This document shows positions 1-58,004 of a stretch of DNA of 58,004 nucleotides, piece by piece (positions within the stretch are counted from its first letter, which is position 1; each line of letters starts with the position of its first letter). The notes under the pieces were generated by a model that was given only the letters and a program-made list of their open reading frames with translations, did not search any database and had not been told where the DNA came from. Source of the stretch: an uncultured Candidatus Saccharibacteria bacterium (GTDB lineage: Bacteria > Patescibacteriota > Minisyncoccia > Phycocordibacterales > CAIRYW01); contig CAYLQP010000004.1 in assembly GCA_964386665.1 (NCBI GenBank), forward strand, positions 22,845 through 80,848, read 5' to 3'. Position numbers and translations under genes: made by a program.

Positions 1-159
1 ACTATATGATGGGGTTGAGTAAGAAGATCCAGTTGAATATGATGGGGTTGAGTAAAAAGACTGTGCTTTTACATTAACAACAGAAACAAAAAACACAACA
101 ACGAGAGCTACAAAAATAGCTGAATATTTATTAAATTTTTGGATATTTAAACTTTGCAT
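1..159 (-). CDS. N-terminal part of a secreted repeat protein; the gene runs off the left edge
   Basis: ATG at 159 (minus) opens MQSLNIQKFNKYSAIFVALVVVFFVSVVNVKAQ, which looks like a signal peptide. It is followed by in-frame 11-aa repeats S[FS]YSTPSYSTG. It is absent from the ORF track only because the window truncates it. Confidence 0.35.
   Translation of the reverse strand, partial: MQSLNIQKFNKYSAIFVALVVVFFVSVVNVKAQSFYSTPSYSTGSSYSTPSYS
4..60. repeat. 33-bp-period direct repeat (atatgatggggttgagtaa at 4-22 and 37-55)
   Basis: 19 identical nt occur twice, 33 nt apart. This corresponds to the 11-aa repeat of the partial minus-strand ORF. Confidence 0.8.
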
Positions 160-249
160 ATAGATACTATTATACACCATTGTAAGAAAAAGTCAAGGAT
201 TCTCTTTACAATCGTAGTTTGATGTTTTGTTGTTATTTAATAAAAAAAT

Positions 250-271
250 AGTGAGGGTACTACACCTCACT
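250..271 (-). terminator. rho-independent terminator of the lipoprotein gene
   Basis: The stem agtgagg/cctcact overlaps the stop codon. On the minus strand it is followed by a U-run (plus-strand aaaaaaa at 242-248). Confidence 0.6.
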
Positions 272-664
272 TTTTACAAACTCGACCACATTCTCGAAAT
301 CCTTCCCTGCCTCAGGCTTTTTCCACCAGAGAGTAACTTTCCCGTCCATTAAAACTGAATGGAAACTTTGCCCGTTATATTCAGGCAAAACCGAATCAAG
401 AGGTATCATTAAACCCCTGTTGGTTTCTCGGTAATCCAAGATTATGGATCCTGACGAGAGCCTAAAGGCTACTAAGTCGCCGGATAACCAAGCTCCCAAA
501 ATTGTTCTTCGGGGTTTACCTTCCTCTCCTTTCAGAAGTTGTCCCAAGGGGATCTGATCACCTTCTTTTATTTCCTTGACCGGAACAGTTAAGGCGATCT
601 GGGTTGAGAGTGTGGAGCAAGCGCCCATAAAGAGGGCGGTAACAAAAAGAGCAATCAGTTTCAT
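260..664 (-). CDS. small lipoprotein, function unknown
   Basis: 134 aa. The N-terminus MKLIALFVTALFMGAC carries a lipobox-like MGAC. Confidence 0.6.
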   Translation of the reverse strand: MKLIALFVTALFMGACSTLSTQIALTVPVKEIKEGDQIPLGQLLKGEEGKPRRTILGAWLSGDLVAFRLSSGSIILDYRETNRGLMIPLDSVLPEYNGQSFHSVLMDGKVTLWWKKPEAGKDFENVVEFVKSEV

Positions 665-741
665 AGATTTTTAAATCTACACAAAAAAACAAAAAAGTCA
701 ATGTATCTTAATACTTCTCTTCTCTGTTATACTTATATCAA

Positions 742-2448
742 ATGGTTTATTTCGACGAAGAAAAAGAAAAAAAACAAACTGCCAGTCTTCATCAATCAGA
801 GGAAGAAGAGTTAGCAGAAATATTAGCGACAAAATATGGTATAGGATATGTCGACCTTACAGGTGTTTCAATCAACACTGATGCGTTGAGATTAATTCCT
901 GAAAAAGATGCGCGCGAAGCTATTTGTGCTGGGTTCAAGATTGTTGGTAAAAAAATAAGTATTGCAGTCTTTGCTCCAACACGCCCAGAAACAGAACGAG
1001 TGCTCAACGACTTAAAAGAAAAGGATTATGAAGTTGTTTTGTTTATGGCAAGTCGCCAAAGTCTTGCAAAAGCGTGGGAGCGATACAAAGATCTTTCGTT
1101 TGCAACAGAAACCAAGTCGGGAACACTTGATATCTCAAACGAACAAATTGAAGCCTTCCTTAAAGAAGTGCGCAGTATTACTGACGTAACAAAACTTATT
1201 GGAGACACTGCCTCAGAACAGAAAGTATACAGAACATCAAAGATTCTTAGTATTATTGTTGCAGGAGCGATTGCTACGAAGGCTTCTGATATTCACTTAG
1301 AGCCAGAAGAAGAATTTGCTCGACTTCGATTTCGACTTGATGGTGTACTTGTAAACGTCATTACGTTTGATAAAGAGACATATACTCCTCTCCTTTCTCG
1401 AATCAAACTTCTCTCAAATCTTAAACTCAATATAAAAGAAAATGCGCAAGACGGTCGTTTTAGTGTAAAAATCTACAACCAAGATATTGAGATTCGTACT
1501 TCAATTCTTCCGGGAGCATACGGAGAGTCTATTGTACTTCGTCTACTCAATCCAGAATCTATTGCAGTATCTCTTGATGATTTAGGGATTCCAGAAAAAC
1601 TATTAAAAATATTTGAAACAGAAATTAGTAAACCAAACGGAATGATTCTCACCACAGGACCGACTGGGAGTGGAAAAACAACAACACTCTATGCGTTTTT
1701 GCGAAAGGTACATACTCCTGAAGTAAAGATAATCACTATTGAAGATCCAATTGAATATCACCTTCCTGGTATTGTTCAAACTCAAGTTGAAAATGATAAG
1801 GGATATACATTCGCTTCTGGACTGCGTTCAACTCTGCGTCAAGATCCTGATGTTATTATGGTGGGAGAAATTCGTGATAATGAAACTGCTGATATTGCAA
1901 TCCAAGCGGCACTTACGGGACACCTTGTGTTTTCAACTCTTCACACCAATGATGCAGCTGGTGCCTTCCCTCGGTTAAGTGACTTAGGAATTAATCCAAA
2001 ACTCATTCCTTCTGCAGTAAACCTCACTATTGCTCAACGACTTATACGACGTGTATGTACCAATTGTGCAAAAAAAATAAAAATTCCAGAAGACAAAAAA
2101 CATCTTATCGAAACAATAATTAAAAACATTCAAAACAAAGGTGAAACTGTGTTACAAACAGAAGAAATATTTACATCAACTGGTTGTAGCGATTGCAACA
2201 ACACAGGATATCGAGGGAGGGTTGGTATTTATGAAGCGATTCTTATTGACCGAGCAGTAAAAGAAGCTGTTGAAATGGGTGCGGGAGATAGAGAAATTGT
2301 TACTGCCTCTACATCACAACATATTCTCACATTACAAGAAGATGGTATTCAAAAAATTCTCGCGGGACTTTCAACTCTCGATGAACTCGAACGCGTTGTT
2401 GATCTTTCTCTTTCACTTCCGGAAGAAGAGCAGCACAAAATTAACTGA
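742..2448 (+). CDS. pilB: GspE/PilB-family secretion or type IV pilus assembly ATPase
   Basis: 568 aa. Walker A GPTGSGKTTT, Walker B-type DPDVIMVGEIRD, His box TGHLVFSTLHTNDA, and a C-terminal tetracysteine CTNC...CSDC. Confidence 0.9.
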   Translation: MVYFDEEKEKKQTASLHQSEEEELAEILATKYGIGYVDLTGVSINTDALRLIPEKDAREAICAGFKIVGKKISIAVFAPTRPETERVLNDLKEKDYEVVLFMASRQSLAKAWERYKDLSFATETKSGTLDISNEQIEAFLKEVRSITDVTKLIGDTASEQKVYRTSKILSIIVAGAIATKASDIHLEPEEEFARLRFRLDGVLVNVITFDKETYTPLLSRIKLLSNLKLNIKENAQDGRFSVKIYNQDIEIRTSILPGAYGESIVLRLLNPESIAVSLDDLGIPEKLLKIFETEISKPNGMILTTGPTGSGKTTTLYAFLRKVHTPEVKIITIEDPIEYHLPGIVQTQVENDKGYTFASGLRSTLRQDPDVIMVGEIRDNETADIAIQAALTGHLVFSTLHTNDAAGAFPRLSDLGINPKLIPSAVNLTIAQRLIRRVCTNCAKKIKIPEDKKHLIETIIKNIQNKGETVLQTEEIFTSTGCSDCNNTGYRGRVGIYEAILIDRAVKEAVEMGAGDREIVTASTSQHILTLQEDGIQKILAGLSTLDELERVVDLSLSLPEEEQHKIN

Positions 2449-2470
2449 AATTGCAATTTAAATTAGAAAT

Positions 2471-2506
2471 CAAAAAACGACGCATCGGAAGATGCGTCGT
2501 TTTTTG
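2471..2506 (+). terminator. rho-independent terminator after pilB
   Basis: A 16-bp perfect stem caaaaaacgacgcatc / gatgcgtcgttttttg with a GGAA loop and a T-rich 3' arm. Confidence 0.8.
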
Positions 2507-2721
2507 ATTGGGGGTATACTTCTTGTTAATTAGAGATACAAAAATATGAATCTCTAAGCAATACTTTTGATGCGAAACCTAAAGTAAGATAAAAATTTAA
2601 GGATAACCCCAGAAATGCAACAAGGCACACCAGAATGTCCTCTCATATATACCAAAATACACTAATGTGTACCATCGCTTAGAGATTTATATTCTCGAAC
2701 TATTTTAATTAAACTAAACAA

Positions 2722-2745
2722 GAAACCCTGAAGAGGGTTTTTTTG
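2722..2745 (+). terminator. orphan rho-independent terminator in the pilB-ruvB spacer
   Basis: Stem aaaccct / agggttt with a gaag loop, followed by a T-run. No annotated ORF ends here. Confidence 0.55.
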
Positions 2746-2797
2746 CAAAGAAGCTTATGAAACGAACGTACTGGTATCTTAGCATACTCTTTGATTA

Positions 2798-3850
2798 ATG
2801 TCAAGCTTTGATTCTCTTTTGTATTTTTGTCATGTTATACTAATGTCTATGAGCGAGCCTCTAAAAAAAACAAATGGTGAACGGGTGTTTGATCAAACAC
2901 TGCGTCCTTCTACTTGGAATGAGTATATTGGACAAGAAACAATCAAAAAAAACCTTGATGTATTGTTACGTGCTGCAAAAGAAAGAAATCATATTCCAGA
3001 ACACATCTTGTTTTATGGTCCTCCAGGACTTGGGAAAACCACTCTCGCCCATCTTATTGCAAAAGAAACTGGTGCTCAAATAAAAATCACATCAGGCCCT
3101 GCAATAGAAAAAGTAGGAGACCTTGCTTCAATCCTTACCAACTTATCAAAAGGAGATATTTTATTTATTGATGAAATCCATCGTCTCAACAAAGCAATTG
3201 AGGAAGTTCTCTACCCCGCTCTTGAAAGTGGTGTACTTGATATCATCATCGGTAAAGGTCCAAGTGCTCGAACGGTTCAATTAGATTTACCGGCATTTAC
3301 TTTGATCGCTGCAACAACTCGGATTGCGATGATTTCATCTCCTCTTCGGTCTCGGTTTTCTGGTGGTGTATATCGACTTGAGTTTTATCGCGAAGATGAG
3401 ATAGGAAAAATTATTGCGCGTTCAGCAGATATTCTTGAAACCCCTATTGAACCCTCTGCCGTTAGTCTTATTGCAAAAAGAAGTCGTATGACTCCTCGAA
3501 CTGCAAACTATCTTCTACGAAGATGTCGTGATTTTGCTCAAGTACAAAAAACACACATAAACACTGCTTCAGTTGAAGAAGCATTACATCTTTTGGGTAT
3601 TGATTCGGCTGGACTCATTGAATCTGATAGAAAACTTCTTGAAACAATCATTCATAAATTTAATGGAGGGCCTGTTGGGTTAGGTACGTTAGCCGCTTCT
3701 CTCTCAGAAGAAGAAGCTACAATCGAAGAATTTCATGAACCGTATCTTTTGCAACTTGGGTTTATTGAAAGAACCCCACGTGGAAGAATCGCAACAGAAA
3801 AAGCCTATAAACACTTAGGTCTTTCCTTTCCAATTGAAAAAAGTCTTTAA
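2798..3850 (+). CDS. ruvB: Holliday junction branch migration helicase RuvB
   Basis: Contains LRPSTWNEYIGQ, Walker A GPPGLGKTTLA and a DEIHRL Walker B. The true start is probably the internal Met at 2843 or 2849 (MSMSEPLKK). Confidence 0.95.
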   Translation: MSSFDSLLYFCHVILMSMSEPLKKTNGERVFDQTLRPSTWNEYIGQETIKKNLDVLLRAAKERNHIPEHILFYGPPGLGKTTLAHLIAKETGAQIKITSGPAIEKVGDLASILTNLSKGDILFIDEIHRLNKAIEEVLYPALESGVLDIIIGKGPSARTVQLDLPAFTLIAATTRIAMISSPLRSRFSGGVYRLEFYREDEIGKIIARSADILETPIEPSAVSLIAKRSRMTPRTANYLLRRCRDFAQVQKTHINTASVEEALHLLGIDSAGLIESDRKLLETIIHKFNGGPVGLGTLAASLSEEEATIEEFHEPYLLQLGFIERTPRGRIATEKAYKHLGLSFPIEKSL

Positions 3851-3896
3851 AACCTAAAGGATTGCGATTTTTATTCATTGGTTTATAATCTGTACT

Positions 3897-4421
3897 ATGT
3901 CAGGACACAGTAAATGGGCACAAATAAAGCGACAAAAAGGCGCAACTGATGCAAAAAGAAGCAAAATCTTTACTAAACACGCGCGTCTTATCGCCAATGA
4001 AGCAAAAAAATCTAATGGGAGTATAAACTCTTCTCTTCAAAACGCGATTGATAATGCAAAAAAAGATAATGTTCCAAAAGACGTTATTGAACGAGCAATC
4101 AAAAAAGGAGGAGACAAGGGCGATGCACTCGAATCAGTTACTTATGAATGTTATGGTCCAGGAGGATGTGCTATTGTTATTGAAGCTTTAACATCAAACA
4201 GAAACAAAGCAGCTCAAGAAATTAAATATATTTTGTCTCAAAACGGTACGAGTCTTGCAACACCTGGAAGTGCGAGTTGGGCATTCACAAAACACATAAC
4301 GCAGTGGTCACCAACGACAACCGTGCCCCTTTCTGATGACGACCTTGTATTACTTGAAAAACTTGTCGATGAACTTGAAGACAACGAAGAAGTTCAAGAA
4401 GTCTTTACTAACGTAGAATAA
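3897..4421 (+). CDS. yebC: YebC/PmpR-family protein, shortened form
   Basis: The N-terminus MSGHSKWAQIKRQKGATDAKRSKIFTK is the family signature. It is 174 aa against about 240 aa for E. coli YebC, so an internal or C-terminal domain segment is missing. Confidence 0.85.
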   Translation: MSGHSKWAQIKRQKGATDAKRSKIFTKHARLIANEAKKSNGSINSSLQNAIDNAKKDNVPKDVIERAIKKGGDKGDALESVTYECYGPGGCAIVIEALTSNRNKAAQEIKYILSQNGTSLATPGSASWAFTKHITQWSPTTTVPLSDDDLVLLEKLVDELEDNEEVQEVFTNVE

Positions 4422-4422
4422 G

Positions 4423-4908
4423 ATGAATATTATTGCTATTGATCCAGGATACGAAAGACTTGGTATTGCAGTAATCGAAAAGAAAGATAAATCTTCAAAA
4501 GAGATCTTGCTCCATTCTGAATGTTTTAAAACTTCCAAAGATCTTCCTCACGAACAAAGACTTTTTGCTCTTGGAAAGAGAGTGCGTGAAATTATAGATT
4601 TGTATCATCCAACACATCTTGCTATTGAAGACTTGTACCTTAACACAAACCAAAAAACAGCAATGCTTGTAGCTGAAGCCAAAGGTGTTGTGATGTACGA
4701 AGCTTCCCTTGCAAAGATACCTATAACACATTTTTCACCTCCTCAAATAAAATTGGCAGTTTGTGGAAATGGTAAAGCGGACAAAACTGCTATTATAAAA
4801 ATGGTTCCACTCCTCGTACAAGTAGAAAAAACTATTGTGTATGACGATGAATTTGACGCAATAGCAGTTGGTCTCACCTTCTTTGCTCACACCAGAATAG
4901 AGTTTTAG
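4423..4908 (+). CDS. ruvC: crossover junction endodeoxyribonuclease RuvC
   Basis: 161 aa. MNIIAIDPGYERLGIAVIE is an RNase H-fold start, and the protein has the conserved acidic residues. Confidence 0.9.
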   Translation: MNIIAIDPGYERLGIAVIEKKDKSSKEILLHSECFKTSKDLPHEQRLFALGKRVREIIDLYHPTHLAIEDLYLNTNQKTAMLVAEAKGVVMYEASLAKIPITHFSPPQIKLAVCGNGKADKTAIIKMVPLLVQVEKTIVYDDEFDAIAVGLTFFAHTRIEF

Positions 4909-5011
4909 ATATCCACACCCAAATTAGGTTGCATAAATTTAAAGATTTTGTATAAATATAGTACTCAGACAAATTGAGTATTAATTATTAACCTTTTGAG
5001 GATACAAAAAA

Positions 5012-5128
5012 ATGGACGACGATAATAAAGACCCTTTTATTGAAGATGAGTTACCAGAAGATCTTGAAGAATCAGATGCTTCTATGGATATAGATGATGC
5101 AGATGATATGTGGGAAGGAGAAGAATAG
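5012..5128 (+). CDS. 38-aa highly acidic micro-ORF
   Basis: MDDDNKDPFIEDELPEDLEESDASMDIDDADDMWEGEE. A GAGGA motif lies 9 nt upstream of the ATG, and a 19-bp perfect terminator hairpin lies 20 nt downstream. Confidence 0.35.
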   Translation: MDDDNKDPFIEDELPEDLEESDASMDIDDADDMWEGEE

Positions 5129-5147
5129 GTTTTGAATTAAAATTAAC

Positions 5148-5189
5148 ATAAATAGAGGTTTTTGGCTTAAGCCAAAAACCTCTATTTAT
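5148..5189 (+). terminator. 19-bp perfect hairpin after the micro-ORF
   Basis: ataaatagaggtttttggc / gccaaaaacctctatttat with a ttaa loop. Confidence 0.6.
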
Positions 5190-5227
5190 GTTAAGAAAAG
5201 AATTATGTATAATAGAACCCATACGTT

Positions 5228-7684
5228 ATGTTAAAAAAACTTCGTAAATCAAAGGTTTTCAAAAAAATTAAACACTTTGTAACTCACTTAAGTATACTCG
5301 GGCTTGCACTTGGACTTATTATTTGTGGCTTTGTTTTTTTGTGGTTTACAACACTCAAGATCCCAGATCTTGATTCTTTTGATGAGCGAATACTTGGTCA
5401 ATCTACAAAAATATTTGATAAAACAGGAAAAATTCTTTTGTATGACTTTGGTCAAAATATGCGAAGAACTGTTATCCCCCTTGAAGAAATTCCTGATTTT
5501 GCAGAAAAAGCAGCTATTGCAATTGAAGATGCTGAATTTTACTCTCACCACGGAATTAAAATAACTTCTATTATCCGCGCAACCCTCGTTAACATCACTA
5601 CTGGTGAATACAGCCAAGGGGGGTCAACTATTACTCAACAAGTAATTAAAAACTCTCTTCTTACAAAAGAAAAAACAATTTCTCGAAAAATCAAAGAAAT
5701 GATTTTGGCTCTTAAACTTGAACGAGTACTTACAAAAGAAGAAATCTTACACCTTTATCTCAACGAAGCGCCTTACGGGGGTACGATTTACGGAATAGAA
5801 GAGGCGGCGCAAGTGTTTTTTGGTAAAAAAGCGAAAGAAATAACTCTTGCGCAGTCAGCGTATCTTGCGGCACTTCCCCAGGCCCCTACGTATTTTTCTC
5901 CTTATGGAAAGCATAAAGAAGAGCTCACTGCCCGAAAGAATCTTGTGCTCGAAAAAATGATTGAGAATAAATTCATTACAAAAGAAGAATACGACACCGC
6001 TCTTAAAGAAGAGGTTGTATTTCAAACTGGATCAGAAGGAGGTATTAAAGCACCTCATTTCGTAATGTTTATTAGAGAATATCTCGAGGAACAATACGGA
6101 GAAAGAGTGGCTGCTGAAGGAGGACTTAGAGTAACTACAACACTTGATTTTGAACTTCAAAAGAAAGCAGAAGAAATTGTAAACAAGTTTGCAATACAAA
6201 ACGAAAAACAATACAAAGCTTCAAACGCATCATTGGTTGCCATTGATGCAAAAACAGGACACATTCTTACTATGGTTGGTTCAAGAGATTATTTTGATAA
6301 AAACATAGATGGTAACTACAATATTGCAACAGCCAAAAGACAGCCTGGTTCATCTTTTAAGCCGTTTATATATCTCAAAGCTTTTGAGAAAGGATATCGA
6401 CCTGAAACAGTATTGTTTGATCTTAGAACTCAGTTTTCAACAAATTGTGAACCAACTGACCTTGAAGAAAAAGAAGGTTGTTATTCGCCTTCAAACTATG
6501 ATGATAAGTTCAGAGGGCCTATGACACTTCGGTCAGCTCTCGCCCAATCAGTTAATGTTCCTGCAGTAAAACTGTTTTACCTCGTTGGTATGAAAGACAC
6601 CATTGATCTTGTAAGAAAACTTGGTATTACTACCATCATAGATCCAAAACAATATGGTCTTTCCCTTGTACTTGGAGGTGGTGAAGTAACACTACTTGAA
6701 ATGACAGGTGCATATGCAGTATTTTCTCAAAACGGAGAAAGAAATCCGACAACAGGAATAATTAAAATAGAAGACAAGAAAGGAAATATTGTGGAAGAAT
6801 GGAAAAAAGAAAGTGTTACTGTGCTCCCAAAACAACCAGTTTTACTCCTCAATAATGTTTTAAGTGATAACCAAGCTCGAGTACCGGCATTTAGTCCAAC
6901 AAGTCCAATGTACTTCCCTGATAGAGATGTAGCGGCTAAAACCGGTACCACAAACGATTATCGTGACACATGGATAGTTGGATACACCCCAAGTGTTTCG
7001 GTTGGTGCTTGGGCTGGAAATAATAATAACAGCTCAATTGATAAAAAGGTGGCTGGATATGTTGTTGCGCCTATGTGGCGAGCATTTATGGATGAGATAC
7101 TCAAAACAACCCCTGATGAAAAGTTCGAGAAACCAGAATCTGAGGACCTATCAAAAGTACCCCCAGTTATTCGAGGTGTCTGGCAAGGAAGTGTAACAGA
7201 GACAGGTGACACTGAAACTGTTTCAGGAGAACCTCATTCAATTTTACACTGGATAAACAAAGATAATCCGCTTGGGGGTATCACAAATAATCCATGGATT
7301 GATTCTCAATATTCATATTGGGAATACCCTATCCGAATCTGGTCAGCACAAAATGGCTTTAATGTTTCCAATATAAATGTATTTAATAAATCAAATATCA
7401 CTTCAAATAAAATATATTTTTCTTACCCAACACATAACCAAACATTCCTTAAAACAGAACGTATTAAACCCATAGTAGTAATTAACACAGAGAAAGAAAC
7501 AGAAAAGGTTGAATACTTCTTAAACGGAGTCTTTGTTACTTCAACCAACAAAGACCCTTTTGAAGCAACGATAAACCTCTCAAGGGTAACAAATGTAATT
7601 TCTGGAGATAACACATTAAAAGTTGTTGTTACTTCTAAAGATAATTCCCAAGAAACAACTTCTATTACTCTCAACATTAACTAA
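5228..7684 (+). CDS. class A penicillin-binding protein (glycosyltransferase + transpeptidase)
   Basis: 818 aa with an N-terminal TM segment. GT51 motifs EDAEFYSHHGI and GGSTITQQ; transpeptidase motifs SSFKP (SxxK) and KTGT. There is a C-terminal extension of about 150 aa. Confidence 0.9.
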   Translation: MLKKLRKSKVFKKIKHFVTHLSILGLALGLIICGFVFLWFTTLKIPDLDSFDERILGQSTKIFDKTGKILLYDFGQNMRRTVIPLEEIPDFAEKAAIAIEDAEFYSHHGIKITSIIRATLVNITTGEYSQGGSTITQQVIKNSLLTKEKTISRKIKEMILALKLERVLTKEEILHLYLNEAPYGGTIYGIEEAAQVFFGKKAKEITLAQSAYLAALPQAPTYFSPYGKHKEELTARKNLVLEKMIENKFITKEEYDTALKEEVVFQTGSEGGIKAPHFVMFIREYLEEQYGERVAAEGGLRVTTTLDFELQKKAEEIVNKFAIQNEKQYKASNASLVAIDAKTGHILTMVGSRDYFDKNIDGNYNIATAKRQPGSSFKPFIYLKAFEKGYRPETVLFDLRTQFSTNCEPTDLEEKEGCYSPSNYDDKFRGPMTLRSALAQSVNVPAVKLFYLVGMKDTIDLVRKLGITTIIDPKQYGLSLVLGGGEVTLLEMTGAYAVFSQNGERNPTTGIIKIEDKKGNIVEEWKKESVTVLPKQPVLLLNNVLSDNQARVPAFSPTSPMYFPDRDVAAKTGTTNDYRDTWIVGYTPSVSVGAWAGNNNNSSIDKKVAGYVVAPMWRAFMDEILKTTPDEKFEKPESEDLSKVPPVIRGVWQGSVTETGDTETVSGEPHSILHWINKDNPLGGITNNPWIDSQYSYWEYPIRIWSAQNGFNVSNINVFNKSNITSNKIYFSYPTHNQTFLKTERIKPIVVINTEKETEKVEYFLNGVFVTSTNKDPFEATINLSRVTNVISGDNTLKVVVTSKDNSQETTSITLNIN

Positions 7685-7937
7685 CAATCTTATTGATGGT
7701 TATATGTGGGTGCTCTTTATGCAGAAGAGAAAGTACCTCAGTTTGTTTTAAAAAAACAACATGACGAAGTACAGGGGGTAGATTTTTTATTTTTAAATTC
7801 CCATTACGTAACTCTATAGATTCTTTTTGAACATTATGTTTAAAAAAAAGTGTTAGTGTGTTTGCAATCGCCTCCTTTTCAAGCGAAGGATCTTTTAAAT
7901 GTTTGAACCTATCAAGTAAACGTGCAATAAGATCCAT
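7677..7937 (-). CDS. small protein downstream of dnaN, possibly DUF721/DciA-like
   Basis: 86 aa, 2 bp downstream of dnaN. The C-terminal ESIELRNGNLKIKNLPPVLRHVVFLKQTEVLSLL resembles the DUF721 core. The resemblance was judged by eye only. Confidence 0.4.
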   Translation of the reverse strand: MDLIARLLDRFKHLKDPSLEKEAIANTLTLFFKHNVQKESIELRNGNLKIKNLPPVLRHVVFLKQTEVLSLLHKEHPHITINKIVS

Positions 7938-7939
7938 AA

Positions 7940-9043
7940 CTATCTATTCATAGGCATTACAAGGTATGTAAAACTTGGTGAACTCGCTTCGGTAATAATC
8001 ACAGGTTTATTATTACCAACCAATTTTATCTGCACACTTTCACTTTTTATAGACTGAAGACAGTCAACAATATACTTATGGTTGAATGTGATAGTGATTT
8101 CCTCCCCTGTTCCATTTACTTTGACTATTTGTGATGCTTCACCATCAACACCTCCTTTTGTTTTTATTGAAATTTTTTTCTCTTGCGGTGAAACAACAAA
8201 TACCACTTGTTGAAACTTATCCAAGAAACCACTCGTAAGTTTCAGAGCTTTAAGTAAATCTTCTTTCAATAACATAACTTCAGAACCAAATGTTTTAGGA
8301 ATAATTTGTTTGTAATCAGGAAACACCCCATCTACCGCTCTTGAAGAAATAAAAACATCTCCAGCCCTAAAGGTTATTTGATTTTTATTCAAAACAACTT
8401 CAACATCATCGTGTATTGCCTCAAGAACTCGGGCAACCTCAAGAGCATTTTTATATGGTAACAAAACAAATTCTGAAAGATTTTTTTTAAGGGTTTTAAA
8501 CCTCTTTTCAGCCAAACGAAAAGAATCTGTTGCCACAAAAATCAACTCATCTCCTTCTGGATACATATAAATACTTGATAACTCTGGTTTTATAAGTGAA
8601 ACCGAAGCACTATACAAGACAGACTGAACCCCATCAACATACATTTTTGCTGGAATATATTTCTTTTCACCGTCTTCAATTTTAGGAATATTTGGAAAAT
8701 CATCTGGTGCTTGAGTAGTAATCGTTGCAAAACTTGTTCCAGCTGATATATGTAAAACATTATCAGTAAACTCAAATGAAACATTTTTCTCATTTACGTT
8801 TGTTAAAAAGGCCTTAAGTGCCTGTGGTGAAACAGCGAAAGAACATTCTTCCGTTTTTTCATTTTTGACTGCTATATAATATTCTATTCCCACATCTAAA
8901 TTAGTCGCCTTTATCGTAAGCTTATTTCCTTCCACAGTAAAAAGTATTTGAGAAAGTATAGGTAAAGAAATATGTTTACTTGAGAATTTCTCTGTTGTAT
9001 TCACTGCTTCTAGGATTTTTTCTTTTTGTATTTCTAATTTCAT
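7940..9043 (-). CDS. dnaN: DNA polymerase III beta sliding clamp
   Basis: 367 aa with the typical N-terminus and length. It lies directly downstream of dnaA. Confidence 0.95.
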   Translation of the reverse strand: MKLEIQKEKILEAVNTTEKFSSKHISLPILSQILFTVEGNKLTIKATNLDVGIEYYIAVKNEKTEECSFAVSPQALKAFLTNVNEKNVSFEFTDNVLHISAGTSFATITTQAPDDFPNIPKIEDGEKKYIPAKMYVDGVQSVLYSASVSLIKPELSSIYMYPEGDELIFVATDSFRLAEKRFKTLKKNLSEFVLLPYKNALEVARVLEAIHDDVEVVLNKNQITFRAGDVFISSRAVDGVFPDYKQIIPKTFGSEVMLLKEDLLKALKLTSGFLDKFQQVVFVVSPQEKKISIKTKGGVDGEASQIVKVNGTGEEITITFNHKYIVDCLQSIKSESVQIKLVGNNKPVIITEASSPSFTYLVMPMNR

Positions 9044-9061
9044 ATTTTTTATTTATTACTT

Positions 9062-9212
9062 TGTGGAAAAGTGGAGAACTCTTATTTATGTTGGTTTTTA
9101 ATATGTTTTTTGGTTTTTCTTAAGAAAGATATTGTTGATAAGTTGGTTTTGTTTGAATCTTATGTGTCTGTTGTTCACAGTTGTGGGTAATGTTGTACAT
9201 ATCTTTTCCACA
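9062..9212. promoter_or_regulatory. DnaA-box cluster in the dnaA-dnaN spacer (oriC part)
   Basis: tgtggaaaa (9062-9070), ttgttcaca (9171-9179), tgtgggtaa (9182-9190) and ttttccaca (9204-9212). Each has 1-2 mismatches to TTATCCACA in one or the other orientation. Confidence 0.6.
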
Positions 9213-9218
9213 GTTTTA

Positions 9219-10562
9219 TCACAGTAATGATCTTATTTTTGTTAATTCTTGAACAAGTTGGTTATTTTCTTTTAATTCTTCTTTTATTTTTTCGTATGAG
9301 TGAATAACTGTTGTGTGGTCTCTTCCCCCGAGCTTTTGTCCAATTGAGGGAAAGGAAATATTATAATCTTCTCGCAAAATATACATTGCGACTTGTCTTG
9401 GTTTCACCACTTCTTTTTTTCTTGATTTGTTTGATATGTCATCCTCTTCTATATTGTAAAAAGTAGCAACGGTTTTAATGATTTCTTTTATAGAGAAGTT
9501 TTTTGTTGGTTTTATAGTATCTTTTAGCAGGTGTTTTATCGTATTAAGATCGAGTTCTTGTCCTTTAAGTTCGGTTTGACAGATGATTGAGTTTAAAATA
9601 CCCTCTAATTCTCGAATATTTCCTTCGAGTGAGCTTGCTATGTAATCAATTACTACCTCAGAAAGAAAAAAGTTTTTTTGAGCCAGTTTTTTCTTGATGA
9701 TGGCGGCACGAGATTCATAGTCTGGTTGAGGAATATCAACAATCATACCGGCCACAAACCGAGATTTAAGTCTTGCTTCAAGGTCTTGAATGTAGTTTGG
9801 GTGTTGATCAGAAGAAAATACAATTTGCTTATTGTTTTCTTGAAGATAATTGAACAAATGGAATAATTCTTCTTGAGTTTTTTCTTTTTTTGTAAGGAAT
9901 TGTATGTCATCCATAATAAATACATCATATTTTTTGTATTTTTCTTTAAATGTTCCAACAGTACCATCTTGAACTGAGTTGATGTGATCACTATAAAATC
10001 TTTCTGATGAAACATAAAACACTTTTTTTTCTGGATGCTTTGTTTTTGAGTAGTTTCCTATTGCTTGAATAAGATGAGTCTTCCCTCTTCCCGTATCACC
10101 ATAGAAAAATAAAGGGTTATATGTTCCTGGTTTAGTTACAACAGCTTGTGCAGCTGCATGGGCCAGCTCGTTAAATGGGCCAATAACAAATGAATCAAAC
10201 GTATATCTTGGGTTTAAGTTATCATCCTTGTTGATATAAAAATCAGACAAAGGGAGCTCAGTTTCTTCTTTTTTTATTCTAAATGCATCGAGTTGTTGTT
10301 TTGCTTTTTGATCATTTTTGATGATTGTATATTCAATCCCTCGAACTGCCCCATCGGCATCTCGAAGAGATCTGAGAATTGATTTGTGGTATTTATTGCC
10401 AAGCCAGTCTTTTGCAAAAGTATTTGGTACACCAATAAACACAATGTTATCTTCTATTTTGACGATAAACGTGTCTTTGAACCAAGTGGTGAAATTGGCC
10501 TTTGAGATAGTGGCTTCTATTTCACTTAATACTCTTTGCCATAACGTATCTTTGTTTTCCAT
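9219..10562 (-). CDS. dnaA: chromosomal replication initiator DnaA
   Basis: AAA+ Walker A GDTGRGKTHL and a C-terminal DNA-binding domain (VAMYILRE...GGRDHTTVIHSYEKI). I placed the start at the MENKDTLWQRVL Met (10562) rather than the ORF-track 10592. Confidence 0.95.
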   Translation of the reverse strand: MENKDTLWQRVLSEIEATISKANFTTWFKDTFIVKIEDNIVFIGVPNTFAKDWLGNKYHKSILRSLRDADGAVRGIEYTIIKNDQKAKQQLDAFRIKKEETELPLSDFYINKDDNLNPRYTFDSFVIGPFNELAHAAAQAVVTKPGTYNPLFFYGDTGRGKTHLIQAIGNYSKTKHPEKKVFYVSSERFYSDHINSVQDGTVGTFKEKYKKYDVFIMDDIQFLTKKEKTQEELFHLFNYLQENNKQIVFSSDQHPNYIQDLEARLKSRFVAGMIVDIPQPDYESRAAIIKKKLAQKNFFLSEVVIDYIASSLEGNIRELEGILNSIICQTELKGQELDLNTIKHLLKDTIKPTKNFSIKEIIKTVATFYNIEEDDISNKSRKKEVVKPRQVAMYILREDYNISFPSIGQKLGGRDHTTVIHSYEKIKEELKENNQLVQELTKIRSLL

Positions 10563-10600
10563 ATACACAATTATACATTTAAAAAAAGACACAAAGAACT

Positions 10601-10672
10601 TGTGGATAGTTTATAAGTATGTTGATAACTTGTGGAAAAGGTGGATAACTTAATATATAAGATGTGGATTGA
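10601..10672. promoter_or_regulatory. DnaA-box cluster upstream of dnaA (oriC part)
   Basis: Four same-orientation boxes: tgtggatag (10601), tgtggaaaa (10631), ggtggataa (10640) and tgtggattg (10664). Their reverse complements are CTATCCACA, TTTTCCACA, TTATCCACC and CAATCCACA. AT-rich DNA follows up to rpmH. Confidence 0.7.
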
Positions 10673-10810
10673 GGAATATTGACTAAAGAATAAAAAAACA
10701 AAAAGTATCTAAGTGTCCCCTTCTATGACGTGAGGTATATACTTTATTTAGTATTCTAAATTCTTCATACCTACCTTGAACTTTTTATAAAGTGTGTTAA
10801 TATGGACTAT

Positions 10811-10933
10811 ATGTCACAAACATACCAACCTAAAAAAAGAAAAAGAGCTAAATCTGCTGGTTTTAGATCTAAAAGTGCTCGAACCCTTCGAAGTAAGCGT
10901 CAAAAAGGGCGAGCAAAACTCTCAACTGTTTAA
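10811..10933 (+). CDS. rpmH: 50S ribosomal protein L34
   Basis: Not in the ORF track because it is 40 aa: MSQTYQPKKRKRAKSAGFRSKSARTLRSKRQKGRAKLSTV. It has the typical L34 TYQP..RKR motif. Confidence 0.9.
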   Translation: MSQTYQPKKRKRAKSAGFRSKSARTLRSKRQKGRAKLSTV

Positions 10934-10935
10934 AT

Positions 10936-11262
10936 ATGGTGAAAGTTACTAGACTACCAAAAACTAGTGTTATTAAAGTGATAAAAGAGGGGAAAAACAT
11001 ACAATCCCCTCTTTTTGGTCTTAAATTTACACAAAACACCTTATTTTTAAACAGGTTTTCGGTTGTAGTATCAAAAAAGGAGCTTAAAAAGGCGGTTGAA
11101 AGAAATCGAGTTAAAAGGGTTTTAAGAGAGGTTTTACGAAAAAAGCTCACAGAGATAGAGGGTTTCTTTGATATTGTTTGTTTTGCCAAAAAAGGCGTTT
11201 TAGATACACATTTTGTTGGTCTTTTGGGGTTATTTGATGGAATAAAAGATAAAATAAAGTAG
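10936..11262 (+). CDS. rnpA: RNase P protein component
   Basis: 108 aa and basic, with the KKAVERNRVKRVLRE (RNR) motif. It follows rpmH immediately. Confidence 0.85.
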   Translation: MVKVTRLPKTSVIKVIKEGKNIQSPLFGLKFTQNTLFLNRFSVVVSKKELKKAVERNRVKRVLREVLRKKLTEIEGFFDIVCFAKKGVLDTHFVGLLGLFDGIKDKIK

Positions 11263-11304
11263 AATTCCCTTTGAAAAAAGGCTTTTTTCCTATACAATAG
11301 AGAA

Positions 11305-12024
11305 ATGAGTAATATTTTTCACACTTTTTTTTATAATCCTATTTATAACGGTCTTGTATTTCTTATTGATATAATCCCTGGTGGCGATGCTGGGGTGGCG
11401 GTAATACTACTTACTATACTTGTATCTTTGATTTTGTTCTCTGTTTCAAAAAAAGCCATAAGAACACAAATAAGGATGAAGGAAATGGAGCCTGAAATGA
11501 AGAAAATCAGAGAAACTGTTTCTGATAAACAACAACAAGCACTCCAAATGATGGCTCTATATAAAAAGTACGATATTAACCCTTTTTCTGTTATTGTTCT
11601 TGTGATTATTCAAATACCTGTTCTGTTGGCACTTTATTTTGTGTTTTTGAAAGGAGGATTACCTGAGATTAATACAGATATTTTGTACTCTTTTATAAAG
11701 GTTCCTCAAGTGGTATCTATGAACTTCCTTGGAATACTCGATATTACGCAAAAAAGCCTCTTCTTGGCCCTTTTGGCGGGTGTGACGCAGTTTATACAAG
11801 CAAAGGTGGCTACACCAAAACTTGAGCCAAGAAAAGAAGGTCAGGCCTCATTTAAAGATGATTTTCAAAGATCTCTCAATACACAGGTAAAATATGTATT
11901 CCCTGTGATTATTGCTGTTATTTCAGTTAACTTCCCTGCTGCTCTACCTTTGTACTGGTCTACAAGAAATATCTTTATGACACTACAAGAACTCTACGTA
12001 AAGAAGAATCTTAAAAATAAGTAA
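11305..12024 (+). CDS. yidC: membrane protein insertase YidC (short form)
   Basis: 239 aa, multi-TM, in the conserved rnpA-yidC-jag context. Confidence 0.9.
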   Translation: MSNIFHTFFYNPIYNGLVFLIDIIPGGDAGVAVILLTILVSLILFSVSKKAIRTQIRMKEMEPEMKKIRETVSDKQQQALQMMALYKKYDINPFSVIVLVIIQIPVLLALYFVFLKGGLPEINTDILYSFIKVPQVVSMNFLGILDITQKSLFLALLAGVTQFIQAKVATPKLEPRKEGQASFKDDFQRSLNTQVKYVFPVIIAVISVNFPAALPLYWSTRNIFMTLQELYVKKNLKNK

Positions 12025-12060
12025 TTGACTTTGGGGAATTAGTGATTAATATAGATTGAT

Positions 12061-12513
12061 ATGGAACATAAAATCAAATTAACCATAAAAAATCTTACTG
12101 ACCTCCTTGGTTTTGAACCTCTTGAAATTAACGTAACTAAACAACCAGGAGTATTTGTTATTGATTTACATACTCAGGATGAAAAAACATTCCTAGGCAA
12201 AGATAATGAAAGATTCAATGCTTTTTCTCATCTAGCTAAAAAAATGCTTGCAAAAGACGTCGATGAAGATACAAAATTTGTGATAGATATTAATAACCTT
12301 CGGGGCAAAAATGATGATGCCTTGAAGATTCGAGCAAACATTCTTGCAGATCGAGCACGATCATTCAAAAAAGATATGGAGTTTCCTCCAATGACTTCTT
12401 ACGAACGTAGGGTGGTTCATTCTGCTCTCGAAGGATCTCCTTTTATCAAGACAGAATCGGTTGGTGAAGGAAAGGAAAGACATCTTGTGATTAGATATAC
12501 AGGAGAGAACTAA
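12061..12513 (+). CDS. jag: Jag/KhpB-like RNA-binding protein (KH + R3H)
   Basis: 150 aa with the R3H signature ERRVVHSAL. It is in the conserved position after yidC. Confidence 0.8.
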   Translation: MEHKIKLTIKNLTDLLGFEPLEINVTKQPGVFVIDLHTQDEKTFLGKDNERFNAFSHLAKKMLAKDVDEDTKFVIDINNLRGKNDDALKIRANILADRARSFKKDMEFPPMTSYERRVVHSALEGSPFIKTESVGEGKERHLVIRYTGEN

Positions 12514-12516
12514 AAA

Positions 12517-12544
12517 AACACCCCAGATCAAAAGGGTGTTTTTT
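12517..12544. terminator. bidirectional terminator between jag and the T4SS-like operon
   Basis: Stem acaccc / gggtgt flanked by an A-run and a T-run. Confidence 0.6.
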
Positions 12545-13949
12545 AGTTTGTTGTTTTTGTTGAAGTGCTTGTTTGTGTAGTAGTGGCAGTAGTTGTTGCA
12601 CTGTTTATTGTACTTGTTGCTGTACTTGAAATAGGTTTTTTTGTCTCACTTAGGATAAGTCCCCAAAACGAAAGATTCTTTTTGTTTATAAAAGTAAGAT
12701 AAGAGTCATCTTCTGAAATTTCTAGGCTTATTGCATCCATACTTTCTCCTCCATCTCTTTCTGGGATAGAAATAAGATTTGTTGTTGCCGTGTTGGTATT
12801 TATTTTCCAAATACTGTCATTAAAGGTTACTCTGCCTTGATACCAATAATCAGGGTATATTCCATTTGGGATAAGGACTGGTATAGCACAATACACAATA
12901 AAGGTTTCTTTTTTTGATGCGACGCATTTTTCAGGTAGTGTATTACCAAGAAAAACAGGTTCTGTTGAAGGTGTTTTTTGTTTGATACTGAAAAGAGAAA
13001 TACCGTTTCCTCCTCTTCCTACGAGATAATCTCCTTCCCCTACTGGTTTAATAGTAAGGCCAAATACACCTCCAAGTATTTTTGTCATATTTCCTGTGTT
13101 TGTATTGAGATTATATGCAAAACCTTGTGTATATCCAGATGGTTTTGTTGATATTGTTGCTTCATTTTCTTTGTTCCAAGAGAGAAGCCATTCACGCAGT
13201 GGCGATTCGTAAATCTTCTTTTTGTTTGTGTTGTTTGTGTTTGCTACTATCAAAGTTCCGCTCTCATTTTCATTATACAAAGAATAAAGTAATCGGTTTC
13301 GAAGCGGTGAAGCGGTAATTTCCTTTATATTATCATCAAGATTTAGACCAATAGACTCTTTTGTAATATCTGTATTTTGTATAATTGTAGTACTTGCGGT
13401 GGTGCTTGCTAACACGAGAGGGAGGTTTTTTAGAGTCACTGTATATGTTTTGATAAGTTCAGTATCTGTGTTATCCAAAAAACGTGCTACGAAAGAATCT
13501 GGATTCAAGAAAATGGCTTCATATGTTTTTGGAAGAGTGGTGTTTGAAATTTTTTTTGTGACAAGTGAATCTTTTGTTGTTTCAAAAACATGCCCTGTTG
13601 CCCTATCAACAAAACGCACTCGCACCTCTTCTTCTTTAGTTACTTCGTTTTTTGTTTTCCAAACAATAGATCCTGATGTAGGTCTTCCGTGAATCTTTCT
13701 GAGTTTTGATACTGTTGCAGTAGTTGTTGAGGTTGGTGATGATTCCTCTTCAAATACAGACTCTTCCCCTTCGAAAAGAGTGTCTGGGTCTCGAGATGGT
13801 TTACCAAAAGGAAATATCTCTCTTACTTTTTTGGTAAAAGCACTTTCATCTTCTTGTACTGGAGTTTTTGTAATAAAGAAAAGAGCACCTAAAATAAGGA
13901 GGAAAATGATTATAATAATACTTAATATGATTAATATTTTTCTTGGCAT
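12543..13949 (-). CDS. membrane-anchored exported protein, last gene of the T4SS-like operon
   Basis: 468 aa with an N-terminal TM (ILIILSIIIIIFLLILGALFFI) and a Ser/Thr-rich C-terminal tail. I recognised no motif. Confidence 0.6.
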   Translation of the reverse strand: MPRKILIILSIIIIIFLLILGALFFITKTPVQEDESAFTKKVREIFPFGKPSRDPDTLFEGEESVFEEESSPTSTTTATVSKLRKIHGRPTSGSIVWKTKNEVTKEEEVRVRFVDRATGHVFETTKDSLVTKKISNTTLPKTYEAIFLNPDSFVARFLDNTDTELIKTYTVTLKNLPLVLASTTASTTIIQNTDITKESIGLNLDDNIKEITASPLRNRLLYSLYNENESGTLIVANTNNTNKKKIYESPLREWLLSWNKENEATISTKPSGYTQGFAYNLNTNTGNMTKILGGVFGLTIKPVGEGDYLVGRGGNGISLFSIKQKTPSTEPVFLGNTLPEKCVASKKETFIVYCAIPVLIPNGIYPDYWYQGRVTFNDSIWKINTNTATTNLISIPERDGGESMDAISLEISEDDSYLTFINKKNLSFWGLILSETKKPISSTATSTINSATTTATTTQTSTSTKTTN

Positions 13950-13952
13950 AGT

Positions 13953-14987
13953 TTATTTTTTTATACGTAAGGTTGACCAATACTTTGCGCCTCCTATATA
14001 TGTTTCTTCAGAAGTTCCTCCTGATATAACACCATCTTTTCCAATTAACTCTGAAAGTATTTTAACACCTACTTCCAGATTTTTTTGTGGATTCTTTAGG
14101 TCTGTAGTAGTGATTCCCGTAAACCCATAACCTCTTGATGATTCATAAGAAAGTTGCATAAGGCCTGTTGAGATTATTTGTTGACCATCATTATTTAATC
14201 GCGGTGAACCATCTTTATTCCTTTCAGGATAAGTTAAAGTCGGGTCAAAACCAGATTCTTTTGCTGTAATTCCCGCGATTAAATTTGCCCAGTTTTGTGG
14301 GTTTCGTGCATCACCATCAGGGAAAAAGGCTGTTGCATCACGTGGATTAAGATTTGTTAAACCATATTTTTCTACAAGCCTTAACACTTCGTCATTCCAT
14401 TCTGCATTCTTGAACTTTGAGTTAAGTAATGGGTCGTTTGGATCAACGTACCCATCAACATCGTTGTTTGGACCTGTACGATTCGCTGAGGTGGTTGGAC
14501 CAATCTCTTTCATATCAAAATAAAACGCTGCTTCTTTGGAAAGAAGGTAATTAAAAGCTCGTGGATCCACAGACTTTATATCCAAACTTACATTAACAAG
14601 GTTTGGATCAATTGTTCTTAAAATAACAAAAGAACTAAGTGCTAATAACAAACCCATTATTGCATTACTGATTCGCTCTTTCCCTTCTTCCTTCCCTCCT
14701 ATCGCATCGGTAGTGATGTATTCAATTCCACCCATAATTATCATTAAGACGGCAAGTCCTGTAGCAAGAGCGATACCCATACGATAGAGTGTGCGGAAAT
14801 ATGTTTGTAAGTAATTATCATCAATCTTTACTGATGTTTGTGCCGAGCCTGCTACATCTGGGAGTGGTGCGAGCATCTCATAATTAACCGCACCATACGT
14901 GAAAGTTACAAAAGAAAACAAAAACATTAAACTGAGAATTACTTTTCGCATTACTATATATAATCTCATATTTTTATTCTTTTTCAA
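13953..14987 (-). CDS. VirB2/TrbC-like pilin module fused to a lytic transglycosylase (SLT) domain
   Basis: Signal peptide, then two hydrophobic helices flanking the charged loop TTDAIGGKEEGKERISN, which is the pilin-like topology. The C-terminal SLT motifs are AKESGFDP (catalytic E-S) and TGLMQLSYES. Confidence 0.75.
   Translation of the reverse strand: MKKNKNMRLYIVMRKVILSLMFLFSFVTFTYGAVNYEMLAPLPDVAGSAQTSVKIDDNYLQTYFRTLYRMGIALATGLAVLMIIMGGIEYITTDAIGGKEEGKERISNAIMGLLLALSSFVILRTIDPNLVNVSLDIKSVDPRAFNYLLSKEAAFYFDMKEIGPTTSANRTGPNNDVDGYVDPNDPLLNSKFKNAEWNDEVLRLVEKYGLTNLNPRDATAFFPDGDARNPQNWANLIAGITAKESGFDPTLTYPERNKDGSPRLNNDGQQIISTGLMQLSYESSRGYGFTGITTTDLKNPQKNLEVGVKILSELIGKDGVISGGTSEETYIGGAKYWSTLRIKK
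14575..14816. repeat. 242-bp block identical to 15579-15820
   Basis: A base-by-base comparison gave no mismatch over 242 bp. The flanks diverge immediately on both sides. Confidence 0.9.
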
Positions 14988-14998
14988 AGAAAACTTAC

Positions 14999-15955
14999 TT
15001 AGTTTGGTCTAAAAATATATGTAGAAAGACCTTGTGTTCCCTCATAATACCTCTGCCAGCTTGTTGCGGTATGGTTCTGCATAATTTGCTGATGGCTACT
15101 ACTATTTGAAATGATAGTTGCTCCTCCTGGTGCATTTACAATTCCAACATGACCTGTTTGTTTTCCTGATGTTGGAGAAAGGACAATATCCCCTGGTTGC
15201 GCAGAAGCAAGACCGCCTCGGACAAGAGTAAATCTATTATCACTTCTTAGGCTTTCGTACATATCTACAGTGGATAAGCTATTATTTACCGGCTTGCCAA
15301 GTGCATTTTCTACAATCATATTTACCGAATAAGCACAGGCAAGTCTTCCTCCATTAGTACCAGAAACATTACAGGTTGTTCTGTTTATTGCATCTCGAGC
15401 ACTTTTAAGAATTGCTTCACCCTGAGAAGTTGTTCCAAGATTTTGTAGTTGTTGTTCTTGTCGCCATTTTTCTTTATCTTCTTCGGTGACATTTAGAAAT
15501 TCGCTTGTGGTCCGTAATTCTTGTTCATAATATGCTTCAGACATAAGTAATTGTTGAAATGCTGCCTGATCCACTAATTTTATATCCAAACTTACATTAA
15601 CAAGGTTTGGATCAATTGTTCTTAAAATAACAAAAGAACTAAGTGCTAATAACAAACCCATTATTGCATTACTGATTCGCTCTTTCCCTTCTTCCTTCCC
15701 TCCTATCGCATCGGTAGTGATGTATTCAATTCCACCCATAATTATCATTAAGACGGCAAGTCCTGTAGCAAGAGCGATACCCATACGATAGAGTGTGCGG
15801 AAATATGTTTGTAAGTAATTTTCGTCTATTGTTACTTCTGTATCAATGCCTCCTGTTGCATTAGGTAGAGGGGCGAGCATTTGGTATTTAACTTGACCAT
15901 AAGTAAAATTAAAAAGAGAGAAAAAAAACATAAAAATTAATATAGTCTTTTTCAT
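14999..15955 (-). CDS. VirB2/TrbC-like pilin module fused to a CHAP/NlpC-P60-type cysteine peptidase domain
   Basis: It has the same pilin-like module as the neighbouring gene. The C-terminal GGRLACAYSVNMIV supplies the Cys and PGDIVLSP..GKQTGHVGIV supplies the His. Confidence 0.7.
   Translation of the reverse strand: MKKTILIFMFFFSLFNFTYGQVKYQMLAPLPNATGGIDTEVTIDENYLQTYFRTLYRMGIALATGLAVLMIIMGGIEYITTDAIGGKEEGKERISNAIMGLLLALSSFVILRTIDPNLVNVSLDIKLVDQAAFQQLLMSEAYYEQELRTTSEFLNVTEEDKEKWRQEQQLQNLGTTSQGEAILKSARDAINRTTCNVSGTNGGRLACAYSVNMIVENALGKPVNNSLSTVDMYESLRSDNRFTLVRGGLASAQPGDIVLSPTSGKQTGHVGIVNAPGGATIISNSSSHQQIMQNHTATSWQRYYEGTQGLSTYIFRPN
15579..15820. repeat. 242-bp block identical to 14575-14816
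   Basis: Second copy, offset by 1004 bp. It encodes the pilin-like helices of the paralogous gene. Confidence 0.9.
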
Positions 15956-15973
15956 TTTAATAATTTCTAGTGT

Positions 15974-16984
15974 TTAGTTTTCTGTTGAGAGGTTAATCGT
16001 TACTTGATTTCGGGCTTCTTGTAAAAGATTGGTTGGATGTTTAATAAGTACATTCACGAGTGACTTCCCTTCGGTGTTAGTGTCATATCTAAATAGGGTT
16101 GTATCAGTGTTGAAGATTGGAGAAGGTGTTCCATTAATATTCCACGTGTAATTCAATGAACCTTTTTTCTTTGAGGTGGTTTCAAAGAAAAAAGGTGAAG
16201 CCGCAAGACTCAATTCTTTGTTTTTGAGTGAGATCTCGGTAAGTGCCTTGTTGTGCAGTATTCCGTATAGAGGGTTGTTTTCATACAGTAATACTTCTGG
16301 GGCAAAGAAGTTAATAAAAGCTTCTCCTTTTGCTTTGTTTAAGAAATCGTCTTTGACTTCTACTTGAATAGTTTCGGGTTTAAGTAGGTATCCTCCTTTG
16401 AGTGAAAAAGTGTTTTTAAGAAAGCCTGACTGATCGTTTACTATTGAATAGTCTTGTTTCCATTTATAGGTTGGATTGAGAGGGTTTGTAATAACGCTAT
16501 TTTTATTAACAAAATGTGGAATTGCCACTGCGATAATGTTTCCAAGATAGCCTGGTAATGCCTTACCTTTATAAAATGGGGGTGTATAGCTTCTTGATTC
16601 CCAAATAACATCAACTTCTTGCGGAGTAAATGAAAAGGTTTTTTCTATATTTTTTCCTCCACCAAAAGGCACAATACTGACAAATACGTTTTGGGTTGTC
16701 CCGAGTGTGCCGTTGGTAAATTCAAATACTTGTTCTCCTCGCCCTGTTTTTTTTGTTACTCCGTTTATCTTCCAAGTAATAAATGCACGAGTAAGATCGG
16801 TTCCAAAGGCTTCAGCCTTTATTTTTATTTGATCACCAGTTTTTGGTGAGTCTGGTGTAACAATAAAAGAAACCTGTTCTTCTAGTTCAGGTATTTGGCT
16901 TGGAATTGATGTTTGTTGCCCAAAAGAAAAAACTGGAAACAATAAGAAGTATGTAAACGTAAGAAAAAAATATGTTCGTGACAC
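15974..16984 (-). CDS. secreted protein of the T4SS-like operon, function unknown
   Basis: 336 aa with the signal peptide MSRTYFFLTFTYFLLFPVFSFG. The composition looks beta-rich. Confidence 0.6.
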   Translation of the reverse strand: MSRTYFFLTFTYFLLFPVFSFGQQTSIPSQIPELEEQVSFIVTPDSPKTGDQIKIKAEAFGTDLTRAFITWKINGVTKKTGRGEQVFEFTNGTLGTTQNVFVSIVPFGGGKNIEKTFSFTPQEVDVIWESRSYTPPFYKGKALPGYLGNIIAVAIPHFVNKNSVITNPLNPTYKWKQDYSIVNDQSGFLKNTFSLKGGYLLKPETIQVEVKDDFLNKAKGEAFINFFAPEVLLYENNPLYGILHNKALTEISLKNKELSLAASPFFFETTSKKKGSLNYTWNINGTPSPIFNTDTTLFRYDTNTEGKSLVNVLIKHPTNLLQEARNQVTINLSTEN

Positions 16985-17079
16985 ACATATAGTATAATCA
17001 AATTATTGATTTGTATCAAATAGTTGTCTGTGATTTACAGAGACGTTTATAGAAACTAGTTTGTAACAAAATAAACAAA

Positions 17080-17847
17080 CTACTTCCCCATCTCATTAGT
17101 GAGGGTTTTTTTAAGGAGACCAGTTATTTTTGACCCACCTCCTTTTTGAGTTGGAGTACCTTTTTGAAGAGTAAGGTTTTCGGTTTGTGGTTCTACAGAA
17201 GGTGTTGGTTGTGGTGCGGGTGTCTGAGGTGCTTTTTTTGTTGCTGGAACATAGGGTGCTGGTGTTTGTCTTTTTGTTGGTTGTGGTGTACTTGTACTTG
17301 GCTTATTTGTTTGAGTTGGAGTACCTTTTTGAAGAGTAAGGTTTTCGGTTTGTGGCTCTACAGGAGGTGTTGGTTGTGGTGTACTTATAATTGGCTTGTA
17401 GCTTTGAATTGATTTGGGGTTTAAGGTGTTTTGAGGTGTAGGAGGAGTATTTTCCTTATTTGATTGTTGGTAATTTTTTTGTACTTGAGTTTGTGTTGTT
17501 GTTTCTTCTTCTGTTTGCGAACTTGGTTGTTTTGTGTTCGCATTTTGAGCTGCTACTTGTTGTGCTTGGGTATTGGCTAATTGAGCTTTTTGTTTTTGAT
17601 CGTTTTTTAACAATCTTTTTTTAAATGGTCCATAATAAAAAGAGAGTCTAAGAAACCCTCGGACAAGTATACCTCCTAAGATTGTAAAATCAGCAGCAAA
17701 TCCCCAAAGAGCGATTTGTCTTACCCACCCTTTTCCTATTTTTGTGAGTCGTTCACCAGAAAAAAGTCTTCCAAAAAGAAACTCAAACATCATAATAACA
17801 CTGCCGATTATTGGTATTGGACAAAGAAGAAAAAGAAATATTTTCAT
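17080..17847 (-). CDS. membrane protein with a Pro/Thr/Gln-rich repeat tail
   Basis: 255 aa. The N-terminal region is hydrophobic. The tail contains two copies of PQPTP.VEPQTENLTLQKGTPTQ. Confidence 0.6.
   Translation of the reverse strand: MKIFLFLLCPIPIIGSVIMMFEFLFGRLFSGERLTKIGKGWVRQIALWGFAADFTILGGILVRGFLRLSFYYGPFKKRLLKNDQKQKAQLANTQAQQVAAQNANTKQPSSQTEEETTTQTQVQKNYQQSNKENTPPTPQNTLNPKSIQSYKPIISTPQPTPPVEPQTENLTLQKGTPTQTNKPSTSTPQPTKRQTPAPYVPATKKAPQTPAPQPTPSVEPQTENLTLQKGTPTQKGGGSKITGLLKKTLTNEMGK
17145..17381. repeat. two 72-bp direct repeats (17145-17216 and 17310-17381)
   Basis: Two mismatches in 72 bp with a 165-bp period. This is in-frame, equal to 55 aa. Confidence 0.85.
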
Positions 17848-17850
17848 AGG

Positions 17851-19662
17851 TTATTGTTCGAGGGCTTTTCGAGCTTCTCGCATTTGAAGTACTTGGGCAG
17901 GGTCAGATGTAATGATCTGATCTTCGGTATAAGAACCGATAATTTTGATTGCAACGTGTTTAAGTCCCGCAAAGAAGATCCCCTCCCCTACGTCTGATTC
18001 AAGCAAGAGGTACTTTTCTTCTTCTGTAAGGTTAAACGTTCTTTGAATTTCATCAATTGATGATGGGGATTGTTTGAGGAGAAGTTGGATAGAAGAGTTT
18101 GTGATAATAGGTCCTCCATAAGGTGATTTAAGGAAGTCTTCAACGTCTTGGGTAATAGTTGAAAGTGCGAGGTAGTATTTTCTTCCTCGTTTTGCAAGAC
18201 CAAGAAGGAATGATGCTGTGTCGTCTGATTTCATCATCCACCATGCCTCGTCGATCACAAGAAGTCGTTTTTTTAGTTTTTGTCGGATAGAGTTCCAAAT
18301 AAAGTGGGTCACAATATACATTGCAACTGGTTTAAGTTCGTCTTCCATATCTCGAAGTGAGAAAACAACAAATTTCTTGTTGATATCAACGTTTGTTGGT
18401 CTGTTGATAAATCCAGCCCACGTTCCTTTTGTATATTTTTCGAGACGTTGTACGAGGGAAGATCCTCCTTCCATTCCGGCGAGTACAAGTTCAAAGTCAG
18501 ACATAAGAGGTGGTTCAATTGCAGTGAAATCTGATGTTGGAGTGATATCTTTGAGTGCGTATGTTTCACTAATCGCTCGGTCAATGATTGAATCTTCTTC
18601 TGGAGTGAGTCCTCCAAGCATAATACGAAACAGACCAACAAGGTTGATGATGTTTGATCGAAGTACGTCGGCTGGTGATTCATCTTCTCGTGCAACCGGA
18701 AGATCAAATGGGTTGATGTGGTGTTCAGAAGTAAGAGAAATATTAAAATATCGCCCCCCTGTTGCTTCTGCCATATACTCATATTCTCGTTCAGGGTCGA
18801 TGACAATCACATCAATATCAAACATAAGCGAACGAAGGATTTCGAGTTTTGTACAATAACTTTTTCCCGCTCCGGCTTTGGCAAAGGTAACTGAGTTGTA
18901 GTTTTCGAGAGAAAATCGGTCAAACAAAATAAGGCTTGAGTTGTGACGGTTAACTCCATACAGAATCCCTTTATCTGAAGTGAGGTCAAAAGAAATAAAT
19001 GGAAATATACTTGAGAGTGGTGATGAGTTTAGTTTTGAATTAACAGCAAGCTCATCTTGTCCAAGAGGCGCGACACTTCTAAACCCTTGTTCTTGTTGGA
19101 AGAGCGCTGGTTTGATGTATACGAGTTTTGATTCGAGAATTGAAACGATTTCAGATTCGATTTTGTCTATTTCATCTTCTGTTTCTCCGTAAATAGTAAA
19201 ATAAAGTCCTACATCAAAGATTCTTTCTTGGGCTTGTTGAAGCTGATCTCGGAGGCTTTCGAGGTCCTGGTAGGCAGTATCAAGAACTGGATCTCGCACC
19301 AACCCCTTTTCTTCTCTGTCACTTATTTGACTTTGTACCTCTGCCACCTTTTTCTTAAATTGGCGTAGTACTTGAGCAGTATCGATTGGATGGATAAATA
19401 TCGAAATATCAAATATTTTGTCTAAGTTAATGATTGGTGCAAACCAGCTCTCTGTTAAGAAACGCGGGTAAGAGATAACAAAAAAGGTTCTTGCAATCTT
19501 GCTTCCAAGATTGAGTTCTTTTGAAGAAATCTTGAGTGCTGATGGTGCGAGTACATCTTCAAGTTCAAGAACACCTGATTGATAAATTTCCTGTGGCAAA
19601 ATTGCAGTCACAGGTCTTTCAAGTTCTTCGTTCTTTTTTCCAAATAAACCAAAAAATGCCAT
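17851..19662 (-). CDS. virB4: VirB4/TraC-family type IV secretion ATPase
   Basis: 603 aa with Walker A FAKAGAGKSY, Walker B LLVIDEAWWMM and a C-terminal TQDVEDF region. Confidence 0.85.
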   Translation of the reverse strand: MAFFGLFGKKNEELERPVTAILPQEIYQSGVLELEDVLAPSALKISSKELNLGSKIARTFFVISYPRFLTESWFAPIINLDKIFDISIFIHPIDTAQVLRQFKKKVAEVQSQISDREEKGLVRDPVLDTAYQDLESLRDQLQQAQERIFDVGLYFTIYGETEDEIDKIESEIVSILESKLVYIKPALFQQEQGFRSVAPLGQDELAVNSKLNSSPLSSIFPFISFDLTSDKGILYGVNRHNSSLILFDRFSLENYNSVTFAKAGAGKSYCTKLEILRSLMFDIDVIVIDPEREYEYMAEATGGRYFNISLTSEHHINPFDLPVAREDESPADVLRSNIINLVGLFRIMLGGLTPEEDSIIDRAISETYALKDITPTSDFTAIEPPLMSDFELVLAGMEGGSSLVQRLEKYTKGTWAGFINRPTNVDINKKFVVFSLRDMEDELKPVAMYIVTHFIWNSIRQKLKKRLLVIDEAWWMMKSDDTASFLLGLAKRGRKYYLALSTITQDVEDFLKSPYGGPIITNSSIQLLLKQSPSSIDEIQRTFNLTEEEKYLLLESDVGEGIFFAGLKHVAIKIIGSYTEDQIITSDPAQVLQMREARKALEQ

Positions 19663-19670
19663 ATATAATT

Positions 19671-20306
19671 TTATTTTACTAATGTGCTTCCAATATTCAT
19701 TGGCTTCTCTACTTCTCCAGGGTTAAAGGTTTTATAGTAAAGCTCAATAAGTTCTTCTGTTCCAAGTGGCACTCCTCGAACTCCAAGTCGAGACAATCCT
19801 TGTACTACGACTTCCATTCGCTGAAGAAGTTGAGTTCTATTTTCTTCAAAACTATCCGCGTCTCCTTTATGGTTTGTCTTCTGCATTATACCAGAAAGAA
19901 TCCCTTTTTTTGTTTCAATGATTGCTGGAGTATATGGAATGATAACAAAAAATGTTTTTGTCATAATATTTACTGAGCTTGTGAAATTCTTGATGAAGTC
20001 GATGTATTCGTTGGTTTGTATCCGAAGAAGTTCGTTTTTTTGTTCTTTTGCGACGTCTTCGAGAAGACCAATATAAGGTTTTATATCAAGGCGTCGTGAT
20101 TGGGCAGTAATTTGAATAGAAAAGTTAAGTGAGTTAAGAAAGTTTTGAAATTGATAGATGATTGCAGTCTGTTCATCAACACTTTTGAGTGCAAAGTTAA
20201 TAGACGAAGTCATTACAACAGCACGCATTGAACCATCTTGCATAATTGCAATTCCGTCACGAATCTCTTTTATAGGTACAAAACTTTGGGTGCTTTTTGA
20301 TTGCAT
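19671..20306 (-). CDS. T4SS-operon protein, possibly a detached VirB4 N-terminal-like module
   Basis: 211 aa, 8 bp upstream of virB4. The start (FVPIKEIRDGIAIMQDGSMRAVVMTSSINFALKSVDEQTAII) resembles the start of Gram-positive VirB4 homologues. The resemblance was judged by eye only. Confidence 0.5.
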   Translation of the reverse strand: MQSKSTQSFVPIKEIRDGIAIMQDGSMRAVVMTSSINFALKSVDEQTAIIYQFQNFLNSLNFSIQITAQSRRLDIKPYIGLLEDVAKEQKNELLRIQTNEYIDFIKNFTSSVNIMTKTFFVIIPYTPAIIETKKGILSGIMQKTNHKGDADSFEENRTQLLQRMEVVVQGLSRLGVRGVPLGTEELIELYYKTFNPGEVEKPMNIGSTLVK

Positions 20307-20308
20307 AT

Positions 20309-20791
20309 TTATTTATATGGATTATACGCGTTATTTGCTTTTTTTGCATCTTGATATACGTTGTTCTCGTTTGTGTACTCTTTTGCGTCTGGCATTGTTT
20401 CATTGATATCTAGGTTCCAGGTGAGTTCTCGTAGTTTTGATTTTGAGAGTTTTGGTACATAGAGTTTTGAAACATTTGCGCCATTCACTATGACATTTGT
20501 TTTAGGAGCTTTTTTCTCTTTTTTCCAAATATATAACTTGTGAGTGAAAAAAAACTTTACTGCTGAAATAACTGTCTCGAGAAAAGGCTTGTTGTTTACC
20601 TTGTAAAACGCTAGTGCAACTGAGAATGCGGCAATAGGAAGAATAATAAGAAATGCAATAAAACTTGGGAGTAATCTATATACCAAAAAACACATTCCTC
20701 CCCCACCCACAAGATATACAAACTGTTTGAATGTAAGTGGTCCAAAGATCTTGTCTTCGATTTCGATAAATTGTGGGACTTGATATTGCAT
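20309..20791 (-). CDS. PrgI-family / VirB3-like small membrane protein
   Basis: 160 aa. MQYQVPQFIEIEDKIFGPLTFKQFVYL is followed by two TM helices, and the gene lies just upstream of the VirB4 genes. Confidence 0.6.
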   Translation of the reverse strand: MQYQVPQFIEIEDKIFGPLTFKQFVYLVGGGGMCFLVYRLLPSFIAFLIILPIAAFSVALAFYKVNNKPFLETVISAVKFFFTHKLYIWKKEKKAPKTNVIVNGANVSKLYVPKLSKSKLRELTWNLDINETMPDAKEYTNENNVYQDAKKANNAYNPYK

Positions 20792-20809
20792 AAAACTTTT
20801 TTGATTCTT

Positions 20810-21589
20810 TTATATAGCTTCTCGATACGGATCAATCTTCTTTTCTGGAGCATTTGTTGGTGTTACTTGAGTTTCTGGAAGAGGTGTTGTTTCTTGTTTT
20901 GGTGTGATTGCTTGTTCTATGGGCGCCTCTTTTTTTGGGATGACTTCAACTGGGGCCTTTTCAATGAATGAATGCATAGTGACAATGTTAGTGAGCTTTT
21001 CGTTATCGATATGACTTAAGATTTTTTCACCCAGGGTTTTAAGTTCGTTGGTGAGAGGAGATGTTTCAACGGTAGGTTCTGGCGATGTTGTGATTGTTTC
21101 TTGTGCCACGAGAGGTTCCTCTGTCTTCTTTTCCCCTTGGATTACTTTCCGCACTGTTGCTTTCGTTGGGTTCTCTATTTCTGCGAGGAGATCCTTGGGA
21201 TTGAGTCTGGTTTCATCTTCTTCATCTTCTTCGTGGATATGAATGAGTGTTTGAGGTTTGAAAGGGCTCTCGTGTTTGTATGTCTCAACCAAGATATGTT
21301 TGATTGGTTCAAAGACCGTATCGTTGATGTCTCGGACAATAGTACTTGCATCAAGAAGTGAAAGATGGAGTGCGCTTGAGATTTCTGTTTCGAGGTTTTT
21401 TGTGGCAATAATACCCATAACAGTATCCATAACAATATCGTGTAATATACCCGCTTCATCGATATGAAGATGGTGTTTTTCTGCAAGAGCAAATATTTTT
21501 TCACTTTGCTCTGATGATGTACAAAACTCCTGAATCTCTTTTGGGAGTTTTGCAAATAGTTCTCTGTATTGTTCTCGGGTAAGTTTCAT
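20810..21589 (-). CDS. acidic soluble protein of the T4SS-like operon, function unknown
   Basis: 259 aa with no TM segment and a Glu/Thr/Pro-rich C-terminal half. Confidence 0.55.
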   Translation of the reverse strand: MKLTREQYRELFAKLPKEIQEFCTSSEQSEKIFALAEKHHLHIDEAGILHDIVMDTVMGIIATKNLETEISSALHLSLLDASTIVRDINDTVFEPIKHILVETYKHESPFKPQTLIHIHEEDEEDETRLNPKDLLAEIENPTKATVRKVIQGEKKTEEPLVAQETITTSPEPTVETSPLTNELKTLGEKILSHIDNEKLTNIVTMHSFIEKAPVEVIPKKEAPIEQAITPKQETTPLPETQVTPTNAPEKKIDPYREAI

Positions 21590-21593
21590 AATA

Positions 21594-24422
21594 TTAAGGG
21601 TTTGAAGGGTTTATTGGTGGAATAGATGGAGGAGGTGGAACTCCAGTGCCTGGAGGAGGTACCGCAGGGTTAGGTGGTGTGTGAGAATTATTTTGAGATC
21701 CACCACTTGGAGGAGGTACCGCAGGGTTAGGTGGTGTGTGAGAACTATTCTGAGATCCACCACCACTACCAAATGGATTAGCTGGTTGTGGAGAAGTGGA
21801 TGCAGCAGACTGTCTATTTTGTCTTGTTTGTCTGTTTTGTGTTCTTGTTTTCATTGCGTCTTGTGCAATACCCTCTCCTTGCACACCCATTTCTGTTCCA
21901 TAGTATCGTGCCATATTTTTTCCGACTCGTCCTGTTGTAAAGTCTTTTGGTAACATTTTTTCTTCGTAATATTCAATTGCGTGATCAAGCGTTGAATCAT
22001 TACTTTCATTAAAGGTATTTGTTTCGCCAATACTTCGTAAGTATGCATTTATCTTAGTTCTAAATGCTCTCTTTGATGCTAAGTCGTTTGTATCAACTGC
22101 GTGTTTATATTCTTGAAGTCTTTTTATTTGTGGATCCATTGAACCACTTCCAAGGTCGTTATAATTTTGTTCATTTAATCGGCCGCTCCGTTGAAGTTGT
22201 TCAAAAAGGTTTCCTTGTATGAGATCCGCAACCATCGGGTTTGTAAGCTGCTCGGTCGAAAGTCCTTCTTGTTGTTTAGTGTTAAGGTTCGCAAAATACT
22301 TACGCAGTGCTACTCCATCGTCGCTATTTCTCAGTTTGAGCTGATTATCTTGTATCTTTGTTGTAACAGTCTTTAATTCATTTTCTGCTTTTGTAATATC
22401 AGCTTGATCTGCACCAGATCTTTTTAAAGCATCTAGTTTTTTTGTTAGTTCTTCTCGTTTTCCATTTAACCCTTTAAATTTTATTTTTGTTCCATCAGCT
22501 TGTGTTTCTTCAAATTCTTCATCTAATTCTTTGAATTCTTTAGTAGATTCAAGTTTTTTCTGCATCTCATCGTATCGTTGTCTATGTACAGGAAGAGCCC
22601 CTTCTTGTTTTCGTTTAAGCGCATCTTGTTGGTTAGGATCAAGACGACCAAGAAGTTTGTTTTTTGCTTTTTCTATTCTTGCTTTTTCTTTTGTATCTCC
22701 TTCTGCTTCTGCCGCCTTTATTTTTGCATCAAATTGCTCCATCATTTCTGCCTGATCATCAAGTTTCATTGCTTCCCATGCCTTTTCAAGTGCAACTCGA
22801 ACGTTAAGATCCTTTTCTGCTTTTAAGGTCATTTCAGCTAAGAATTCTGCTTGTGCAGCTGGTTCTCCTCGCATTTCATACAACGCTTCTGCAATACCAT
22901 GTTGCTTTTCATCAAACTCTTCTTTGAAGCTATTACCTTCTCCTACTTTTGCATTTACCCCTGCTTTCAACATACTTTTTACAGCACCAGCTCCTGCGCC
23001 CAATATACCACCTTTTGAAATCATCTTTTCCATTCCGGTTTTAAATTGACCTCTCCAACCATGACCGACTGTACCTGTTTTATCTTTTCCTTCATAAAGT
23101 GCATAAGCAGCTTTCCCAATTGTTCGTCGGACAGCTGCTTGTACTGGTCGTCCCCCAAGGTTAGCCTTGAGTTTTTTGTATGCTCCCATTGCTGCACCTG
23201 CTCCACTGGCCCCCATCTTCTCTCCTGCTACAAGGGCCATAATAAAGAAGTTGATGACTATGATGTAATTCACGACAGTTGGAATATCAAACCAAAACCC
23301 AGTATCTTTTCTATTGAGTGTACTTTGAAAATTGGGATCAAGCATTATATGAAAGGTTATCCAGATAATAGCAACAAATATAGGTGCATAAAATGACTCT
23401 GCAATCAGTTTTTCCCACCACTCATGTGCATATCCTTCAGTCTTATGTAGTAAACTTCCTGCAAACGCAAGTGAAGAGGTCATTATAAGAATCATAATGG
23501 TGACGAGCCGTTTTATAAATATAAGTGTGGCAGCCAAAAAGATACAAAAAACGAAAAACATTGCAATACTTCCCATTAAAAAGATGGTTCCAGCATTACT
23601 CTTTTGGGCAAAAGCTGTGGCACCAGACATATCTGCTCCTTTTGCATCTCCTTTTTTGTAGTCAGCAAATAATTTTTGAAATTGAAAAGAGGCCATAAAT
23701 GCACCTCCAATACCTCCCTTTGTAGTAGAAGGGCCATCATATGTTTTTGTAAATAAATCTGCTATATTATCTGTTTCTGCGCTAGGTTGAATTTTTTTAT
23801 AAAAACTAATTGCAAGAATATTTGAACTATCAACCACAACCTTAGCAAAAAACATACTAAAGTTGATAAGAATGGCGATAAGTACTAGTTTACTAAGCGT
23901 ATGTTTTACTCCATGTTCATTAAGTCCAAGAATTGTTGATATTGCTAAGTAAATAAGAATGAATATAAGAAGAATGTTAGTGAAATCTCGAAACACTTTC
24001 CATACGGCGCTAATGGCACCAATCTTATTTATTGTTTCTGCCATCCCAATCACTGTAAATTCAAAAACTATATTGAAAAGCCAAACACTAAATCCAAGTA
24101 TCCATGCTACCATCGCCAGTATGTAGTAAAATACTTTTTCAAAACAGTTCCATAGGCTTGAGTTATTATAGGCCTGACCATCAGGAAGCAGTACATTTTT
24201 TTCTCCAAGTGTTTCAAAAACACAAAGTCCGTTGTCATTATTTTTATTAGCTTGGACTGCCGCAATCTGACCATCAACAAACTCCTTGGGCATCATTGCC
24301 ATTGCAAGCACCTTGGGACCTGTATTTGGGATAACAATATGAAGCCAAAAAAGAGAAAAAGCAAAAACCAAAAAGATTTTTTTTATCAATAAGGTTTTGT
24401 TTTTTTCTCTTTTTTCAAACAT
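21594..24422 (-). CDS. large polytopic membrane protein, VirB6/TrbL-like by topology and context
   Basis: The N-terminal ~460 aa carry many TM helices. A long Lys/Glu-rich coiled-coil-like region and a Pro-rich tandem-repeat C-terminus follow. I moved the start to the MFEKREKNK Met (24422) so it does not overlap the divergent PAP2 gene. Confidence 0.55.
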   Translation of the reverse strand: MFEKREKNKTLLIKKIFLVFAFSLFWLHIVIPNTGPKVLAMAMMPKEFVDGQIAAVQANKNNDNGLCVFETLGEKNVLLPDGQAYNNSSLWNCFEKVFYYILAMVAWILGFSVWLFNIVFEFTVIGMAETINKIGAISAVWKVFRDFTNILLIFILIYLAISTILGLNEHGVKHTLSKLVLIAILINFSMFFAKVVVDSSNILAISFYKKIQPSAETDNIADLFTKTYDGPSTTKGGIGGAFMASFQFQKLFADYKKGDAKGADMSGATAFAQKSNAGTIFLMGSIAMFFVFCIFLAATLIFIKRLVTIMILIMTSSLAFAGSLLHKTEGYAHEWWEKLIAESFYAPIFVAIIWITFHIMLDPNFQSTLNRKDTGFWFDIPTVVNYIIVINFFIMALVAGEKMGASGAGAAMGAYKKLKANLGGRPVQAAVRRTIGKAAYALYEGKDKTGTVGHGWRGQFKTGMEKMISKGGILGAGAGAVKSMLKAGVNAKVGEGNSFKEEFDEKQHGIAEALYEMRGEPAAQAEFLAEMTLKAEKDLNVRVALEKAWEAMKLDDQAEMMEQFDAKIKAAEAEGDTKEKARIEKAKNKLLGRLDPNQQDALKRKQEGALPVHRQRYDEMQKKLESTKEFKELDEEFEETQADGTKIKFKGLNGKREELTKKLDALKRSGADQADITKAENELKTVTTKIQDNQLKLRNSDDGVALRKYFANLNTKQQEGLSTEQLTNPMVADLIQGNLFEQLQRSGRLNEQNYNDLGSGSMDPQIKRLQEYKHAVDTNDLASKRAFRTKINAYLRSIGETNTFNESNDSTLDHAIEYYEEKMLPKDFTTGRVGKNMARYYGTEMGVQGEGIAQDAMKTRTQNRQTRQNRQSAASTSPQPANPFGSGGGSQNSSHTPPNPAVPPPSGGSQNNSHTPPNPAVPPPGTGVPPPPSIPPINPSNP
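21651..21764. repeat. 2 x 57-bp tandem repeat
   Basis: Units at 21651-21707 and 21708-21764 with three mismatches. They encode GGSQN.SHTPPNPAVPPPS twice at the C-terminus of the VirB6-like protein. Confidence 0.85.
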
Positions 24423-24476
24423 AAGGTAATATAATAAGTATACAATATTTTTTTTAAAAAAAGTACCAAAAAACAA

Positions 24477-25232
24477 ATGAATCAATCAAAAACTAAGTAT
24501 TACTTATTGATAATTTTAATTTTTCCTCTTGTCATTTTTCTTACTTTAGGGTACAAAAATATTAATTCTTTTACTTTTTCTAAAACAGAAGAATGGGACC
24601 AAAATTTAATACATTCTATACAAAGCAATCGGATGCTCATTAATAATACAGTTTCATATATTAATTTAGGCACTCCCCCAAAAAATTCTTCAAAAGTGAC
24701 TCAAGATGAGCTTGCATATCTGATTAGTCTTAAAAAAGAAAGAACAGAAGAGAAGGTGAAGGAAATAAAAAGCGAAATAAATATAGAATACTGGATTTTT
24801 GATAATAAGTTTTTCTACGAGTATTTACAAGATAAGCAATATTCTGAATTTTTATTATCAGAGTTATCGACGTTGTACCCAATCACATTATATCAAAAAC
24901 AAATTTTTGATCGGGCTAGACCTTATATTTTAGATTCCAATGTTGATCCAATACTCTATCCTAAACATCCTGCATATCCAAGTGGTCATGCTACCCAGGC
25001 ATATTTTTTGGCTGAATTATTTTCACTTATTAATCCCTCTAAAAAAGAAATATATTTTGCCAATGCAAAGGTAATTGCCCATAATAGAGAAATTGCGGGA
25101 GTCCATTACCCAAGTGATAGTCAGGCGGGAAAAGAACTGGCTCAACAATACTTAAAGTTTAGGTTAAGTGATAATTCGTTTATTACAAACCTGAAAAAAG
25201 CAAAAGATTCTTTATCTCTGGAGAAAAATTAA
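24477..25232 (+). CDS. PAP2-superfamily phosphatase
   Basis: 251 aa with an N-terminal TM. PAP2 motifs are RARPY, PSGHA and NREIAGVHYPSD. Confidence 0.8.
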   Translation: MNQSKTKYYLLIILIFPLVIFLTLGYKNINSFTFSKTEEWDQNLIHSIQSNRMLINNTVSYINLGTPPKNSSKVTQDELAYLISLKKERTEEKVKEIKSEINIEYWIFDNKFFYEYLQDKQYSEFLLSELSTLYPITLYQKQIFDRARPYILDSNVDPILYPKHPAYPSGHATQAYFLAELFSLINPSKKEIYFANAKVIAHNREIAGVHYPSDSQAGKELAQQYLKFRLSDNSFITNLKKAKDSLSLEKN

Positions 25233-25238
25233 TTTATT

Positions 25239-27197
25239 TTATTCTTGCCCAATACTAAGCACTTCGTTGACTGCAATCTTCACAAGTTGATTTACAAGAG
25301 CTGATACGAGTTCATCAAATTCATCAGCTATTTCAATTCGTCGTTCTGCACTACCAATTCGTTGATTGATAACTGATTCGATTATTTGCCCTGGCGTACC
25401 TGTCTTTTCGTATTGTGGATCACAAGACCCATCCGCGCGAGTTGGACCATCACAGTATTTGAAGTTCTTGTAGCCTCTTGTCCAATCTAGTTCAATTTTT
25501 ACTGCATTTTGTCTTTGGCTAATACGAGTTCGAAGTTCGTCTTGAGCAAGAATTCGTGCCCCATGAATGTTGTTTGGTTGTTGAATGAGTTCAAACCATC
25601 CTGGAAGCCCTCCTTGGTTCCAGTCTTGTATAAAGCCGTTATAATTATTTTTTATAGCACTTAAAGTACATTTTGATTTATTGGCATATTTATTTGTATA
25701 TCCTCCAATTGTGTCTACAACAAGCTGTACTCGAAACGGCGCACATACATCAACTCCTATTGATTCCCCAAGGATTTCTTGAACAAAATTTCCCGCTTCT
25801 CTATCCGCAACGTCTTTGAGAAACGCTCCTGCGTTTTCAACAAAAACTGGTTTTCCTTGGAATCCTGAATTAACCCACTGTATGGTTGATTCCATTATGT
25901 AATGTATAAGTTCGTTTGCAATACAAAAACCGATCGCATCAAGACTTGGAGCCTCAAAAAGGTTGTTTATAAATCCAGTTAAGATGCCTCCCTGTTGAGC
26001 ATCAAGAGATCGTTCTTTCTGAGCCACTTTTCCGGTGTTTGCTTCAATAACTGGGTTAGTTACAGGTACTTTTGGATCAATTATACTATTTATGAGATTA
26101 CCTACTTTTGCTGTAATAAATCCACTTACGGCAGACTTTAAAAAACCTGCGGCAGCACTTACGATTGCGGTAAGCGCGCTTTTTGCAACTTCACCTACCA
26201 AGGTAGTGATAGCACAAGTTGCTGTAACTGTCGCGATTCCTTCAAGGATTGATGGACTATCTGACTCACCTCCACCTTCTTCAATTCCGCCAACTCCTGG
26301 AATTTCACCTATCTCTTCACCGTTTGGACCCGTTTCGCTGTGTTCTGGTGCTGTTGCAGCAGGAGATGTTTCTTCAACGACTGAAAAGAAATTATCACTA
26401 AGATCACTTGCAAGTAGTGTTTCTGGAGTACAGTTTGCTAATCCGCCACAAGGAACTTTGTTGTAAAGAGAAAGTTTGAGTTTATAAGACCCTGGTGGAA
26501 AGTCTTTTACCACTGTTGAAGAAATTGTGGCAATTTTTGGAATATTAAAATAAAAAGAGCCGTTTGCTGGGAGTGGGTATATGGTTCCTAGTTTAAAAGA
26601 ATTCGTTGCTATACTTCCTACTATTTCTATAACAATAGCTCCTTGTGTTGGTGGATTTGTTATTGAATAACTTCCCGGATATGTTTTTCCTATTCGGTAA
26701 ATTGTACTAATGTTTGGATTAAGTATTTTTATGCTTGTTCCTGCTGGAGCTTGGTCTGTTGTGACGGTAAGGATTTTTGAATTACTAATACCAGATGGCG
26801 TTTGAACAGAAACAGTGTGCGCTCCTGGTGTTACTGCCACAGGAGTCTGATCACACCCAGGGATTGCAACGGGTAGACCTAAAAAGCAGTCATTTTTTAT
26901 TTGACTTGGAATTGTAAAAGTAATGTTTGTTGTAGAAGATGCTGTGATTGTTGCACCTATTTTTCCATCAATAAGAATCCTGCTTTGACCTGGAACAAAT
27001 GATATTCCTGTTGCTACTACATTACTTCCAACTGTTCCTGAACTAGGATTAATTGACGTTAAACTAAAGCTTGTTGCTGCTCCTGGATCACTTGGAACTT
27101 GGGCAAACGTATGAATTCCAGTACTTAAAACAAAAAAAGAGATAAGTACGGTGAGTGTAAAAGTTTTTTTGAAAAAAGTACCTAGTTGTAATCGCAT
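25239..27197 (-). CDS. large secreted protein with N-terminal IPT/TIG-like Ig domains, a hydrophobic central segment and an unknown Cys-containing C-terminal domain
   Basis: 652 aa with a signal peptide. SLTSINPSSGTVGSNVVATGISF is an IPT-like start. A Gly/Glu linker and then hydrophobic helices follow. Confidence 0.6.
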   Translation of the reverse strand: MRLQLGTFFKKTFTLTVLISFFVLSTGIHTFAQVPSDPGAATSFSLTSINPSSGTVGSNVVATGISFVPGQSRILIDGKIGATITASSTTNITFTIPSQIKNDCFLGLPVAIPGCDQTPVAVTPGAHTVSVQTPSGISNSKILTVTTDQAPAGTSIKILNPNISTIYRIGKTYPGSYSITNPPTQGAIVIEIVGSIATNSFKLGTIYPLPANGSFYFNIPKIATISSTVVKDFPPGSYKLKLSLYNKVPCGGLANCTPETLLASDLSDNFFSVVEETSPAATAPEHSETGPNGEEIGEIPGVGGIEEGGGESDSPSILEGIATVTATCAITTLVGEVAKSALTAIVSAAAGFLKSAVSGFITAKVGNLINSIIDPKVPVTNPVIEANTGKVAQKERSLDAQQGGILTGFINNLFEAPSLDAIGFCIANELIHYIMESTIQWVNSGFQGKPVFVENAGAFLKDVADREAGNFVQEILGESIGVDVCAPFRVQLVVDTIGGYTNKYANKSKCTLSAIKNNYNGFIQDWNQGGLPGWFELIQQPNNIHGARILAQDELRTRISQRQNAVKIELDWTRGYKNFKYCDGPTRADGSCDPQYEKTGTPGQIIESVINQRIGSAERRIEIADEFDELVSALVNQLVKIAVNEVLSIGQE

Positions 27198-27206
27198 AAG
27201 TATATA

Positions 27207-28160
27207 TTAAAAATTATTCCAATAGTTTCCTACTTGGTCTGCAGTAAATAGTATACCATTTTGTTTGAGATAGTTTGCAATAACGTTAAGTGCTTGTGTT
27301 TGGTTTGCAACTGCTTGTTGATATGCTCCTATATAAGCAGCTTTCTTTGCAGGATCGAAATCCTCTTTAAATACCAGAAGTGACTCACTCACAATAGAGT
27401 AATTATTTACAATTATAAGGTGTAAATCACTAAAAATCTCTGGAACCGCAATTTCAGATACTTTTTTTGCTGTATCTTTATAGAGGTTGCTTAACACATC
27501 AACGTTATTAATAATCATTTCTCCTTTTTCTGCAATTTGTCCGATGAGATACATTTGAACTGTTGCTATATTTGATGCATAAGTTCGAATATCTTCCGTT
27601 GTTGCGTTTGGAATTATAAGTAGTGTTTCTTTTATATATTTTTTGTATACAACAGATTGTTTTGTAAGTGCGGTAAGCTCAGAGATGATTTTTTCTTTAT
27701 TTTCTTGACTTAATTCACCGTCTTGTTTAAGAGAGATTAATTTTGTTAAAAGGTTTTTTGACAATTCAGAAGTAACTGTCTTTAGGTTAGTGGTTTTAGT
27801 AGTTTCGTTATTATTTAGGTTTATTGAAGTATCAACAGCCTCACTTATATCATCTGGACCACTGATTAGAGGGTTTCTGCTTTGTTTTACCTCATCAAAA
27901 TCAGAAGTTCCGTCTTTGTCTGTATCAATTGCTTTAGGATCTGTACCTCGAAGTATTTCTTCCCAATCAAAAAGCCCATCACCATCAGTATCTTCTAGTG
28001 TAGTGAGTGTCTCCACACTCGTGTTGCTTGGATGTACTAGATTTGTTCCGTCTTCTGTCGTAGTAAAAGGGTTGCCATTACGGAATATAAAAGCGGAGAT
28101 AATTATTGCAGACGCAATAATTAGTAACCCATAGATTTTTTTACTTGGTTTTTCTTTCAT
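27207..28160 (-). CDS. membrane-anchored protein with thrombospondin type-3-like Ca-binding repeats
   Basis: 317 aa with an N-terminal TM and DTDGDGLFDWEE...DTDKDGTSDFDE repeats. Confidence 0.55.
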   Translation of the reverse strand: MKEKPSKKIYGLLIIASAIIISAFIFRNGNPFTTTEDGTNLVHPSNTSVETLTTLEDTDGDGLFDWEEILRGTDPKAIDTDKDGTSDFDEVKQSRNPLISGPDDISEAVDTSINLNNNETTKTTNLKTVTSELSKNLLTKLISLKQDGELSQENKEKIISELTALTKQSVVYKKYIKETLLIIPNATTEDIRTYASNIATVQMYLIGQIAEKGEMIINNVDVLSNLYKDTAKKVSEIAVPEIFSDLHLIIVNNYSIVSESLLVFKEDFDPAKKAAYIGAYQQAVANQTQALNVIANYLKQNGILFTADQVGNYWNNF

Positions 28161-28217
28161 AAAGAATATATGAAAATATTATAGCAGACAAAGTAGATAT
28201 GCTACAATAGTATTTGT

Positions 28218-29030
28218 ATGAAAAGCACATATAAAAAAATTTTTTCTTTACTCTTTTTCTTTTTTGCTTTTGATGTTGTATCAGGGGCGGAGCTTTTTGT
28301 CTCTGATTTGAGATTAAATTCACAGGGTGAAGAAGTGAAACTCCTTCAAGAGGTACTCAATACTGATTCGCACACAATAGTGAGTCCAAGTGGTGCTGGA
28401 TCTCCTGGAAATGAAACTGTATTCTTTGGTCAAAAGACAAAAGAAGCTGTTATCCGCTTTCAAGAAAAATATAGTAATCAAATTCTTACCCCACTCGGAC
28501 TTTCAAGAGGAACTGGTATTGTTGGGTTCAATACAAGAAAAATGCTTAATGAAATCAAAGGCCAAGTCTCCTTTTCACCTGTAAACAACACTTCTTTAGA
28601 TAGTATGGCTCAAACACAAAACGTGTTTGTATCAGAAAATAAATATCCTCAAATTACTTCTTTAAGTACAGGTGTTATCAAAGACCCTTTTGTCACTCCT
28701 TTGGTTATCACTGGAAAGAATTTTACGGCTGATAATCAGGTGTTTTTATCAGTTCAAGGACTAGAAATATTTGATGCACCGTCTTTTGATGGTAGTACAA
28801 TTTCTGTTTTTTTGCTTTCTCAGGTAACTAATACGTTAGAGAATTATATTTCGAGTGTATTGGCACAAAGTGGTAATACTCAAACAAGGGAAAGCATTAT
28901 TGATGTTTTGAAGGTACAGTTTAATTCAGTTGGGCGTGATGGGGTGTATGTTCCTGCATCTATTTTTGTAAGAAATAAAAACGGTGAGAGTAATAAATTT
29001 GGTATAAAGATTAATATTCTAAAAGAGTAA
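28218..29030 (+). CDS. secreted peptidoglycan-binding-domain protein
   Basis: 270 aa with a signal peptide. The PG_binding_1-like segment is LRLNSQGEEVKLLQEVLN...FGQKTKEAVIRFQEKY. Confidence 0.65.
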   Translation: MKSTYKKIFSLLFFFFAFDVVSGAELFVSDLRLNSQGEEVKLLQEVLNTDSHTIVSPSGAGSPGNETVFFGQKTKEAVIRFQEKYSNQILTPLGLSRGTGIVGFNTRKMLNEIKGQVSFSPVNNTSLDSMAQTQNVFVSENKYPQITSLSTGVIKDPFVTPLVITGKNFTADNQVFLSVQGLEIFDAPSFDGSTISVFLLSQVTNTLENYISSVLAQSGNTQTRESIIDVLKVQFNSVGRDGVYVPASIFVRNKNGESNKFGIKINILKE

Positions 29031-29034
29031 CTAT

Positions 29035-29415
29035 ATGCATTTCAAAAAAAATATTTTCTTTCTTCTACTTCCTCTCTTTTTATTAGTACCTGAAAGATCT
29101 TCTGCCATTATGGTTGAAATGCCATATGGTGGACTAAGAATGTTAACAATACCTTGTAATTGTCCCGCAGGATCACCTTCGCAGTTTGCAGTTGTTATAT
29201 TTGATTATGTTCAGCATCGACCTATTGTATTGTCATATATGATTTTTGCATCAAAATTATATAATAATTTTAATTTGTGGGCATCAATGTATATGCTCGG
29301 AACATACAATCCTTATATTAGAGGGTCTTGCATCGTAAGTGTTACGGGGGGTGATTGTGAACCCTTATTAGATGATGGGCTTATGGGTACACTTCCTGGA
29401 ACAGGAACCTCATAG
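29035..29415 (+). CDS. small secreted Cys-containing protein, function unknown
   Basis: 126 aa with a signal peptide. It starts 4 bp after the previous gene. Confidence 0.5.
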   Translation: MHFKKNIFFLLLPLFLLVPERSSAIMVEMPYGGLRMLTIPCNCPAGSPSQFAVVIFDYVQHRPIVLSYMIFASKLYNNFNLWASMYMLGTYNPYIRGSCIVSVTGGDCEPLLDDGLMGTLPGTGTS

Positions 29416-29514
29416 TAATTGTCATTTATAGCGAGTGGAAGTATTGTTTTATTATATATAGGGATTTAAGCTCTATTTACCCCCACTTATAAAAAACTCT
29501 TTTTTGGTTGTTTT

Positions 29515-30309
29515 TTATTTTAAAGTTATTTTTACAATATCACCCCAGAGAGATTCGGGTATATCTTCTGCTCGTACTGTTATAGAAATGTTTTTTTCTT
29601 CTAAATATTTTTTGAGTTCTTGTGTCTTGTTATAAGATTTTAAGTTTCCAAGTAACTGTTTTCTTTTTTGGCTGAATGCTTTTTTAATGATTTCAAAATA
29701 ATCTGCAACAGCAATATTGTGCATTTGTAGTTTTTTGTCTGATATAGCATCAACAAATAACACAGCAGAGTCAACAGACGGTGCTGGTGTGAACATTGTT
29801 CTTTTTACAATTTCGATGATTTTTGGGGTACCAAATATCTTTACAGAAAGTGAGAGAATACTTTCTTTTTTATCGTGTGCAACAATGCGGACCGCTACTT
29901 CCTTTTGAACAAGCAAGGTCATTGAATGAGGTTTGTGTTCTGCTTCAAGAAATTTTCGCAGAATTTCTCCCGTGATGTAATAAGGTATATTGGCAATAAT
30001 TTGGTATTTCTTTTCTTTAGGAATGATTGAATCAATATGTATGTTCAAAACATCTTCTTCGGTAAGTAATAGTTGGTTTTTTTGTATTTCTTCAAAAAAT
30101 TTCTTTTGAAGAGGTTCAATGAGTTCTTTATCTTTTTCAATTGCAATGACTTTTGCACCAGTACGAAGAAGGGCTTCCGTCAGAATTCCTTTACCTGGAC
30201 CAATTTCAATTATTGTATCTTCAACGGTCGGTTTTGAGGTGAGTGCTATTCTTTCAACTATTTTTTTTGACCGCAGAAAGTTTTGTCCCAAATGTTTTTT
30301 TGCGCGCAT
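29515..30309 (-). CDS. rsmA: 16S rRNA (adenine1518/1519-N6)-dimethyltransferase
   Basis: Begins KKHLGQNFL and carries the SAM motif EIGPGKGILT. Confidence 0.9.
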   Translation of the reverse strand: MRAKKHLGQNFLRSKKIVERIALTSKPTVEDTIIEIGPGKGILTEALLRTGAKVIAIEKDKELIEPLQKKFFEEIQKNQLLLTEEDVLNIHIDSIIPKEKKYQIIANIPYYITGEILRKFLEAEHKPHSMTLLVQKEVAVRIVAHDKKESILSLSVKIFGTPKIIEIVKRTMFTPAPSVDSAVLFVDAISDKKLQMHNIAVADYFEIIKKAFSQKRKQLLGNLKSYNKTQELKKYLEEKNISITVRAEDIPESLWGDIVKITLK

Positions 30310-30311
30310 AT

Positions 30312-32273
30312 TTAAAAGTCTAAATAAATAATTTTTTCTCGACGCTCTTCATTGTTACCATCTATTTCTATGTATTGATCATCTATCTCGAGAACAAACT
30401 CAGATGGAATCGTAACATTTTCGGATCCGAAAATTGTTCGTATATTTGCATACGTGAGATATACTTTTTTTCTTGCTCTGGTGAGTGCTACATAAAACAG
30501 TCTTCTTTCTTCCTCTTCATCATCTTTTGATCCTCCCTTCGCATTCATTCGAACGTGTGGGAATAAGTTTTGTTCGAGTCCTGTAACAAACACATAATCA
30601 AATTCAAGTCCTTTTGAGGCGTGAACTGTCATAAGTCTAATACCTTTTCGTTCGTTTGATAACTCATCTTGATCGCTTGAAAGTGATACGTGTTCTAGAA
30701 ACTTTTCTATTCCCTCTCCTGGAAGCAGGTTGTCATAGCTTTTTGCGATTGTAACAATTTCTTTTATGTTTTCAATACGTTCAACATCTTCGGATCCCCC
30801 AGCAATAAGTGCACTTTCGATACCAGAAGTGAGTATGATTTCTTTTATTAATTCACTTGGTTTTTTTGTTTCAGCGTGTTCTTTTATGGTATCGAGGAGT
30901 TGTTCAAACTGTTTTATTTTTTCTCGAGCTGCTTTTGGCAGTTCTTCCGTTTTTCCTTCTAGTACCTTCAGTAAAGTTACCTTACCAACTCCTCGACTTG
31001 GGAAACTAATTGCTCGTTTAAAATCCGAAATTGAATCTCTGTTGAGTGCCGCTTTTAAGTAAGCGAGCGTATCTTTTACTTCCTTTCGTTCAAAAAATTT
31101 TGTACCAAGAAGAGTATATGGTACTTCATATCGGAGGCACGCTTCTTCAAGAGAGCGCGATTGAAAGTTCGCACGATACAATACGGCAATTTCCTCTTCT
31201 GGTACTCCTTGGGCAATAAGCATTTTTGCAGTCTTAGCCACATAAATTGCCTCTTCTCTTTCGTTGTAAGATGCTTTCACAGTAACCTTGTCTCCCGTAG
31301 GGTTTGTAGTGAAGACGGTTTTTTCTTTTCGCATAATATTTTTTGCGATAGTTTGATTTGAAACTGCAATAATCGTTTTACTTGATCGGTAGTTTTGTTC
31401 AAGCAAAATGGTAGTAACATCAGGAAAATCTTTTTCAAATTTCATAATGTTCTTAAAATCAGCTCCTCTCCAGCTATAGATCGCTTGATCAATATCCCCA
31501 ATCGCTGCAAGGTTATGTGTTTCTCCTGCAAGAAGTTGCATAATTTTATATTGCACTTTGTTGGTATCTTGATATTCATCCACGTGAATATATTTCCAAA
31601 TACCTCTATAGTAAGACCCTATCTCTTCTTTTTTTAAGAGAGAAAGTGTTTTAAGTAGTAGATCATCAAAATCAAAAGCCTTTTCTCTTTGAAGGGTTTT
31701 TTCATATTCTCGCCATATTCGTAGGGCGATTTGTTGCATATATTCGTTTGGGGTGTTTTGCGCAAATTCTTCAAAAGACACTCCAGCTCCTTTTTCTTTT
31801 GAAATAAGAGAAAGGATTATCCCTGGGTCATATTGTTTTTGGTCTATTTCAAGTAAATCCATTGCGTCTTTGATTGCTTTTTTTGAGTCTGATTTATCAA
31901 AAATACCAAAGTGTCGTGGAAATCCAAAAAGATGAGATTGTTCTTTTAAAATATGTACTCCAAGTGAGTGGAAGGTAGAAATGAAGGGTTTTTCATCTAG
32001 TGTTACTCGGTCGAGATGAGGGTCTTGTTTCAGCATCTGCAAGGTTCTTTCTTTCATTTCTTTGGCCGCTTTGTTTGTAAAGGTAATTGCAAGTATCTGG
32101 CTTGGTCGAACTCCTTTTTTAATAAGATGGAAGATTCGGTGAGTAATTGTTTTGGTTTTACCTGCTCCCGCCCCCGCAAGAATCAAAAGAGGTCCTTCTG
32201 TACATAATACAGCTTCTTTTTGTCTTGGATTTAGGTCTTCAAGGTAAAAAAGTTCATCATTAATTTCTTTCAT
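30312..32273 (-). CDS. pcrA: UvrD/PcrA-family ATP-dependent DNA helicase
   Basis: 653 aa with LNPRQKEAV, Walker A AGAGAGKTKT, a DEYQDT motif and VALTRARKK. Confidence 0.9.
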   Translation of the reverse strand: MKEINDELFYLEDLNPRQKEAVLCTEGPLLILAGAGAGKTKTITHRIFHLIKKGVRPSQILAITFTNKAAKEMKERTLQMLKQDPHLDRVTLDEKPFISTFHSLGVHILKEQSHLFGFPRHFGIFDKSDSKKAIKDAMDLLEIDQKQYDPGIILSLISKEKGAGVSFEEFAQNTPNEYMQQIALRIWREYEKTLQREKAFDFDDLLLKTLSLLKKEEIGSYYRGIWKYIHVDEYQDTNKVQYKIMQLLAGETHNLAAIGDIDQAIYSWRGADFKNIMKFEKDFPDVTTILLEQNYRSSKTIIAVSNQTIAKNIMRKEKTVFTTNPTGDKVTVKASYNEREEAIYVAKTAKMLIAQGVPEEEIAVLYRANFQSRSLEEACLRYEVPYTLLGTKFFERKEVKDTLAYLKAALNRDSISDFKRAISFPSRGVGKVTLLKVLEGKTEELPKAAREKIKQFEQLLDTIKEHAETKKPSELIKEIILTSGIESALIAGGSEDVERIENIKEIVTIAKSYDNLLPGEGIEKFLEHVSLSSDQDELSNERKGIRLMTVHASKGLEFDYVFVTGLEQNLFPHVRMNAKGGSKDDEEEERRLFYVALTRARKKVYLTYANIRTIFGSENVTIPSEFVLEIDDQYIEIDGNNEERREKIIYLDF

Positions 32274-32334
32274 ATACCAAACTATACCACGTTCCTTGCC
32301 TTTTTTTGTTTTCCACAGCCTTATGTTTTACTTA

Positions 32335-32363
32335 TTGACTCACCTGTAAGATAGGGCTATGAT
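32335..32363 (+). promoter_or_regulatory. sigma70-type promoter (TTGACT-17-TATGAT)
   Basis: -35 at 32335-32340 and -10 at 32358-32363. It lies about 200 nt upstream of the annotated GTG of the LysM/M23 gene. Confidence 0.5.
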
Positions 32364-32568
32364 TATATGTATACAGTTATTGCTGAATTATGGCTTGCTG
32401 GCTTTGTCTATAAACAAACCCTCACAAAGACCATATCCGAAAAGAACCCAAGAATTACAACGTTAAATTTGATTTATCTCTAAAAAACTAGATGCCGAAA
32501 ACACTATTTCTGGCTTAAAAGAGCCTGTTTCTAACAAAAAACCCATATTTATAAAGAGTTTTTTTGTC

Positions 32569-33561
32569 GTGGGAGCCTGTTGTTTGGTTATATTTACAAC
32601 CTTTTCGGAAGCCCGAGCAGGTTTTTTTGATTTTGTGACTGATATATTTGCCTCTGAAATTGAAGCTGAAGAGAAACCGGTTCATAATTCACAAAACATT
32701 CCCCTTCTGACCGCTGTAACAAACAGTGAGCCTCATATCGATACTACCCCTTTAAATATTGTTGATGAAAGTGTTATTGAAGCGGCGGTTGGTCCTATGG
32801 GAACTCCTTTAGAGATTGAACAAAAGGATATTCCAGACAAGATTTCTCTATATATCGTAAGACAAGGTGACACGCTTGCGAGCGTAGCAAAGATGTTTGG
32901 AGTTACTCCTAATACTGTTTCTTGGGCAAATAATGGAAAAAAAGTCTTAAAGCTAGGGGAAGAACTGGTGATATTACCTATTTCAGGACTTAAGTATACT
33001 GTTCAAAAGGGCGATACGCTTTCGAGTATTGCAACCAAGTTTAAGGCCGATAAAGATGAAATTGTTCAATTTAACGATATTATAGGAGCTATATCAGTAG
33101 GACAAGAGATTATTATTCCAGATGGAACATTGACCACTACTTCAGCAACCAAGCCTACAACAGGTGGAGGATCTTCAGTATCGACACCAACTGGACTTAG
33201 TGGTTACTTTATTCGACCAACCTCAGGAAGAATGACTCAAGGTCCGCACGGTCCTCGACGATCAGCTGTTGATATTGCCAACAAAGTTGGAACTGCTATT
33301 TATGCTGCCGCAAATGGAAAAGTAATCGTAGCGCGTTCTGGAGGATACAATGGTGGTTACGGAAGTTATATTGTAATTGAACACGCGAATGGTCTTCAGA
33401 CTCTTTATGCCCACCTTTCAGGTATTCAAGTTTCAGCAGGACAAAAAGTATCAGGAGGAGATGTGATTGGTGCAATGGGAAGTACAGGTAAATCAACAGG
33501 ATCTCATCTGCACTTTGAAGTTAAGGGAGGTAAGTATGGTTGGAATCCAGTCGCAAAATAA
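32569..33561 (+). CDS. LysM-domain M23 metallopeptidase
   Basis: Two LysM repeats (YIVRQGDTLASVAKMFGV and YTVQKGDTLSSIATKF) and the M23 motif GSTGKSTGSHLHFEV. The start is uncertain; see findings. Confidence 0.85.
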   Translation: MGACCLVIFTTFSEARAGFFDFVTDIFASEIEAEEKPVHNSQNIPLLTAVTNSEPHIDTTPLNIVDESVIEAAVGPMGTPLEIEQKDIPDKISLYIVRQGDTLASVAKMFGVTPNTVSWANNGKKVLKLGEELVILPISGLKYTVQKGDTLSSIATKFKADKDEIVQFNDIIGAISVGQEIIIPDGTLTTTSATKPTTGGGSSVSTPTGLSGYFIRPTSGRMTQGPHGPRRSAVDIANKVGTAIYAAANGKVIVARSGGYNGGYGSYIVIEHANGLQTLYAHLSGIQVSAGQKVSGGDVIGAMGSTGKSTGSHLHFEVKGGKYGWNPVAK

Positions 33562-33722
33562 AATTTTTCCTCGTCCGTATCCCGCTAGCAAGTTATACCC
33601 TCGGATTACCTCGGCGGGGTATTAGGCGAGGAATCAGGGAAAATTTTGTTTGTAGAGAGTTTCTACGCAAACTCTATTGTCATCTCCTCACAGCAAGCTC
33701 CGAGGTATTTCAAGAATAACTT

Positions 33723-35252
33723 TTATACTAACTCTTTTTTCTGTCTAAACTGAAGCGCCTCAAGTATGTGTCTTTCAAGAACAATTGGTTCTTCTTCAAG
33801 ATCTGCAATGGTTCGTGCGAGACGAAGCACTCGGTGGTATGCTCGTGGAGAAAGACCTAGTTTTTCTGCACCCATATTGAGAATAAGACGCGCTTTTTCA
33901 TCGACATCAATAAGTCTATTAATATCTTTTGCTTTTATCTGACTATTTCTAGTTGTTTCTTTGTTCACTGCACTATTACGTTTTGTTTGGATGGTTCGTG
34001 CTTTAATTATTTTTTTCTTTATATCAGCACTTGATTCACTGAGGTCTTTATTTGCCAGTAATGTGTGTGCGATATCAGTTACTTCAATCCACATATCTAT
34101 ACGATCTAAAATGGGACCAGATATCTTTCTTTGATAACGTTCAATTGTTCCTGGTGGGCAAACACATTTTTTGTTTTCAGATCCGAAGTTGCCACAAGGA
34201 CAAGGATTCATTGCGGCTACAAGTATAAAATCAGCTGGGAAAGTGGCAGTACCTTTTGATCTTGAAATTCGAATCTTTTTTTCTTCGAGCGGTTCACGAA
34301 GAGATTCAATAACTCGTCTATCAAATTCAGGAAATTCATCAAGAAAGAGTACGCCTTTGTGCGCGAGTGTTATTTCCCCTGGTCTTATATGTTGCCCTCC
34401 TCCGACAACCGAAACGTGAGAAGAAGTATGATGAGGAGCTCTAAAAGGTGGATGTTTGCGTGCACCTTTTTCTAATAATCCCGCAACAGAATGAATTGAG
34501 GTGACATCAAGTACTTCTTCATACGTAAGAGGTGGTAAGATACCTGCAAAAGCTTTTGCGAGCATTGTTTTACCTGTGCCAGGTGGCCCCCACAAAAGAA
34601 TGTTATGTCCCCCAGCGGCTGCAATAATAAGAGCTCGTTTTGCAAACTCTTGACCTTTGACGTCTTTAAAGTCAATTTCGTTTTCACTTATTTCATCACA
34701 AGTAACTGAAAGAGAAATGGTTGGTACAGGGATTTGTTTGGTAAGTATTTGAGTTGTTTCAAGAAGTGTTTGAACACCGATTACTTCAATATCTTCAATA
34801 AGAGATGCTTCTTCGACACAATCTAAAGGAACAAATACTTGTGTAAACCCTTCTTCCTTCGCTTTGCGTGTAATGGGTAAAATACCGGGTACATTTCGGA
34901 TTCCTCCATCGAGGGCGAGTTCGCCAAGAAATATTTTGTCTTGTGGATCAAATTGTAACTGATCAGACGCAAGTAGATATGACAGTGCGATTGGCAGATC
35001 AAAATGAGAGCCTTCTTTTTTAACCGCTGCAGGTGCAAGTGAGATTACTACTTTTTGGTTTTTTGCTTTTGGTGATTCGAAGTTACTGTTTTTGATTGCT
35101 GCCCCCACTCTATCCTTTGCTTCTTCTACTGCCTTGTCGGGTAATCCAACTACTGTAAATGAATACAGACCTCGAGCGAGGTCTGTTTCCACCGTAATGA
35201 TAGATCCTTTCAAAATGTCACTTTGTCCAGAAAATACCTTTGCGATACTCAT
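33723..35252 (-). CDS. comM: YifB/ComM-family Mg-chelatase-like AAA+ protein
   Basis: 509 aa with a Lon-like N-terminal domain, Walker A GPPGTGKTMLA and FLDEFPEF. Confidence 0.9.
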   Translation of the reverse strand: MSIAKVFSGQSDILKGSIITVETDLARGLYSFTVVGLPDKAVEEAKDRVGAAIKNSNFESPKAKNQKVVISLAPAAVKKEGSHFDLPIALSYLLASDQLQFDPQDKIFLGELALDGGIRNVPGILPITRKAKEEGFTQVFVPLDCVEEASLIEDIEVIGVQTLLETTQILTKQIPVPTISLSVTCDEISENEIDFKDVKGQEFAKRALIIAAAGGHNILLWGPPGTGKTMLAKAFAGILPPLTYEEVLDVTSIHSVAGLLEKGARKHPPFRAPHHTSSHVSVVGGGQHIRPGEITLAHKGVLFLDEFPEFDRRVIESLREPLEEKKIRISRSKGTATFPADFILVAAMNPCPCGNFGSENKKCVCPPGTIERYQRKISGPILDRIDMWIEVTDIAHTLLANKDLSESSADIKKKIIKARTIQTKRNSAVNKETTRNSQIKAKDINRLIDVDEKARLILNMGAEKLGLSPRAYHRVLRLARTIADLEEEPIVLERHILEALQFRQKKELV

Positions 35253-35256
35253 GATA

Positions 35257-35631
35257 TTAATTTAGATGATCGTTTAAATGTGCTTTACAAGTTCGTGCGG
35301 CTGGATTTGCTTCGAGTCGGTCTTCTTCAATTGATTGTCCTGAGACTTCACATAGACCATACGTACCAGTGTCGATTTTTTCAAGCGCTTTATTTACTTC
35401 TGCAAGACGCACTTCGAGATCGATTGTAATTGCGGTGTTGTTTCCGAATTCAGCCAAATCATCTGCAACTTCGTTTCGATCTGCTATATCTATATCAAGA
35501 TCACTTTTTTTTGGTTCAAAATCCTCCCCGTTTTCTGGGTTTACTTGACCAATAGTGCCAAGCTCTTTATGAAGAAGAGCTTTTTCTTCTTCTAGTTTTT
35601 TCTTATAATATTCGAGTTTTTCTTTTTCCAT
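35257..35631 (-). CDS. DksA/TraR-family C4 zinc-finger protein
   Basis: 124 aa with an N-terminal coiled coil and a C-terminal CEVSGQSIEEDRLEANPAARTC zinc finger. Confidence 0.8.
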   Translation of the reverse strand: MEKEKLEYYKKKLEEEKALLHKELGTIGQVNPENGEDFEPKKSDLDIDIADRNEVADDLAEFGNNTAITIDLEVRLAEVNKALEKIDTGTYGLCEVSGQSIEEDRLEANPAARTCKAHLNDHLN

Positions 35632-35654
35632 TTGAAATATGTTTACGTTTGTAA

Positions 35655-36671
35655 TTATCTATTTAGGAGACTTTGCTCACGGATTCTTTTTATCATTTCT
35701 GTAAATGTATTCACCTCTTCTGTACATATTACAAAAACTTCGTCTATTATACTATAAAAAAACAAAACACTATTATCTGGAGCAGAAAGCGCACGGGTGT
35801 CTTTGTTTGCAATAATTTTGTCTTTAAATACACGTGTACTTGTACTTGTATTACTCAAGAATATTTTTTTTAGATCTTGTTCAAGGTGAGTTTCCCATTC
35901 AAGCATTCCAGGAAAGATTTGTTCCAAGCTCTCCCCTTTTAGTATAAGGACAATTTTTCCTTCTCCTCTAACAAAGTTAATCCCTAGGAAATACTCTTGG
36001 TTCATTGTTCTTGCGAGATTGTCAGGTATCTTGAACTCGAGTATTTTTATAAGATCAGTAAGTAAAATAGGTTTTTGTTCTAAATTATCTAAAGCTAGTA
36101 GAGTTATCTTTCTAAGTCCATCAGTGGCAGGAGGATTTTTTAGTTCTTTTGCAATTTCTTCACCGATTACTCGTGCGGAAGGATTCTTTATTTCAATAAC
36201 TCGTTCACTATCAGCACGCAAGATTGTTGGAACAACAATAGGAATTGTTTTTGGAGTGTTTGCCGATTTGTTCTTCTGAAAGAAAGCATACCCGACCGCA
36301 CCTATCCCACCAAGGATAAGCATAAGAGAAAGGGTCAAAGAAGTAATAAATAAAACAGAAGCTTTTTTCTTTGGTGTATCTTCGATGTGTTCTACGGTAT
36401 GTTTTTGTACTGCTTCCGACGTAACAATATGTGAAAGAGAGAGGTTGTCACCATCAACTGCTGTATTGATATCCCCTGTAAATGTCCGTAAGGTTGGTAA
36501 ATCGTCAGGTTCTGCAAGACTTTTTGGTATCTGAGATGGTGTGCGCTCCGTCACCGTGCTTTTGTCAGTATAAAACGAAGACTCTGGATTTATCATATCA
36601 GAGAGTTTTGCATTTGAAATAGCTTCTTTGTTTGCGCTCAGTGCGTTGTCTAAAAACTCTTCTTTATTCAT
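35655..36671 (-). CDS. single-pass membrane protein, function unknown
   Basis: 338 aa with a central TM (VLFITSLTLSLMLILGGIGAVGYAFF). Confidence 0.55.
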   Translation of the reverse strand: MNKEEFLDNALSANKEAISNAKLSDMINPESSFYTDKSTVTERTPSQIPKSLAEPDDLPTLRTFTGDINTAVDGDNLSLSHIVTSEAVQKHTVEHIEDTPKKKASVLFITSLTLSLMLILGGIGAVGYAFFQKNKSANTPKTIPIVVPTILRADSERVIEIKNPSARVIGEEIAKELKNPPATDGLRKITLLALDNLEQKPILLTDLIKILEFKIPDNLARTMNQEYFLGINFVRGEGKIVLILKGESLEQIFPGMLEWETHLEQDLKKIFLSNTSTSTRVFKDKIIANKDTRALSAPDNSVLFFYSIIDEVFVICTEEVNTFTEMIKRIREQSLLNR

Positions 36672-36732
36672 AAGAACTATTTTACTACAAATGTGACTTA
36701 AAACTAAATAGGGCCCTGCTTTTAAGTAAGGG

Positions 36733-37299
36733 TTAGTATTTACGAATGACTCCTTTTACAACTGCTCCAATAAAGAAACTTTCTGTCGGATAAATAGGTT
36801 TGTAATTTTTGTTTGCGGGTTCAAGGTATGGTTTACCATTCTTTTCTCTATAGTATTTCATAGTCCACTCTCCATCCACGTTTGCAATAACGATCTCACC
36901 AATCCGTGCTTTTGAAGATACTTGCGCGATGACAATATCGCCGTCTTCGATATGAGCATCAATCATTGAGTCCCCATCCACTTCAAGCATGTAAGTTGAT
37001 TCTTGTTGTTCTACCAAAAACTCATTTATGTTGATAGTCTCGTATCCAATGTCGAGTGCCTCTGATGGAAGACCTGCTTTTACTGTTCCAAGAAGTGGGA
37101 TATCGCCAAATGCTTTAGCAGGCTTAAGTCTCCCTAAGTGGTCTTTTATAACTAAACCCGCTTCAATACATTTATCAAATACTTTTGAAACCGCATTTTT
37201 TGATTTGAATCCAAAAAGCTTCATCGCTTCTGAGTATGTCGGCATTCTGTTTTCTTTTACGTAGAATTCAGTTATTTTTCGTTTATATTCTTGAATCAT
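36733..37299 (-). CDS. lexA: LexA repressor (S24 peptidase)
   Basis: 188 aa with a winged-helix N-terminal domain, the catalytic Ser in VDGDSM and Lys in VVKGVIRK. Confidence 0.9.
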   Translation of the reverse strand: MIQEYKRKITEFYVKENRMPTYSEAMKLFGFKSKNAVSKVFDKCIEAGLVIKDHLGRLKPAKAFGDIPLLGTVKAGLPSEALDIGYETININEFLVEQQESTYMLEVDGDSMIDAHIEDGDIVIAQVSSKARIGEIVIANVDGEWTMKYYREKNGKPYLEPANKNYKPIYPTESFFIGAVVKGVIRKY

Positions 37300-37320
37300 T
37301 TATTTCAAGTATAGCTTATT

Positions 37321-37521
37321 TTAAAACATAGTCATAAACTGAAAACTTCTTCCAAAGATACTTATCTTTTCTCGTTTTGAGTTCTGAAGTTTACGAAGAA
37401 GAATCTTGTGCTTCTTTGCCTCTTCTTTGTAGTTGAGTCCCCAGAGAATATTGAGGTCAATTTTTCGATTTAGTTTTCTAAGTTCTTTTTTTATTATTGC
37501 TCTATAAAGTATGTTGCTCAT
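37321..37521 (-). CDS. 66-aa basic protein, first gene of the lexA operon
   Basis: It lies between the SOS-box promoter and lexA, with a 21-bp gap to lexA. It is Lys/Arg-rich and I recognised no homologue. Confidence 0.5.
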   Translation of the reverse strand: MSNILYRAIIKKELRKLNRKIDLNILWGLNYKEEAKKHKILLRKLQNSKREKISIFGRSFQFMTMF

Positions 37522-37550
37522 AGTTTTATATGTTATTTTGTAATACGTAT

Positions 37551-37579
37551 AGTATAGGTGAACGAACGTTCACCGTCAA
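37551..37579 (-). promoter_or_regulatory. promoter TTGACG-17-TATACT of the small-ORF/lexA operon
   Basis: The minus strand reads cTTGACGgtgaacgttcgttcaccTATACT. The -35 is at 37574-37579 and the -10 at 37551-37556. Confidence 0.7.
37557..37574. promoter_or_regulatory. LexA operator (SOS/Cheo box, GGTGAAC-N4-GTTCACC)
   Basis: 7-bp perfect inverted arms around a 4-nt spacer. This matches the Gram-positive-type GAAC-N4-GTTC consensus and fills the promoter spacer exactly. Confidence 0.8.
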
Positions 37580-37792
37580 GCAAAGTTATCCACACTGTTT
37601 ATTTTTTGTTTGAAAATAAATGTATTTGGGCTACGTAGCAGAGTATATTCGAAGTGTTTTTGAGCAAAAGAATGATATTAGTATTTATATTCCATTTTTT
37701 GATAAGATGGAGTAATGAAAAATGAACCACAAAATGAGAGATAGGAAAATGCCTTTAAACTACAACAGGCAACACCAGAAGATTGTGAATTA

Positions 37793-38179
37793 ATGTTTCG
37801 CTTACAAAAATTAGATGGTGCAGAACTTGATCGTGGTGATGTAACACAAGTTGCAGAATTTGAAGAATATCAAAGCAATTTCGTTCCAGCCGAGATTCAG
37901 GTTATATATAAAGAGAATCAACCAATAGGTCGCTTCCGAGTCGTACGCGGAGGAGAAATATATATTGGAGGAATGCAAATACTCCCTGAATATAGGGGAA
38001 TGGGAATTGGTACGGCTTTACTTGAAAGTCTCATTGAAGAATCTAATAAAACTATAAAGCCAATTCGACTAGAGGTATTTCATAATAACTTACGAGCTTT
38101 GCATTTATATGAAAAAGTCGGATTTAAGGTAATGGGAGAAAACGACCAGCAAAAAATTATGATGTACAAACCGCAATAG
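37793..38179 (+). CDS. GNAT-family N-acetyltransferase
   Basis: 128 aa with the acetyl-CoA motif RGMGIGTALL. The reading frame stays GNAT-like upstream of the first ATG; see findings. Confidence 0.8.
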   Translation: MFRLQKLDGAELDRGDVTQVAEFEEYQSNFVPAEIQVIYKENQPIGRFRVVRGGEIYIGGMQILPEYRGMGIGTALLESLIEESNKTIKPIRLEVFHNNLRALHLYEKVGFKVMGENDQQKIMMYKPQ

Positions 38180-38430
38180 TTCTATCTTCTTGGTAGGGTA
38201 TGCAGAATACCCTTATAAAACGTAATTCAAAATGCTGGGCGGCTAGAGAGATATCTCCACTTACAGCGGTAGTACACCTATTGGAGATTTTATTTCGTTC
38301 CTCATAAAATCTGCTTAATCGGGCTTCGATTCTCTCACACCACATAGAGTACTTCTTATTTACCAATTCACTTCGTTCATAGGTAAATAATGTTGCGTAA
38401 GTCTCTAAGACTTGCTTAGTCATCCAATCA

Positions 38431-38455
38431 AAAACCCCGCTCATCGCGGGGTTTT
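38431..38455. terminator. bidirectional terminator after tRNA-His and the GNAT gene
   Basis: Stem aaaaccccgc / gcggggtttt with a tcatc loop. Confidence 0.7.
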
Positions 38456-38461
38456 CTCTTG

Positions 38462-38533
38462 GGCGGCTAGAGAGAATCGAACTCTCGACTCAGGTTCCAC
38501 AAACCCGGGTTTTACCACTAAACTATAGTCGCC
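38462..38533 (-). tRNA. tRNA-His (GUG) with encoded G-1
   Basis: Cloverleaf folded by hand. The anticodon loop is TTGTGGA and the T-loop is TTCGATT. An extra 5' G pairs with the discriminator C. The acceptor stem has one A-C mismatch. No CCA is encoded. Confidence 0.85.
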
Positions 38534-38595
38534 ATACAAAGAAGATGTATTTCTTCTTGTCTCTATTTTTAACATATTTTACAGAATAGTCCAGT

Positions 38596-39345
38596 TTAGT
38601 TCTGGTCTAACAATAGTTTTTTGAATTCTGGTGAAAGGATAGAATCTATATCTTCCCACAAGAGAACAACTTCTGGTCGGCCACTCGTGTAAGGTCCAAC
38701 TTGATAGTCTCCAAACAAAAACCGAACCCCTTCCTTCTCGATAGTCCAATGTTCAAAGTTTTCACCACTTGGTGCGAGTCCTTCTTCTGCAAATGTATAT
38801 ATCTCAAGTTTAGGATCGATTTTTTTTAACGCTTCAAGCGATACTCGACTTAGTGTTAAAAAAGGTTGATCTTGAAATACATCAAAGAAAGATACCCGCT
38901 CTCCCGTTTTTGTATTAAATACAAAAACATGCAAACTTGTTCCTCCGTGTGCCCCACCCGTGTAAGCATAGTTTTCAAAAACAATATTTAAAAAAGGTCC
39001 TCTTTCGAAACTCTCTTTTATACTATATTCACTTACATAAGAAAGATTTCCATATTCAGGCAGATCTTTGAGTTCTTCTAGATATCCTTTGTATTCTTGC
39101 TCTCTTGCAGAAGCTGTTTGTGATGCCCAAGTAAAAATCTGTTCATTTATAGTTTTTTGTATTTTACTTTTTAATCCTTGTTTTATGACAGGATAATTTA
39201 CTTCGATTGCATATTTATTTTCTTGGTCAGAAAAAGATATTTTTTGCTTTTCGAGCTCTAATTGAGTTGGTATGTTTTGTGATATAAATAAAAACCCTCC
39301 TACACCGACAATGCACAAAAATATTAAAATAAATGTTTTTTTCAT
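38596..39345 (-). CDS. DUF3298/DUF4163-like exported protein
   Basis: 249 aa with an N-terminal TM or signal sequence. It has the YAYTGGAHGGT motif typical of DUF3298. Confidence 0.7.
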   Translation of the reverse strand: MKKTFILIFLCIVGVGGFLFISQNIPTQLELEKQKISFSDQENKYAIEVNYPVIKQGLKSKIQKTINEQIFTWASQTASAREQEYKGYLEELKDLPEYGNLSYVSEYSIKESFERGPFLNIVFENYAYTGGAHGGTSLHVFVFNTKTGERVSFFDVFQDQPFLTLSRVSLEALKKIDPKLEIYTFAEEGLAPSGENFEHWTIEKEGVRFLFGDYQVGPYTSGRPEVVLLWEDIDSILSPEFKKLLLDQN

Positions 39346-39394
39346 TTCTGTATTATATGTTGTTTTGGGTTTTATTCAAAAACAGAAGTTGGTC

Positions 39395-39515
39395 GCAGAA
39401 GAAGACTCGGTCACAAGTATTTTGTCCGCCAGTCGCGAACAAAATCTCGCGACCCCGACTCAGGCTTCGGTTCTGCTGAACCTCACTGCCTTCCGTCTTT
39501 CAAGTCTTCTTTTGC
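39395..39515. ncRNA. unassigned structured element closed by a 13-bp stem
   Basis: gcagaagaagact (39395-39407) pairs with agtcttcttttgc (39503-39515). Internal hairpins are gtcgcga/tcgcgac and ggttc/gaacc. The strand is unresolved. Confidence 0.3.
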
Positions 39516-39528
39516 ACTACAAAATAAA

Positions 39529-39557
39529 ACAGTTTTGGTACGATGTACCAAAACTGT
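39529..39557. terminator. bidirectional terminator next to tRNA-Leu
   Basis: A 13-bp perfect stem acagttttggtac / gtaccaaaactgt with a 3-nt loop, flanked by A/T runs. Confidence 0.7.
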
Positions 39558-39564
39558 AATTTTG

Positions 39565-39648
39565 TGCGCAGAAGAAGACTCGAACTTCCATGCCCTTGCG
39601 AGCGCTACCACCTCAAGGTAGTGCGTCTACCAATTTCGCCATCTGCGC
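39565..39648 (-). tRNA. tRNA-Leu (GAG)
   Basis: 84 nt with the anticodon loop TTGAGGT, a 15-nt variable arm and the T-loop TTCGAGT. No CCA is encoded. Confidence 0.9.
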
Positions 39649-39709
39649 ATAAGAGACCGAATCACTATATACAATTTTTGTTTTCTTTTCAAGTGACTGT
39701 GAAGGCTGG

Positions 39710-41128
39710 TTACTTTTGTGATAACGAGTGTTTTGGAAGTGAAATAAAGAATGTGGTACCACCTCCTTCTGTTGATTCAAACCAAATCTTCCCGTTGTGT
39801 TTTTCAATAATTAGTTTTGAAAAGTATAGTCCAAGTCCCGTTCCTGAAATATGGACATTTTTTGCATTTGAAGCTCTAAAAAACTTGGTAAACAAATCAG
39901 ATTGCTCTTTTTGAGGAATGCCAATACCACTATCTTTTATATATATGGTATGTGTTTGGCTTCCTTCAATATGTCCAATTCGAACCCCACTGTGTTCAGG
40001 AGAATATTTAATTGCGTTAGACAAGACGTTTGCAAGCACTCGATTAATCTTGATGCTGTCACAAAAAACAAATATTTTTTCTGGTAAGTTTCCTTCGTGA
40101 ATAATCGTGATGTTTTTTTTGACTAACAATTCTTTTGCATCACTTTCAACACTTTTCAAGATATCAATAATATTTGATTCTTCTGTTCGCATTGCTACTT
40201 CAGAATCTTCTTCAAGTCTTGCAACATCAAGGAAGTCTTGTACAAGCTCTTCAAATTCTTCTCCTTGTTGTAACAAATCGTAAATAAAACTTTGTTGTTT
40301 CGAAGTAAGCTTTCCTATTTCTTCTTGATACAAAAGAGATAAACCGCCTTTCATTGTAGTTATGAATCCTCGAATTTCATGAGAAATAAAAGAAGAAAAT
40401 TCTAGTTTAATATTGTTGATCTCGATATCTTTTTTATTGATACGAGTCTTGTATGTGATAATAAAGAAAAGTGCTACCAACATCGAAAAAAGAAGTGAAA
40501 AAATACTTGATGACAACACTTCTCTAATAAAATGACTTGCTGAAATATCAATCCCAATAAGAGCAATAGGAAGTCCATTGTCGGCTGAAAGTATTGGTGC
40601 ATATGCACTTACCCATCGCCCCCATCGGTCTTGGTAAGGCCCTTCAGCGAAAGATTTACTATCTAAGAAGTTATTTATTTGTTCTTCGGTAGATTCTTCG
40701 TATACTTCTCCTGGAGGTGAATAATCTTTAGAACCCATCGGTTCAGAATCAACAATAAAGTAGAGTTTATCTACCTGTTGGTTATATCCCATCAAATAAA
40801 TAAATCGAGCATCAGGATTAACCGACTTTATTTCCACCATCTTTCGTTTTAGGTATGCGTAGTCGCTGTTTTTTAAGTCAGTTTTATCTCCTTTCAGTTT
40901 TGAAAGTGGTGATCGATGAAGTGTTTTAGAAACAATCTCAACTCGATTTATCAAAGCGTCTTTTTCTTTTTGAGCAACTCTTTGTGCCGTATAAAGTGAG
41001 CTTACAATACCAAGAACCAATACTAATATTACTTGGATAACAAGGGGTGTCTTTGTAATTTTTTTTTGCTTTTGATTAAATATCACAGGCATATTGTTTG
41101 TGTTTCGCACTACCAAAATGTGAAACAA
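39710..41128 (-). CDS. sensor histidine kinase with an extracytoplasmic sensor domain
   Basis: H-box FSSFISHEIRG and a HATPase region (NAIKYSP, DSGIGIP, GTGLGLYFSKLIIE), with two TM segments. The start is probably the MPVIFNQ Met at 41092. No response regulator is adjacent. Confidence 0.85.
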   Translation of the reverse strand: MFHILVVRNTNNMPVIFNQKQKKITKTPLVIQVILVLVLGIVSSLYTAQRVAQKEKDALINRVEIVSKTLHRSPLSKLKGDKTDLKNSDYAYLKRKMVEIKSVNPDARFIYLMGYNQQVDKLYFIVDSEPMGSKDYSPPGEVYEESTEEQINNFLDSKSFAEGPYQDRWGRWVSAYAPILSADNGLPIALIGIDISASHFIREVLSSSIFSLLFSMLVALFFIITYKTRINKKDIEINNIKLEFSSFISHEIRGFITTMKGGLSLLYQEEIGKLTSKQQSFIYDLLQQGEEFEELVQDFLDVARLEEDSEVAMRTEESNIIDILKSVESDAKELLVKKNITIIHEGNLPEKIFVFCDSIKINRVLANVLSNAIKYSPEHSGVRIGHIEGSQTHTIYIKDSGIGIPQKEQSDLFTKFFRASNAKNVHISGTGLGLYFSKLIIEKHNGKIWFESTEGGGTTFFISLPKHSLSQK

Positions 41129-41158
41129 AATGATATTGTAATTATACGATAAACATAT

Positions 41159-41911
41159 ATGTTAACCAAGGGAATAATAAAATTTATTGAAACATTGAAA
41201 GATAAAAAAGTACGTAGTAAACAAAAACTTTTTATCGTTGAGGGTGAAAAAAGCATTGTTGAACTTCTTAAATCTGATTTCAACATTCATTCTTTATTTG
41301 TAACAAAATCTTTTTTCAATCAATATCGCACTCTTATACAAGCTCGCTCACGTCTCGTACTTGAACTCGTTGAACAAGGAGAGCTTGAGCGATTGGGAAC
41401 TTTTCAAAGCAATGCGGGTGGTCTTGCCCTTGTCCACCAGAAAGATCAAAAAGAACCTATCCTTAAACACGATGATATTGTATTGGTTTTATCAGATGTA
41501 AGAGATCCGGGGAACTTAGGAACCATTATTCGTATTGCTGATTGGTATGGTATTAAGCATATTTTTGCATCAGAAACTACAACAGATCTCTATAATCACA
41601 AAACAATTGCTGCTTCGATGGGGTCTTTTCTACGAGTAAATGTCTTTTATACTAACATTGTGACGTTTTTACAGGAGACAAAACTCCCTGTTTTCGGTGC
41701 TCTTTTACAAGGAGAAAATTTACACGAAGTCACATTTCCTGTTGGTGGTATCTTGGTGATTGGAAACGAATCAAATGGTATTACAAAAGAAGTTGAAGCG
41801 AACATAACAAAACGCATTACTATTCCTCGTTTTGGAGATGCTGAATCTTTAAACGCAGGGATTGCAACTGCGGTTATTCTAGATAACTGGAGACGAAATA
41901 TAAGAGATTAA
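41159..41911 (+). CDS. TrmH/SpoU-family RNA 2'-O-methyltransferase
   Basis: 250 aa with motifs DPGNLGTIIRIADWYG, LVIGNESNGI and SLNAGIATAVIL. Confidence 0.85.
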   Translation: MLTKGIIKFIETLKDKKVRSKQKLFIVEGEKSIVELLKSDFNIHSLFVTKSFFNQYRTLIQARSRLVLELVEQGELERLGTFQSNAGGLALVHQKDQKEPILKHDDIVLVLSDVRDPGNLGTIIRIADWYGIKHIFASETTTDLYNHKTIAASMGSFLRVNVFYTNIVTFLQETKLPVFGALLQGENLHEVTFPVGGILVIGNESNGITKEVEANITKRITIPRFGDAESLNAGIATAVILDNWRRNIRD

Positions 41912-41914
41912 AAA

Positions 41915-41936
41915 AGCCCCGCCTTACGGCGGGGCT
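41915..41936. terminator. bidirectional terminator between the trmH-like gene and pnp
   Basis: Stem agccccgcc / ggcggggct with a ttac loop, between an A-run and a T-run. Confidence 0.8.
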
Positions 41937-41965
41937 TTTTCTTTTGTAACTTACTTCCAACTTTT

Positions 41966-44059
41966 TTACTTTTGTTCAGTAAAGAGTTTGTCGTCTGCTC
42001 TTTTAATAGAAAGATTAATTCTTCCCTTTTCGTCAACTTCTTTTACAACAACTGGTACCGTCATTCCTTCTTTAAGATAGGCACCAACTTTTTCAATTCG
42101 AAACGGTGCAATCTCAGAAACGTGCACAAGTCCTTCAGCACTATGTCCTATCTTTACAAAAGCTCCGAAGTCCATAAGTCGTGTTACCACCCCCTCAAAC
42201 TTCTCACCTGTTTTGTATTCATGAGTCATTTCTTCAATGATTGCTTTTGCTTTTTCTGCACTTCCGTTTACTCCTGTGAGATAGACGGTTCCATCATCTT
42301 CAATTGTGATGTCCGCACCTGTTTTTTCTTTTATTTCTTTTATTGTCTTCCCTCCACTTCCAATCACAAGTCCAATCTGATCTTGTTTTATTTTTGTTGA
42401 AAGAATCTTTGGAGCTCGTGAAGAAATATCAGCTCGCGGTGTTTTAATTTCAGCTTCCATCACATCAAGAATTCGGAGTCGTGCACTTAATGCTTTCTCA
42501 AACGCATCCTTAAATATATGAAGAGGAATCCCATCAACTTTCACATCCATTTGAATTGCAGTAATTCCATCTCGAGTTCCTGCTACCTTGAAATCCATAT
42601 CACCGTGATGATCTTCTGGTCCTTGAATATCAGTAAGTACTGCGTATGTGTTTGCGTTTTCCATCATCAGTCCTGAGGCAATACCCGCTACGTGTTTTGA
42701 GATTGGCACTCCACCATCCATAAGAGCAAGTGAAGATCCGCAGGCAGAAGCCATTGAGGTTGATCCGTTTGATGCAAATGCTTCAGATACAAGTCGGATT
42801 GTATATGGGAATACTTCTTTTGAAGGCAGTACTGCAAGAAGTGCTTTTTCTGCAAGGTTTCCGTGTCCAATCGCTCGACGATTTTGACCTCCACTTCTTC
42901 CTGTTTCCCCAGTTGAAAATGGCGGAAAGTTATAGTGATGCATAAATCTTCGAGAGTGGTTTCCTTCCATATTATCTACCACTTGTACATCATCTGGCCC
43001 TCCAAGAGTAAGAGCTGAAAACACGTGCGTTCCTCCACGATAAAACACTCCACTTCCGTGAAGGACTCCCGAAATACCACCTGCTTTTGCAAAGAGAGGA
43101 CGCAGATCATCCAACCCTCTTCCGTCAGGTCGTCTTCCTTTATGAATTGCTTCGCTATGAATAATCGTATTTAACTCTTCCTCGAAGTATTCATCGGCAA
43201 GCCCTTTTTTCACCTCAGGAAGTGCATCAGCTACTTTTTTCATCCAGATTTCTTTTAGAGCATAAATACTTTCTTTACCAGGTCCTGCAAATACACTCAA
43301 TTCAAACTGCGGTCGAATCACTTCTTCAAAGAGTGTCTTGAGTTCAGATGGAACAACAACCACCGGCATTACTCTTTTGACTGTGTTAAAAGCACCGATA
43401 ATTTCTTTTTGCCATACTTGGATTTTTTCAATCTCGGTTGACGCAAGTGTTAATGCTCCAAGGGCTTCTTCGTTTGAAATTTCTTTTGCAACTGTTTCAA
43501 TCATATTGATATTTCCATCTTTTCCACACGCGGTAATATCAAACACAGCTTCCTCTCGCTCTTTATATGTTGGACTTACAATCACTTTATCCCCTACTTT
43601 TCCAATATGCACACCACTAACTGGTCCATTAAATGGAATATCTGATACTCCAAGTGCAAGTGATGCTCCAATAACTGCGAGAGTATCAGGGTCTTCTTCT
43701 CCCATTGCAAGAGCTGTGATAATTACTTGGATTGGGAAACGGATATGTTGATCAAAGAGTGGTCGAATCGTTCGGTCTACCACACGTCCAGCAAGCACAG
43801 CATCATCAGATGGTTTTCCCTCGCGTCTAATAAACTGACTTCCAAGAATTTTTCCCGCTGCATAAAACCGTTCCTCGAAATCAACCGTGAGTGGGAAGAA
43901 ATCTGCCTCACTTTCTTTTGCACCCATTACCGCAGTGACCAAGAGGGCTGTCTCACCATAAGAAACAATAACTGACCCATCTGCTTGATCAGCAAGATCA
44001 GAAAACATTGCTTTTAACACTTTTCCCCCAACCTCCAAAGTATATTCTTTTGTATTCAT
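41966..44059 (-). CDS. pnp: polyribonucleotide nucleotidyltransferase (PNPase)
   Basis: 697 aa with two RNase PH domains plus KH (GLVIGSGGKTIK) and S1 (GVVTRLMDFGAFVKI) domains. Confidence 0.95.
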   Translation of the reverse strand: MNTKEYTLEVGGKVLKAMFSDLADQADGSVIVSYGETALLVTAVMGAKESEADFFPLTVDFEERFYAAGKILGSQFIRREGKPSDDAVLAGRVVDRTIRPLFDQHIRFPIQVIITALAMGEEDPDTLAVIGASLALGVSDIPFNGPVSGVHIGKVGDKVIVSPTYKEREEAVFDITACGKDGNINMIETVAKEISNEEALGALTLASTEIEKIQVWQKEIIGAFNTVKRVMPVVVVPSELKTLFEEVIRPQFELSVFAGPGKESIYALKEIWMKKVADALPEVKKGLADEYFEEELNTIIHSEAIHKGRRPDGRGLDDLRPLFAKAGGISGVLHGSGVFYRGGTHVFSALTLGGPDDVQVVDNMEGNHSRRFMHHYNFPPFSTGETGRSGGQNRRAIGHGNLAEKALLAVLPSKEVFPYTIRLVSEAFASNGSTSMASACGSSLALMDGGVPISKHVAGIASGLMMENANTYAVLTDIQGPEDHHGDMDFKVAGTRDGITAIQMDVKVDGIPLHIFKDAFEKALSARLRILDVMEAEIKTPRADISSRAPKILSTKIKQDQIGLVIGSGGKTIKEIKEKTGADITIEDDGTVYLTGVNGSAEKAKAIIEEMTHEYKTGEKFEGVVTRLMDFGAFVKIGHSAEGLVHVSEIAPFRIEKVGAYLKEGMTVPVVVKEVDEKGRINLSIKRADDKLFTEQK

Positions 44060-44238
44060 ACGTATGTTGTTACGTAATTTCTACAATCTAGTGTTTTCAC
44101 ATTATCGGACAAAGTAACAATATTTGCGACCTTATCTCATAATGTGCTAAACCCCTGCCCGCCCAAATGCGTCGGGTATGTAGAAATTACATATAATAAT
44201 ACATCTAATATACGTGAGAAGTTCGCATTTTTCAAGTT

Positions 44239-44266
44239 CAAAAAACCACCTGCTTTCACAGGTGGT
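44239..44266 (-). terminator. rho-independent terminator after the NYN gene
   Basis: The minus strand reads accaccug-ugaaag-cagguggu followed by uuuuuu. Confidence 0.7.
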
Positions 44267-44310
44267 GTGGTCAAAAGTAGATAATAGATGTGCTTACGTA
44301 AACAGATGGT

Positions 44311-44916
44311 TTAGCCAAGCATTTCAGCAAGATCGGGATCAATACCTCCGGGGTGTTTTGTATTAATTTTTTTCTTCATAGCTCCGCGAGATTCTTTTTT
44401 TGGAGCTGTTGGGAATAAGAGATACTTATGTGGGTCTTCATCCAGATCGATAAAGTCATCAACAACTTCTCGAAGTTTTGATGAAGATGATTTACCAAAC
44501 GAGGCTACTTCTACTTGGCAGCCTTGGTTTATTTTTAAGTATTCAACAAGTGGAATAAAGTCTCCGTCTCCAGATACAATAACAATCGCATCAAGTTTCG
44601 AGGCGGTTTTGATGGCATCAACTGCAAGTCCGACATCCCAGTCAGCTTTTTTTGCTCCACCAGCAAAGATTTGTAGATTTTTTGTTTTAGTTTCGATTCC
44701 CATTTTGAGAAGAGCATCAAAAAACCCTCTCTCATCTCCCGCTTCAGTAGTAATCACGTATGCAATTGCTCGGATCAAATGTCGCCCTGCAACCGCTTCT
44801 TTTAATACTTCCCCGAAGTTTACTCGAGCACCATAGAGATGCTTCGCACTATGATAAAGGTTTTGTGTATCAATAAATACTCCGACACGTTGTTCACTAT
44901 GTTTAATAACAGACAT
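44311..44916 (-). CDS. NYN/LabA-like (DUF88) domain protein
   Basis: 201 aa with VGVFIDTQNLYHSAK and IVIVSGDGDFIPLV motifs. Confidence 0.8.
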   Translation of the reverse strand: MSVIKHSEQRVGVFIDTQNLYHSAKHLYGARVNFGEVLKEAVAGRHLIRAIAYVITTEAGDERGFFDALLKMGIETKTKNLQIFAGGAKKADWDVGLAVDAIKTASKLDAIVIVSGDGDFIPLVEYLKINQGCQVEVASFGKSSSSKLREVVDDFIDLDEDPHKYLLFPTAPKKESRGAMKKKINTKHPGGIDPDLAEMLG

Positions 44917-44994
44917 AAAAAAATAAATAACTTATAAAAATAATACCTCTCCTTAAAAAAATCTCCTACTCACCAAAAGAAAAAGTAGCTAATG

Positions 44995-45264
44995 CTACTT
45001 TTTCTTTAACTCTAGTTTTTTCATAAGTGCTCCGTATCGCTTCTCATCTTTCTTTTGAAGATACTTCATATGAGATTGCCGACTTGCCACAAGTTGAAGA
45101 AGACCTTTTCGTGAGTGGTTATCTTTTTTGTGTTTTTTGAGGTGACTTGCAAGTTCGTCGATTCGTTTTGTGATAATTGCAATCTGCACTTCTGGAGAAC
45201 CCGTATCACTTGCGTGAGTTTGAGTTTCTTTGATGATTTTTGATTTTTTTGTTTTTGTTAACAT
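44995..45264 (-). CDS. rpsO: 30S ribosomal protein S15
   Basis: 89 aa with TGSPEVQIAIITKRIDELASHLKKHKKDNHSRKGLL. Confidence 0.95.
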   Translation of the reverse strand: MLTKTKKSKIIKETQTHASDTGSPEVQIAIITKRIDELASHLKKHKKDNHSRKGLLQLVASRQSHMKYLQKKDEKRYGALMKKLELKKK

Positions 45265-45304
45265 TGTAGGGGTATCATATCACAAAAGCCGATATTGTGC
45301 AAGT

Positions 45305-45775
45305 TTAATGGTGTCCTCCTCCACCGTGCCCCCCGCCATGTCCGTGATCCTCTTTATGGCTACTACCACCCCCTCCTCCACCACCTCCTTTTCCAGATAC
45401 TCTATCAATAGAAACCAGATCAAATGAACTGAAAAAAACCCAAACAGCCGCAAGTATTGTTGCAACCTTTCCACCACCCCATAAGAACCCCCCTCTTCCT
45501 TTCCACATATGTGTAAGTGCTTCTTTAGGTTTTCGTGTTTCTATGTGAGGTTTTGAGTGTCCGTGACTATGTTCACTATGCTCCCCTTCTTCGGAATGAT
45601 GATCGTGTTCTCCTGCTTCCGCGTGTAGTGCACTACGTACTTCCCCTACTCTCGCAGCTGCTCCATCTTCTGGATGATGTGTTCGTGGTGGGTGTTCAGG
45701 CGCTCCACTGCTTGCAGGTGGTGTTGGAGGATGTTCGTGGGCAGGAGTTGGTGTTGGAGGATGTTCGTGACTCAT
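45305..45775 (-). CDS. His/Pro/Gly-rich single-TM protein, putative metal-binding
   Basis: 156 aa. HEHPPTP occurs twice, there is a run HDHHSEEGEHSEHSHGH, one TM (VATILAAVWVFFSSF), and a C-terminal GGGGGGGGSSHKEDHGHGGGHGGGGHH. The gene is visibly more GC-rich than its neighbours. Confidence 0.6.
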   Translation of the reverse strand: MSHEHPPTPTPAHEHPPTPPASSGAPEHPPRTHHPEDGAAARVGEVRSALHAEAGEHDHHSEEGEHSEHSHGHSKPHIETRKPKEALTHMWKGRGGFLWGGGKVATILAAVWVFFSSFDLVSIDRVSGKGGGGGGGGSSHKEDHGHGGGHGGGGHH

Positions 45776-45783
45776 AGTGTTAT

Positions 45784-46746
45784 ATGTTAATGATTAAATG
45801 GTATACTTATAGCTATATTATGACACTAAACGAACTCAAAAGGCAATTCCTAGAACATCTCGAAATCGAAAAAGGTCGAGCCTTGCGGACCGTTACGCTT
45901 TATGATGATTACCTTACCAAATTCATCAATTTCAAAAACATCACCTTACCTGAAGACATTACCGAAGAAAACGTTCGAGAATTCAGGCTTTGGCTCAATC
46001 GCCAGCCAGGCACGCGCTCTATCCGAGGGTCTCAAATGAAGAAAAAAACTCAAAACTACTACCTCATCGCCCTTCGAATGTTTCTTAAATACCTCGCCAA
46101 ACGTAAGATTACTACCCCTATTTCAGCTGATTATATCGACTTACCTAAGCTCCAAGAAAGACAAATCGACTTGATTGGAGCAAAAGAGCTTAACCGACTG
46201 CTAGAAGCTCCTATGAGCGAAAAAAATCCCATTTTAAGAGCCAGGGATAAAGCTATTTTGGAAATGTTGTTTTCGACTGGACTTCGAGTTTCTGAGCTTT
46301 GTGCACTCAAATCAAGTATTGATTTGTCCCTCGATGAATTAAGTGTAAGGGGAAAAGGAGGCAAAATCCGAGTCGTGTTCATTTCTCCTGATGCAAAAGA
46401 AGCTCTGAAAGAGTTTATGAAGCTTCGCAAAGATATGAGTGATGCATTGTTTACAAGCTTTGCAGTCAAAGATACAAAAAGAATCGAAGCTGGCAAACCG
46501 CTCGATCGTCGCTCAGTTGAGCGAATAGTCAAGAAATACGCCACTCTTGCAGGGATCACAGAACGAGTAACTCCACACGTGTTGCGTCATTGTTTTGCTA
46601 CCAATTTACTTCGAAACGGTGCAGATCTTCGATCAGTGCAAGCACTCCTTGGTCATGCTCATATTGGAACCACTCAGATTTATACTCACGTAACCGACAG
46701 TCATCTCAAAGAAATCCATCAGAAGTTTCACAAAAAAACAGGGTAG
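45784..46746 (+). CDS. XerC/XerD-family tyrosine recombinase
   Basis: C-terminal HVLRHCFATNLLRNGADLRSVQALLGHAHIGTTQIYTHV. The start is probably the MTLNELKRQF Met at 45820. Confidence 0.85.
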   Translation: MLMIKWYTYSYIMTLNELKRQFLEHLEIEKGRALRTVTLYDDYLTKFINFKNITLPEDITEENVREFRLWLNRQPGTRSIRGSQMKKKTQNYYLIALRMFLKYLAKRKITTPISADYIDLPKLQERQIDLIGAKELNRLLEAPMSEKNPILRARDKAILEMLFSTGLRVSELCALKSSIDLSLDELSVRGKGGKIRVVFISPDAKEALKEFMKLRKDMSDALFTSFAVKDTKRIEAGKPLDRRSVERIVKKYATLAGITERVTPHVLRHCFATNLLRNGADLRSVQALLGHAHIGTTQIYTHVTDSHLKEIHQKFHKKTG

Positions 46747-46757
46747 CTAAAGAACAC

Positions 46758-46790
46758 AAAAGCCCCGCAAGCTTCGCTTGCGGGGCTTTT
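46758..46790 (+). terminator. rho-independent terminator after the xer gene
   Basis: Stem aaagccccgcaagc / gcttgcggggcttt followed by a T-rich run. Confidence 0.8.
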
Positions 46791-46803
46791 GTGTTCTTTT
46801 AAA

Positions 46804-46833
46804 TAAAAAACCCCAAGCACGTGGCTTAGGGGG
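46804..46833 (-). terminator. rho-independent terminator of the 98-aa minus-strand ORF
   Basis: The minus strand reads cccccuaagc-cacgu-gcuugggg followed by uuuuuuauuu. Confidence 0.65.
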
Positions 46834-46846
46834 TAAAGACTATTGC

Positions 46847-47143
46847 TTACGCAACCTTTGGCTGCCCCACTCTTGCTTCAAATGTAAAGCCGGAGGCATT
46901 GTATTTCATCGAACGTCCAAAGTGCGTCTCGAAAGAGGTCTTCGCCTCTTGGTCCTCGAGAAACACTTTCCATTTTTCGAGGAATTGACCTGTGTAGGTC
47001 TGACTTCCTTCAGAGGCTATTGCATTGAGTCTCCCGAGGATGGACTCAAAGACGTCGCGGTGCCTTCTTCCTCCAACAACCCTGCGCAGGGTTGTTTTGA
47101 AGGTTTCTTTGTGTATCCTTTCGTTTTCTCTTTCTGTGTCCAT
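46847..47143 (-). CDS. 98-aa orphan protein
   Basis: I preferred it over the overlapping plus-strand 133-aa ORF because a terminator in the correct orientation follows it. It is higher in GC than its surroundings. Confidence 0.45.
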   Translation of the reverse strand: MDTERENERIHKETFKTTLRRVVGGRRHRDVFESILGRLNAIASEGSQTYTGQFLEKWKVFLEDQEAKTSFETHFGRSMKYNASGFTFEARVGQPKVA

Positions 47144-47291
47144 GGGTGTGAGACACTGGCTTGGTCAGTGTTGAATTAATCTAAATGAGCCAATGTCTGA
47201 ATAAATATTCTAATCAAAATGTAAAAAATAGCAAGTAAAAAACACATTTAGTCAATAATACAAAAAATGAGGGATTGATACTATATAATAT

Positions 47292-48089
47292 ATGAAAATC
47301 ATTTCTTGGAACGTCAACGGTATTAGAGCCGTCAACAACAAAAACCTCTTTCTTCCTTTCATTGAAGGTCACAAACCAGATATTATCTGCCTTCAGGAAA
47401 CCAAGGCTATGCAAGGTCAAGCCGAAATCGATCTCAAAGAGTATCAAGAATACTGGAATTCTGCAGAGAAGAAGGGATATAGCGGGGTTGCGATTTTTTC
47501 AAAAGTGAAGCCTTTGAACGTTTTTTTGGATTTTTCAGAAGAAATTACCAAACAGTTTGTTCTAAAGGACACATACGGCGATCTTACCAAAGAAGGCAGG
47601 GTTCTGACTCTCGAGTTTGAAAAGTTCTTTTTGGTTAACGTCTATACTCCAAACGCCAAACCAGACCTCTCACGGCTCGATATGAGGCATAATCACTGGG
47701 ACAAAGCGTTTCTTGAGCACTGCAAGATGCTCGAAACTGTGAAACCAGTTATCTTTTGTGGGGATTTAAACGTAGCGCATACAGAACTTGACCTTGCACG
47801 ACCGAAGGATAATGTCGGAGAACATGGTTTCACAGACGAAGAACGAGAAGGAATCGACTGTGTTATCAAAGCAGGCTTTGTTGATTCGTTCCGGATGTTT
47901 CATACAGATGGTTCACACTACACGTGGTGGTCAAACTGGGGAAACGCACGAGCAAGAAACGTTGGTTGGAGAATAGATTATTTCTTTGTTTCGCAGAAGT
48001 TGGTGAAACACTTGAGGAAAGCAGAAATTCTCAAAGATGTGCTCGGATCTGATCATTGTCCCGTATCAATTGATATTGACATAAAGTAG
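47292..48089 (+). CDS. xth: exodeoxyribonuclease III
   Basis: 265 aa with MKIISWNVNGIRA, LQETK and SDHCPV motifs. Confidence 0.9.
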   Translation: MKIISWNVNGIRAVNNKNLFLPFIEGHKPDIICLQETKAMQGQAEIDLKEYQEYWNSAEKKGYSGVAIFSKVKPLNVFLDFSEEITKQFVLKDTYGDLTKEGRVLTLEFEKFFLVNVYTPNAKPDLSRLDMRHNHWDKAFLEHCKMLETVKPVIFCGDLNVAHTELDLARPKDNVGEHGFTDEEREGIDCVIKAGFVDSFRMFHTDGSHYTWWSNWGNARARNVGWRIDYFFVSQKLVKHLRKAEILKDVLGSDHCPVSIDIDIK

Positions 48090-48164
48090 TTTCTATTTTT
48101 TGTTATAAAGGACAAGACTTTTCCACAGTTTGTCCTTTACATGTCTTTTATAAGACATATAATT

Positions 48165-48560
48165 ATATCAGTTCCGCTTAATCTCTTTTGCGGAAAAAAG
48201 TTCTTTGTAAAAGTCTGCAAACGTTTTTAAGATCTTAGTTGATCTTTAAGCTTTGTTAAAAATCCTCAAACATTTTTTGTCTGGCAATTCTGCCAAGACG
48301 CACATTTCTGGATTTCTTAACCAAGTCGTGTTCAAGAAGATACTTGAAAACAAACACGCCGACTCTATATTTCCTGACAACTTGTCAGGCGTCTGTACGT
48401 TTCTTTAGGGTGAAACGAAGGACAAAATCAAAGGCCGTAATCGCGCCAAAAAGGTTTCGAGGTTAAATGAATATGCCAAGAACTTCAAGGATTTCCAATT
48501 AGTTTTTATGTTTTGGATTCCTGCCGCGTGATGCGGTCTTTAGTGTTTTTAAATAAGTCA
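48165..48560 (+). ncRNA. rnpB: candidate RNase P RNA (weak, motif-level only)
   Basis: Five colinear motifs resemble bacterial RNase P RNA conserved regions. They are AAAAGUCUGC (48209), CAAACACGCCGAC (48351), UAGGGUGAAAC (48406) followed by GGCCGUAAUCGCGCC, GCCAAGAAC (48475), and GCGGUCUUU (48533), which can pair with the first motif as a P4-like helix. The ACAGAA element is absent and I could not fold P1/P2. Confidence 0.35.
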
Positions 48561-48632
48561 AAAATCAAAGAAAAAAGACCAAAGATTATTCTTTAGTCTC
48601 TTCTCTTTGATTTTTGATCCAATATCTTTTAT

Positions 48633-50117
48633 CTATTTAACATTATGATTCTTTCGGATTTTTTGTACCTCTTCTTCGTCCGCTTTTTCTTTTTTTGCTT
48701 TTCCTTTTAGACCAAGTTCTTTCAATTGTGTAAGTGGTAGTTTCAACAGCTCCTTTGATCTTTCGAGTAAGTATTCTTCTGTATTTTTTTCTGGCTCTTC
48801 GAGAACTTCTTCAAGAAGTGCGTGTAATATAAACCCAAGTGCTGGTGAAGGTGGAACAGCTAATTTTTCCATCAAAATTGTTCCATTGACTTTGAGTTGC
48901 CCAACCGATACAGGATCTCGAAGTGCTTCTTCAATCATTGAGTGGTACTTACGGAGTCTAAAAGGTGCTTCTTTGGGTCGTCCTGTTCCAATACGGTCAC
49001 AAATACGTACGTCCATTAGGTCCCAAATATTTTCTTTTCCAACATTTACAATCATTCTTCGTACAGCTGAAAGTGTAATTTGTTCTGTATCAGAAAAGAA
49101 CATATGCCACCTAACAAGCTTGGTTACTTTATCTATTGTGTCTTTTGGGAATTTGAGTCGGTCGAGAATCTTTTTTGTCATTCGTGCTCCAACAACTTCG
49201 TGCCCATAAAACGTGTATTCTTTTTTTTCTTCCGAAAATCGACGTGTCGCTGGTTTGCCAATATCGTGCAAAAGCGCAGAAAGCCTTATTTCAAAAGGAT
49301 AATTTTTGTCTGCCGCGTGTTTTAATGATCGAAGCAAGTGTTCAAATACATCAAATGAGTGCGCTTTGTTTTGAGTGCATCCTACCCCTTCTTCAAGTTC
49401 AGGAATAATGTACTGAAGTAGATTAAGTTTTTTGAGCATCAAAATCGCTCGCATTGGATCAGAAGTATTCAGCATTTTTGAAAATTCGTCTCGAAGTCTT
49501 TCGGCAGAAATGTTTTGTAGTAGTGATCCACATTCAAAAATAGCCTTTTCTGTTACTTCATCAATCTCAAAATCAAGTTGTACTGCAAGTCGAATTGCTC
49601 GCATAATTCGCAAACCATCTTCATTAAACCGTAAATGAGGATCCCCTACTGTTTTGATGAGCTTTAGTTTCAAATCCGTTTTTCCATCAAAGAGATCAAC
49701 AACTTCTATCCCCTCTTTCTTTTCTCGAACCGCAATTGCATTGATAGTAAAATCTCTTCGTTTGAGGTCATCTGATAGATTCGTGCTAAACGATACTTCA
49801 TCAGGATGTCTATTGTTTGAATATATTCCTTCTATTCGATACGGTGTCGCCTCGACTACCTTTAGGGTTTCATCTATTCCCTCTTCTTCATTTACAATAC
49901 CAACTGTTCCAAACTTGTTTTCATAAAAAGTGTGTGGGAAAAGAGCCTGAATTTCTTCTGGAGTAGCATTTGTAGTAACATCCCAGTCTTTTGCTTTTTG
50001 ACCAAGAAACAAGTCTCGTACACATCCACCCACTAGATACGCTTCAAAACCAGCTTCCTCAATCACTTGAGTAACTTTCGAAATTTCTTTCGGAATAATG
50101 ATGTTTTTGTAGTTCAC
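48633..50117 (-). CDS. cca: CCA-adding enzyme / poly(A) polymerase-family nucleotidyltransferase with an HD domain
   Basis: 494 aa with a GGCVRD nucleotidyltransferase motif and the HD motif LHDIGKP. Confidence 0.85.
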   Translation of the reverse strand: MNYKNIIIPKEISKVTQVIEEAGFEAYLVGGCVRDLFLGQKAKDWDVTTNATPEEIQALFPHTFYENKFGTVGIVNEEEGIDETLKVVEATPYRIEGIYSNNRHPDEVSFSTNLSDDLKRRDFTINAIAVREKKEGIEVVDLFDGKTDLKLKLIKTVGDPHLRFNEDGLRIMRAIRLAVQLDFEIDEVTEKAIFECGSLLQNISAERLRDEFSKMLNTSDPMRAILMLKKLNLLQYIIPELEEGVGCTQNKAHSFDVFEHLLRSLKHAADKNYPFEIRLSALLHDIGKPATRRFSEEKKEYTFYGHEVVGARMTKKILDRLKFPKDTIDKVTKLVRWHMFFSDTEQITLSAVRRMIVNVGKENIWDLMDVRICDRIGTGRPKEAPFRLRKYHSMIEEALRDPVSVGQLKVNGTILMEKLAVPPSPALGFILHALLEEVLEEPEKNTEEYLLERSKELLKLPLTQLKELGLKGKAKKEKADEEEVQKIRKNHNVK

Positions 50118-50181
50118 ATCAAAATTGTATTACAAACTTTGATTTTTTCATAATTTTACAGTATAGTATGTTTTGTAGGTT

Positions 50182-50253
50182 GCATCCGTGGTGAAATGGA
50201 TATCACAACGGTCTTCGGAACCGTTTTTGGGGGTTCGAGTCCCTCCGGATGCA
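50182..50253 (+). tRNA. tRNA-Arg (UCG)
   Basis: 72 nt with the anticodon loop CTTCGGA and the T-loop TTCGAGT. No CCA is encoded. Confidence 0.9.
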
Positions 50254-50300
50254 CTAAAATACAAAACCACCGCTTTGTCGGTGGTTTTGTATTTTAGTGC
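50251..50300 (+). terminator. 22-bp perfect hairpin overlapping the tRNA-Arg 3' end
   Basis: gcactaaaatacaaaaccaccg / cggtggttttgtattttagtgc with a ctttgt loop. Confidence 0.5.
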
Positions 50301-50310
50301 AGACGCAACA

Positions 50311-50332
50311 AATCTCTGGGAGAGATTTTTTG
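50311..50332 (+). terminator. rho-independent terminator
   Basis: Stem aaatctct / agagattt with a ggg loop, then tttt. Confidence 0.6.
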
Positions 50333-50595
50333 AGGACTCGAAAACCTTTTGAGCTACTTTTGTGAGTGAAACAAAGCAAAAGGACTAAAAGGTCTACGAC
50401 ATTATTTTCTTATGAGTGAAGCAAGTTACACCATCCCGGGTATACATTGCTATTAGAAAATAAGAAGTGCTCTTGTGGCACTGAAACTCCTCACCTGCCC
50501 TAGCTACACGTTAGATGTTGGTAAAGTTAGGTAAGCTTCGAGCTCCTAGTAAACACTAGTTTTTATGTTCTATTTATATTAGAATACAGATCGAA

Positions 50596-50666
50596 GCGGG
50601 TATAGTTTAGTGGTAGAATATGACATTGCCAATGTTAAGATAGGAGTTCGATTCTCCTTACCCGCA
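50596..50666 (+). tRNA. tRNA-Gly (GCC)
   Basis: 71 nt with the anticodon loop TTGCCAA and the T-loop TTCGATT. No CCA is encoded. Confidence 0.9.
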
Positions 50667-50834
50667 CAAAAGAATAATTTGATGTCCCTGACCTTTATTT
50701 TGAATAACCACACATTGTCCCCAATAATCCCCTAAAATTGTTGAAAACTGGGGATAAACCTGTGAATATGTGTAAAAGACACTCTTTTATAGGTCAAAAA
50801 GTCAAAATAATCTAGCACACTCTCTTTTTGTAGT

Positions 50835-51074
50835 TGTCTTACGTGTTACATTATAAGGGTTTTGGGTTTCTTACTATATTTTGAGGTTATATTCGATTCT
50901 TTTGAGGCACATCGAGTGTCTGAGTTTCAAACCTGTTGATATGTTTGGCAAAAGTTTTCACGTGTAACACAAAATATGTTTCATATGAAACATATCGATA
51001 TCTAATATTAAGTTTCACGTGAAATAGTGAACTTCTTGTTCGGGATATCTGGTGATATAATTTCACATGAAACA
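50835..51074. other. five parS-like palindromes (intergenic part of the array)
   Basis: TGTCTTACGTGTTACA (50835-50850), GTTTTCACGTGTAACA (50954-50969), TGTTTCATATGAAACA (50977-50992), AGTTTCACGTGAAATA (51011-51026) and AATTTCACATGAAACA (51059-51074), compared with the consensus TGTTNCACGTGAAACA. Confidence 0.7.
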
Positions 51075-51152
51075 GTAGGCAGTAGGTGTTTTCTTTGGAT
51101 TTCTCTTAATAGCAGGGATATTTTATAAAGGACATTATAAAAGACATATAAA

Positions 51153-51536
51153 ATGGCTCAACATAACGATATTGGAAGGCTAGGAGAAGAAATAGCGACT
51201 CAATTCCTTTTAAACAAGGGTTTCAAGATTGTAGACCGTAATTATCTTCAAAAAAGCGGCGAAATAGACATTGTTGCTGTTTACAAGGGAAAAACTCATT
51301 TTATTGAAGTAAAATCAGTGTCTTGTGATCTGAGAAACGTTTCACGTGAAAACCTCCCCTTGCCGGAAGAAAATGTTACACGTGAAAAGTTACGAAGGCT
51401 TCGAAATGTGGTTACAGAGTATATGTTAAGAAAAAGGGTGGAAGACTGGACTTTTGATGTATGTGCAGTGTTTATAGACCGTACCACCAAAAAAGCAAAA
51501 GTCCGTTTCCTTGAAAACGAACTTTTGCCAGAGTAA
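51153..51536 (+). CDS. yraN: YraN-family (UPF0102) PD-(D/E)xK endonuclease-like protein
   Basis: 127 aa with GRLGEEIATQFLLNKGFKIVDRNY...GEIDIVA...HFIEVKS. Confidence 0.8.
   Translation: MAQHNDIGRLGEEIATQFLLNKGFKIVDRNYLQKSGEIDIVAVYKGKTHFIEVKSVSCDLRNVSRENLPLPEENVTREKLRRLRNVVTEYMLRKRVEDWTFDVCAVFIDRTTKKAKVRFLENELLPE
51338..51389. other. two parS-like sites inside the yraN-like gene
   Basis: CGTTTCACGTGAAAAC (51338-51353) and TGTTACACGTGAAAAG (51374-51389). Confidence 0.6.
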
Positions 51537-51579
51537 CTTTCATTTTTGTTTTTTTGTGTTAAACTATGGAACATAAAAA

Positions 51580-51628
51580 CGGGATGTAGTGTAATGGTAG
51601 CATAAGTCTTTGGGGTCGTGTTCATTGT
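51580..51628 (+). pseudogene. tRNA-Pro-like 5' fragment abutting the intact tRNA-Pro
   Basis: cgggatgtagtgtaatggtagcataa matches the first 26 nt of tRNA-Pro at 22 positions. The anticodon stem cannot pair and there is no T-arm. Confidence 0.55.
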
Positions 51629-51699
51629 CGGGGTGTGGTGTAACGGTAGCATAAATGCTTTGGGAGCATTCAGTCCGAGTTCAAATCTCGGCACCCCGA
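51629..51699 (+). tRNA. tRNA-Pro (UGG)
   Basis: 71 nt with the anticodon loop TTTGGGA and the T-loop TTCAAAT. No CCA is encoded. Confidence 0.9.
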
Positions 51700-51750
51700 C
51701 AAAGAACATGACCAGATGTATGGGATACATCTGTGGCCCGAAGGGATTTT

Positions 51751-51781
51751 GTCCGAGTTCAAATCTCGGCACCCCGACAAA
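51751..51781 (+). repeat. 31-nt exact duplicate of the tRNA-Pro 3' end (copy of 51673-51703)
   Basis: gtccgagttcaaatctcggcaccccgacaaa occurs twice, 78 bp apart. The second copy ends at the base before the methyltransferase ATG. Confidence 0.9.
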
Positions 51782-52537
51782 ATGAAAAAAAATAAAACCT
51801 CTTGGGGCGATGTATCACATTGGTATGACGGTGTGGTAAATGATGATGATTCATATCAACAAAAGGTGATTTTGCCGAACCTGATTCGAGTTCTCAACTT
51901 GCAAAAGACTGACAACCTTCTTGATATTGCTTGTGGACAGGGTTTGTTTTCACATGAAACAGCGAAATCTGTTTCATGTGTAACAGGATTTGATATTGGA
52001 AAGGATCTTGTTGCGATTGCAAACAAACGAGCGTCAAAAAACGAGAAGTTTCTGGTTGCTAGTGCTGATGGAGCATTTCCTTTTGTAACAGGGCAGTTTG
52101 ATAAAGCTTTTTGTGTTTTGGCACTTCAAAACATCAAGAACCTTGATAACGTTTTACGTGAAACATCACGGGTACTTAAGGAAGGAGGGAAGTTTGTGTT
52201 GGTTTTGAACCATCCAACTTTTAGAATCCCAAAACACAGTGACTGGGGATTTGATGAAGAGAAAAAAGCTCAATATCGAAAAGTGTTTGAATATATGTCT
52301 GAAAAAACAGTTCCAATCGATATGAACCCTGGAAAAAAACACTCGACACAAACCGTTTCGTTTCATCGACCGCTTCAAGTGTATTTCAAGGCTTTTGCCA
52401 AGAATGGATTCGCTGTTACACGACTTGAAGAATGGGTTTCACACAAAGAAAGTCAAAAAGGTCCTCGCAAAACCATCGAAGACAAAGCTCGCAAAGAAAT
52501 CCCTTTGTTTATGTGTCTGGAAGTTGCTAAAATATAG
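51782..52537 (+). CDS. class I SAM-dependent methyltransferase (module A)
   Basis: I placed the start at the MKKNKTSWGD Met, because the ORF-track start at 51716 would read through the tRNA fragment. Motif I is LLDIACGQG. The C-terminal HRPL...NGF...IPLFM segment is shared with the 54403-55161 paralogue. Confidence 0.8.
   Translation: MKKNKTSWGDVSHWYDGVVNDDDSYQQKVILPNLIRVLNLQKTDNLLDIACGQGLFSHETAKSVSCVTGFDIGKDLVAIANKRASKNEKFLVASADGAFPFVTGQFDKAFCVLALQNIKNLDNVLRETSRVLKEGGKFVLVLNHPTFRIPKHSDWGFDEEKKAQYRKVFEYMSEKTVPIDMNPGKKHSTQTVSFHRPLQVYFKAFAKNGFAVTRLEEWVSHKESQKGPRKTIEDKARKEIPLFMCLEVAKI
51946..51985. other. two parS-like sites inside the methyltransferase gene
   Basis: GTTTTCACATGAAACA (51946-51961) and TGTTTCATGTGTAACA (51970-51985). 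Confidence 0.6.
52150..52165. other. parS-like site inside the methyltransferase gene
   Basis: CGTTTTACGTGAAACA has two mismatches to the consensus. Confidence 0.6.
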
Positions 52538-52540
52538 ATA

Positions 52541-53569
52541 ATGATAAACAAAATCGTTACACATTTTCGTCCTCATGCTGATGAGCTTATTGCTCTTATG
52601 TTTCTGAAAAATTTCCCTGAAGGGGAAGTGCAGTTTCCTGGAATAAAAAACGCAAAGATAGAATTTTTGTCTACTGGTAGGCTTGGAGAAGGGAAAACAT
52701 ACAAAGACTTTCCAGACAGGATTTTTCTAGGTGTTGGAGGGGGGCCGTTCGATGAACATGAGACAGATGGACAAGAGCGAAGTGAAGGGGAGGTGTGCGC
52801 AACCCTTGTTGCCAAAGCTCTTGGTCTCGAAAATATGCCGGAACTTCAACCAATCTTACAAATTGTAAAAGATGAAGATTTGAGCGGAGCAAAAGAAAAA
52901 GATTCTCTTTCTGTAATGATAAAATTTCTACACTCTTGTTTTAAGGATGACTATGAAACCATTTATAAATGGTCAGAAATGGCATATATGGCTCATATTG
53001 GTTTAGATTCGATCATCAGACCATTTACCCTTGAATCAGCACGTATGCTTCTGAAAGAGCATAAAGATTTTTTGTGGTGGAACGAAGTAATTGAAAAAGC
53101 ACTTACGTATCAAGATGAAGAATATCAAAAAGCACTAAAAGAATTTGATGAGAAGGCCTTAAAAGAAAGTATCGTTGCGTATGATGGTAAACAAGTCGCT
53201 TTTTCGTTTGTCGAGTCGGATAATGAAGAAATGGGTAAAGCAGCTCGAAGTCGAATGTCGCAACTTATTGTTCAGAGGAATTCTCGCGGTAATGTGTTTA
53301 TTTTTACATATCGAAAAAGAAACTTAGATCTTACATCTGTTGTGGTGTTGCTTCGACTTGCTGAGCAACATTTTAGCGGGGAGATAAAAGTTAAAGATAC
53401 AGAAACACTTTCACAAACAGGAAACGTTGCAGATATTCCTTGGTATTTGTTTTATACGAAAGATTCCATTTTTAATGGAAGTTTGACGACAAAAGATGTG
53501 CCACCAACAAAAATCCCAAAAGAAAAACTGATTTCAATCATAAAAGAAGGGATTTCTAAGAGGTTTTAA
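52541..53569 (+). CDS. divergent MYG1/UPF0160-like metal-dependent hydrolase (module A)
   Basis: 342 aa. IVTHFRPHADELIALMFL and GVGGGPFDEHE resemble the MYG1 THxGxFHADE / DVGG..FDHH motifs but in altered form. Confidence 0.55.
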   Translation: MINKIVTHFRPHADELIALMFLKNFPEGEVQFPGIKNAKIEFLSTGRLGEGKTYKDFPDRIFLGVGGGPFDEHETDGQERSEGEVCATLVAKALGLENMPELQPILQIVKDEDLSGAKEKDSLSVMIKFLHSCFKDDYETIYKWSEMAYMAHIGLDSIIRPFTLESARMLLKEHKDFLWWNEVIEKALTYQDEEYQKALKEFDEKALKESIVAYDGKQVAFSFVESDNEEMGKAARSRMSQLIVQRNSRGNVFIFTYRKRNLDLTSVVVLLRLAEQHFSGEIKVKDTETLSQTGNVADIPWYLFYTKDSIFNGSLTTKDVPPTKIPKEKLISIIKEGISKRF

Positions 53570-53581
53570 TATAAAAAAAGT

Positions 53582-54358
53582 TCACTCGCTGGGCGGTGAA
53601 CTAAGGAAAGAACATGCATCACGAATCGCGGCTTCCTCTGAAGGATAGATTGCCACGTTGTTTGGCAACCACTTTACTTGGGTTGCGGTTTGGGGGATTG
53701 TACCTCGTCCACCAAGTGACCATCTTGTACCTCGTCCTGAGATTACAAACTGAACCTCAGGAGACACACAAGTTTGCCAGTTCCTTGGAACATGAGTCTG
53801 CTTTGTAAGCAATACTCTGTTTTCACAGGTTCTTGCAAACTGAGAAAGTTGACCTTGAAACATCTTTGCTTTCTCGAACTTGGTTACGAGACCGAGCATT
53901 ATCTGATAAGCAATCCAAAGTGCAGTTTCAAATTTGGTATCCTGTGATCCATCTTGTTCATTAATAATACCAATGGCAGCTGAGAAGCTTAATCCCACAT
54001 CATGCACAGGTTTACCAGTATCTCGCTTACTGATCGGACCAAAAATATGTTTCAATAGAGTATTTTTATACCAAGGATTAGCAGCAAAGAGTATGTGAAC
54101 GAGCGATGCTTCACCAATGCTTTTATCTTGATGATGATCAAAGTTGTTTAGTGTAGGGTTATGAACCCCACCAACATCAATGACTGCGACTGTTTGATCA
54201 GAAAGTTCTTGAGACAAGTCTCGTCGTGTTCTTTCGATGTGTAACTCACCTGGTTTTTTTTGCAAAAAGACCAGTAAAAATGCGATCGCAAACACTTCGT
54301 CAGCGTGAAATCGTCCACTATGCGTAACGATCCGCTGGATCAGGTGCAAATTATTCAT
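53582..54358 (-). CDS. MYG1/UPF0160-family metal-dependent hydrolase (module B)
   Basis: 258 aa with IVTHSGRFHADEVFAIAFL and VIDVGGVHNPTLNNFDHHQ. Confidence 0.7.
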   Translation of the reverse strand: MNNLHLIQRIVTHSGRFHADEVFAIAFLLVFLQKKPGELHIERTRRDLSQELSDQTVAVIDVGGVHNPTLNNFDHHQDKSIGEASLVHILFAANPWYKNTLLKHIFGPISKRDTGKPVHDVGLSFSAAIGIINEQDGSQDTKFETALWIAYQIMLGLVTKFEKAKMFQGQLSQFARTCENRVLLTKQTHVPRNWQTCVSPEVQFVISGRGTRWSLGGRGTIPQTATQVKWLPNNVAIYPSEEAAIRDACSFLSSPPSE

Positions 54359-54402
54359 CTAAAAAAACAATAGCACGTGTTATTTTATTCGTCAATGTAT
54401 GC

Positions 54403-55161
54403 CTAAAGAGTTAGTCTAAATATCATAAAAAGAGGAATCTTGGTGTGTATGTGGTAGAAACTTTTTTCTTTTTCTGCGACCCAAGCAGGAGGAACTGGTT
54501 CAATAAATTCTTTTATTTGTAAACCATTTTTTAGGATTTCATTTATAATTGAAGAAATAGGTCGATGATAATACTCAACTTTAAATCTTCCCCTAAACCA
54601 AGAATCCTCTATTTTTCTTTCTCCGAGATAATCTCCAATCACATCTCCTGTGAGTCCATTTTGAATATATCGAATATATCCAAGTAAAAATATTTCTCTC
54701 TCTTGTTCACGTTTGATTTCTGAACCAAATCTAACTGGATGATTGGTCGAAATGATAATCTCACCATTTTCTTTGAGTGCCTTTTTCATCTTTTGAAGTG
54801 TTTTTGTCCAAGAGGGAACATAGTGCATTGTAAGGTTTGAAACAATCAGATCAAACGGAATATTAAACTCCATTTCTTCCATATCAGCAACAAAGAAATC
54901 TATCTCCGGATAGCTTTTTTTTGCAATATCAATAAGTGCAGGAGAGAGATCGATCCCAACTACTTTTTTTGCACCGAGCTCAAGCATTTTCTGACATTCT
55001 TCACCAGATCCACATCCAACACATAAAACAATCTTATCTTTTATATCTCCTATTGCATCAAACAATGCGGGTTTTATGAGATATTCGTGAACAATATTTT
55101 TACCATCACGCATTCGTTGTGCCCATTCTGATGCAAAATCTTCGTAATGATCTTTTTTCAT
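54403..55161 (-). CDS. class I SAM-dependent methyltransferase (module B)
   Basis: 252 aa with motif I VLCVGCGSGEE. The C-terminal HRPI...NGL...IPLFM segment is shared with 51782-52537. Confidence 0.8.
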   Translation of the reverse strand: MKKDHYEDFASEWAQRMRDGKNIVHEYLIKPALFDAIGDIKDKIVLCVGCGSGEECQKMLELGAKKVVGIDLSPALIDIAKKSYPEIDFFVADMEEMEFNIPFDLIVSNLTMHYVPSWTKTLQKMKKALKENGEIIISTNHPVRFGSEIKREQEREIFLLGYIRYIQNGLTGDVIGDYLGERKIEDSWFRGRFKVEYYHRPISSIINEILKNGLQIKEFIEPVPPAWVAEKEKSFYHIHTKIPLFMIFRLTL

Positions 55162-55197
55162 ATCTATATGGTAACAAAACCAAGGATAATAATTACA

Positions 55198-55225
55198 TTG
55201 ACAAAATATTATTTTATGCTATAAT
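55198..55225 (+). promoter_or_regulatory. near-consensus sigma70 promoter TTGACA-16-TATAAT
   Basis: TTGACA at 55198-55203 and TATAAT at 55220-55225, preceded by tgc. It lies about 115 nt upstream of the ATG at 55341. Confidence 0.65.
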
Positions 55226-55307
55226 ATACGTAACAACATTGTTCCTTGAAATTGTACTACTGAGCATTCTTAAGAAGTGCCTGATCGTTATAATTTAGGA
55301 ACATTTT

Positions 55308-55340
55308 CACACTCACACTCACACTCACACTCACACTCAC
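55308..55340 (+). repeat. (CACACT)5.5 hexanucleotide microsatellite abutting a start codon
   Basis: cacactcacactcacactcacactcacactcac runs right up to the ATG at 55341. Confidence 0.95.
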
Positions 55341-56300
55341 ATGAACACAATTGAAAAACTATTCGAGTTCCAAATTCTCGATCGAGGTACACCACTTCCT
55401 CTTATAACAACGTTCCTGCGCCAGACCTGGCCATGCGCGGTTTATAACTTCGGCCCAGCATCTCAACAAGGCTACGTATTATGCGTAAAGGTGTTGGATC
55501 CTAGTCAAGAGTATCACGTCTTTCAACGTGATTTCTGGGCTCAAGCTGAAGGAGGGAGTGGTAGTGCTGAAGTTTGGAGAACTATTGAGGCAAACACGAA
55601 TCTGGGGGGGTTTACAACCCCGGTCACAATTGCGGATGGAATAACCGGAGCAAACACCAACAATCTGCAAGTTTGTTTCCTGTTGGGTCAGTCCTTCTTC
55701 AATATCATGGTGACGGTCCAGGTTGGCCGAGACGGTAACCTCTATCTCATCTGTCAAAAGACTTGGCACGGCCAAATCTTTAGAGATGAACATGGGGAAA
55801 TCCGGGTTCCTGACTTAGAGCGCAAGGAACAGCATCCGCTTAACCGCCTCATCATTGAACAGTATGCTGATGATGATCTGCCTCTGCTCCCAGAGGACTA
55901 TACTCTTTGGGCAGAAAAGATTCGTTTTCGTGAACTGAAAGAAACCGATGTGGTGGTGATCGCTATGGATGATGGGTTAAACGGAGGAACTTACTATTGC
56001 CGTAACCGGCGAGGAAAGTATCAAAAGGTCACAGCTCAACAGCTGCGCTCGCAAGAGTGTCCGTTTCCCACAGTCGGCACAATCCTATCGAGGCGGGGTT
56101 CTGACTGGACAGTCTATTCGGATGTTGAATGTCAGGATATCTTCTTTGGGCCTTTGGATTTCAGGCGAGAAAAGGGTGCAGAGACACTACTGTACGACCT
56201 ACGTGGTGTACCTATTGGATCAGAAAGCTCAGATGCTCAAGGTATGGAGGAACTCGAAGCGGCGCTTAATATGGATATCACAGGTAGTTCTTTAGCCTGA
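55341..56300 (+). CDS. 319-aa orphan protein, higher GC than its surroundings
   Basis: A long ORF with its own promoter and terminator. I recognised no motif. Confidence 0.6.
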   Translation: MNTIEKLFEFQILDRGTPLPLITTFLRQTWPCAVYNFGPASQQGYVLCVKVLDPSQEYHVFQRDFWAQAEGGSGSAEVWRTIEANTNLGGFTTPVTIADGITGANTNNLQVCFLLGQSFFNIMVTVQVGRDGNLYLICQKTWHGQIFRDEHGEIRVPDLERKEQHPLNRLIIEQYADDDLPLLPEDYTLWAEKIRFRELKETDVVVIAMDDGLNGGTYYCRNRRGKYQKVTAQQLRSQECPFPTVGTILSRRGSDWTVYSDVECQDIFFGPLDFRREKGAETLLYDLRGVPIGSESSDAQGMEELEAALNMDITGSSLA

Positions 56301-56362
56301 ATCGGTCTGGGGTTGCTCCGATGAGCGATGCCCAGAATCACACAAGTACAATTTAACCAATT

Positions 56363-56396
56363 AGGCGCTTTCCGCAAGGGAGCGCCTGATTTTTTT
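56363..56396 (+). terminator. rho-independent terminator of the orphan gene
   Basis: Stem aggcgct(t) / (g)agcgcct around a gcaa-type loop, then ttttttt. Confidence 0.75.
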
Positions 56397-56420
56397 GTAA
56401 AAATAGGTTATATTTAATTA

Positions 56421-56732
56421 ATGTTCAAAAAAGTTATCGAAAATTTTGTGTGTGAGCACTGCGGTGCAGAAGTTACGGGTAACGGCTTTACTAACCACTG
56501 TCCACGGTGTCTTTGGAGTAAACACGTAGATAATGACCCTGGGGATCGCCAAGCTATCTGTGGTGGCCTTATGGAGCCTGTGAGAGTGTTTTCAAAGAGA
56601 GAAGGAGAAGAGCTTTTAAGTTGCTGTGTAGTTTGTAAGAAAGAAAAGAAAAATAAAATTCTTCCAAGTGACAATTTCGATGCGGTACTTGAAGTGTCAA
56701 AGAAGTATGCAATGAAGTTTGAGGGGAGATGA
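56421..56732 (+). CDS. RNHCP-domain zinc-ribbon protein
   Basis: 103 aa with CEHCG...TNHCPRCLWSKHVDNDPGDR..CGG, the RNHCP signature as I recall it. Confidence 0.65.
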   Translation: MFKKVIENFVCEHCGAEVTGNGFTNHCPRCLWSKHVDNDPGDRQAICGGLMEPVRVFSKREGEELLSCCVVCKKEKKNKILPSDNFDAVLEVSKKYAMKFEGR

Positions 56733-56774
56733 ACAACAAAGCCGATTTTTCGAAGAAAAATCGGCTTTGTTGTT
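56732..56774. terminator. 19-bp perfect bidirectional terminator hairpin
   Basis: aacaacaaagccgattttt / aaaaatcggctttgttgtt with a cgaag loop, between convergent genes. Confidence 0.8.
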
Positions 56775-56782
56775 TTGACTAT

Positions 56783-57952
56783 TTATCTTCCAAGTAATAA
56801 GTTGGCAAGTCGAAGTCCTTCTCCGGATACAAACTTATCCGCTTCGTCTTCTGCATTTGCTATAAAATATTCTATTGATTTACCTGTTTGTTTTTTTATG
56901 TTTTGCGCAATGTAGTGATAAGAAACAAATCTAATGTTTGGTTTACTTGTTTGTTTATCGAGAGTGGTAGCCACCATAATACCTATTAGTTTTCCATTCT
57001 TATCGGTGACTGCTCCTCCTGAAGATCCGTTTGTTGCAAGAAGGGTAGGTCCTGTTCCTCCAAGATCGCTTGTGCTTGTGTTGAGTGGCCACACATCTGT
57101 TACGGTTGATGTTTGTAATATATTGTAGAGTCCGTTATCAAGAATGTTGCCACCAAACGCAGGATATCCCGAAAGAATGATAGGGTCTCTCGTCTGCATT
57201 GTTTTTTCTACTGGTTCGATAAATGAAAGGTTTGAGGCGCTACTCCCAGAAATCTTTTCGGTGAGTACGATGAGTGCAAAATCATTTTCTCCTGTTCCTG
57301 AAACGGCGCTATACTTGAGATTGTCTTGGTTTGCATACACCCAGTTTGTTGGGAGGTAGACTACCTTTGCGTTGTAGGCTTTTGAAGCAGGAGATCCGGT
57401 ACGTATGGTACAAGTCTTTGTTTTGTTTGTAAGGGTATTGGCAATAAGGAGATGTTCTGCAACGTGTGCGTTGGTAAGGAGAACACCATTGTTGCTTATG
57501 GCAACCGCACTTCCTGTTGTTTTTTGGATTTGACTTCCTTTGATTTCGGTACAAAAGATATTTGCTACAGCTGATTTTATTTTTGCTTCCACGCTAAGAT
57601 TTGTTTCTTCTGCTGGCGAAGTAACTGTTACGGTAGGAAGTGGTGCTTTGGGTTTTGTGGGAAGGGGATTTGTTGTTTGGATTGGTTTTGGTGTAGCTAC
57701 GGGTGTTTGGTTAGTTGGTGTGGGAGAGGTGAGTTTGGTTGGTTGTCTAGGGAAGGAAGTTTGTTTGGTCTTTGGGGTTGTGGTTGGAGTTATATTTGAA
57801 ATAAGAGAATCAGTTTTTTCGACAAGGACTCCCGTTTTTGTTTCGAGCGTTTCTACTATCTCAGGGAGCGCTTTCTTATATTCATCGAAACTCCATCCAA
57901 AAAAGGAAATGGTGCTCAGAATTAAAGATGTGAGAATTTCTTCCAACTTCAT
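56783..57952 (-). CDS. membrane-anchored trypsin-like (S1) serine protease
   Basis: 389 aa with an N-terminal TM and a Pro/Thr-rich linker. The catalytic triad context is LLTNAHV (His), NDFALIVL (Asp) and GSSGGAV (Ser). Confidence 0.8.
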   Translation of the reverse strand: MKLEEILTSLILSTISFFGWSFDEYKKALPEIVETLETKTGVLVEKTDSLISNITPTTTPKTKQTSFPRQPTKLTSPTPTNQTPVATPKPIQTTNPLPTKPKAPLPTVTVTSPAEETNLSVEAKIKSAVANIFCTEIKGSQIQKTTGSAVAISNNGVLLTNAHVAEHLLIANTLTNKTKTCTIRTGSPASKAYNAKVVYLPTNWVYANQDNLKYSAVSGTGENDFALIVLTEKISGSSASNLSFIEPVEKTMQTRDPIILSGYPAFGGNILDNGLYNILQTSTVTDVWPLNTSTSDLGGTGPTLLATNGSSGGAVTDKNGKLIGIMVATTLDKQTSKPNIRFVSYHYIAQNIKKQTGKSIEYFIANAEDEADKFVSGEGLRLANLLLGR

Positions 57953-58004
57953 TAAGGTGTATTATACATTGAAATCATATAAATTTCAGTTGGGGTTTTA
58001 AATA

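Follow-up and report, generated by a model that had tools for sequence, protein, structure and literature searches.

The ten-gene operon in the window (the whole stretch of DNA analysed, 58,004 nucleotides or 58 kb) is real. [quoted passage not shown] Chromosomal, non-conjugative T4SSs of this kind are already on record for the ultrasmall Patescibacteria (McLean 2020; Wang 2023; Quinonero-Coronel 2025), and so are the lack of a relaxase, the proximity to dnaA and, in a Saccharibacterium, essentiality in Tn-seq. The detail that looks new is the fusion of pilin-like modules to cell-wall-cutting enzymes.

Operon layout and component proteins

Mechanical ORF calls gave ten co-directional minus-strand ORFs at 12543-24485, separated by gaps of 2-95 bp, in agreement with the original prediction (Table 1). 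The start proposed for the first gene also held, the ATG at 24422 being M22 of the mechanical ORF and its column invariant among 50 homologues. Alignment with the paralogue g8 puts the probable start of the pilin-SLT gene g9 at 14951.

Table 1. Features of the T4SS locus and its surroundings
Feature	Position	Strand	Description
g1	21594-24422	-	extended VirB6-like polytopic membrane protein, 942 aa from ATG at 24422
g2	20810-21589	-	acidic soluble protein, 259 aa, pI 5.0
g3	20309-20791	-	PrgI/VirB3-like membrane protein
g4	19671-20306	-	TrsD-like, by alignment the split-off N-terminal domain of VirB4, 211 aa
g5	17851-19662	-	VirB4 ATPase, C-terminal two thirds, monoderm CD1110 / MPF-FATA type
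g6	17080-17847	-	small membrane protein, Pro/Thr/Gln-rich repetitive tail
g7	15974-16984	-	exported; three predicted tandem Ig/FnIII-like beta-sandwich domains
g8	14999-15955	-	signal peptide, VirB2-like pilin module (two TM helices), putative C-terminal CHAP/NlpC-P60-like peptidase
g9	13953-14951	-	signal peptide, VirB2-like pilin module, C-terminal SLT lytic transglycosylase
g10	12543-13949	-	N-terminal TM anchor, disordered linker, predicted extracellular beta-propeller, Ser/Thr-rich tail
285-nt direct repeat	14553-14837 and 15557-15841		95% identity; spans pilin modules of g9 and g8
u652	25239-27197	-	exported; Ig-like N-terminal part, conserved C-terminal domain
u317	27207-28160	-	acidic, membrane-anchored, exported; TSP3-type calcium-binding repeat
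probable oriC region	9062-10648		two DnaA-box-like clusters flanking dnaA

The assignments of VirB4 and PrgI both survived profile searches. VirB4 (g5) scored 359 bits with NCBIfam conju_CD1110 (cut-off 325), 6e-25 with Pfam P-loop_TraG and 2.4e-40 with PDB 4ag5, and its Walker A (GAGKS, residue 264) and Walker B (VIDEAW, residue 469) are intact. Its nearest plasmid relatives, from Bacillota and Actinomycetota, are 27-35% identical. The 211-aa protein g4 covers positions 2-163 of the same 752-position conju_CD1110 model of which g5 covers 180-732; it scored 1.4e-8 with VirB4_plasma and 2.3e-4 with TrsD, and its family profile aligned (hhalign E = 7e-6, probability 84%) with residues 21-194 of a plasmid VirB4 that is a single 783-aa chain. 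By these alignments, g4 is the split-off TrsD-like N-terminal domain of VirB4. For g3, PF12666 (PrgI) gave 6.3e-11 and 43.1 bits against a cut-off of 27, and TcpE gave 5.8e-4.

The first gene had been described as encoding a VirB6-like polytopic protein, and this was upheld. By hydropathy, the first ~420 aa of g1 contain ~7 TM segments, followed by a Lys/Glu-rich stretch, a probable coiled coil, and a Pro-rich tail with a 57-nt tandem repeat. A profile of the TM region (50 homologues) had TrwI, the VirB6 of R388 (7o3v_F), as its top PDB match over ~200 residues (E = 2.4e-4). Pfam TrbL/VirB6 matched 6 of the 50 family members (best 2.6e-4) and did not match the g1 protein of the window itself.

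Six of the ten products had been left without a recognisable function; this no longer applies to g4, and folds could be modelled for g7 and g10. The g7 model (AlphaFold pLDDT 91.6) found only generic Ig/FnIII-array matches in Foldseek and that of g10 (pLDDT 86.5) only TolB and WD40-type propellers, which suggests three Ig-like domains in g7 and a membrane-anchored beta-propeller in g10. Neither is an NTF2 fold by Foldseek, and no VirB8-like (NTF2) component was identified. In the g2 protein, a Pro-rich linker joins a conserved N-terminal domain (~100 aa) to a C-terminal motif that is also conserved and in which D253, P254 and Y255 are nearly invariant; the protein gave no match in Pfam, NCBIfam or PDB. 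The g6 protein (pI 10.1; 72-nt repeats at 97% identity) occupies the position of small polytopic membrane proteins behind virB4 in relatives, with no detectable sequence homology to them.

Among the best 80 of at least 581 relatives, VirB4 is 75-84% identical, g4 is present in 76 loci (median identity 58%), PrgI and g7 in 74 each, g10 in 61, u652 in 39 and, at the same position, g2 in 25. The extent of the operon was correctly given as ten ORFs in the window, but u652 and u317, upstream of it, are syntenic members in relatives. There, the u652 homologue immediately precedes g1 in the same orientation (for example 3422-5035 versus 5038 in locus L002), and the N-terminal domains of its family vary, including F5/8 type C and fn3; u652 is probably an upstream member of the T4SS. 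In this window, an opposite-strand PAP2 gene separates both genes from the operon.

Pilin modules joined to cell-wall hydrolases

The two pilin-hydrolase fusions proposed earlier were confirmed by PF18895 and SLT matches, the CHAP/NlpC-P60 match being weak. PF18895 fell just under its cut-off of 26.6 bits in both proteins of the window (bit scores 24.8 and 25.9; E = 1e-5 for g8 and 2.3e-5 for g9); it is above cut-off in relatives and matches 44 of 52 members of the pilin-module family at E <= 1e-3. A comparison of the module profile with VirB2 structures was not significant (E = 0.41). Hydropathy placed the TM hairpin of g8 at residues 58-76 and 93-111. The SLT domain of g9 scored 8.6e-10 and contains the stretches AKESG and GLMQL, which we take to be its catalytic motifs. 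The g8 head scored 2e-3 for CHAP and 1.2e-2 for NlpC/P60, and LACAYS at residue 205 and TGHVG at 267, read unaligned, may be its Cys and His motifs. The predicted topology of both proteins (signal peptide, TM hairpin, C-terminus outside) would place a transglycosylase and a Cys/His peptidase outside the membrane. Judged from sequence, g8 and g9 together would reproduce both activities that Gram-positive conjugative plasmids combine in one bifunctional VirB1-type hydrolase encoded behind virB4.

The g8 and g9 modules share 77% protein identity over 148 aa, with a long identical run. Pilin modules are 86-100% identical within one genome and ~37% identical between genomes, and the C-terminal enzyme heads fall into 33 sequence clusters. 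A different reading, which we regard as possible though rather unlikely, is that the VirB2-like modules are only membrane anchors, that there is no pilus, and that the fusions are a split VirB1, tethered hydrolases opening the cell's own wall around a Gram-positive-type channel. Consistent with this, the window holds no stand-alone pilin (hmmsearch with the module profile found only g8 and g9), no immunity-like partner genes were evident, and Gram-positive T4SSs normally lack a pilus and have membrane-anchored, bifunctional VirB1-type hydrolases (PMC12102498; plasmid comparison). However, the module is a bona fide member of the PF18895 family, its closest database relatives are short stand-alone pilins, and stand-alone versions (C-terminal extension <60 aa) account for 12 of 62 locus proteins. 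Moreover, such near-identity between paralogues together with such divergence between genomes would be unexpected for a pure anchor, as would such wide swapping of heads for a housekeeping wall-opener. We favour a pilin function, in which a VirB4 hexamer docked on VirB3/VirB6 would extract the modules from the membrane and build them into a short conduit or pilus at the surface, crossing the cell wall where their hydrolase heads (~190-200 aa) would have opened it.

Position beside the origin and inheritance

The adjacency to oriC stated in the original prediction is supported by the arrangement dnaN-dnaA / rpmH-rnpA-yidC-jag and by four DnaA-box-like 9-mers each at 9062-9212 and 10601-10648, flanking dnaA (9219-10592, minus strand). 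Since the number of boxes in the window as a whole is not above chance (23 versus 17.7 expected), the evidence lies in their clustering at dnaA. GC skew of the plus strand is positive over roughly 10-22 kb; the operon therefore reads towards oriC, head-on to replication as had been claimed, and does so in every related locus that reaches dnaA.

The relatives are Paceibacteria/Parcubacteria metagenome-assembled genomes throughout, so the earlier guess of a CPR organism was right. Gene-neighbourhood comparison gave the conserved order uvrD-ksgA-...-T4SS-jag-yidC-rnpA-rpmH-oriC-dnaA-dnaN across these genomes, with both flanks (uvrD-ksgA; jag-yidC-dnaA-dnaN) kept in 37 of 40 loci >20 kb. No relative turned up on viral contigs. 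Conserved gene order and the identity of VirB4 thus indicate a vertically inherited part of the core genome, not a mobile element.

Within the window, which reaches 12 kb beyond the operon on one side and 33 kb on the other, no relaxase, VirD4 or VirB11 was found, as originally reported, and with VirB4 and PrgI confirmed this supports a non-conjugative T4SS-like apparatus. To our knowledge, a monoderm-type system would not be expected to include VirB7-10 or VirB11. The sole other secretion ATPase in the window is a PilB-type T2SSE with an MshEN domain (742-2448), of type IV pili. Nor was a VirD4-like Walker A seen within 10 kb of virB4 in 80 loci, the best of at least 581, among ORFs of at least 400 aa without a homologue in the window. 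Many Patescibacteria carry VirD4-like genes at a distance from virB4, and that of Southlakia is not essential (PMC12102498).

It is very improbable that the locus belongs to an ordinary conjugative or integrative element with its relaxase, VirD4 and oriT beyond the ends of the window. Such an element would fit the name of the NCBIfam model whose cut-off VirB4 meets ('conjugal transfer ATPase, CD1110 family'), the 1917 of 2788 plasmids with a relative that are conjugative, a tyrosine recombinase at 45784-46746, and the fact that 22.8 kb of the 80.8-kb source contig falls beyond the window. However, the recombinase sits among housekeeping genes at a distance of 21 kb, the sequence on the two sides of the operon (12 kb and 33 kb) contains nothing conjugative, the GC content of the locus is not anomalous, and position and housekeeping neighbours are constant in ~40 genomes from several Paceibacteria families. 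Mobile-element proteins are usually far less conserved than VirB4 is among these best 80 of at least 581 relatives. Relaxases are also known from only 103 Patescibacteria genomes, compared with 2,474 virB4 genes (PMC12102498).

Comparison with known systems and likely role

In VirB4 phylogeny, the T4SSs of Patescibacteria are a monophyletic group with MPF-FATA as its sister; they have TrsD, PrgI, VirB6 and VirB2-like pilins, for the most part lack a relaxase and, in Paceibacteria, lie near dnaA (PMC12102498). The Paceibacteria systems described there (Quinonero-Coronel et al. 2025) resemble the window in an MPF-FATA-related VirB4 with TrsD and PrgI adjoining, a weakly detectable VirB6, PF18895 VirB2-like modules near virB4, no relaxase or T4CP nearby, dnaA, dnaN, rnpA, rpmH and ksgA in the neighbourhood, and VirB1-type hydrolases tied to virB4, specifically in Paceibacteria. 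That survey does not include pilin-hydrolase fusions, near-identity of pilin modules within a genome or head-on orientation; its pilin arrays are opposite in kind (2-11 stand-alone genes, mean 25% identity).

The T4SS of Southlakia epibionticum ML1 (SEML1_0004-0019; Wang et al. 2023, PMC10633639) is likewise a minus-strand operon, within ~20 kb of the genome start, and has the same order of VirB6-like protein, PrgI, 293-aa protein, 612-aa VirB4, hydrolase and Ig/PEGA exported protein. It also lacks a recognisable relaxase or coupling protein, and SEML1_0006-0019 are essential in Tn-seq (PMC10633639). In the window, no stand-alone pilin or VirB8-like protein was identified and the enzymes are fused to pilin modules; in Southlakia, six stand-alone pilins are encoded individually on the opposite strand, the lysozyme-like hydrolase is a 643-aa protein of its own, and there are also an NTF2-like (VirB8-like) protein and a pair of large VirB6-like ones.

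On the C. perfringens plasmid NZ_CP143494.1 (CD1110/CD1115 type), PrgI and VirB4 (~31% identity over 89% of length) are followed, as in the window, by an SLT and NlpC-like hydrolase, whose SLT region aligned with that of g9 (E = 5e-4) and whose NlpC-like part matched g8 weakly (E = 0.14). There, however, the genes lie on a plasmid, immediately behind MobC, a relaxase, DUF3801 and VirD4; VirB4 is a single chain of 783 aa (211 + 603 aa in the window), and the hydrolase is one bifunctional 850-aa protein without a PF18895 module. Bordetella Ptl and Brucella VirB also achieve VirB4-powered secretion without VirD4, and substrates of this type can first cross the membrane by Sec (PMC12102498, PMC12857230), but both are of the diderm kind, include VirB7-11 and an outer-membrane core, and show no sequence affinity beyond VirB4/VirB6/VirB3.

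We judge it unlikely that the apparatus takes up DNA in the manner of ComB of Helicobacter or archaeal Ced, with imported host DNA serving as a source of nucleotides or as material for recombination. As far as we know, ComB and Ced also lack a relaxase or coupling protein and Patescibacteria cannot make nucleotides; uvrD and comM-like genes are present in the window. T4SS loci of the ABY1 class adjoin comF, recG and radA (PMC12102498). On the other hand, the uvrD-ksgA synteny may merely reflect conserved origin-proximal housekeeping order, and the CedB model scored 38.9 bits against a cut-off of 700. In Southlakia, according to PMC12857230 (citing PMC10633639), deletion of comEC ends competence and not viability while the T4SS is essential, so this essentiality would not arise via ComEC-dependent uptake.

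The advance is incremental, consisting of the absence of stand-alone pilins here, the very variable peptidoglycan-enzyme heads, the contrast between pilin-module identity within and between genomes, and the head-on orientation. In our preferred reading, as a secretion system of the core genome, monoderm conjugation machinery of CD1110 / MPF-FATA type would have lost its link to relaxase and coupling protein. The inner-membrane motor and channel set comprises split VirB4 (TrsD-like N-domain and ATPase), PrgI/VirB3 and extended VirB6, with the Ig-array protein, the membrane-anchored beta-propeller and variable lectin-like exported proteins completing the extracellular part. The structure would mediate contact and exchange with a host cell, by protein export or import of host material and not by conjugation, and by analogy with Southlakia epibionticum, of another class (Saccharimonadia), the T4SS is probably required for epibiotic growth.

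The operon and its products

Ten minus-strand ORFs, all read in one direction with short gaps, make up the operon (g1 to g10 in reading order) that the original prediction described as a minimal type IV secretion (T4SS)-like system. The methionine encoded by the ATG at 24422 is an invariant column among 50 homologues, which supports this codon as the start of g1. Promoter and terminator scans gave results at or below shuffled expectation.

The two assignments on which the prediction depended, VirB4 and PrgI, hold in profile searches. The 603-aa g5 product scored 359 bits against NCBIfam conju_CD1110 ('VirB4-like conjugal transfer ATPase, CD1110 family'; cut-off 325) and matched Pfam P-loop_TraG at 6e-25 and PDB entry 4ag5 at 2.4e-40, with Walker A and Walker B both intact. 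It is a VirB4 ATPase, predicted to be of the monoderm (FATA/CD1110) type, and its nearest plasmid relatives are monoderm throughout. It is not a CedB-type ATPase as in the archaeal Ced DNA import system, the score against NF041017 (CedB) being 38.9 bits for a cut-off of 700 and confined to the P-loop region. The 160-aa g3 product, whose gene adjoins the VirB4 genes, is PrgI/VirB3-like (PF12666, 43.1 bits; cut-off 27). The 211-aa g4 product covers positions 2-163 of conju_CD1110 and g5 covers positions 180-732; g4 also matches TrsD (2.3e-4), and its family profile aligns (hhalign, E = 7e-6) with residues 21-194 of a plasmid VirB4 that is not split (783 aa). By these alignments g4 is the VirB4 N-domain, split off as a TrsD-like protein beside virB4.

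The g1 product (942 aa) has about seven transmembrane segments followed by a long hydrophilic tail. The window protein alone had no match in Pfam; TrbL/VirB6 Pfam models match 6 of 50 g1 homologues, and the top PDB match for a profile of the family's transmembrane region is TrwI, the VirB6 of plasmid R388 (E = 2.4e-4). This agrees with the earlier reading of g1 as a VirB6-like polytopic protein, and on sequence grounds it can be described as an 'extended VirB6'. The structure model of the exported g7 protein (pLDDT 91.6) contains three Ig/FnIII-like domains, and that of g10 (pLDDT 86.5) an N-terminal transmembrane helix, a linker and a beta-propeller; neither predicted fold is the NTF2 fold of VirB8. 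An identity or a fold can be given for g4, g1, g7 and g10, and g2 and g6 remain unassigned. The acidic, soluble g2 has a conserved N-domain and, after a disordered Pro-rich linker, a C-terminal D-P-Y motif that is nearly invariant in its homologues and may be a docking peptide; profile searches of g2 against PDB and Pfam returned nothing specific. The membrane protein g6 has a tail of Pro/Thr/Gln repeats. The small polytopic membrane proteins that come after virB4 in relatives show no homology to it and are counterparts by position only. The near-identical tandem or dispersed repeats inside the coding sequences of g1 and g6 (table) are likely to be length-variable surface or linker regions.

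Coordinates of features in and around the operon
Feature	Position	Strand	Remarks
PilB-type T2SSE gene	742-2448	+	MshEN domain
dnaN, dnaA		-	left of operon
rpmH, rnpA, yidC, Jag/R3H gene		+	left of operon, next to dnaA
Ten ORFs of the operon	12543-24485	-	g1 to g10
g10	12543-13949	-
Repeat in Pro/Thr/Gln tail of g6	17145-17411		72-nt unit, 97% identity
g2	20810-21589	-
g1	21594-24422	-
Tandem repeat in Pro-rich tail of g1	21642-21755		57-nt unit, 89% identity
PAP2-family phosphatase gene	24477-25232	+	right of operon
u652, exported protein	25239-27197	-	right of operon
u317, exported protein	27207-28160	-	right of operon
ksgA, uvrD, further housekeeping genes			right of operon
ComM/Mg-chelatase-like, DksA/TraR zinc-finger, 338-aa protein, S24 LexA-like peptidase	33723-37299	-
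Five tRNA genes	38462-38532, 39565-39648, 50182-50253, 50596-50666, 51629-51699
Tyrosine recombinase (XerC/D-like)	45784-46746	+	far from operon

In relatives, g1 is immediately preceded on its own strand by u652, the nearer of two upstream genes for exported proteins (in locus L002, 3422-5035 against 5038), which makes a system of twelve genes probable. In the window a PAP2-family phosphatase gene sits between u652 and g1 on the opposite strand; at its start this gene overlaps the mechanical ORF of g1, which opens with TTG, and not the real ATG. No PAP2 homologue was found in the 80 loci surrounding the best 80 of at least 581 VirB4 relatives, and the gene looks like a lineage-specific insertion splitting an ancestral operon. 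The u652 family (39 homologous loci) shares a C-terminal domain of ∼230 aa with the motifs WINSGF, QNNPYGAY and TPG, for which profile searches gave no Pfam or PDB match, and has variable N-terminal domains that include F5/8 type C lectin-like and fn3 domains. We regard u652 as a candidate T4SS-associated adhesin.

Pilin modules joined to cell-wall hydrolases

The two pilin-hydrolase fusions of the original prediction were recovered, g9 (344 aa) and g8 (318 aa) each joining a PF18895 'T4SS pilin' module to a hydrolase. The SLT domain of g9 is clear (8.6e-10); the CHAP/NlpC-P60 match of g8 is weak, with stretches that can be read, unaligned, as Cys and His motifs. The PF18895 scores of the two window proteins (24.8 and 25.9 bits) fall just below the cut-off of 26.6; the model is found at E<=1e-3 in 44 of 52 family members and exceeds the cut-off in relatives. 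A profile built from the module retrieves PF18895 pilins, mostly short stand-alone ones, at 1e-34 to 1e-24, and its match to VirB2 structures does not reach significance (E = 0.41). The g8 and g9 modules are predicted to be VirB2-like pilins encoded near virB4. Since the profile finds only g8 and g9, there is no stand-alone pilin in the window.

C-terminal extensions of at least 60 aa are present on 50 of the 62 pilin-module proteins of related loci, and these extensions form 33 BLAST sequence clusters. The attached domains, or heads, that Pfam recognises are nearly always peptidoglycan enzymes (NlpC/P60, VanY, two M15 families, YkuD, SLT and Amidase_5), the exceptions being one Extensin-like_C and one Pur_ac_phosph_N, the latter placed before the pilin module. 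Many further heads fall outside these families, their largest clusters having 7 and 5 members. Five genomes have two such genes, and in each of the five the two pilin modules are 86-100% identical, against a between-genome median of 37%; in the window the g8 and g9 modules form a 285-nt repeat of 95% identity.

The nearest plasmid-borne VirB4s, from Bacillota and Actinomycetota, are 27-35% identical to g5. A Clostridium perfringens plasmid carries MobC, a relaxase, DUF3801 and VirD4 in a row, then two small genes, and after these PrgI, a 783-aa VirB4 and a hydrolase of 850 aa with an SLT domain. The PrgI, VirB4 and hydrolase core is shared by the window, where the relaxase/VirD4 block is missing in full and VirB4 and the hydrolase are each divided over two genes. 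Residues 419-531 of the plasmid hydrolase align with the SLT domain of g9 (E = 5e-4), and the NlpC-like end of that hydrolase gives a weak alignment with the g8 C-terminus (E = 0.14). Gram-positive bifunctional VirB1-type hydrolases (PrgK/TraG/CwlT) hold a glycosidase (SLT/muramidase) and a CHAP/NlpC-P60 peptidase in one membrane-anchored polypeptide, whereas here the same two activities lie on two proteins, each on a PF18895 module. The g8 and g9 hydrolases would work like the VirB1-type family with a different architecture, and VirB1 homologues are tied to virB4 specifically in Paceibacteria (PMC12102498). Alternatively, the pilin modules may be mere anchors for a split VirB1.

Published systems are arranged differently. 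Southlakia encodes six pilins as individual proteins and its 643-aa lysozyme-like hydrolase apart from them, and the pilin arrays surveyed in PMC12102498 are stand-alone genes averaging 25% identity, the reverse of the near-identical fused modules described here. No description of pilin-hydrolase fusions was found in the literature, which here includes part of the supplementary tables of PMC12102498. The fusion of pilin modules to exchangeable cell-wall enzymes, with the modules homogenised inside each genome, may be new, as a lineage-specific variant in the packaging of pilin and hydrolase functions.

Genomic setting and inheritance

A scan with one genome per species gave at least 581 VirB4 relatives. 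The best 80 of these, 75-84% identical, all come from metagenome-assembled genomes of Paceibacteria/Parcubacteria (Taylor-, Zambryski-, Kaiser- and Nomurabacteria among others), several of them mislabelled 'Saccharibacteria', and the suggestion of a CPR organism is accordingly upheld. Essentially every locus long enough to judge, of which 37 of 40 have both flanks, shows the order uvrD-ksgA-(u317-u652)-g1-g2-PrgI-g4-VirB4-g7-(pilin proteins)-g10, then convergent jag-yidC, then dnaA-dnaN. The sole exception is L077 (JBBTSQ010000032.1), in which the g4-VirB4-PrgI segment (∼8845-12389) is inverted relative to the other T4SS genes. As nearly all of these loci share one order, the T4SS cluster is vertically inherited core genome and not a mobile element. 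The housekeeping synteny is fixed in ∼40 genomes, the composition of the window is unremarkable with operon GC like its surroundings, no relatives were found on viral contigs, and there is no sign in the window that the tRNAs and the recombinase, all of them far from the operon, bound a mobile element holding the T4SS.

The absence of conjugation genes was also borne out. The window covers 58 kb of an 80.8-kb source contig, and its outermost proteins matched only short Logan contigs of run SRR12762291 (5.1 and 2.8 kb). No ORF in the 58-kb window resembles a relaxase, VirD4 or VirB11, and neither a relaxase, VirD4/TcpA nor an oriT accompanies the mating-pair genes there; together with the fixed synteny, this agrees with the prediction of a non-conjugative apparatus. 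A crude Walker-A screen of relatives, taking ORFs of at least 400 aa within 10 kb of virB4 that were unmatched to the window, found no VirD4-like ORF besides VirB4 in any of the 80 loci (best 80 of at least 581). The claim of no coupling protein applies to the neighbourhood only and not to the genome; VirD4-like genes are mostly far from virB4 in Patescibacteria (PMC12102498). The only other secretion ATPase in the window, the PilB-type T2SSE protein, belongs to type IV pili as the extension motor. Its gene lies 10 kb from the T4SS and is followed by ruvB, a YebC-family gene and ruvC, so type IV pili and the T4SS are both origin-proximal here. To the right of the operon, the group at 33723-37299 is a DNA-damage or competence-flavoured neighbourhood.

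The dnaA and rpmH sides diverge from a gap with DnaA-box-like sites, and a second box cluster lies between dnaA and dnaN; the operon thus ends ∼1.9 kb from the probable origin and is transcribed towards it. The plus-strand GC skew is positive over ∼10-22 kb, which fits the head-on orientation that had been predicted, and this orientation is kept in every related locus that reaches dnaA. In Southlakia epibionticum the minus-strand T4SS genes span 3.7-21.4 kb and follow closely on recF near the beginning of the genome (supplement of PMC10633639), so head-on, origin-proximal placement seems common to two Patescibacteria classes. The published survey treats gene dosage, not orientation (PMC12102498). 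The conserved orientation may also be new.

Relation to known systems and proposed function

The observation and its interpretation are correct, but earlier papers on the Patescibacteria T4SS mean that they are not new. McLean et al. (2020) reported that Saccharibacteria and other CPR have VirB4, VirB6 and VirB2, together with small secreted proteins in an array (PMC7427843). Wang et al. (2023) found by Tn-seq that the Southlakia T4SS genes are essential, noted that pilins are present and that coupling proteins and relaxases are missing, and suggested that the system exports proteins or has some other role (PMC10633639). Among 2,474 virB4 genes, Quinonero-Coronel et al. (2025) defined a monophyletic Patescibacteria clade next to MPF-FATA, with TrsD, PrgI, VirB6, VirB2-like pilins and almost no relaxases, and listed dnaA, dnaN, rnpA, rpmH and ksgA as frequent neighbours of virB4 in Paceibacteria (PMC12102498); a 2025 review treats the Patescibacteria systems as a new T4SS subgroup (PMC12857230). 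The locus has the features of this clade: VirB4, TrsD, PrgI, VirB6, a VirB2-like pilin, no relaxase or T4CP beside virB4, and a position near dnaA.

In the inner membrane the machine has the motor and channel components of a monoderm T4SS. Two wall-cutting enzymes, each carried by a VirB2-like hairpin, lie outside the cytoplasm, and Ig-like, propeller and lectin-like proteins make up its extracellular part. We propose that VirB4, docked on VirB3/VirB6, would pull the pilin modules out and build a short surface structure through the wall, which would serve host contact and exchange rather than conjugation. The T4SS may instead take up DNA, but the comEC result in Southlakia makes this explanation less likely (PMC12857230). 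A bolder version of the surface structure, which we consider unlikely, is that the VirB2-like module is a shared delivery or assembly handle for polymorphic peptidoglycan-cutting heads, analogous to polymorphic toxins or phage tail lysins, and that the T4SS builds an enzyme-armed pilus or conduit that cuts the wall of the host bacterium and not only its own, the heads being host-range determinants. The handle would be kept identical inside each genome by gene conversion or recent duplication.

Apart from the fused, homogenised pilin modules, the locus is an expected, already described feature; it belongs to a known system, and the reading of it was correct and is well supported. The window is a clean Paceibacteria example, with a VirB4 that is a two-gene split of the plasmid enzyme. 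The requirement of the T4SS for epibiotic growth is known from Tn-seq in Southlakia only (PMC10633639), and there are few other machines whose essential role in the epibiotic life of the very large, mostly uncultured Patescibacteria has been shown. Should the heads cut the wall of the host, they would be candidate host-specificity factors.

Follow-up and report, generated by a model that had tools for sequence, protein, structure and literature searches.

Several described systems bear on the locus reported here. Bifunctional VirB1-like hydrolases of Gram-positive bacteria include TraG (pIP501), PrgK (pCF10), CwlT (ICEBs1) and TcpG (pCW3). In type IV pili, modular pilins such as PilB of Streptococcus sanguinis have a functional module grafted onto a pilin, and C-terminal trimming is established for TrbC-type pilins such as RP4 TrbC. 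In Patescibacteria, T4SSs are found near dnaA (PMC12102498), and PF18895 pilins are essential parts of them that are thought to form pili, although the pilus itself has been described as predicted or potential (PMC10633639, PMC12857230). Known PF18895 pilins are small stand-alone proteins encoded in arrays of 2 to 11 strongly diverging genes; array pilins have a mean identity of 25% and a maximum of 54% (PMC12102498). A 2025 survey concluded that VirB1 is missing from most genomes encoding VirB2-like pilins and that pilus biogenesis may do without it (PMC12102498). According to the same source, an association of VirB1 homologues with VirB4 is seen in Paceibacteria and is lacking from most other classes of Patescibacteria, and monoderm VirB1 enzymes unite SLT and CHAP domains (PMC12102498). 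Our literature search, which covered openly accessible papers, turned up no account of a pilin fused to a hydrolase.

We analyzed a 58,004-nucleotide stretch of DNA (the window) in which two tandem minus-strand genes share one layout: a signal peptide, a PF18895 “T4SS_pilin” hairpin, a disordered linker and a wall hydrolase (Table 1). The open reading frames lie where an earlier note on this DNA had placed them. Pfam matches, folds and conserved residues bear out the central proposal of that note, namely, that one VirB2-like pilin module is joined in adjacent genes to two different peptidoglycan hydrolases, one for glycan and one for peptide. The signal peptides that it saw at the start of both proteins are recognizable by eye from their n-, h- and c-regions: an MKK or MRK start, a hydrophobic core and an end at TYG followed by Q or A. 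For gene 2, the mechanical open reading frame (13953-14987) opens at a TTG at 14987 and gives 344 amino acids. The ATG at 14951 is more likely to be the start, because the sequence from that codon aligns with the start of the paralogue (MRKVILSLMF... versus MKKTILIFMF...). The AF2 model of the gene 1 protein has a mean pLDDT of 76, rising above 90 in the C-terminal domain, and the linkers of both proteins (~45 to 50 residues) are disordered in AF2.

Table 1. Features of the gene pair and of the surrounding T4SS operon (positions in the window)
Feature	Position	Strand	Evidence
Gene 1, pilin module + papain-like (Tae1/CHAP-type) peptidoglycan amidase, 318 aa	14999..15955	-	ORF, Pfam, AF2
Gene 1 signal peptide, residues 1-20, MKKTILIFMFFFSLFNFTYG	15896..15955	-	n-/h-/c-regions by eye; AF2 helix 3-13
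Gene 1 pilin core, codons 46-125, copy 1 of the 242-nt run	15579..15820	-	DNA identity, hydropathy, PF18895
Gene 1 core contents: TM1 (residues 58-76), charged loop, TM2 (residues 93-111)	within 15579..15820	-	hydropathy
Gene 1 flexible linker, residues 127-177	15425..15577	-	AF2 pLDDT about 41-60; unconserved in alignment A3
Gene 1 amidase domain (predicted), residues 178-318	15002..15424	-	fold and profile matches, conserved residues
Gene 1 amidase catalytic residues (predicted): C207; H269; N284 (probable third)	15335-15337; 15149-15151; 15104-15106	-
Gene 2, pilin module + DslA-type lysozyme (predicted), 332 aa from ATG 14951	13953..14951	-	ORF, SLT, PF18895
Gene 2 pilin core, copy 2 of the 242-nt identical run	14575..14816	-	DNA identity
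Gene 2 DslA-like lysozyme domain (predicted), residues 172-332	13956..14438	-	phmmer, Foldseek, residue mapping
Gene 2 lysozyme residues: E232-S233; E243; S261; Y324-W325	14253-14258; 14223-14225; 14169-14171; 13977-13982	-
Last operon gene, 468 aa, N-terminal TM helix	12543..13949	-	conserved
Conserved secreted protein between VirB4 and the pair, 336 aa	15974-16984	-
Conserved gene between VirB4 and the pair, TM + P/T/Q-rich repeats	17080-17847	-
Split VirB4 ATPase: P-loop piece 17851-19662, TraC-like N-terminal piece 19671-20306	17851..20306	-
PrgI / VirB3-like protein	20309..20791	-	PF12666, E 6e-11
Polytopic membrane protein, 963 aa, long hydrophilic tail	21594..24485	-	at least 7 hydrophobic segments (hydropathy)

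The pilin module had been read from its topology, two hydrophobic helices around a charged loop, and hydropathy and structure prediction agree with that description. Hydropathy gave two membrane helices around the loop TTDAIGGKEEGKERISN (Table 1), and AF2 placed helices at residues 47-80 and 84-114 (pLDDT, 75 to 86). The profile search suggested for the T4SS pilin family was less direct. Against the PF18895 gathering threshold of 26.6 bits, the window proteins scored 25.9 (gene 1; E 1e-5) and 24.8 (gene 2; E 2e-5), falling 0.7 to 1.8 bits short. Homology was instead established through relatives: PF18895 matched 56 of 57 at E ≤ 0.01 and 78 of 80 at E ≤ 0.001 (best, 3.6e-13), and the syntenic orthologues in genomes L001, L003, L004 and L005 scored 27 to 33 bits. 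A profile of the module found 57,689 representative clusters. PF04956 (TrbC) did not match the window proteins at E ≤ 0.1 and matched relatives weakly (4/57 at E ≤ 0.01 and 6/80 at E ≤ 0.001; best, 1.7e-5). A search of the PDB with the module profile (A2) brought up no conjugative pilin at E ≤ 10; hence, structural kinship to VirB2 stays unproven. The pilin assignment draws on PF18895 and on the weak TrbC matches of relatives, and no solved conjugative pilin matched.

At the end of the module stands a strongly conserved TI(N/D)P motif; the linker behind it is unconserved. Such a boundary might indicate pro-pilins that are cleaved much as RP4 TrbC is processed at its C-terminus: the hydrolase would be cut off at pilin maturation, each pilin freeing one enzyme beside the assembly site, and the mature pilus would be undecorated. 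We consider this explanation improbable, given that the linker alignments contain no conserved cleavage motif and that a scan of the operon genes detected no maturation peptidase (TraF/S26-like).

The pair lies in an operon beside dnaA that consists of PrgI, a split VirB4, two unannotated genes, the pair and one further unannotated gene. The VirB4 scored 359 bits with NCBIfam conju_CD1110 (cut-off, 325) and also matched P-loop_TraG; its N-terminal piece matched the N-terminal parts of VirB4 models, and the same split occurs in relatives. Genomes L001, L003, L004 and L005 have the same order, i.e., PrgI, a TraC-like gene, VirB4, a gene for 157 to 258 amino acids, a gene for 332 to 351 amino acids, two pilin-module genes and a gene for 396 to 483 amino acids; yidC and dnaA come next in L001, L003 and L004. 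A large unannotated open reading frame (650 to 990 amino acids) lies upstream of PrgI in L003, L004 and L005 and is absent from L001. The 963-amino-acid membrane protein of the window had no Pfam match; we infer, and only infer, that it is VirB6-like. The 336- and 468-amino-acid proteins matched nothing in Pfam, NCBIfam or the PDB, and the repeat-containing protein matched nothing in Pfam or NCBIfam. A scan for promoters and terminators from 12000 to 25500 gave counts equal to the level in shuffled sequence. Together, the CD1110-family VirB4, the PrgI match and the conserved synteny place the pair inside a T4SS cluster. This T4SS is chromosomal, belongs to Patescibacteria and is of the Gram-positive type, with a CD1110/FATA-like VirB4.

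Two other origins, a prophage endolysin and a conjugative element, were considered and rejected: PHROG matches were weak, the locus lies between yidC/dnaA and housekeeping genes, its synteny with dnaA is conserved, and there was no relaxase or coupling protein among the 36 open reading frames scanned.

Like VirB1-like hydrolases of monoderm T4SSs, the pair is encoded in a T4SS operon and has a membrane anchor, here predicted by hydropathy. A Pfam/NCBIfam scan detected no further VirB1-like gene inside the operon. The fusion had been set against canonical systems with separate VirB2 and VirB1 proteins. The fusion is real, but since VirB1-like enzymes of systems such as this one are normally membrane anchored and bifunctional, an anchored, pilin-less hydrolase is a better baseline than Agrobacterium VirB1.

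The C-terminal domain of the gene 2 protein matched SLT (PF01464) with 38.6 bits (cut-off, 21.3). In a phmmer search of the PDB, it matched DslA (6ta9) with an E value of 1.3e-17, the next match having an E value of about 1. Foldseek gave the same protein (6ta9: E 2e-9, 32% identity, TM(target) 0.69; 6taf: TM(target) 0.70), with a root mean square deviation of 2.6 to 2.8 Å. Residues E232-S233, E243, S261 and Y324-W325 align with DslA E143-S144, E154, S166 and Y228-W229, respectively. Across homologues, E232, S233 and G263 are invariant and Y324 and W325 nearly so; E243 is present in the nearest relatives and absent from a subgroup comprising P0028, P0031, P0042 and P0045. The enzyme had been taken for a lytic transglycosylase. 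Of that claim, the SLT match and the conservation of the named catalytic residues stand, whereas the class does not: family-1 lytic transglycosylases have a single catalytic Glu and no second acid, and here E243 occupies the position of DslA E154. Because the second catalytic Glu and the YW motif are present, we predict a DslA-type two-glutamate lysozyme, i.e., a hydrolytic muramidase rather than a lytic transglycosylase. In Bdellovibrio bacteriovorus, DslA (Bd0314) is a lysozyme specific for GlcNAc-deacetylated peptidoglycan (PDB 6TA9; PMC7511926), and the gene 2 enzyme is possibly specific for N-deacetylated peptidoglycan as well.

For the gene 1 enzyme, CHAP (18.9 bits, E 2e-3; cut-off, 26) and NlpC_P60 (16 bits; cut-off, 23) both remained below their cut-offs, such that only SLT among the suggested hydrolase profiles passed. 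C207, H269 and N284 recur unchanged in all 17 homologues. The best Foldseek match of the confidently modeled domain was Tse1/Tae1 (E 4.5e-4, prob 1.0, TM(target) 0.59), and the family profile matched the N-terminal amidase domain of the endolysin Lys2972 (8tw1) with an E value of 1e-7. We predict a Cys-His-Asn papain-like amidase, with Tse1/Tae1 as its nearest relative in fold and an endolysin amidase domain as its nearest in sequence profile. The earlier note had picked out the Cys and the His of a papain-like enzyme; for both enzymes, the catalytic residues that it named proved to be those conserved among homologues, and the AF2 models that it called for returned the two pilin-module helices and the compact gene 1 domain.

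The note had also suggested a survey of the same architectures, and pilin modules with C-terminal wall enzymes do recur in relatives. This pilin subfamily usually bears a large C-terminal extension, and the recognizable extensions are nearly all wall enzymes, including GH75 chitosanase-like ones. Pairs of a glycan cutter with a peptide cutter occur in the window and in L024 (DslA-like with CHAP-like) and in L004 (GH75-like with CHAP-like). The chitosanase-like fold, which is unrelated to the DslA type, takes the equivalent position in L004 and L028. In L003, L007 and L028, the partner gene encodes little more than a pilin, its core being the same. The second partners in L001 (304 amino acids) and L005 (347 amino acids) yielded nothing in Pfam, PDB and pairwise searches; calling them M15-like or 3D-like would be a guess. 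The largest unannotated C-terminal cluster has 25 sequences, 20 of them aligned (A6), with invariant E, H, H and D residues and an invariant HWH. These residues resemble the LAS zinc-peptidase signature, a lead only, and the cluster had no sequence match in the PDB.

The observed architecture, catalytic residues, folds, operon position and gene conversion (see below) lead us to favor, with about even confidence, the reading that the pair supplies the wall-opening enzymes of a Paceibacteria-type chromosomal T4SS, as a split, pilin-addressed equivalent of VirB1. Sec would export each protein, and the VirB2-like (PF18895) hairpin would insert in the membrane with its charged loop in the cytoplasm and both protein ends outside, each hairpin holding an extracellular enzyme on its flexible linker. 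The DslA-type lysozyme would cut glycan strands, probably with a preference for N-deacetylated peptidoglycan, and the Tae1/CHAP-type Cys-His amidase or endopeptidase would cut peptide stems. Jointly, the two would do the job of one TM-anchored SLT + CHAP enzyme in Gram-positive conjugation systems. The shared identical pilin core would serve as an address that brings both enzymes to one pilin-handling site (VirB4/VirB3/VirB6-like), where they would dock; with both addressed to the same site of the machine, the wall would be opened there only.

Whose wall is attacked is a separate question, and we put the case for the bacterium's own wall, not the host's, slightly above even. The nearest solved relatives of both enzymes serve as weapons against the walls of other cells (DslA, a predator lysozyme specific for deacetylated prey wall, in Bdellovibrio prey exit; Tse1/Tae1 as an interbacterial T6SS amidase toxin), which counts against the favored reading. 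An unrelated chitosanase-like fold sits in the same place in L004 and L028, and Saccharibacteria cannot grow epibiotically without the T4SS. The pair might therefore consist of host-directed lytic effectors, with the pilin module as a T4SS delivery handle and with self/non-self discrimination built in: a DslA/GH75-type glycosidase acting only on N-deacetylated glycan, as in Bdellovibrio, would spare the producer's wall. We regard this as unlikely. The specificity is read from five conserved residues, the DslA disulfides are missing, and there is an insertion in the β-hairpin. Neither a deacetylase nor an immunity gene, including one for the gene 1 amidase, was recognized among the 36 open reading frames scanned. 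Moreover, small single-domain amidases look like Tse1 whatever their role, and many monoderms N-deacetylate their own wall, such that the same residues could equally mean self-specificity.

The two pilin modules had been noted to share an identical segment. This segment (NYLQTY...SLDIK) spans 81 residues. At the DNA level, 242 nt (15579-15820 and 14575-14816) agree without a mismatch; outside this run, identity falls to about 63% (5′ flank) and about 40% (3′ flank). With zero synonymous differences in 80 codons, the run is beyond what chance and purifying selection alone would leave. The difference between the N-termini (~63%) and the core (100%) indicates that the duplication is old and that homogenization was confined to the core. 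Identical core runs occur in 11 fused pairs, with lengths of 242, 319, 173, 164, 453, 300, 263, 254, 128, 77 and 41 nt; the 10 genomes besides the window have runs of 41 to 453 nt, and cores differ by ~50% between genomes. L005, itself a palindromic misassembly, was entered once in the count. An assembly artifact was rejected as the source of the identical runs and the fusions: the pattern is the same in 11 assemblies from different projects, tract ends and partner domains differ, and swapping across the repeat would leave both genes fused. We conclude from these DNA comparisons that recurrent gene conversion has maintained the identity of the pilin cores in each of 11 lineages independently, with tract ends that differ. 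Small-pilin gene arrays (L033 to L038) share runs of 6 to 26 nt only. The contrast between concerted evolution in the fused pairs and divergence in the arrays is a clean evolutionary signal and suggests two different uses of one module.

Neutral gene conversion is frequent between tandem paralogues, and the window proteins lie below the PF18895 cut-off. One could accordingly picture housekeeping autolysins on a two-helix anchor, the T4SS position and the identical segment being by-products of a recent tandem duplication. This is the least probable explanation, and very improbable in our judgment: the same operon position, with full synteny, recurs in at least 4 other genomes, the duplication is old with its core homogenized in each lineage independently, and nearly all relatives (the 56/57 and 78/80 given above) are PF18895 members.

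The identical cores in 11 genomes are also what one helical lattice would lead us to expect. A doubtful but serious alternative is that both proteins are true pilin subunits that VirB4 extracts from the membrane and that co-polymerize into a pilus whose outer surface or tip bears lysozyme and amidase on flexible linkers; a plain pilin that shares the core would take part in some genomes, and the filament would digest its way through the producer's wall and into that of the contacted host cell. The near-plain partners with the same core in L003, L007 and L028, the long, disordered linkers and a C-terminus outside by predicted topology fit this arrangement, as does the window, where we found no pilin module beyond the two genes and thus no stand-alone pilin gene. 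PF18895 pilins are, in addition, essential to Patescibacterial T4SSs and thought to be pilus forming (PMC10633639, PMC12857230). However, polymerization has been shown for no PF18895 protein, the module has no sequence match to solved pilins, and every subunit encoded in the window would carry a 16- to 18-kDa domain, which is unprecedented among conjugative pili. Relatives with 2 to 15 tandem pilin modules in one chain indicate that the module is a non-filament membrane element too. A more speculative and still more doubtful version is a self-drilling pilus, with lysozyme- and amidase-bearing pilins in one lattice and with N-deacetylated-glycan recognition (DslA or GH75) sparing one wall while digesting the other. 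If true, the T4SS of Patescibacteria, essential but unexplained, would have a definite task, the opening of the host envelope.

The split, pilin-addressed VirB1 equivalent remains our preferred reading. The sub-threshold PF18895 scores and the lack of detectable similarity between the module and solved conjugative pilins count against it, and the near-plain partner in L003, L007 and L028 resembles an arrangement of major and decorated subunits. Moreover, a plain two-helix anchor needs neither pilin ancestry nor identity, and hence homogenization fits polymer co-assembly at least as well as docking. The locus makes three predictions: the same address delivers a glycan cutter and a peptide cutter, the attacked wall is N-deacetylated, and the identity of the pilin cores must be kept.

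With respect to the question of whether pilus biogenesis needs VirB1, wall hydrolases are present at least in Paceibacteria-type clusters, physically joined to the pilin module, and annotation with a single label would hide such pilin-fused hydrolases. The locus points to a way in which host-dependent ultrasmall bacteria could bring a secretion machine or a pilus across a cell wall. The enzymes of the pair may also serve as lysins for deacetylated, lysozyme-resistant walls.

Compared with the individual solved enzymes, the two catalytic domains differ mainly in how they are carried. Gene 2 shares 30 to 32% identity with DslA over about 157 residues (TM, 0.69 to 0.70) and keeps the ES motif, the second catalytic Glu, Ser166 and the YW motif. 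DslA is a free secreted protein, whereas the gene 2 enzyme is joined to a pilin module, has a 6-residue insertion in the β1-2 hairpin and lacks the disulfides C117-C253 and C182-C199, the 332-amino-acid protein having no Cys at all. Gene 1 shares with Tse1/Tae1 and the N-terminal domain of Lys2972 a compact papain-like fold with about 62 residues between Cys and His, at about 17% identity to Tse1. Tse1 travels by the T6SS and the endolysin by a phage holin, whereas Sec and a pilin anchor are predicted for the gene 1 amidase.

Modular pilins of type IV pili resemble the window proteins in having a polymerization module with an extra functional domain at the C-terminus. They differ in their unrelated pilin fold and assembly machine, and their grafted modules are adhesive, not wall-lytic. 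Patescibacterial VirB2-like pilins, such as the essential array of Southlakia epibionticum, belong to the same Pfam family and the same kind of chromosomal T4SS cluster, which in the window adjoins dnaA. Unlike those arrays, the window has exactly two pilins, each with an enzyme domain of 140 to 160 residues and with identical cores. The Gram-positive VirB1-like hydrolases likewise belong to a FATA-type T4SS cluster, have an N-terminal membrane anchor with the enzymes outside, and combine a lysozyme-fold glycan cutter with a papain-like (CHAP or NlpC/P60) peptidase (PMC12102498). In those proteins, both domains are in one polypeptide, the anchor is a single TM helix and the glycosidase is a classical SLT or muramidase; in the window, the domains are split over two adjacent genes, the anchors are VirB2-like two-helix pilin modules kept identical by gene conversion, and the glycosidase is predicted to be of the DslA type.

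The proteins encoded by the two adjacent, co-directional genes were proposed in the earlier note to carry an identical 81-residue segment made of two hydrophobic helices around a charged loop. Comparison of the two proteins bore out the identity, and hydropathy placed the two helices, as membrane helices, at 58-76 and 93-111, around TTDAIGGKEEGKERISN. The Pfam T4SS pilin family PF18895 matched gene 1 with 25.9 bits and gene 2 with 24.8 bits, against a cut-off of 26.6. AlphaFold2 modeled helices at 47-80 and 84-114, followed by a disordered stretch at ~120-170 (pLDDT below 50-60) and then a confident C-terminal domain. The most likely start of gene 2, judging from its alignment with gene 1, is the ATG at 14951, which gives 332 aa, because MRKVILSLMF... 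then aligns with MKKTILIFMF... of gene 1.

At the DNA level, the two genes are perfectly identical over 242 nt, beyond which identity falls to ~63% toward the 5′ end and ~40% toward the 3′ end. The 80 codons of the common core contain no synonymous differences, although the signal peptides beside them have clearly diverged and the C-terminal halves are unrelated. This pattern is the signature of recent gene conversion, and neither of chance nor of purifying selection alone. Long, perfectly identical DNA runs between the two cores were found in 11 genomes, each having such a pair (the window and the related loci L001, L003 to L005, L007, L011, L012, L024, L028, and L030), with lengths of 242, 319, 173, 164, 453, 300, 263, 254, 128, 77, and 41 nt. 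The ends of the identical tracts vary by genome, and protein identity of the cores between genomes is only ~40 to 65%. In contrast, arrays of three to seven small pilin genes (L033 to L038) have common runs of only 6 to 26 nt, in agreement with the published mean identity of 25% within such arrays (PMC12102498). Given this difference in run length, the enzyme-carrying pairs have been homogenized by gene conversion repeatedly, whereas stand-alone arrays diversify. The longer members of arrays L033 to L038 have the module at the C terminus, not the N terminus.

We then assigned the C-terminal domains, which had been read in the earlier note as an SLT lytic transglycosylase (gene 2) and a papain-like amidase or peptidase (gene 1). 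The Pfam SLT family matched gene 2 with 38.6 bits (cut-off, 21.3) and did not match gene 1. Among all PDB sequences, the sole real match of gene 2 was DslA (Bd0314) of Bdellovibrio (E = 1.3e-17; runner-up, E of about 1), and the gene 2 model superposed on DslA with a TM score of 0.69 to 0.70 and 30 to 32% identity. DslA, a lysozyme whose activity is restricted to GlcNAc-deacetylated peptidoglycan, relies on two catalytic glutamates, E143 (in an ES motif) and E154 (in β1), and its cleft is shaped by S166 and a Y228-W229 motif (PMC7511926). All these key residues are kept in gene 2 (E232-S233, E243, S261, and Y324-W325), and E232, S233, and G263 are invariant across its homologues. The gene 2 enzyme differs from DslA in lacking its disulfides and in having a 6-residue insertion in the hairpin. 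Thus, the SLT assignment is correct at the level of fold, but the DslA match and the retained catalytic and cleft residues predict a DslA-type hydrolytic muramidase rather than a lytic transglycosylase.

For gene 1, the CHAP (18.9 bits; cut-off, 26) and NlpC/P60 (16 bits; cut-off, 23) families of Pfam both fell below threshold, and neither matched gene 2. Nevertheless, the Cys and His named in the earlier note are invariant, as C207 and H269, together with N284, in 17 homologues of gene 1. The modeled C-terminal domain has a pLDDT above 90, and its best structural match is the type VI secretion amidase effector Tse1/Tae1 (probability, 1.0; TM score by target, 0.59). The gene 1 family profile also matched endolysin Lys2972, in its N-terminal amidase domain (E = 1e-7). 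Sequence and model together indicate that gene 1 probably encodes a papain-like peptidoglycan amidase or endopeptidase.

The DNA of the window is chromosomal, its GC content ranges from 32 to 42%, and its housekeeping genes include dnaN, dnaA, yidC, a class A PBP gene, ruvB, pilB, ksgA, uvrD, and the gene for PNPase. Both genes sit in a tightly packed minus-strand operon, which is the Patescibacterial Gram-positive-type T4SS described near the replication origin by Quinonero-Coronel et al. 2025 (PMC12102498). VirB4 is split (17851-20306), with the TraC-like gene separate from the P-loop gene, as in L001, L003, L004, and L005. The 963-aa protein, which has no Pfam match, contains at least seven hydrophobic segments and is possibly an extended VirB6. 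Its charged tail is long and coiled-coil-like in appearance, and a GGSQN.SHTPPNPAVPPP motif occurs in duplicate at the end of the protein. The 255-aa TM protein has a P/T/Q-rich low-complexity region with a duplicated segment of ~23 residues (PQPTP.VEPQTENLTLQKGTPTQ). Wall-related genes lie near the cluster, which shows that peptidoglycan is made by the organism itself. The 36 window ORFs that were scanned included no recognizable polysaccharide deacetylase.

Features of the window that bear on the pilin-enzyme pair
Feature	Coordinates	Strand	Length	Assignment
Operon position 1	21594-24485	-	963 aa	Polytopic; putatively VirB6-like
Operon position 2			259 aa	No assigned family
Operon position 3				PrgI/VirB3-like
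Operon position 4	19671-20306	-		TraC-like VirB4 N-terminal piece
Operon position 5	17851-19662	-		VirB4 P-loop gene, CD1110 family (359 bits)
Operon position 6	17080-17847	-	255 aa	TM protein
Operon position 7			336 aa	Secreted protein
Operon position 8 (gene 1)	14999-15955	-	318 aa	Pilin module, predicted papain-like amidase
Operon position 9 (gene 2)	13953-14987	-	344 aa from TTG	Pilin module, predicted DslA-type muramidase
Operon position 10			468 aa	TM protein
Identical tract, gene 1	15579-15820		242 nt	
Identical tract, gene 2	14575-14816		242 nt	
Wall-related genes	5228-7684, 28218-29030, 32569-33561	+		Class A PBP, PG_binding_1 protein, LysM-M23 peptidase

The operon core, from the PrgI gene through the last unannotated gene, has an identical order in four other genomes (L001, L003, L004, and L005), with two adjacent pilin-module genes in every case and two small unannotated genes of 157 to 258 aa (syntenic with the 255-aa TM protein gene) and 332 to 351 aa. 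In L001, L003, and L004, yidC and dnaA come next. A survey of databases, as proposed in the earlier note, found that the pilin module and a wall enzyme recur together in other genomes with varying partner domains. The first and second genes carry CHAP-like and DslA-like domains in the window and L024, and GH75 chitosanase-like and CHAP-like domains in L004. The second domain has no recognized family in L001 (first, DslA-like) or in L005, L011, and L030 (first, CHAP-like), and the second gene encodes a near-plain pilin with a low-complexity tail in L003 and L007 (first, SLT-like) and in L028 (first, GH75-like). The GH75-like domains (L004:9206-9997 and L028 ORF 2922-3879) are homologous to viral GH75-type chitosanase (7tvm; profile E = 2e-6), with a conserved GD.GP..GE.S motif, and are a second, unrelated fold pointing to a deacetylated glycan substrate.

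Searching 1.84 billion representatives with a profile returned 57,689 pilin-module clusters. Among the 145 closest single-module proteins, 117 extend at least 100 residues past the module and only 11 extend less than 40. Nearly all the extra domains that Pfam recognizes are those of peptidoglycan enzymes (CHAP, NlpC/P60, SLT, SLT_2, 3D, VanY, several M15 peptidases, YkuD, and Amidase_5). This pilin subfamily thus serves generally to carry wall-active enzymes. Among its C-terminal domains without annotation, the largest (alignment A6, e.g., P0048, P0112, and P0120; also L016 and L032) forms a cluster of 25 sequences, 20 of them aligned, with no Pfam or PDB sequence match; its invariant E, H, H, D, and H-W-H and its conserved cysteines resemble the signature of a LAS-type zinc peptidase. 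The L005 locus (ENA scaffold_562, 87 kb) holds the pair region twice, inverted around a center, most likely a palindromic assembly artifact. Many records holding the Paceibacteria-type module (L006 to L038) bear the title "uncultured Candidatus Saccharibacteria," and one bears "Gammaproteobacteria"; synteny and module type suggest that the taxonomic labels are generic or wrong.

The most economical reading, to which we give about even credence, is that the pair provides the VirB1 function of this T4SS, split in two, with a VirB2-like module anchoring each half. From hydropathy and known conjugative pilins, we infer that cleavage of the signal peptide would leave the N terminus outside and the charged loop inside, with the C-terminal enzyme held outside by a flexible tether. 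In Agrobacterium, VirB2 is pulled out of the membrane by VirB4. The identical core would direct both enzymes to one pilin-handling site. The main rival, that the pair proteins truly polymerize into a pilus decorated with enzymes, is favored by the need for identical cores, by the three genomes in which the partner is a plain pilin, and by the window itself, where a six-frame search of the 58 kb with a module profile found no other pilin module. We nevertheless consider it less likely: PF18895 proteins are not known to form filaments, a profile of the module matched no conjugative pilin in the PDB (E ≤ 10), and 48 of the 193 collected relatives (P0071 to P0099 and others, outside the window) have 2 to 15 tandem PF18895 modules per polypeptide. 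The 1,775-aa P0071 has 15 modules by count and 17 stretches by hmmsearch, and a polytopic protein of this kind cannot be an ordinary subunit of a pilus. DslA-type and GH75-type glycosidases in one slot both suggest an N-deacetylated glycan substrate, a mark that could belong to the producer's wall or to a host's.

Earlier publications describe Patescibacterial T4SSs, the PF18895 pilins that belong to them, and their position close to dnaA (PMC12102498, PMC10633639, PMC12857230). In S. epibionticum, homologues of peptidases and lysozymes are reported downstream of virB4. In the literature outside subscription journals, we found no account of pilin-hydrolase fusions or their concerted evolution, and none in which a DslA-like or chitosanase-like domain occurs in this T4SS setting. 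Public databases already contain the pair proteins, either without a name or under "pilin" or "carboxypeptidase." In the 2025 survey, VirB1 and VirB2 were counted separately, with one label per protein in the supplement; VirB1 homologues were associated with VirB4 in Paceibacteria but in few of the other classes, from which the authors concluded that VirB1 may be dispensable for pilus biogenesis (PMC12102498). In Gram-positive conjugation, one TM-anchored protein that combines SLT and CHAP domains provides the VirB1 function (PMC12102498), whereas here there are two genes.

Follow-up and report, generated by a model that had tools for sequence, protein, structure and literature searches.

Gene context and parS-like sites

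The window (the whole 58-kb stretch of DNA that was analyzed) belongs to an uncultured ultra-small bacterium of the CPR/Paceibacteria and contains, in a 1.2-kb stretch, nine clear copies of parS, the chromosome segregation site found across bacteria (Table 1). The yraN gene at this locus is oriented divergently from cca, an arrangement kept in 60 of 80 relatives. At this position the methyltransferase gene was found only here and on one metagenomic contig, L087; no tblastn match to it was obtained at the yraN-cca locus of the 80 relatives. Three tRNA genes surround the array, together with a tRNA-Pro that has been rearranged; a tyrosine recombinase gene is 4 kb away, and an Rfam scan of the array region and of the window returned nothing besides tRNAs.

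Table 1. Genes and parS-like sites of the 58-kb window, with scores of the position weight matrix (PWM).
Feature	Position	Strand	Location or coding	PWM (bits)	Remarks
dnaA and flanking DnaA boxes, likely oriC	9062..10648	-	dnaA 9219-10592		Pfam DnaA
cca (CCA-adding enzyme)	48633..50117	-			Pfam; anchor gene of the parS cluster of the clade; no site in this genome
parS-like TGTCTTACGTGTTACA	50835..50850	no strand	intergenic	<6.3	4 mismatches to strict consensus; doubtful
parS-like GTTTTCACGTGTAACA	50954..50969	no strand	intergenic, upstream of yraN	18.5	
parS-like TGTTTCATATGAAACA	50977..50992	no strand		22.4	perfect palindrome, CATATG core; 23 bp from 50954 site
parS-like AGTTTCACGTGAAATA	51011..51026	no strand	intergenic	20.2	12-bp core perfect
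parS-like AATTTCACATGAAACA	51059..51074	no strand	intergenic, ~80 bp upstream of yraN start	18.1	
yraN (UPF0102 predicted nuclease)	51153..51536	+			Pfam PF02021, E = 1e-18; hosts two sites
parS-like CGTTTCACGTGAAAAC	51338..51353	no strand	within yraN, codes V-S-R-E-N	18.7	
parS-like TGTTACACGTGAAAAG	51374..51389	no strand	within yraN, codes V-T-R-E-K	18.8	
class I SAM methyltransferase gene	51782..52537	+			Pfam Methyltransf_11/25; hosts three sites
parS-like GTTTTCACATGAAACA	51946..51961	no strand	within methyltransferase gene, codes F-S-H-E-T	18.3	
parS-like TGTTTCATGTGTAACA	51970..51985	no strand	within methyltransferase gene, codes V-S-C-V-T	22.6	
parS-like CGTTTTACGTGAAACA	52150..52165	no strand	within methyltransferase gene, codes V-L-R-E-T	19.3	

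An earlier note on this DNA had listed ten near-consensus parS sites. The coordinates and sequences of all ten 16-mers proved correct, but only nine of them are solid: the copy at 50835 is marginal and is regarded as doubtful because of its four mismatches and its low PWM score. About 0.1 matches of such quality are expected by chance in the region. With this copy counted, the 480-bp spacer upstream of yraN holds five, and the spacings across the ten (119, 23, 34, 48, 279, 36, 572, 24, and 180 bp) are irregular. Each of the nine differs by one to three mismatches from the Bacillus subtilis N-consensus TGTTNCACGTGAAACA, and the closest site in the window has two mismatches to the strict consensus TGTTTCACGTGAAACA and one to the N-consensus. 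Two of the nine copies have a perfect 12-bp core and five have a single mismatch in it, and the cores of the sites read CACGTG, CACATG, or CATATG.

Enrichment in the window

A PWM trained solely on sites from 80 related genomes was run over the 58-kb window, and its top nine positions were nine of the ten listed copies (18.1-22.6 bits). The next-best score, 13.6 bits, is at chance level, the mean maximum of first-order Markov controls being 12.9 bits. With up to three mismatches to TGTTNCACGTGAAACA, 21 strand-matches were counted in the window as compared to a mean of 2.7 and a maximum of 9 in dinucleotide shuffles, so that none of 100 shuffles attained the observed number. The strict palindrome TGTTTCACGTGAAACA, likewise with up to three mismatches, occurs at nine positions in 50800-52200 and at none in the other 56.6 kb, while outside the array the N-consensus is matched only at 31518 and 46950, where the core is broken and the match is no better than chance. 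The observation by eye in the earlier note that no comparable copies occur elsewhere in the window was borne out: the nine best PWM positions all lie within 1.2 kb.

The same locus in relatives

This genome is not alone in having such an array, as a similar cluster occurs at the same locus in relatives. In 80 species-level Paceibacteria genomes, analyzed over ±10 kb around the cluster, 283 of 285 parS-like matches are no more than 2 kb from the start of cca and the remaining ~0.85 Mb of flanks is essentially empty of matches. The cluster is present at the yraN-cca locus in 76 of the 80 genomes, within the conserved synteny xerC-xth-cca/yraN. The cca gene of many relatives carries one to six sites, at ~12 distinct positions across the relatives, and about three quarters of the sites of the clade are intragenic, reaching up to 1.5 kb into cca. 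Perfect copies of TGTTTCACGTGAAACA were found at the locus in five relatives. The lack of any perfect consensus copy, which had been noted as unusual for the window, is typical of the clade: the best site has at least two mismatches in 46 of 76 relatives. Sites in relatives vary at positions 1/16, 5/12, and 8/9 and are invariant elsewhere, and their flanks are background-like; this pattern is that of a protein-binding palindrome and not of a repeat element.

Conservation of the sites at the DNA level

A scan of JGI metagenomes with YraN identified L087 as the sole relative with the yraN-tRNAPro-methyltransferase arrangement. Its contig is 1.5 kb long and begins 24 bp before yraN, so that the comparison concerns the intragenic sites; for the two closest homologues of cca, the contigs stop 100-130 bp upstream of the gene. 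All five intragenic sites are found at identical positions in L087, despite the fact that the proteins are only 52% (YraN) and 73% (methyltransferase) identical. The sites at 51374, 51946, and 52150 are identical in 16 of 16 bases, the 51338 site keeps its position in spite of the low YraN identity, and in place of the 51970 site L087 carries TGTTTCGCGTGTAACA. Overall, 76 of 80 bases are identical within the sites as compared to 677 of 1045 outside them (p = 7e-10), and at third codon positions 28 of 30 (93%) are identical in sites and 143 of 345 (41%) outside (p = 1.6e-8). Furthermore, the residues encoded by cca track the presence of sites: genes with a site encode VGSRVTK or VGSRETR, SFHVKQN, and EVTHETP where genes without one encode VGARMTK, GIGVEQN, and EVTKTPA, respectively, and the sites force amino acid changes in cca. 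Taken together, the third-position conservation and the cca residues demonstrate purifying selection on the DNA sequence of the sites, coding regions included. The proposal of the earlier note that the sites are maintained by DNA-level selection across coding sequence is supported.

Distance to the origin and search for ParA and ParB

Two clusters of near-consensus DnaA boxes, four at 9062-9212 and four at 10601-10648, flank dnaA, which therefore places the array ~40 kb from the likely origin, in agreement with the origin-proximal location that had been claimed for it. In a relative with a 596-kb contig (ERZ25039521:contig_9631), the distance between dnaA and cca is 32 kb.

A position next to parAB is usual for chromosomal parS sites but not strictly defining, and the cognate ParB has an N-terminal CTPase domain with a GERRxRA motif and an HTH DNA-binding domain. 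In the window, no parAB was found in the 48 kb upstream or the 6 kb downstream of the array. Pfam searches of ~50 ORFs, covering every ORF of at least 110 aa, did not find ParA or ParB in the window, and neither GERRxRA and KGGxGKT regular expressions nor Spo0J of B. subtilis as a tblastn and phmmer query gave a match in the window or across related loci totalling ~1.4 Mb, which agrees with the absence of both genes from the window reported earlier. The Spo0J query sequence was checked against PDB 6sdk; a database search with it returned Bacillus proteins only, Paceibacteria being beyond its reach. Similarly, neither parA nor parB was found within ±10 kb of the cluster in the 80 relatives, and neither protein at 23 yraN-bearing metagenome loci or, in three contigs from two relative genomes, in the 10 kb on either side of dnaA; no ParBc domain appeared around dnaA or cca there. 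As only ~20-60 kb per genome are visible, the contig that holds the window being 80.8 kb long, this absence is weak evidence. In the literature searched, we found neither a report of ParABS in Patescibacteria/Parcubacteria nor any account of sites for chromosome segregation in CPR/Patescibacteria; the presence of a ParB in the clade is here inferred from the sites themselves.

Discussion

As judged from sequence comparison, the identity of the motif, its confinement to one origin-proximal locus, and the conservation of that locus across the clade are demonstrated, and the array is probably the chromosomal ParB-loading centromere of this Paceibacteria genome. The clustered origin-proximal set of ParB-type parS sites proposed earlier stands on the canonical palindrome, the single locus, the clade-wide cluster, the conservation at synonymous positions, and the amino acid changes in cca. 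We propose that dimers of a canonical ParB (a Spo0J-type, CTP-dependent clamp) would load at nine, possibly ten, degenerate parS sites and that the loaded ParB would spread over a few kilobases, giving a partition complex which would organize and segregate the origin region and probably load SMC. The many weak sites may act additively as a loading zone, and individual sites may turn over among cca, yraN, the intergenic spacer, and the methyltransferase gene that was probably inserted recently in this lineage, with the cluster itself being kept.

A probable centromere would thereby be placed at yraN-cca, ~30-40 kb from oriC, for a whole class of ultra-small bacteria, and in fragmented Paceibacteria MAGs the cluster can be used to recognize DNA from near the origin. 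A review (PMC7333895) leaves open the reasons for parS clustering and the mode of site turnover, and the ~300 sites in 80 species assembled here represent a natural data set on both. Moreover, in cca a non-coding function rewrites the amino acids of an essential enzyme at ~12 positions, a clear case of overlapping selection at the DNA and protein levels.

The number and clustering of parS sites differ widely among species (PMC7333895). In Myxococcus xanthus, 22-24 parS sites are found in ~3 kb at ~35 kb from oriC, and ParB binds them together as one unit (PMC3899335). Like that cluster, the array described here packs 16-bp parS palindromes densely (~1 per 135 bp) into one locus that is near the origin yet tens of kilobases away from oriC, and its density, which had been taken to be unusual, is matched by the 22 sites in 3 kb of M. 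xanthus (PMC3899335). By contrast, the sites of M. xanthus are close to the consensus and 4 kb away from parAB, whereas those of the window have at least two mismatches to the strict consensus, half of them are intragenic, and parAB is not nearby. The ten Spo0J sites of B. subtilis (consensus TGTTNCACGTGAAACA) share with the array the recognition sequence, with A/T tolerated at position 5, a common location inside coding sequences, and the origin-proximal part of the chromosome. However, parS sites in B. subtilis, one of them within spo0J, are spread over hundreds of kilobases, unlike the sites described here, which are packed into 1-3 kb (in the window and within the ±10 kb analyzed in relatives). 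Caulobacter crescentus, with 7 sites in ~10 kb, and Corynebacterium glutamicum, with 10 sites in ~35 kb, likewise possess multi-site clusters near the origin, in which strong and weak degenerate sites are mixed in one ParB loading zone; these clusters are 10-30 times less dense than the array and adjoin parAB.

Plasmid and phage centromeres (F sopC, P1 parS, iteron-type parC) also combine many protein-binding repeats in ~1 kb into a partition site, but theirs are regular direct repeats with conserved flanks, specific for their own ParB and located beside a par operon, whereas the array uses the chromosomal motif, with uneven spacing (23-572 bp) and conservation limited to the 16-bp palindrome. 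A plasmid-type centromere or iteron array was therefore rejected on account of the irregular spacing, the background composition of the flanks, and the absence of par genes. A paralogue of ParB reads the Noc-binding sites (NBS, ATTTCCCGGGAAAT), which are palindromes of about this size; they do not cluster but are scattered across the chromosome outside the terminus region. This assignment was rejected as well, given the CCCGGG core of NBS, the match of the present sites to parS, and their clustering at one locus.

It is conceivable, though unlikely, that Paceibacteria keep a selected parS cluster at yraN-cca without canonical ParAB, the latter having been replaced or lost. The reader would then be a non-canonical or highly derived protein, perhaps a paralogue resembling ParB or an HTH protein specific to the lineage, or else a ParB confined to SMC loading or nucleoid organization, and the cluster might serve SMC loading alone, nucleoid organization, or replication control. 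The failure to find ParB or ParA in the window, around the cluster in relatives, and around dnaA would fit this view, as would the fact that the majority of genomes possess degenerate sites only, and species without ParA do exist (PMC7333895). Nevertheless, the sequence is exactly that of a ParB site, with the perfect consensus in five relatives, and the absence of the genes carries little weight, given the short stretch of each genome that is visible. To our knowledge, no other protein family recognizes the parS 16-mer, which also counts against a reader other than ParB. If this view were correct, it would provide the first example of a parS centromere that is independent of ParB, and in a major uncultured radiation.

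Still less probable is that the sites are the operators of a transcription factor acting on the divergent yraN and cca promoters and on the tRNA genes, and not a centromere. The five copies in the spacer upstream of yraN, one of them close to the start codon, and the divergent promoter region at this locus in all relatives are in line with such a role. However, most sites of the clade are intragenic, lying deep inside cca and in the unrelated methyltransferase gene, and their sequence equals the parS consensus. Moreover, a consensus promoter scan revealed no overlap with the sites beyond chance: promoter-like sites were no commoner than in shuffles and none lay over the array, and a primary function as operators was dropped. 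Operator and centromere readings are not mutually exclusive, since ParB complexes can silence nearby promoters.

That the copies are non-functional debris, i.e., remnants of short repeats or mobile elements, a by-product of a V-S-R-E-T peptide, or chance, has a negligible probability despite the tRNA genes and recombinase gene nearby and the single phase of the coding copies. It is effectively refuted by the unconserved flanks (as the copies have just the 16-bp palindrome in common, a repeat or MITE origin was rejected), by the synonymous conservation relative to L087, and by the confinement to one locus across 80 species; the half of the copies that are intergenic, the three unrelated host proteins, and the shuffles, none of which attains the observed count, also speak against it. 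As the earlier note had observed, all five intragenic copies are read in one codon phase, x-GTT-TCA-CGT-GAA-ACx, while the phase starting at position 1 contains TGA. This phase bias extends to the whole clade (164 to 44), and tolerance of the peptide V-S/T-R/H-E/V-T offers its simplest explanation.

Results

Identification of the parS-like array

The CCA-adding enzyme encoded in the window had its best matches (65% identity) in Zambryskibacteria, Taylorbacteria and Paceibacterota MAGs, and the genome belongs to the Paceibacteria (Parcubacteria/CPR). Searching the whole window with the consensus form TGTTNCACGTGAAACA gave 21 strand-hits at ≤3 mismatches, whereas dinucleotide shuffles averaged 2.7 and never exceeded 9, and at the same threshold the strict palindrome matched nine positions within 50800-52200 and none in the other 56.6 kb. 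The latter result was in agreement with a weight matrix trained solely on sites from other genomes, and comparable copies elsewhere in the window, which the earlier note had not seen, are indeed lacking. The nine best matrix positions, at 18.1-22.6 bits, were all among the ten 16-mers reported in that note; the tenth-best position reached 13.6 bits, with a mean maximum of 12.9 bits in first-order Markov simulated controls. All ten copies are present (starting at 50835, 50954, 50977, 51011, 51059, 51338, 51374, 51946, 51970 and 52150), but the one at 50835, with four mismatches and below 6.3 bits in the relatives' matrix, is doubtful. The observation is thus real for nine of ten copies, and the array consists of nine solid sites in 1.2 kb.

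Location of the array and of the genes surrounding it
Feature	Coordinates	Strand	Remarks
dnaA	9219-10592		with dnaN, 40 kb from the array
cca	48633-50117	minus	CCA-adding enzyme
tRNA-Arg and tRNA-Gly			between cca and the spacer
Spacer (480 bp)			upstream of yraN; holds four of the solid sites, plus the copy at 50835 (doubtful)
yraN (UPF0102)	51153-51536		two sites
tRNA-Pro(UGG)	51629-51700		complete; between yraN and the methyltransferase gene
Class I SAM methyltransferase	51782-52537		three sites

The proposed proximity to the origin was borne out, since dnaA is bracketed by two groups of four near-consensus DnaA boxes (9062-9212 and 10601-10648). The same distance class was found on the 596-kb contig of a relative, with dnaA at 575,888 and cca at 541,962-543,458.

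Occurrence of the cluster in the clade

Scanning ±10 kb around cca in 80 species-representative genomes of the clade detected at least one site in 76 of them. Nearly all matches (283 of 285) lay no more than 2 kb to either side of the cca start codon, and the remaining ~0.85 Mb of cca flanks was essentially free of sites. No site was present at the loci of YraN homologues that are more distant and belong to other lineages. The clade conserves the order xerC-xth-cca with yraN divergent upstream, and the array of the window is therefore the local version of a clade-wide feature. It lies wholly on the yraN side, cca being without sites; three of its sites are within a methyltransferase gene that a single relative shares with the window at this locus, and its nine sites, as compared to a clade mean of 3.6, place it at the top of the distribution. 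Perfect TGTTTCACGTGAAACA was present in five of the 80 genomes, and the best site was two or more mismatches away from the strict consensus in 46 of 76 relatives; the lack of a perfect copy, previously considered unusual, is normal for the clade.

The 16-mer has a palindromic profile and background-like flanks. Pairs of sites spaced 23-25 bp centre to centre, such as 50954/50977 and 51946/51970 in the window, recur at non-orthologous places (~15 pairs in many genomes; loci L003-L082, L087 and L093 of relatives, and the window), which may reflect cooperative loading or local duplication. A 48-bp pair inside cca is common to ~24 genomes.

Selection on the sites within genes

Selection at the DNA level across coding sequence, as postulated earlier, was confirmed by comparison with L087, a metagenome contig that is the only relative sharing the yraN-tRNA-Pro-methyltransferase order. 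YraN and the methyltransferase are 52% and 73% identical between the two, and all five intragenic sites occupy the same positions in L087, three of them with 16/16 identity within otherwise diverged genes. Identical positions amounted to 76/80 inside and 677/1045 outside the sites (Fisher p = 7e-10), and for third codon positions to 28/30 and 143/345, respectively (Fisher p = 1.6e-8). The cca alignment has roughly a dozen positions at which some genomes bear a site and others do not, and at these the encoded peptide varies with the site: VGSRVTK/VGSRETR, SFHVKQN and EVTHETP are found with a site, VGARMTK, GIGVEQN and EVTKTPA without one. Individual sites therefore turn over within a maintained cluster, and these peptides are clear evidence that the sites reshape their host proteins.

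The single codon phase noted for the intragenic copies was confirmed, with five of five reading x|GTT|TCA|CGT|GAA|ACx; the phase starting at site position 1 contains TGA. Clade counts were 164, 44 and 11, the first for this phase and the second for the other open phase, many copies being orthologous; counted by position instead of by genome, ~14 favour the phase of the window and ~3 the other. The simplest reason is that V-S/T-R/H-E/V-T fits surface segments more easily than F-H-V-K, and no further mechanism is needed.

Search for ParB and ParA

The reported absence of parA and parB from the window held: no ORF carries a ParB or ParA domain, and neither motif regexes nor searches with B. subtilis Spo0J (query verified against PDB 6sdk) found either protein. 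For this organism the search covered the 58-kb window, part of an 80.8-kb contig. In the 80 genomes, the ±10 kb around the cluster encode neither protein, nor do the ±10 kb around dnaA on three contigs from two relative genomes, and a database search with Spo0J returned Bacillus proteins alone.

Discussion

The array most likely represents a chromosomal parS centromere cluster, because of its motif, the palindromic profile with background-like flanks and its restriction to a single locus 30-40 kb from dnaA; in this the earlier note was essentially right. It is unlikely that the sites are the operators of a transcription factor, because roughly three in four of those in the clade lie within genes, as deep as 1.5 kb inside cca. 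Repeat-element debris, a by-product of a peptide motif and chance are excluded by unconserved flanks, intergenic copies, three unrelated host proteins and synonymous-site conservation, and Noc-type sites by their different core.

It is from the sequence of the sites that we infer ParB to be their reader. Following the known mechanism (PMC7333895), the sites would serve as entry points for ParB dimers, which as CTP-dependent clamps would then spread to the adjacent DNA and form a complex that is moved by ParA and/or loads SMC. Numerous closely spaced weak sites would jointly make up a single loading zone. ParABS is absent from about a quarter of bacteria, and some lack ParA only (PMC7333895). 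Here, a situation without ParB is improbable and one without ParA possible. The density, regarded as unusual before, equals that in M. xanthus, with 22 parS sites in 3 kb ~35 kb from oriC (PMC3899335). By contrast, the distance from parAB is a real departure from known clusters. A literature search found no work on ParABS in the CPR/Patescibacteria radiation, and with the centromere reading this is a parS cluster in a radiation without any described so far, notable for its conserved position at yraN-cca, its detachment from parAB and sites reshaping host proteins.

Further features of the region were observed. The contigs of the two closest cca homologues (71-72% identity; L111 1-133, L113 1-107) stop 100-130 bp upstream of cca, where tRNA genes and array are expected to start, so assemblies seem to break in this region. 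At 50250-50301, a 6-nt loop separates the arms of a perfect 23-bp inverted repeat (TGCACTAAAATACAAAACCACCG / CGGTGGTTTTGTATTTTAGTGCA), which starts within the final bases of tRNA-Arg and possibly acts as a strong terminator or processing hairpin. Partial copies flank tRNA-Pro(UGG) within 51580-51781, namely a 5'-half copy (51580-51615, 81% similar) and a 3'-part copy (51746-51781, 94%), and the sequences directly bordering the complete tRNA (51614-51635 and 51692-51713) show 91% complementarity to each other. In the predicted fold of the 210-nt stretch (-81 kcal/mol, z = -5.6), an outer tRNA-like scaffold bears the inner tRNA at its anticodon position, via a long stem. The stretch may be a nested tRNA or what is left of a duplication or integration; L087, unlike the window, has a plain single tRNA-Pro. 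Near the origin, a type IV secretion-like cluster (13953-24485; PrgI, TraG/VirB4-like ATPase, T4SS pilin, SLT transglycosylase) directly adjoins jag-yidC-rnpA-dnaA-dnaN, and the same order in two relatives (L083 1-8112, L084 1-8109) rules out a mobile island and identifies a conserved origin-adjacent block. Adjoining xerC, a 156-aa ORF (45305-45775, minus strand) rich in His, Pro and Gly, with HEHPPTP repeats, a nine-Gly run and a C-terminal GGHGGGGHH, had no match in a Pfam search. Just downstream of the array, two convergent MYG1/UPF0160-like genes lie beside a second SAM methyltransferase gene (54403-55161); the one at 53582-54358 matches Pfam MYG1_exonuc, and the one at 52541-53569, without a Pfam match, shares its N-terminal H-x-D-E motif.
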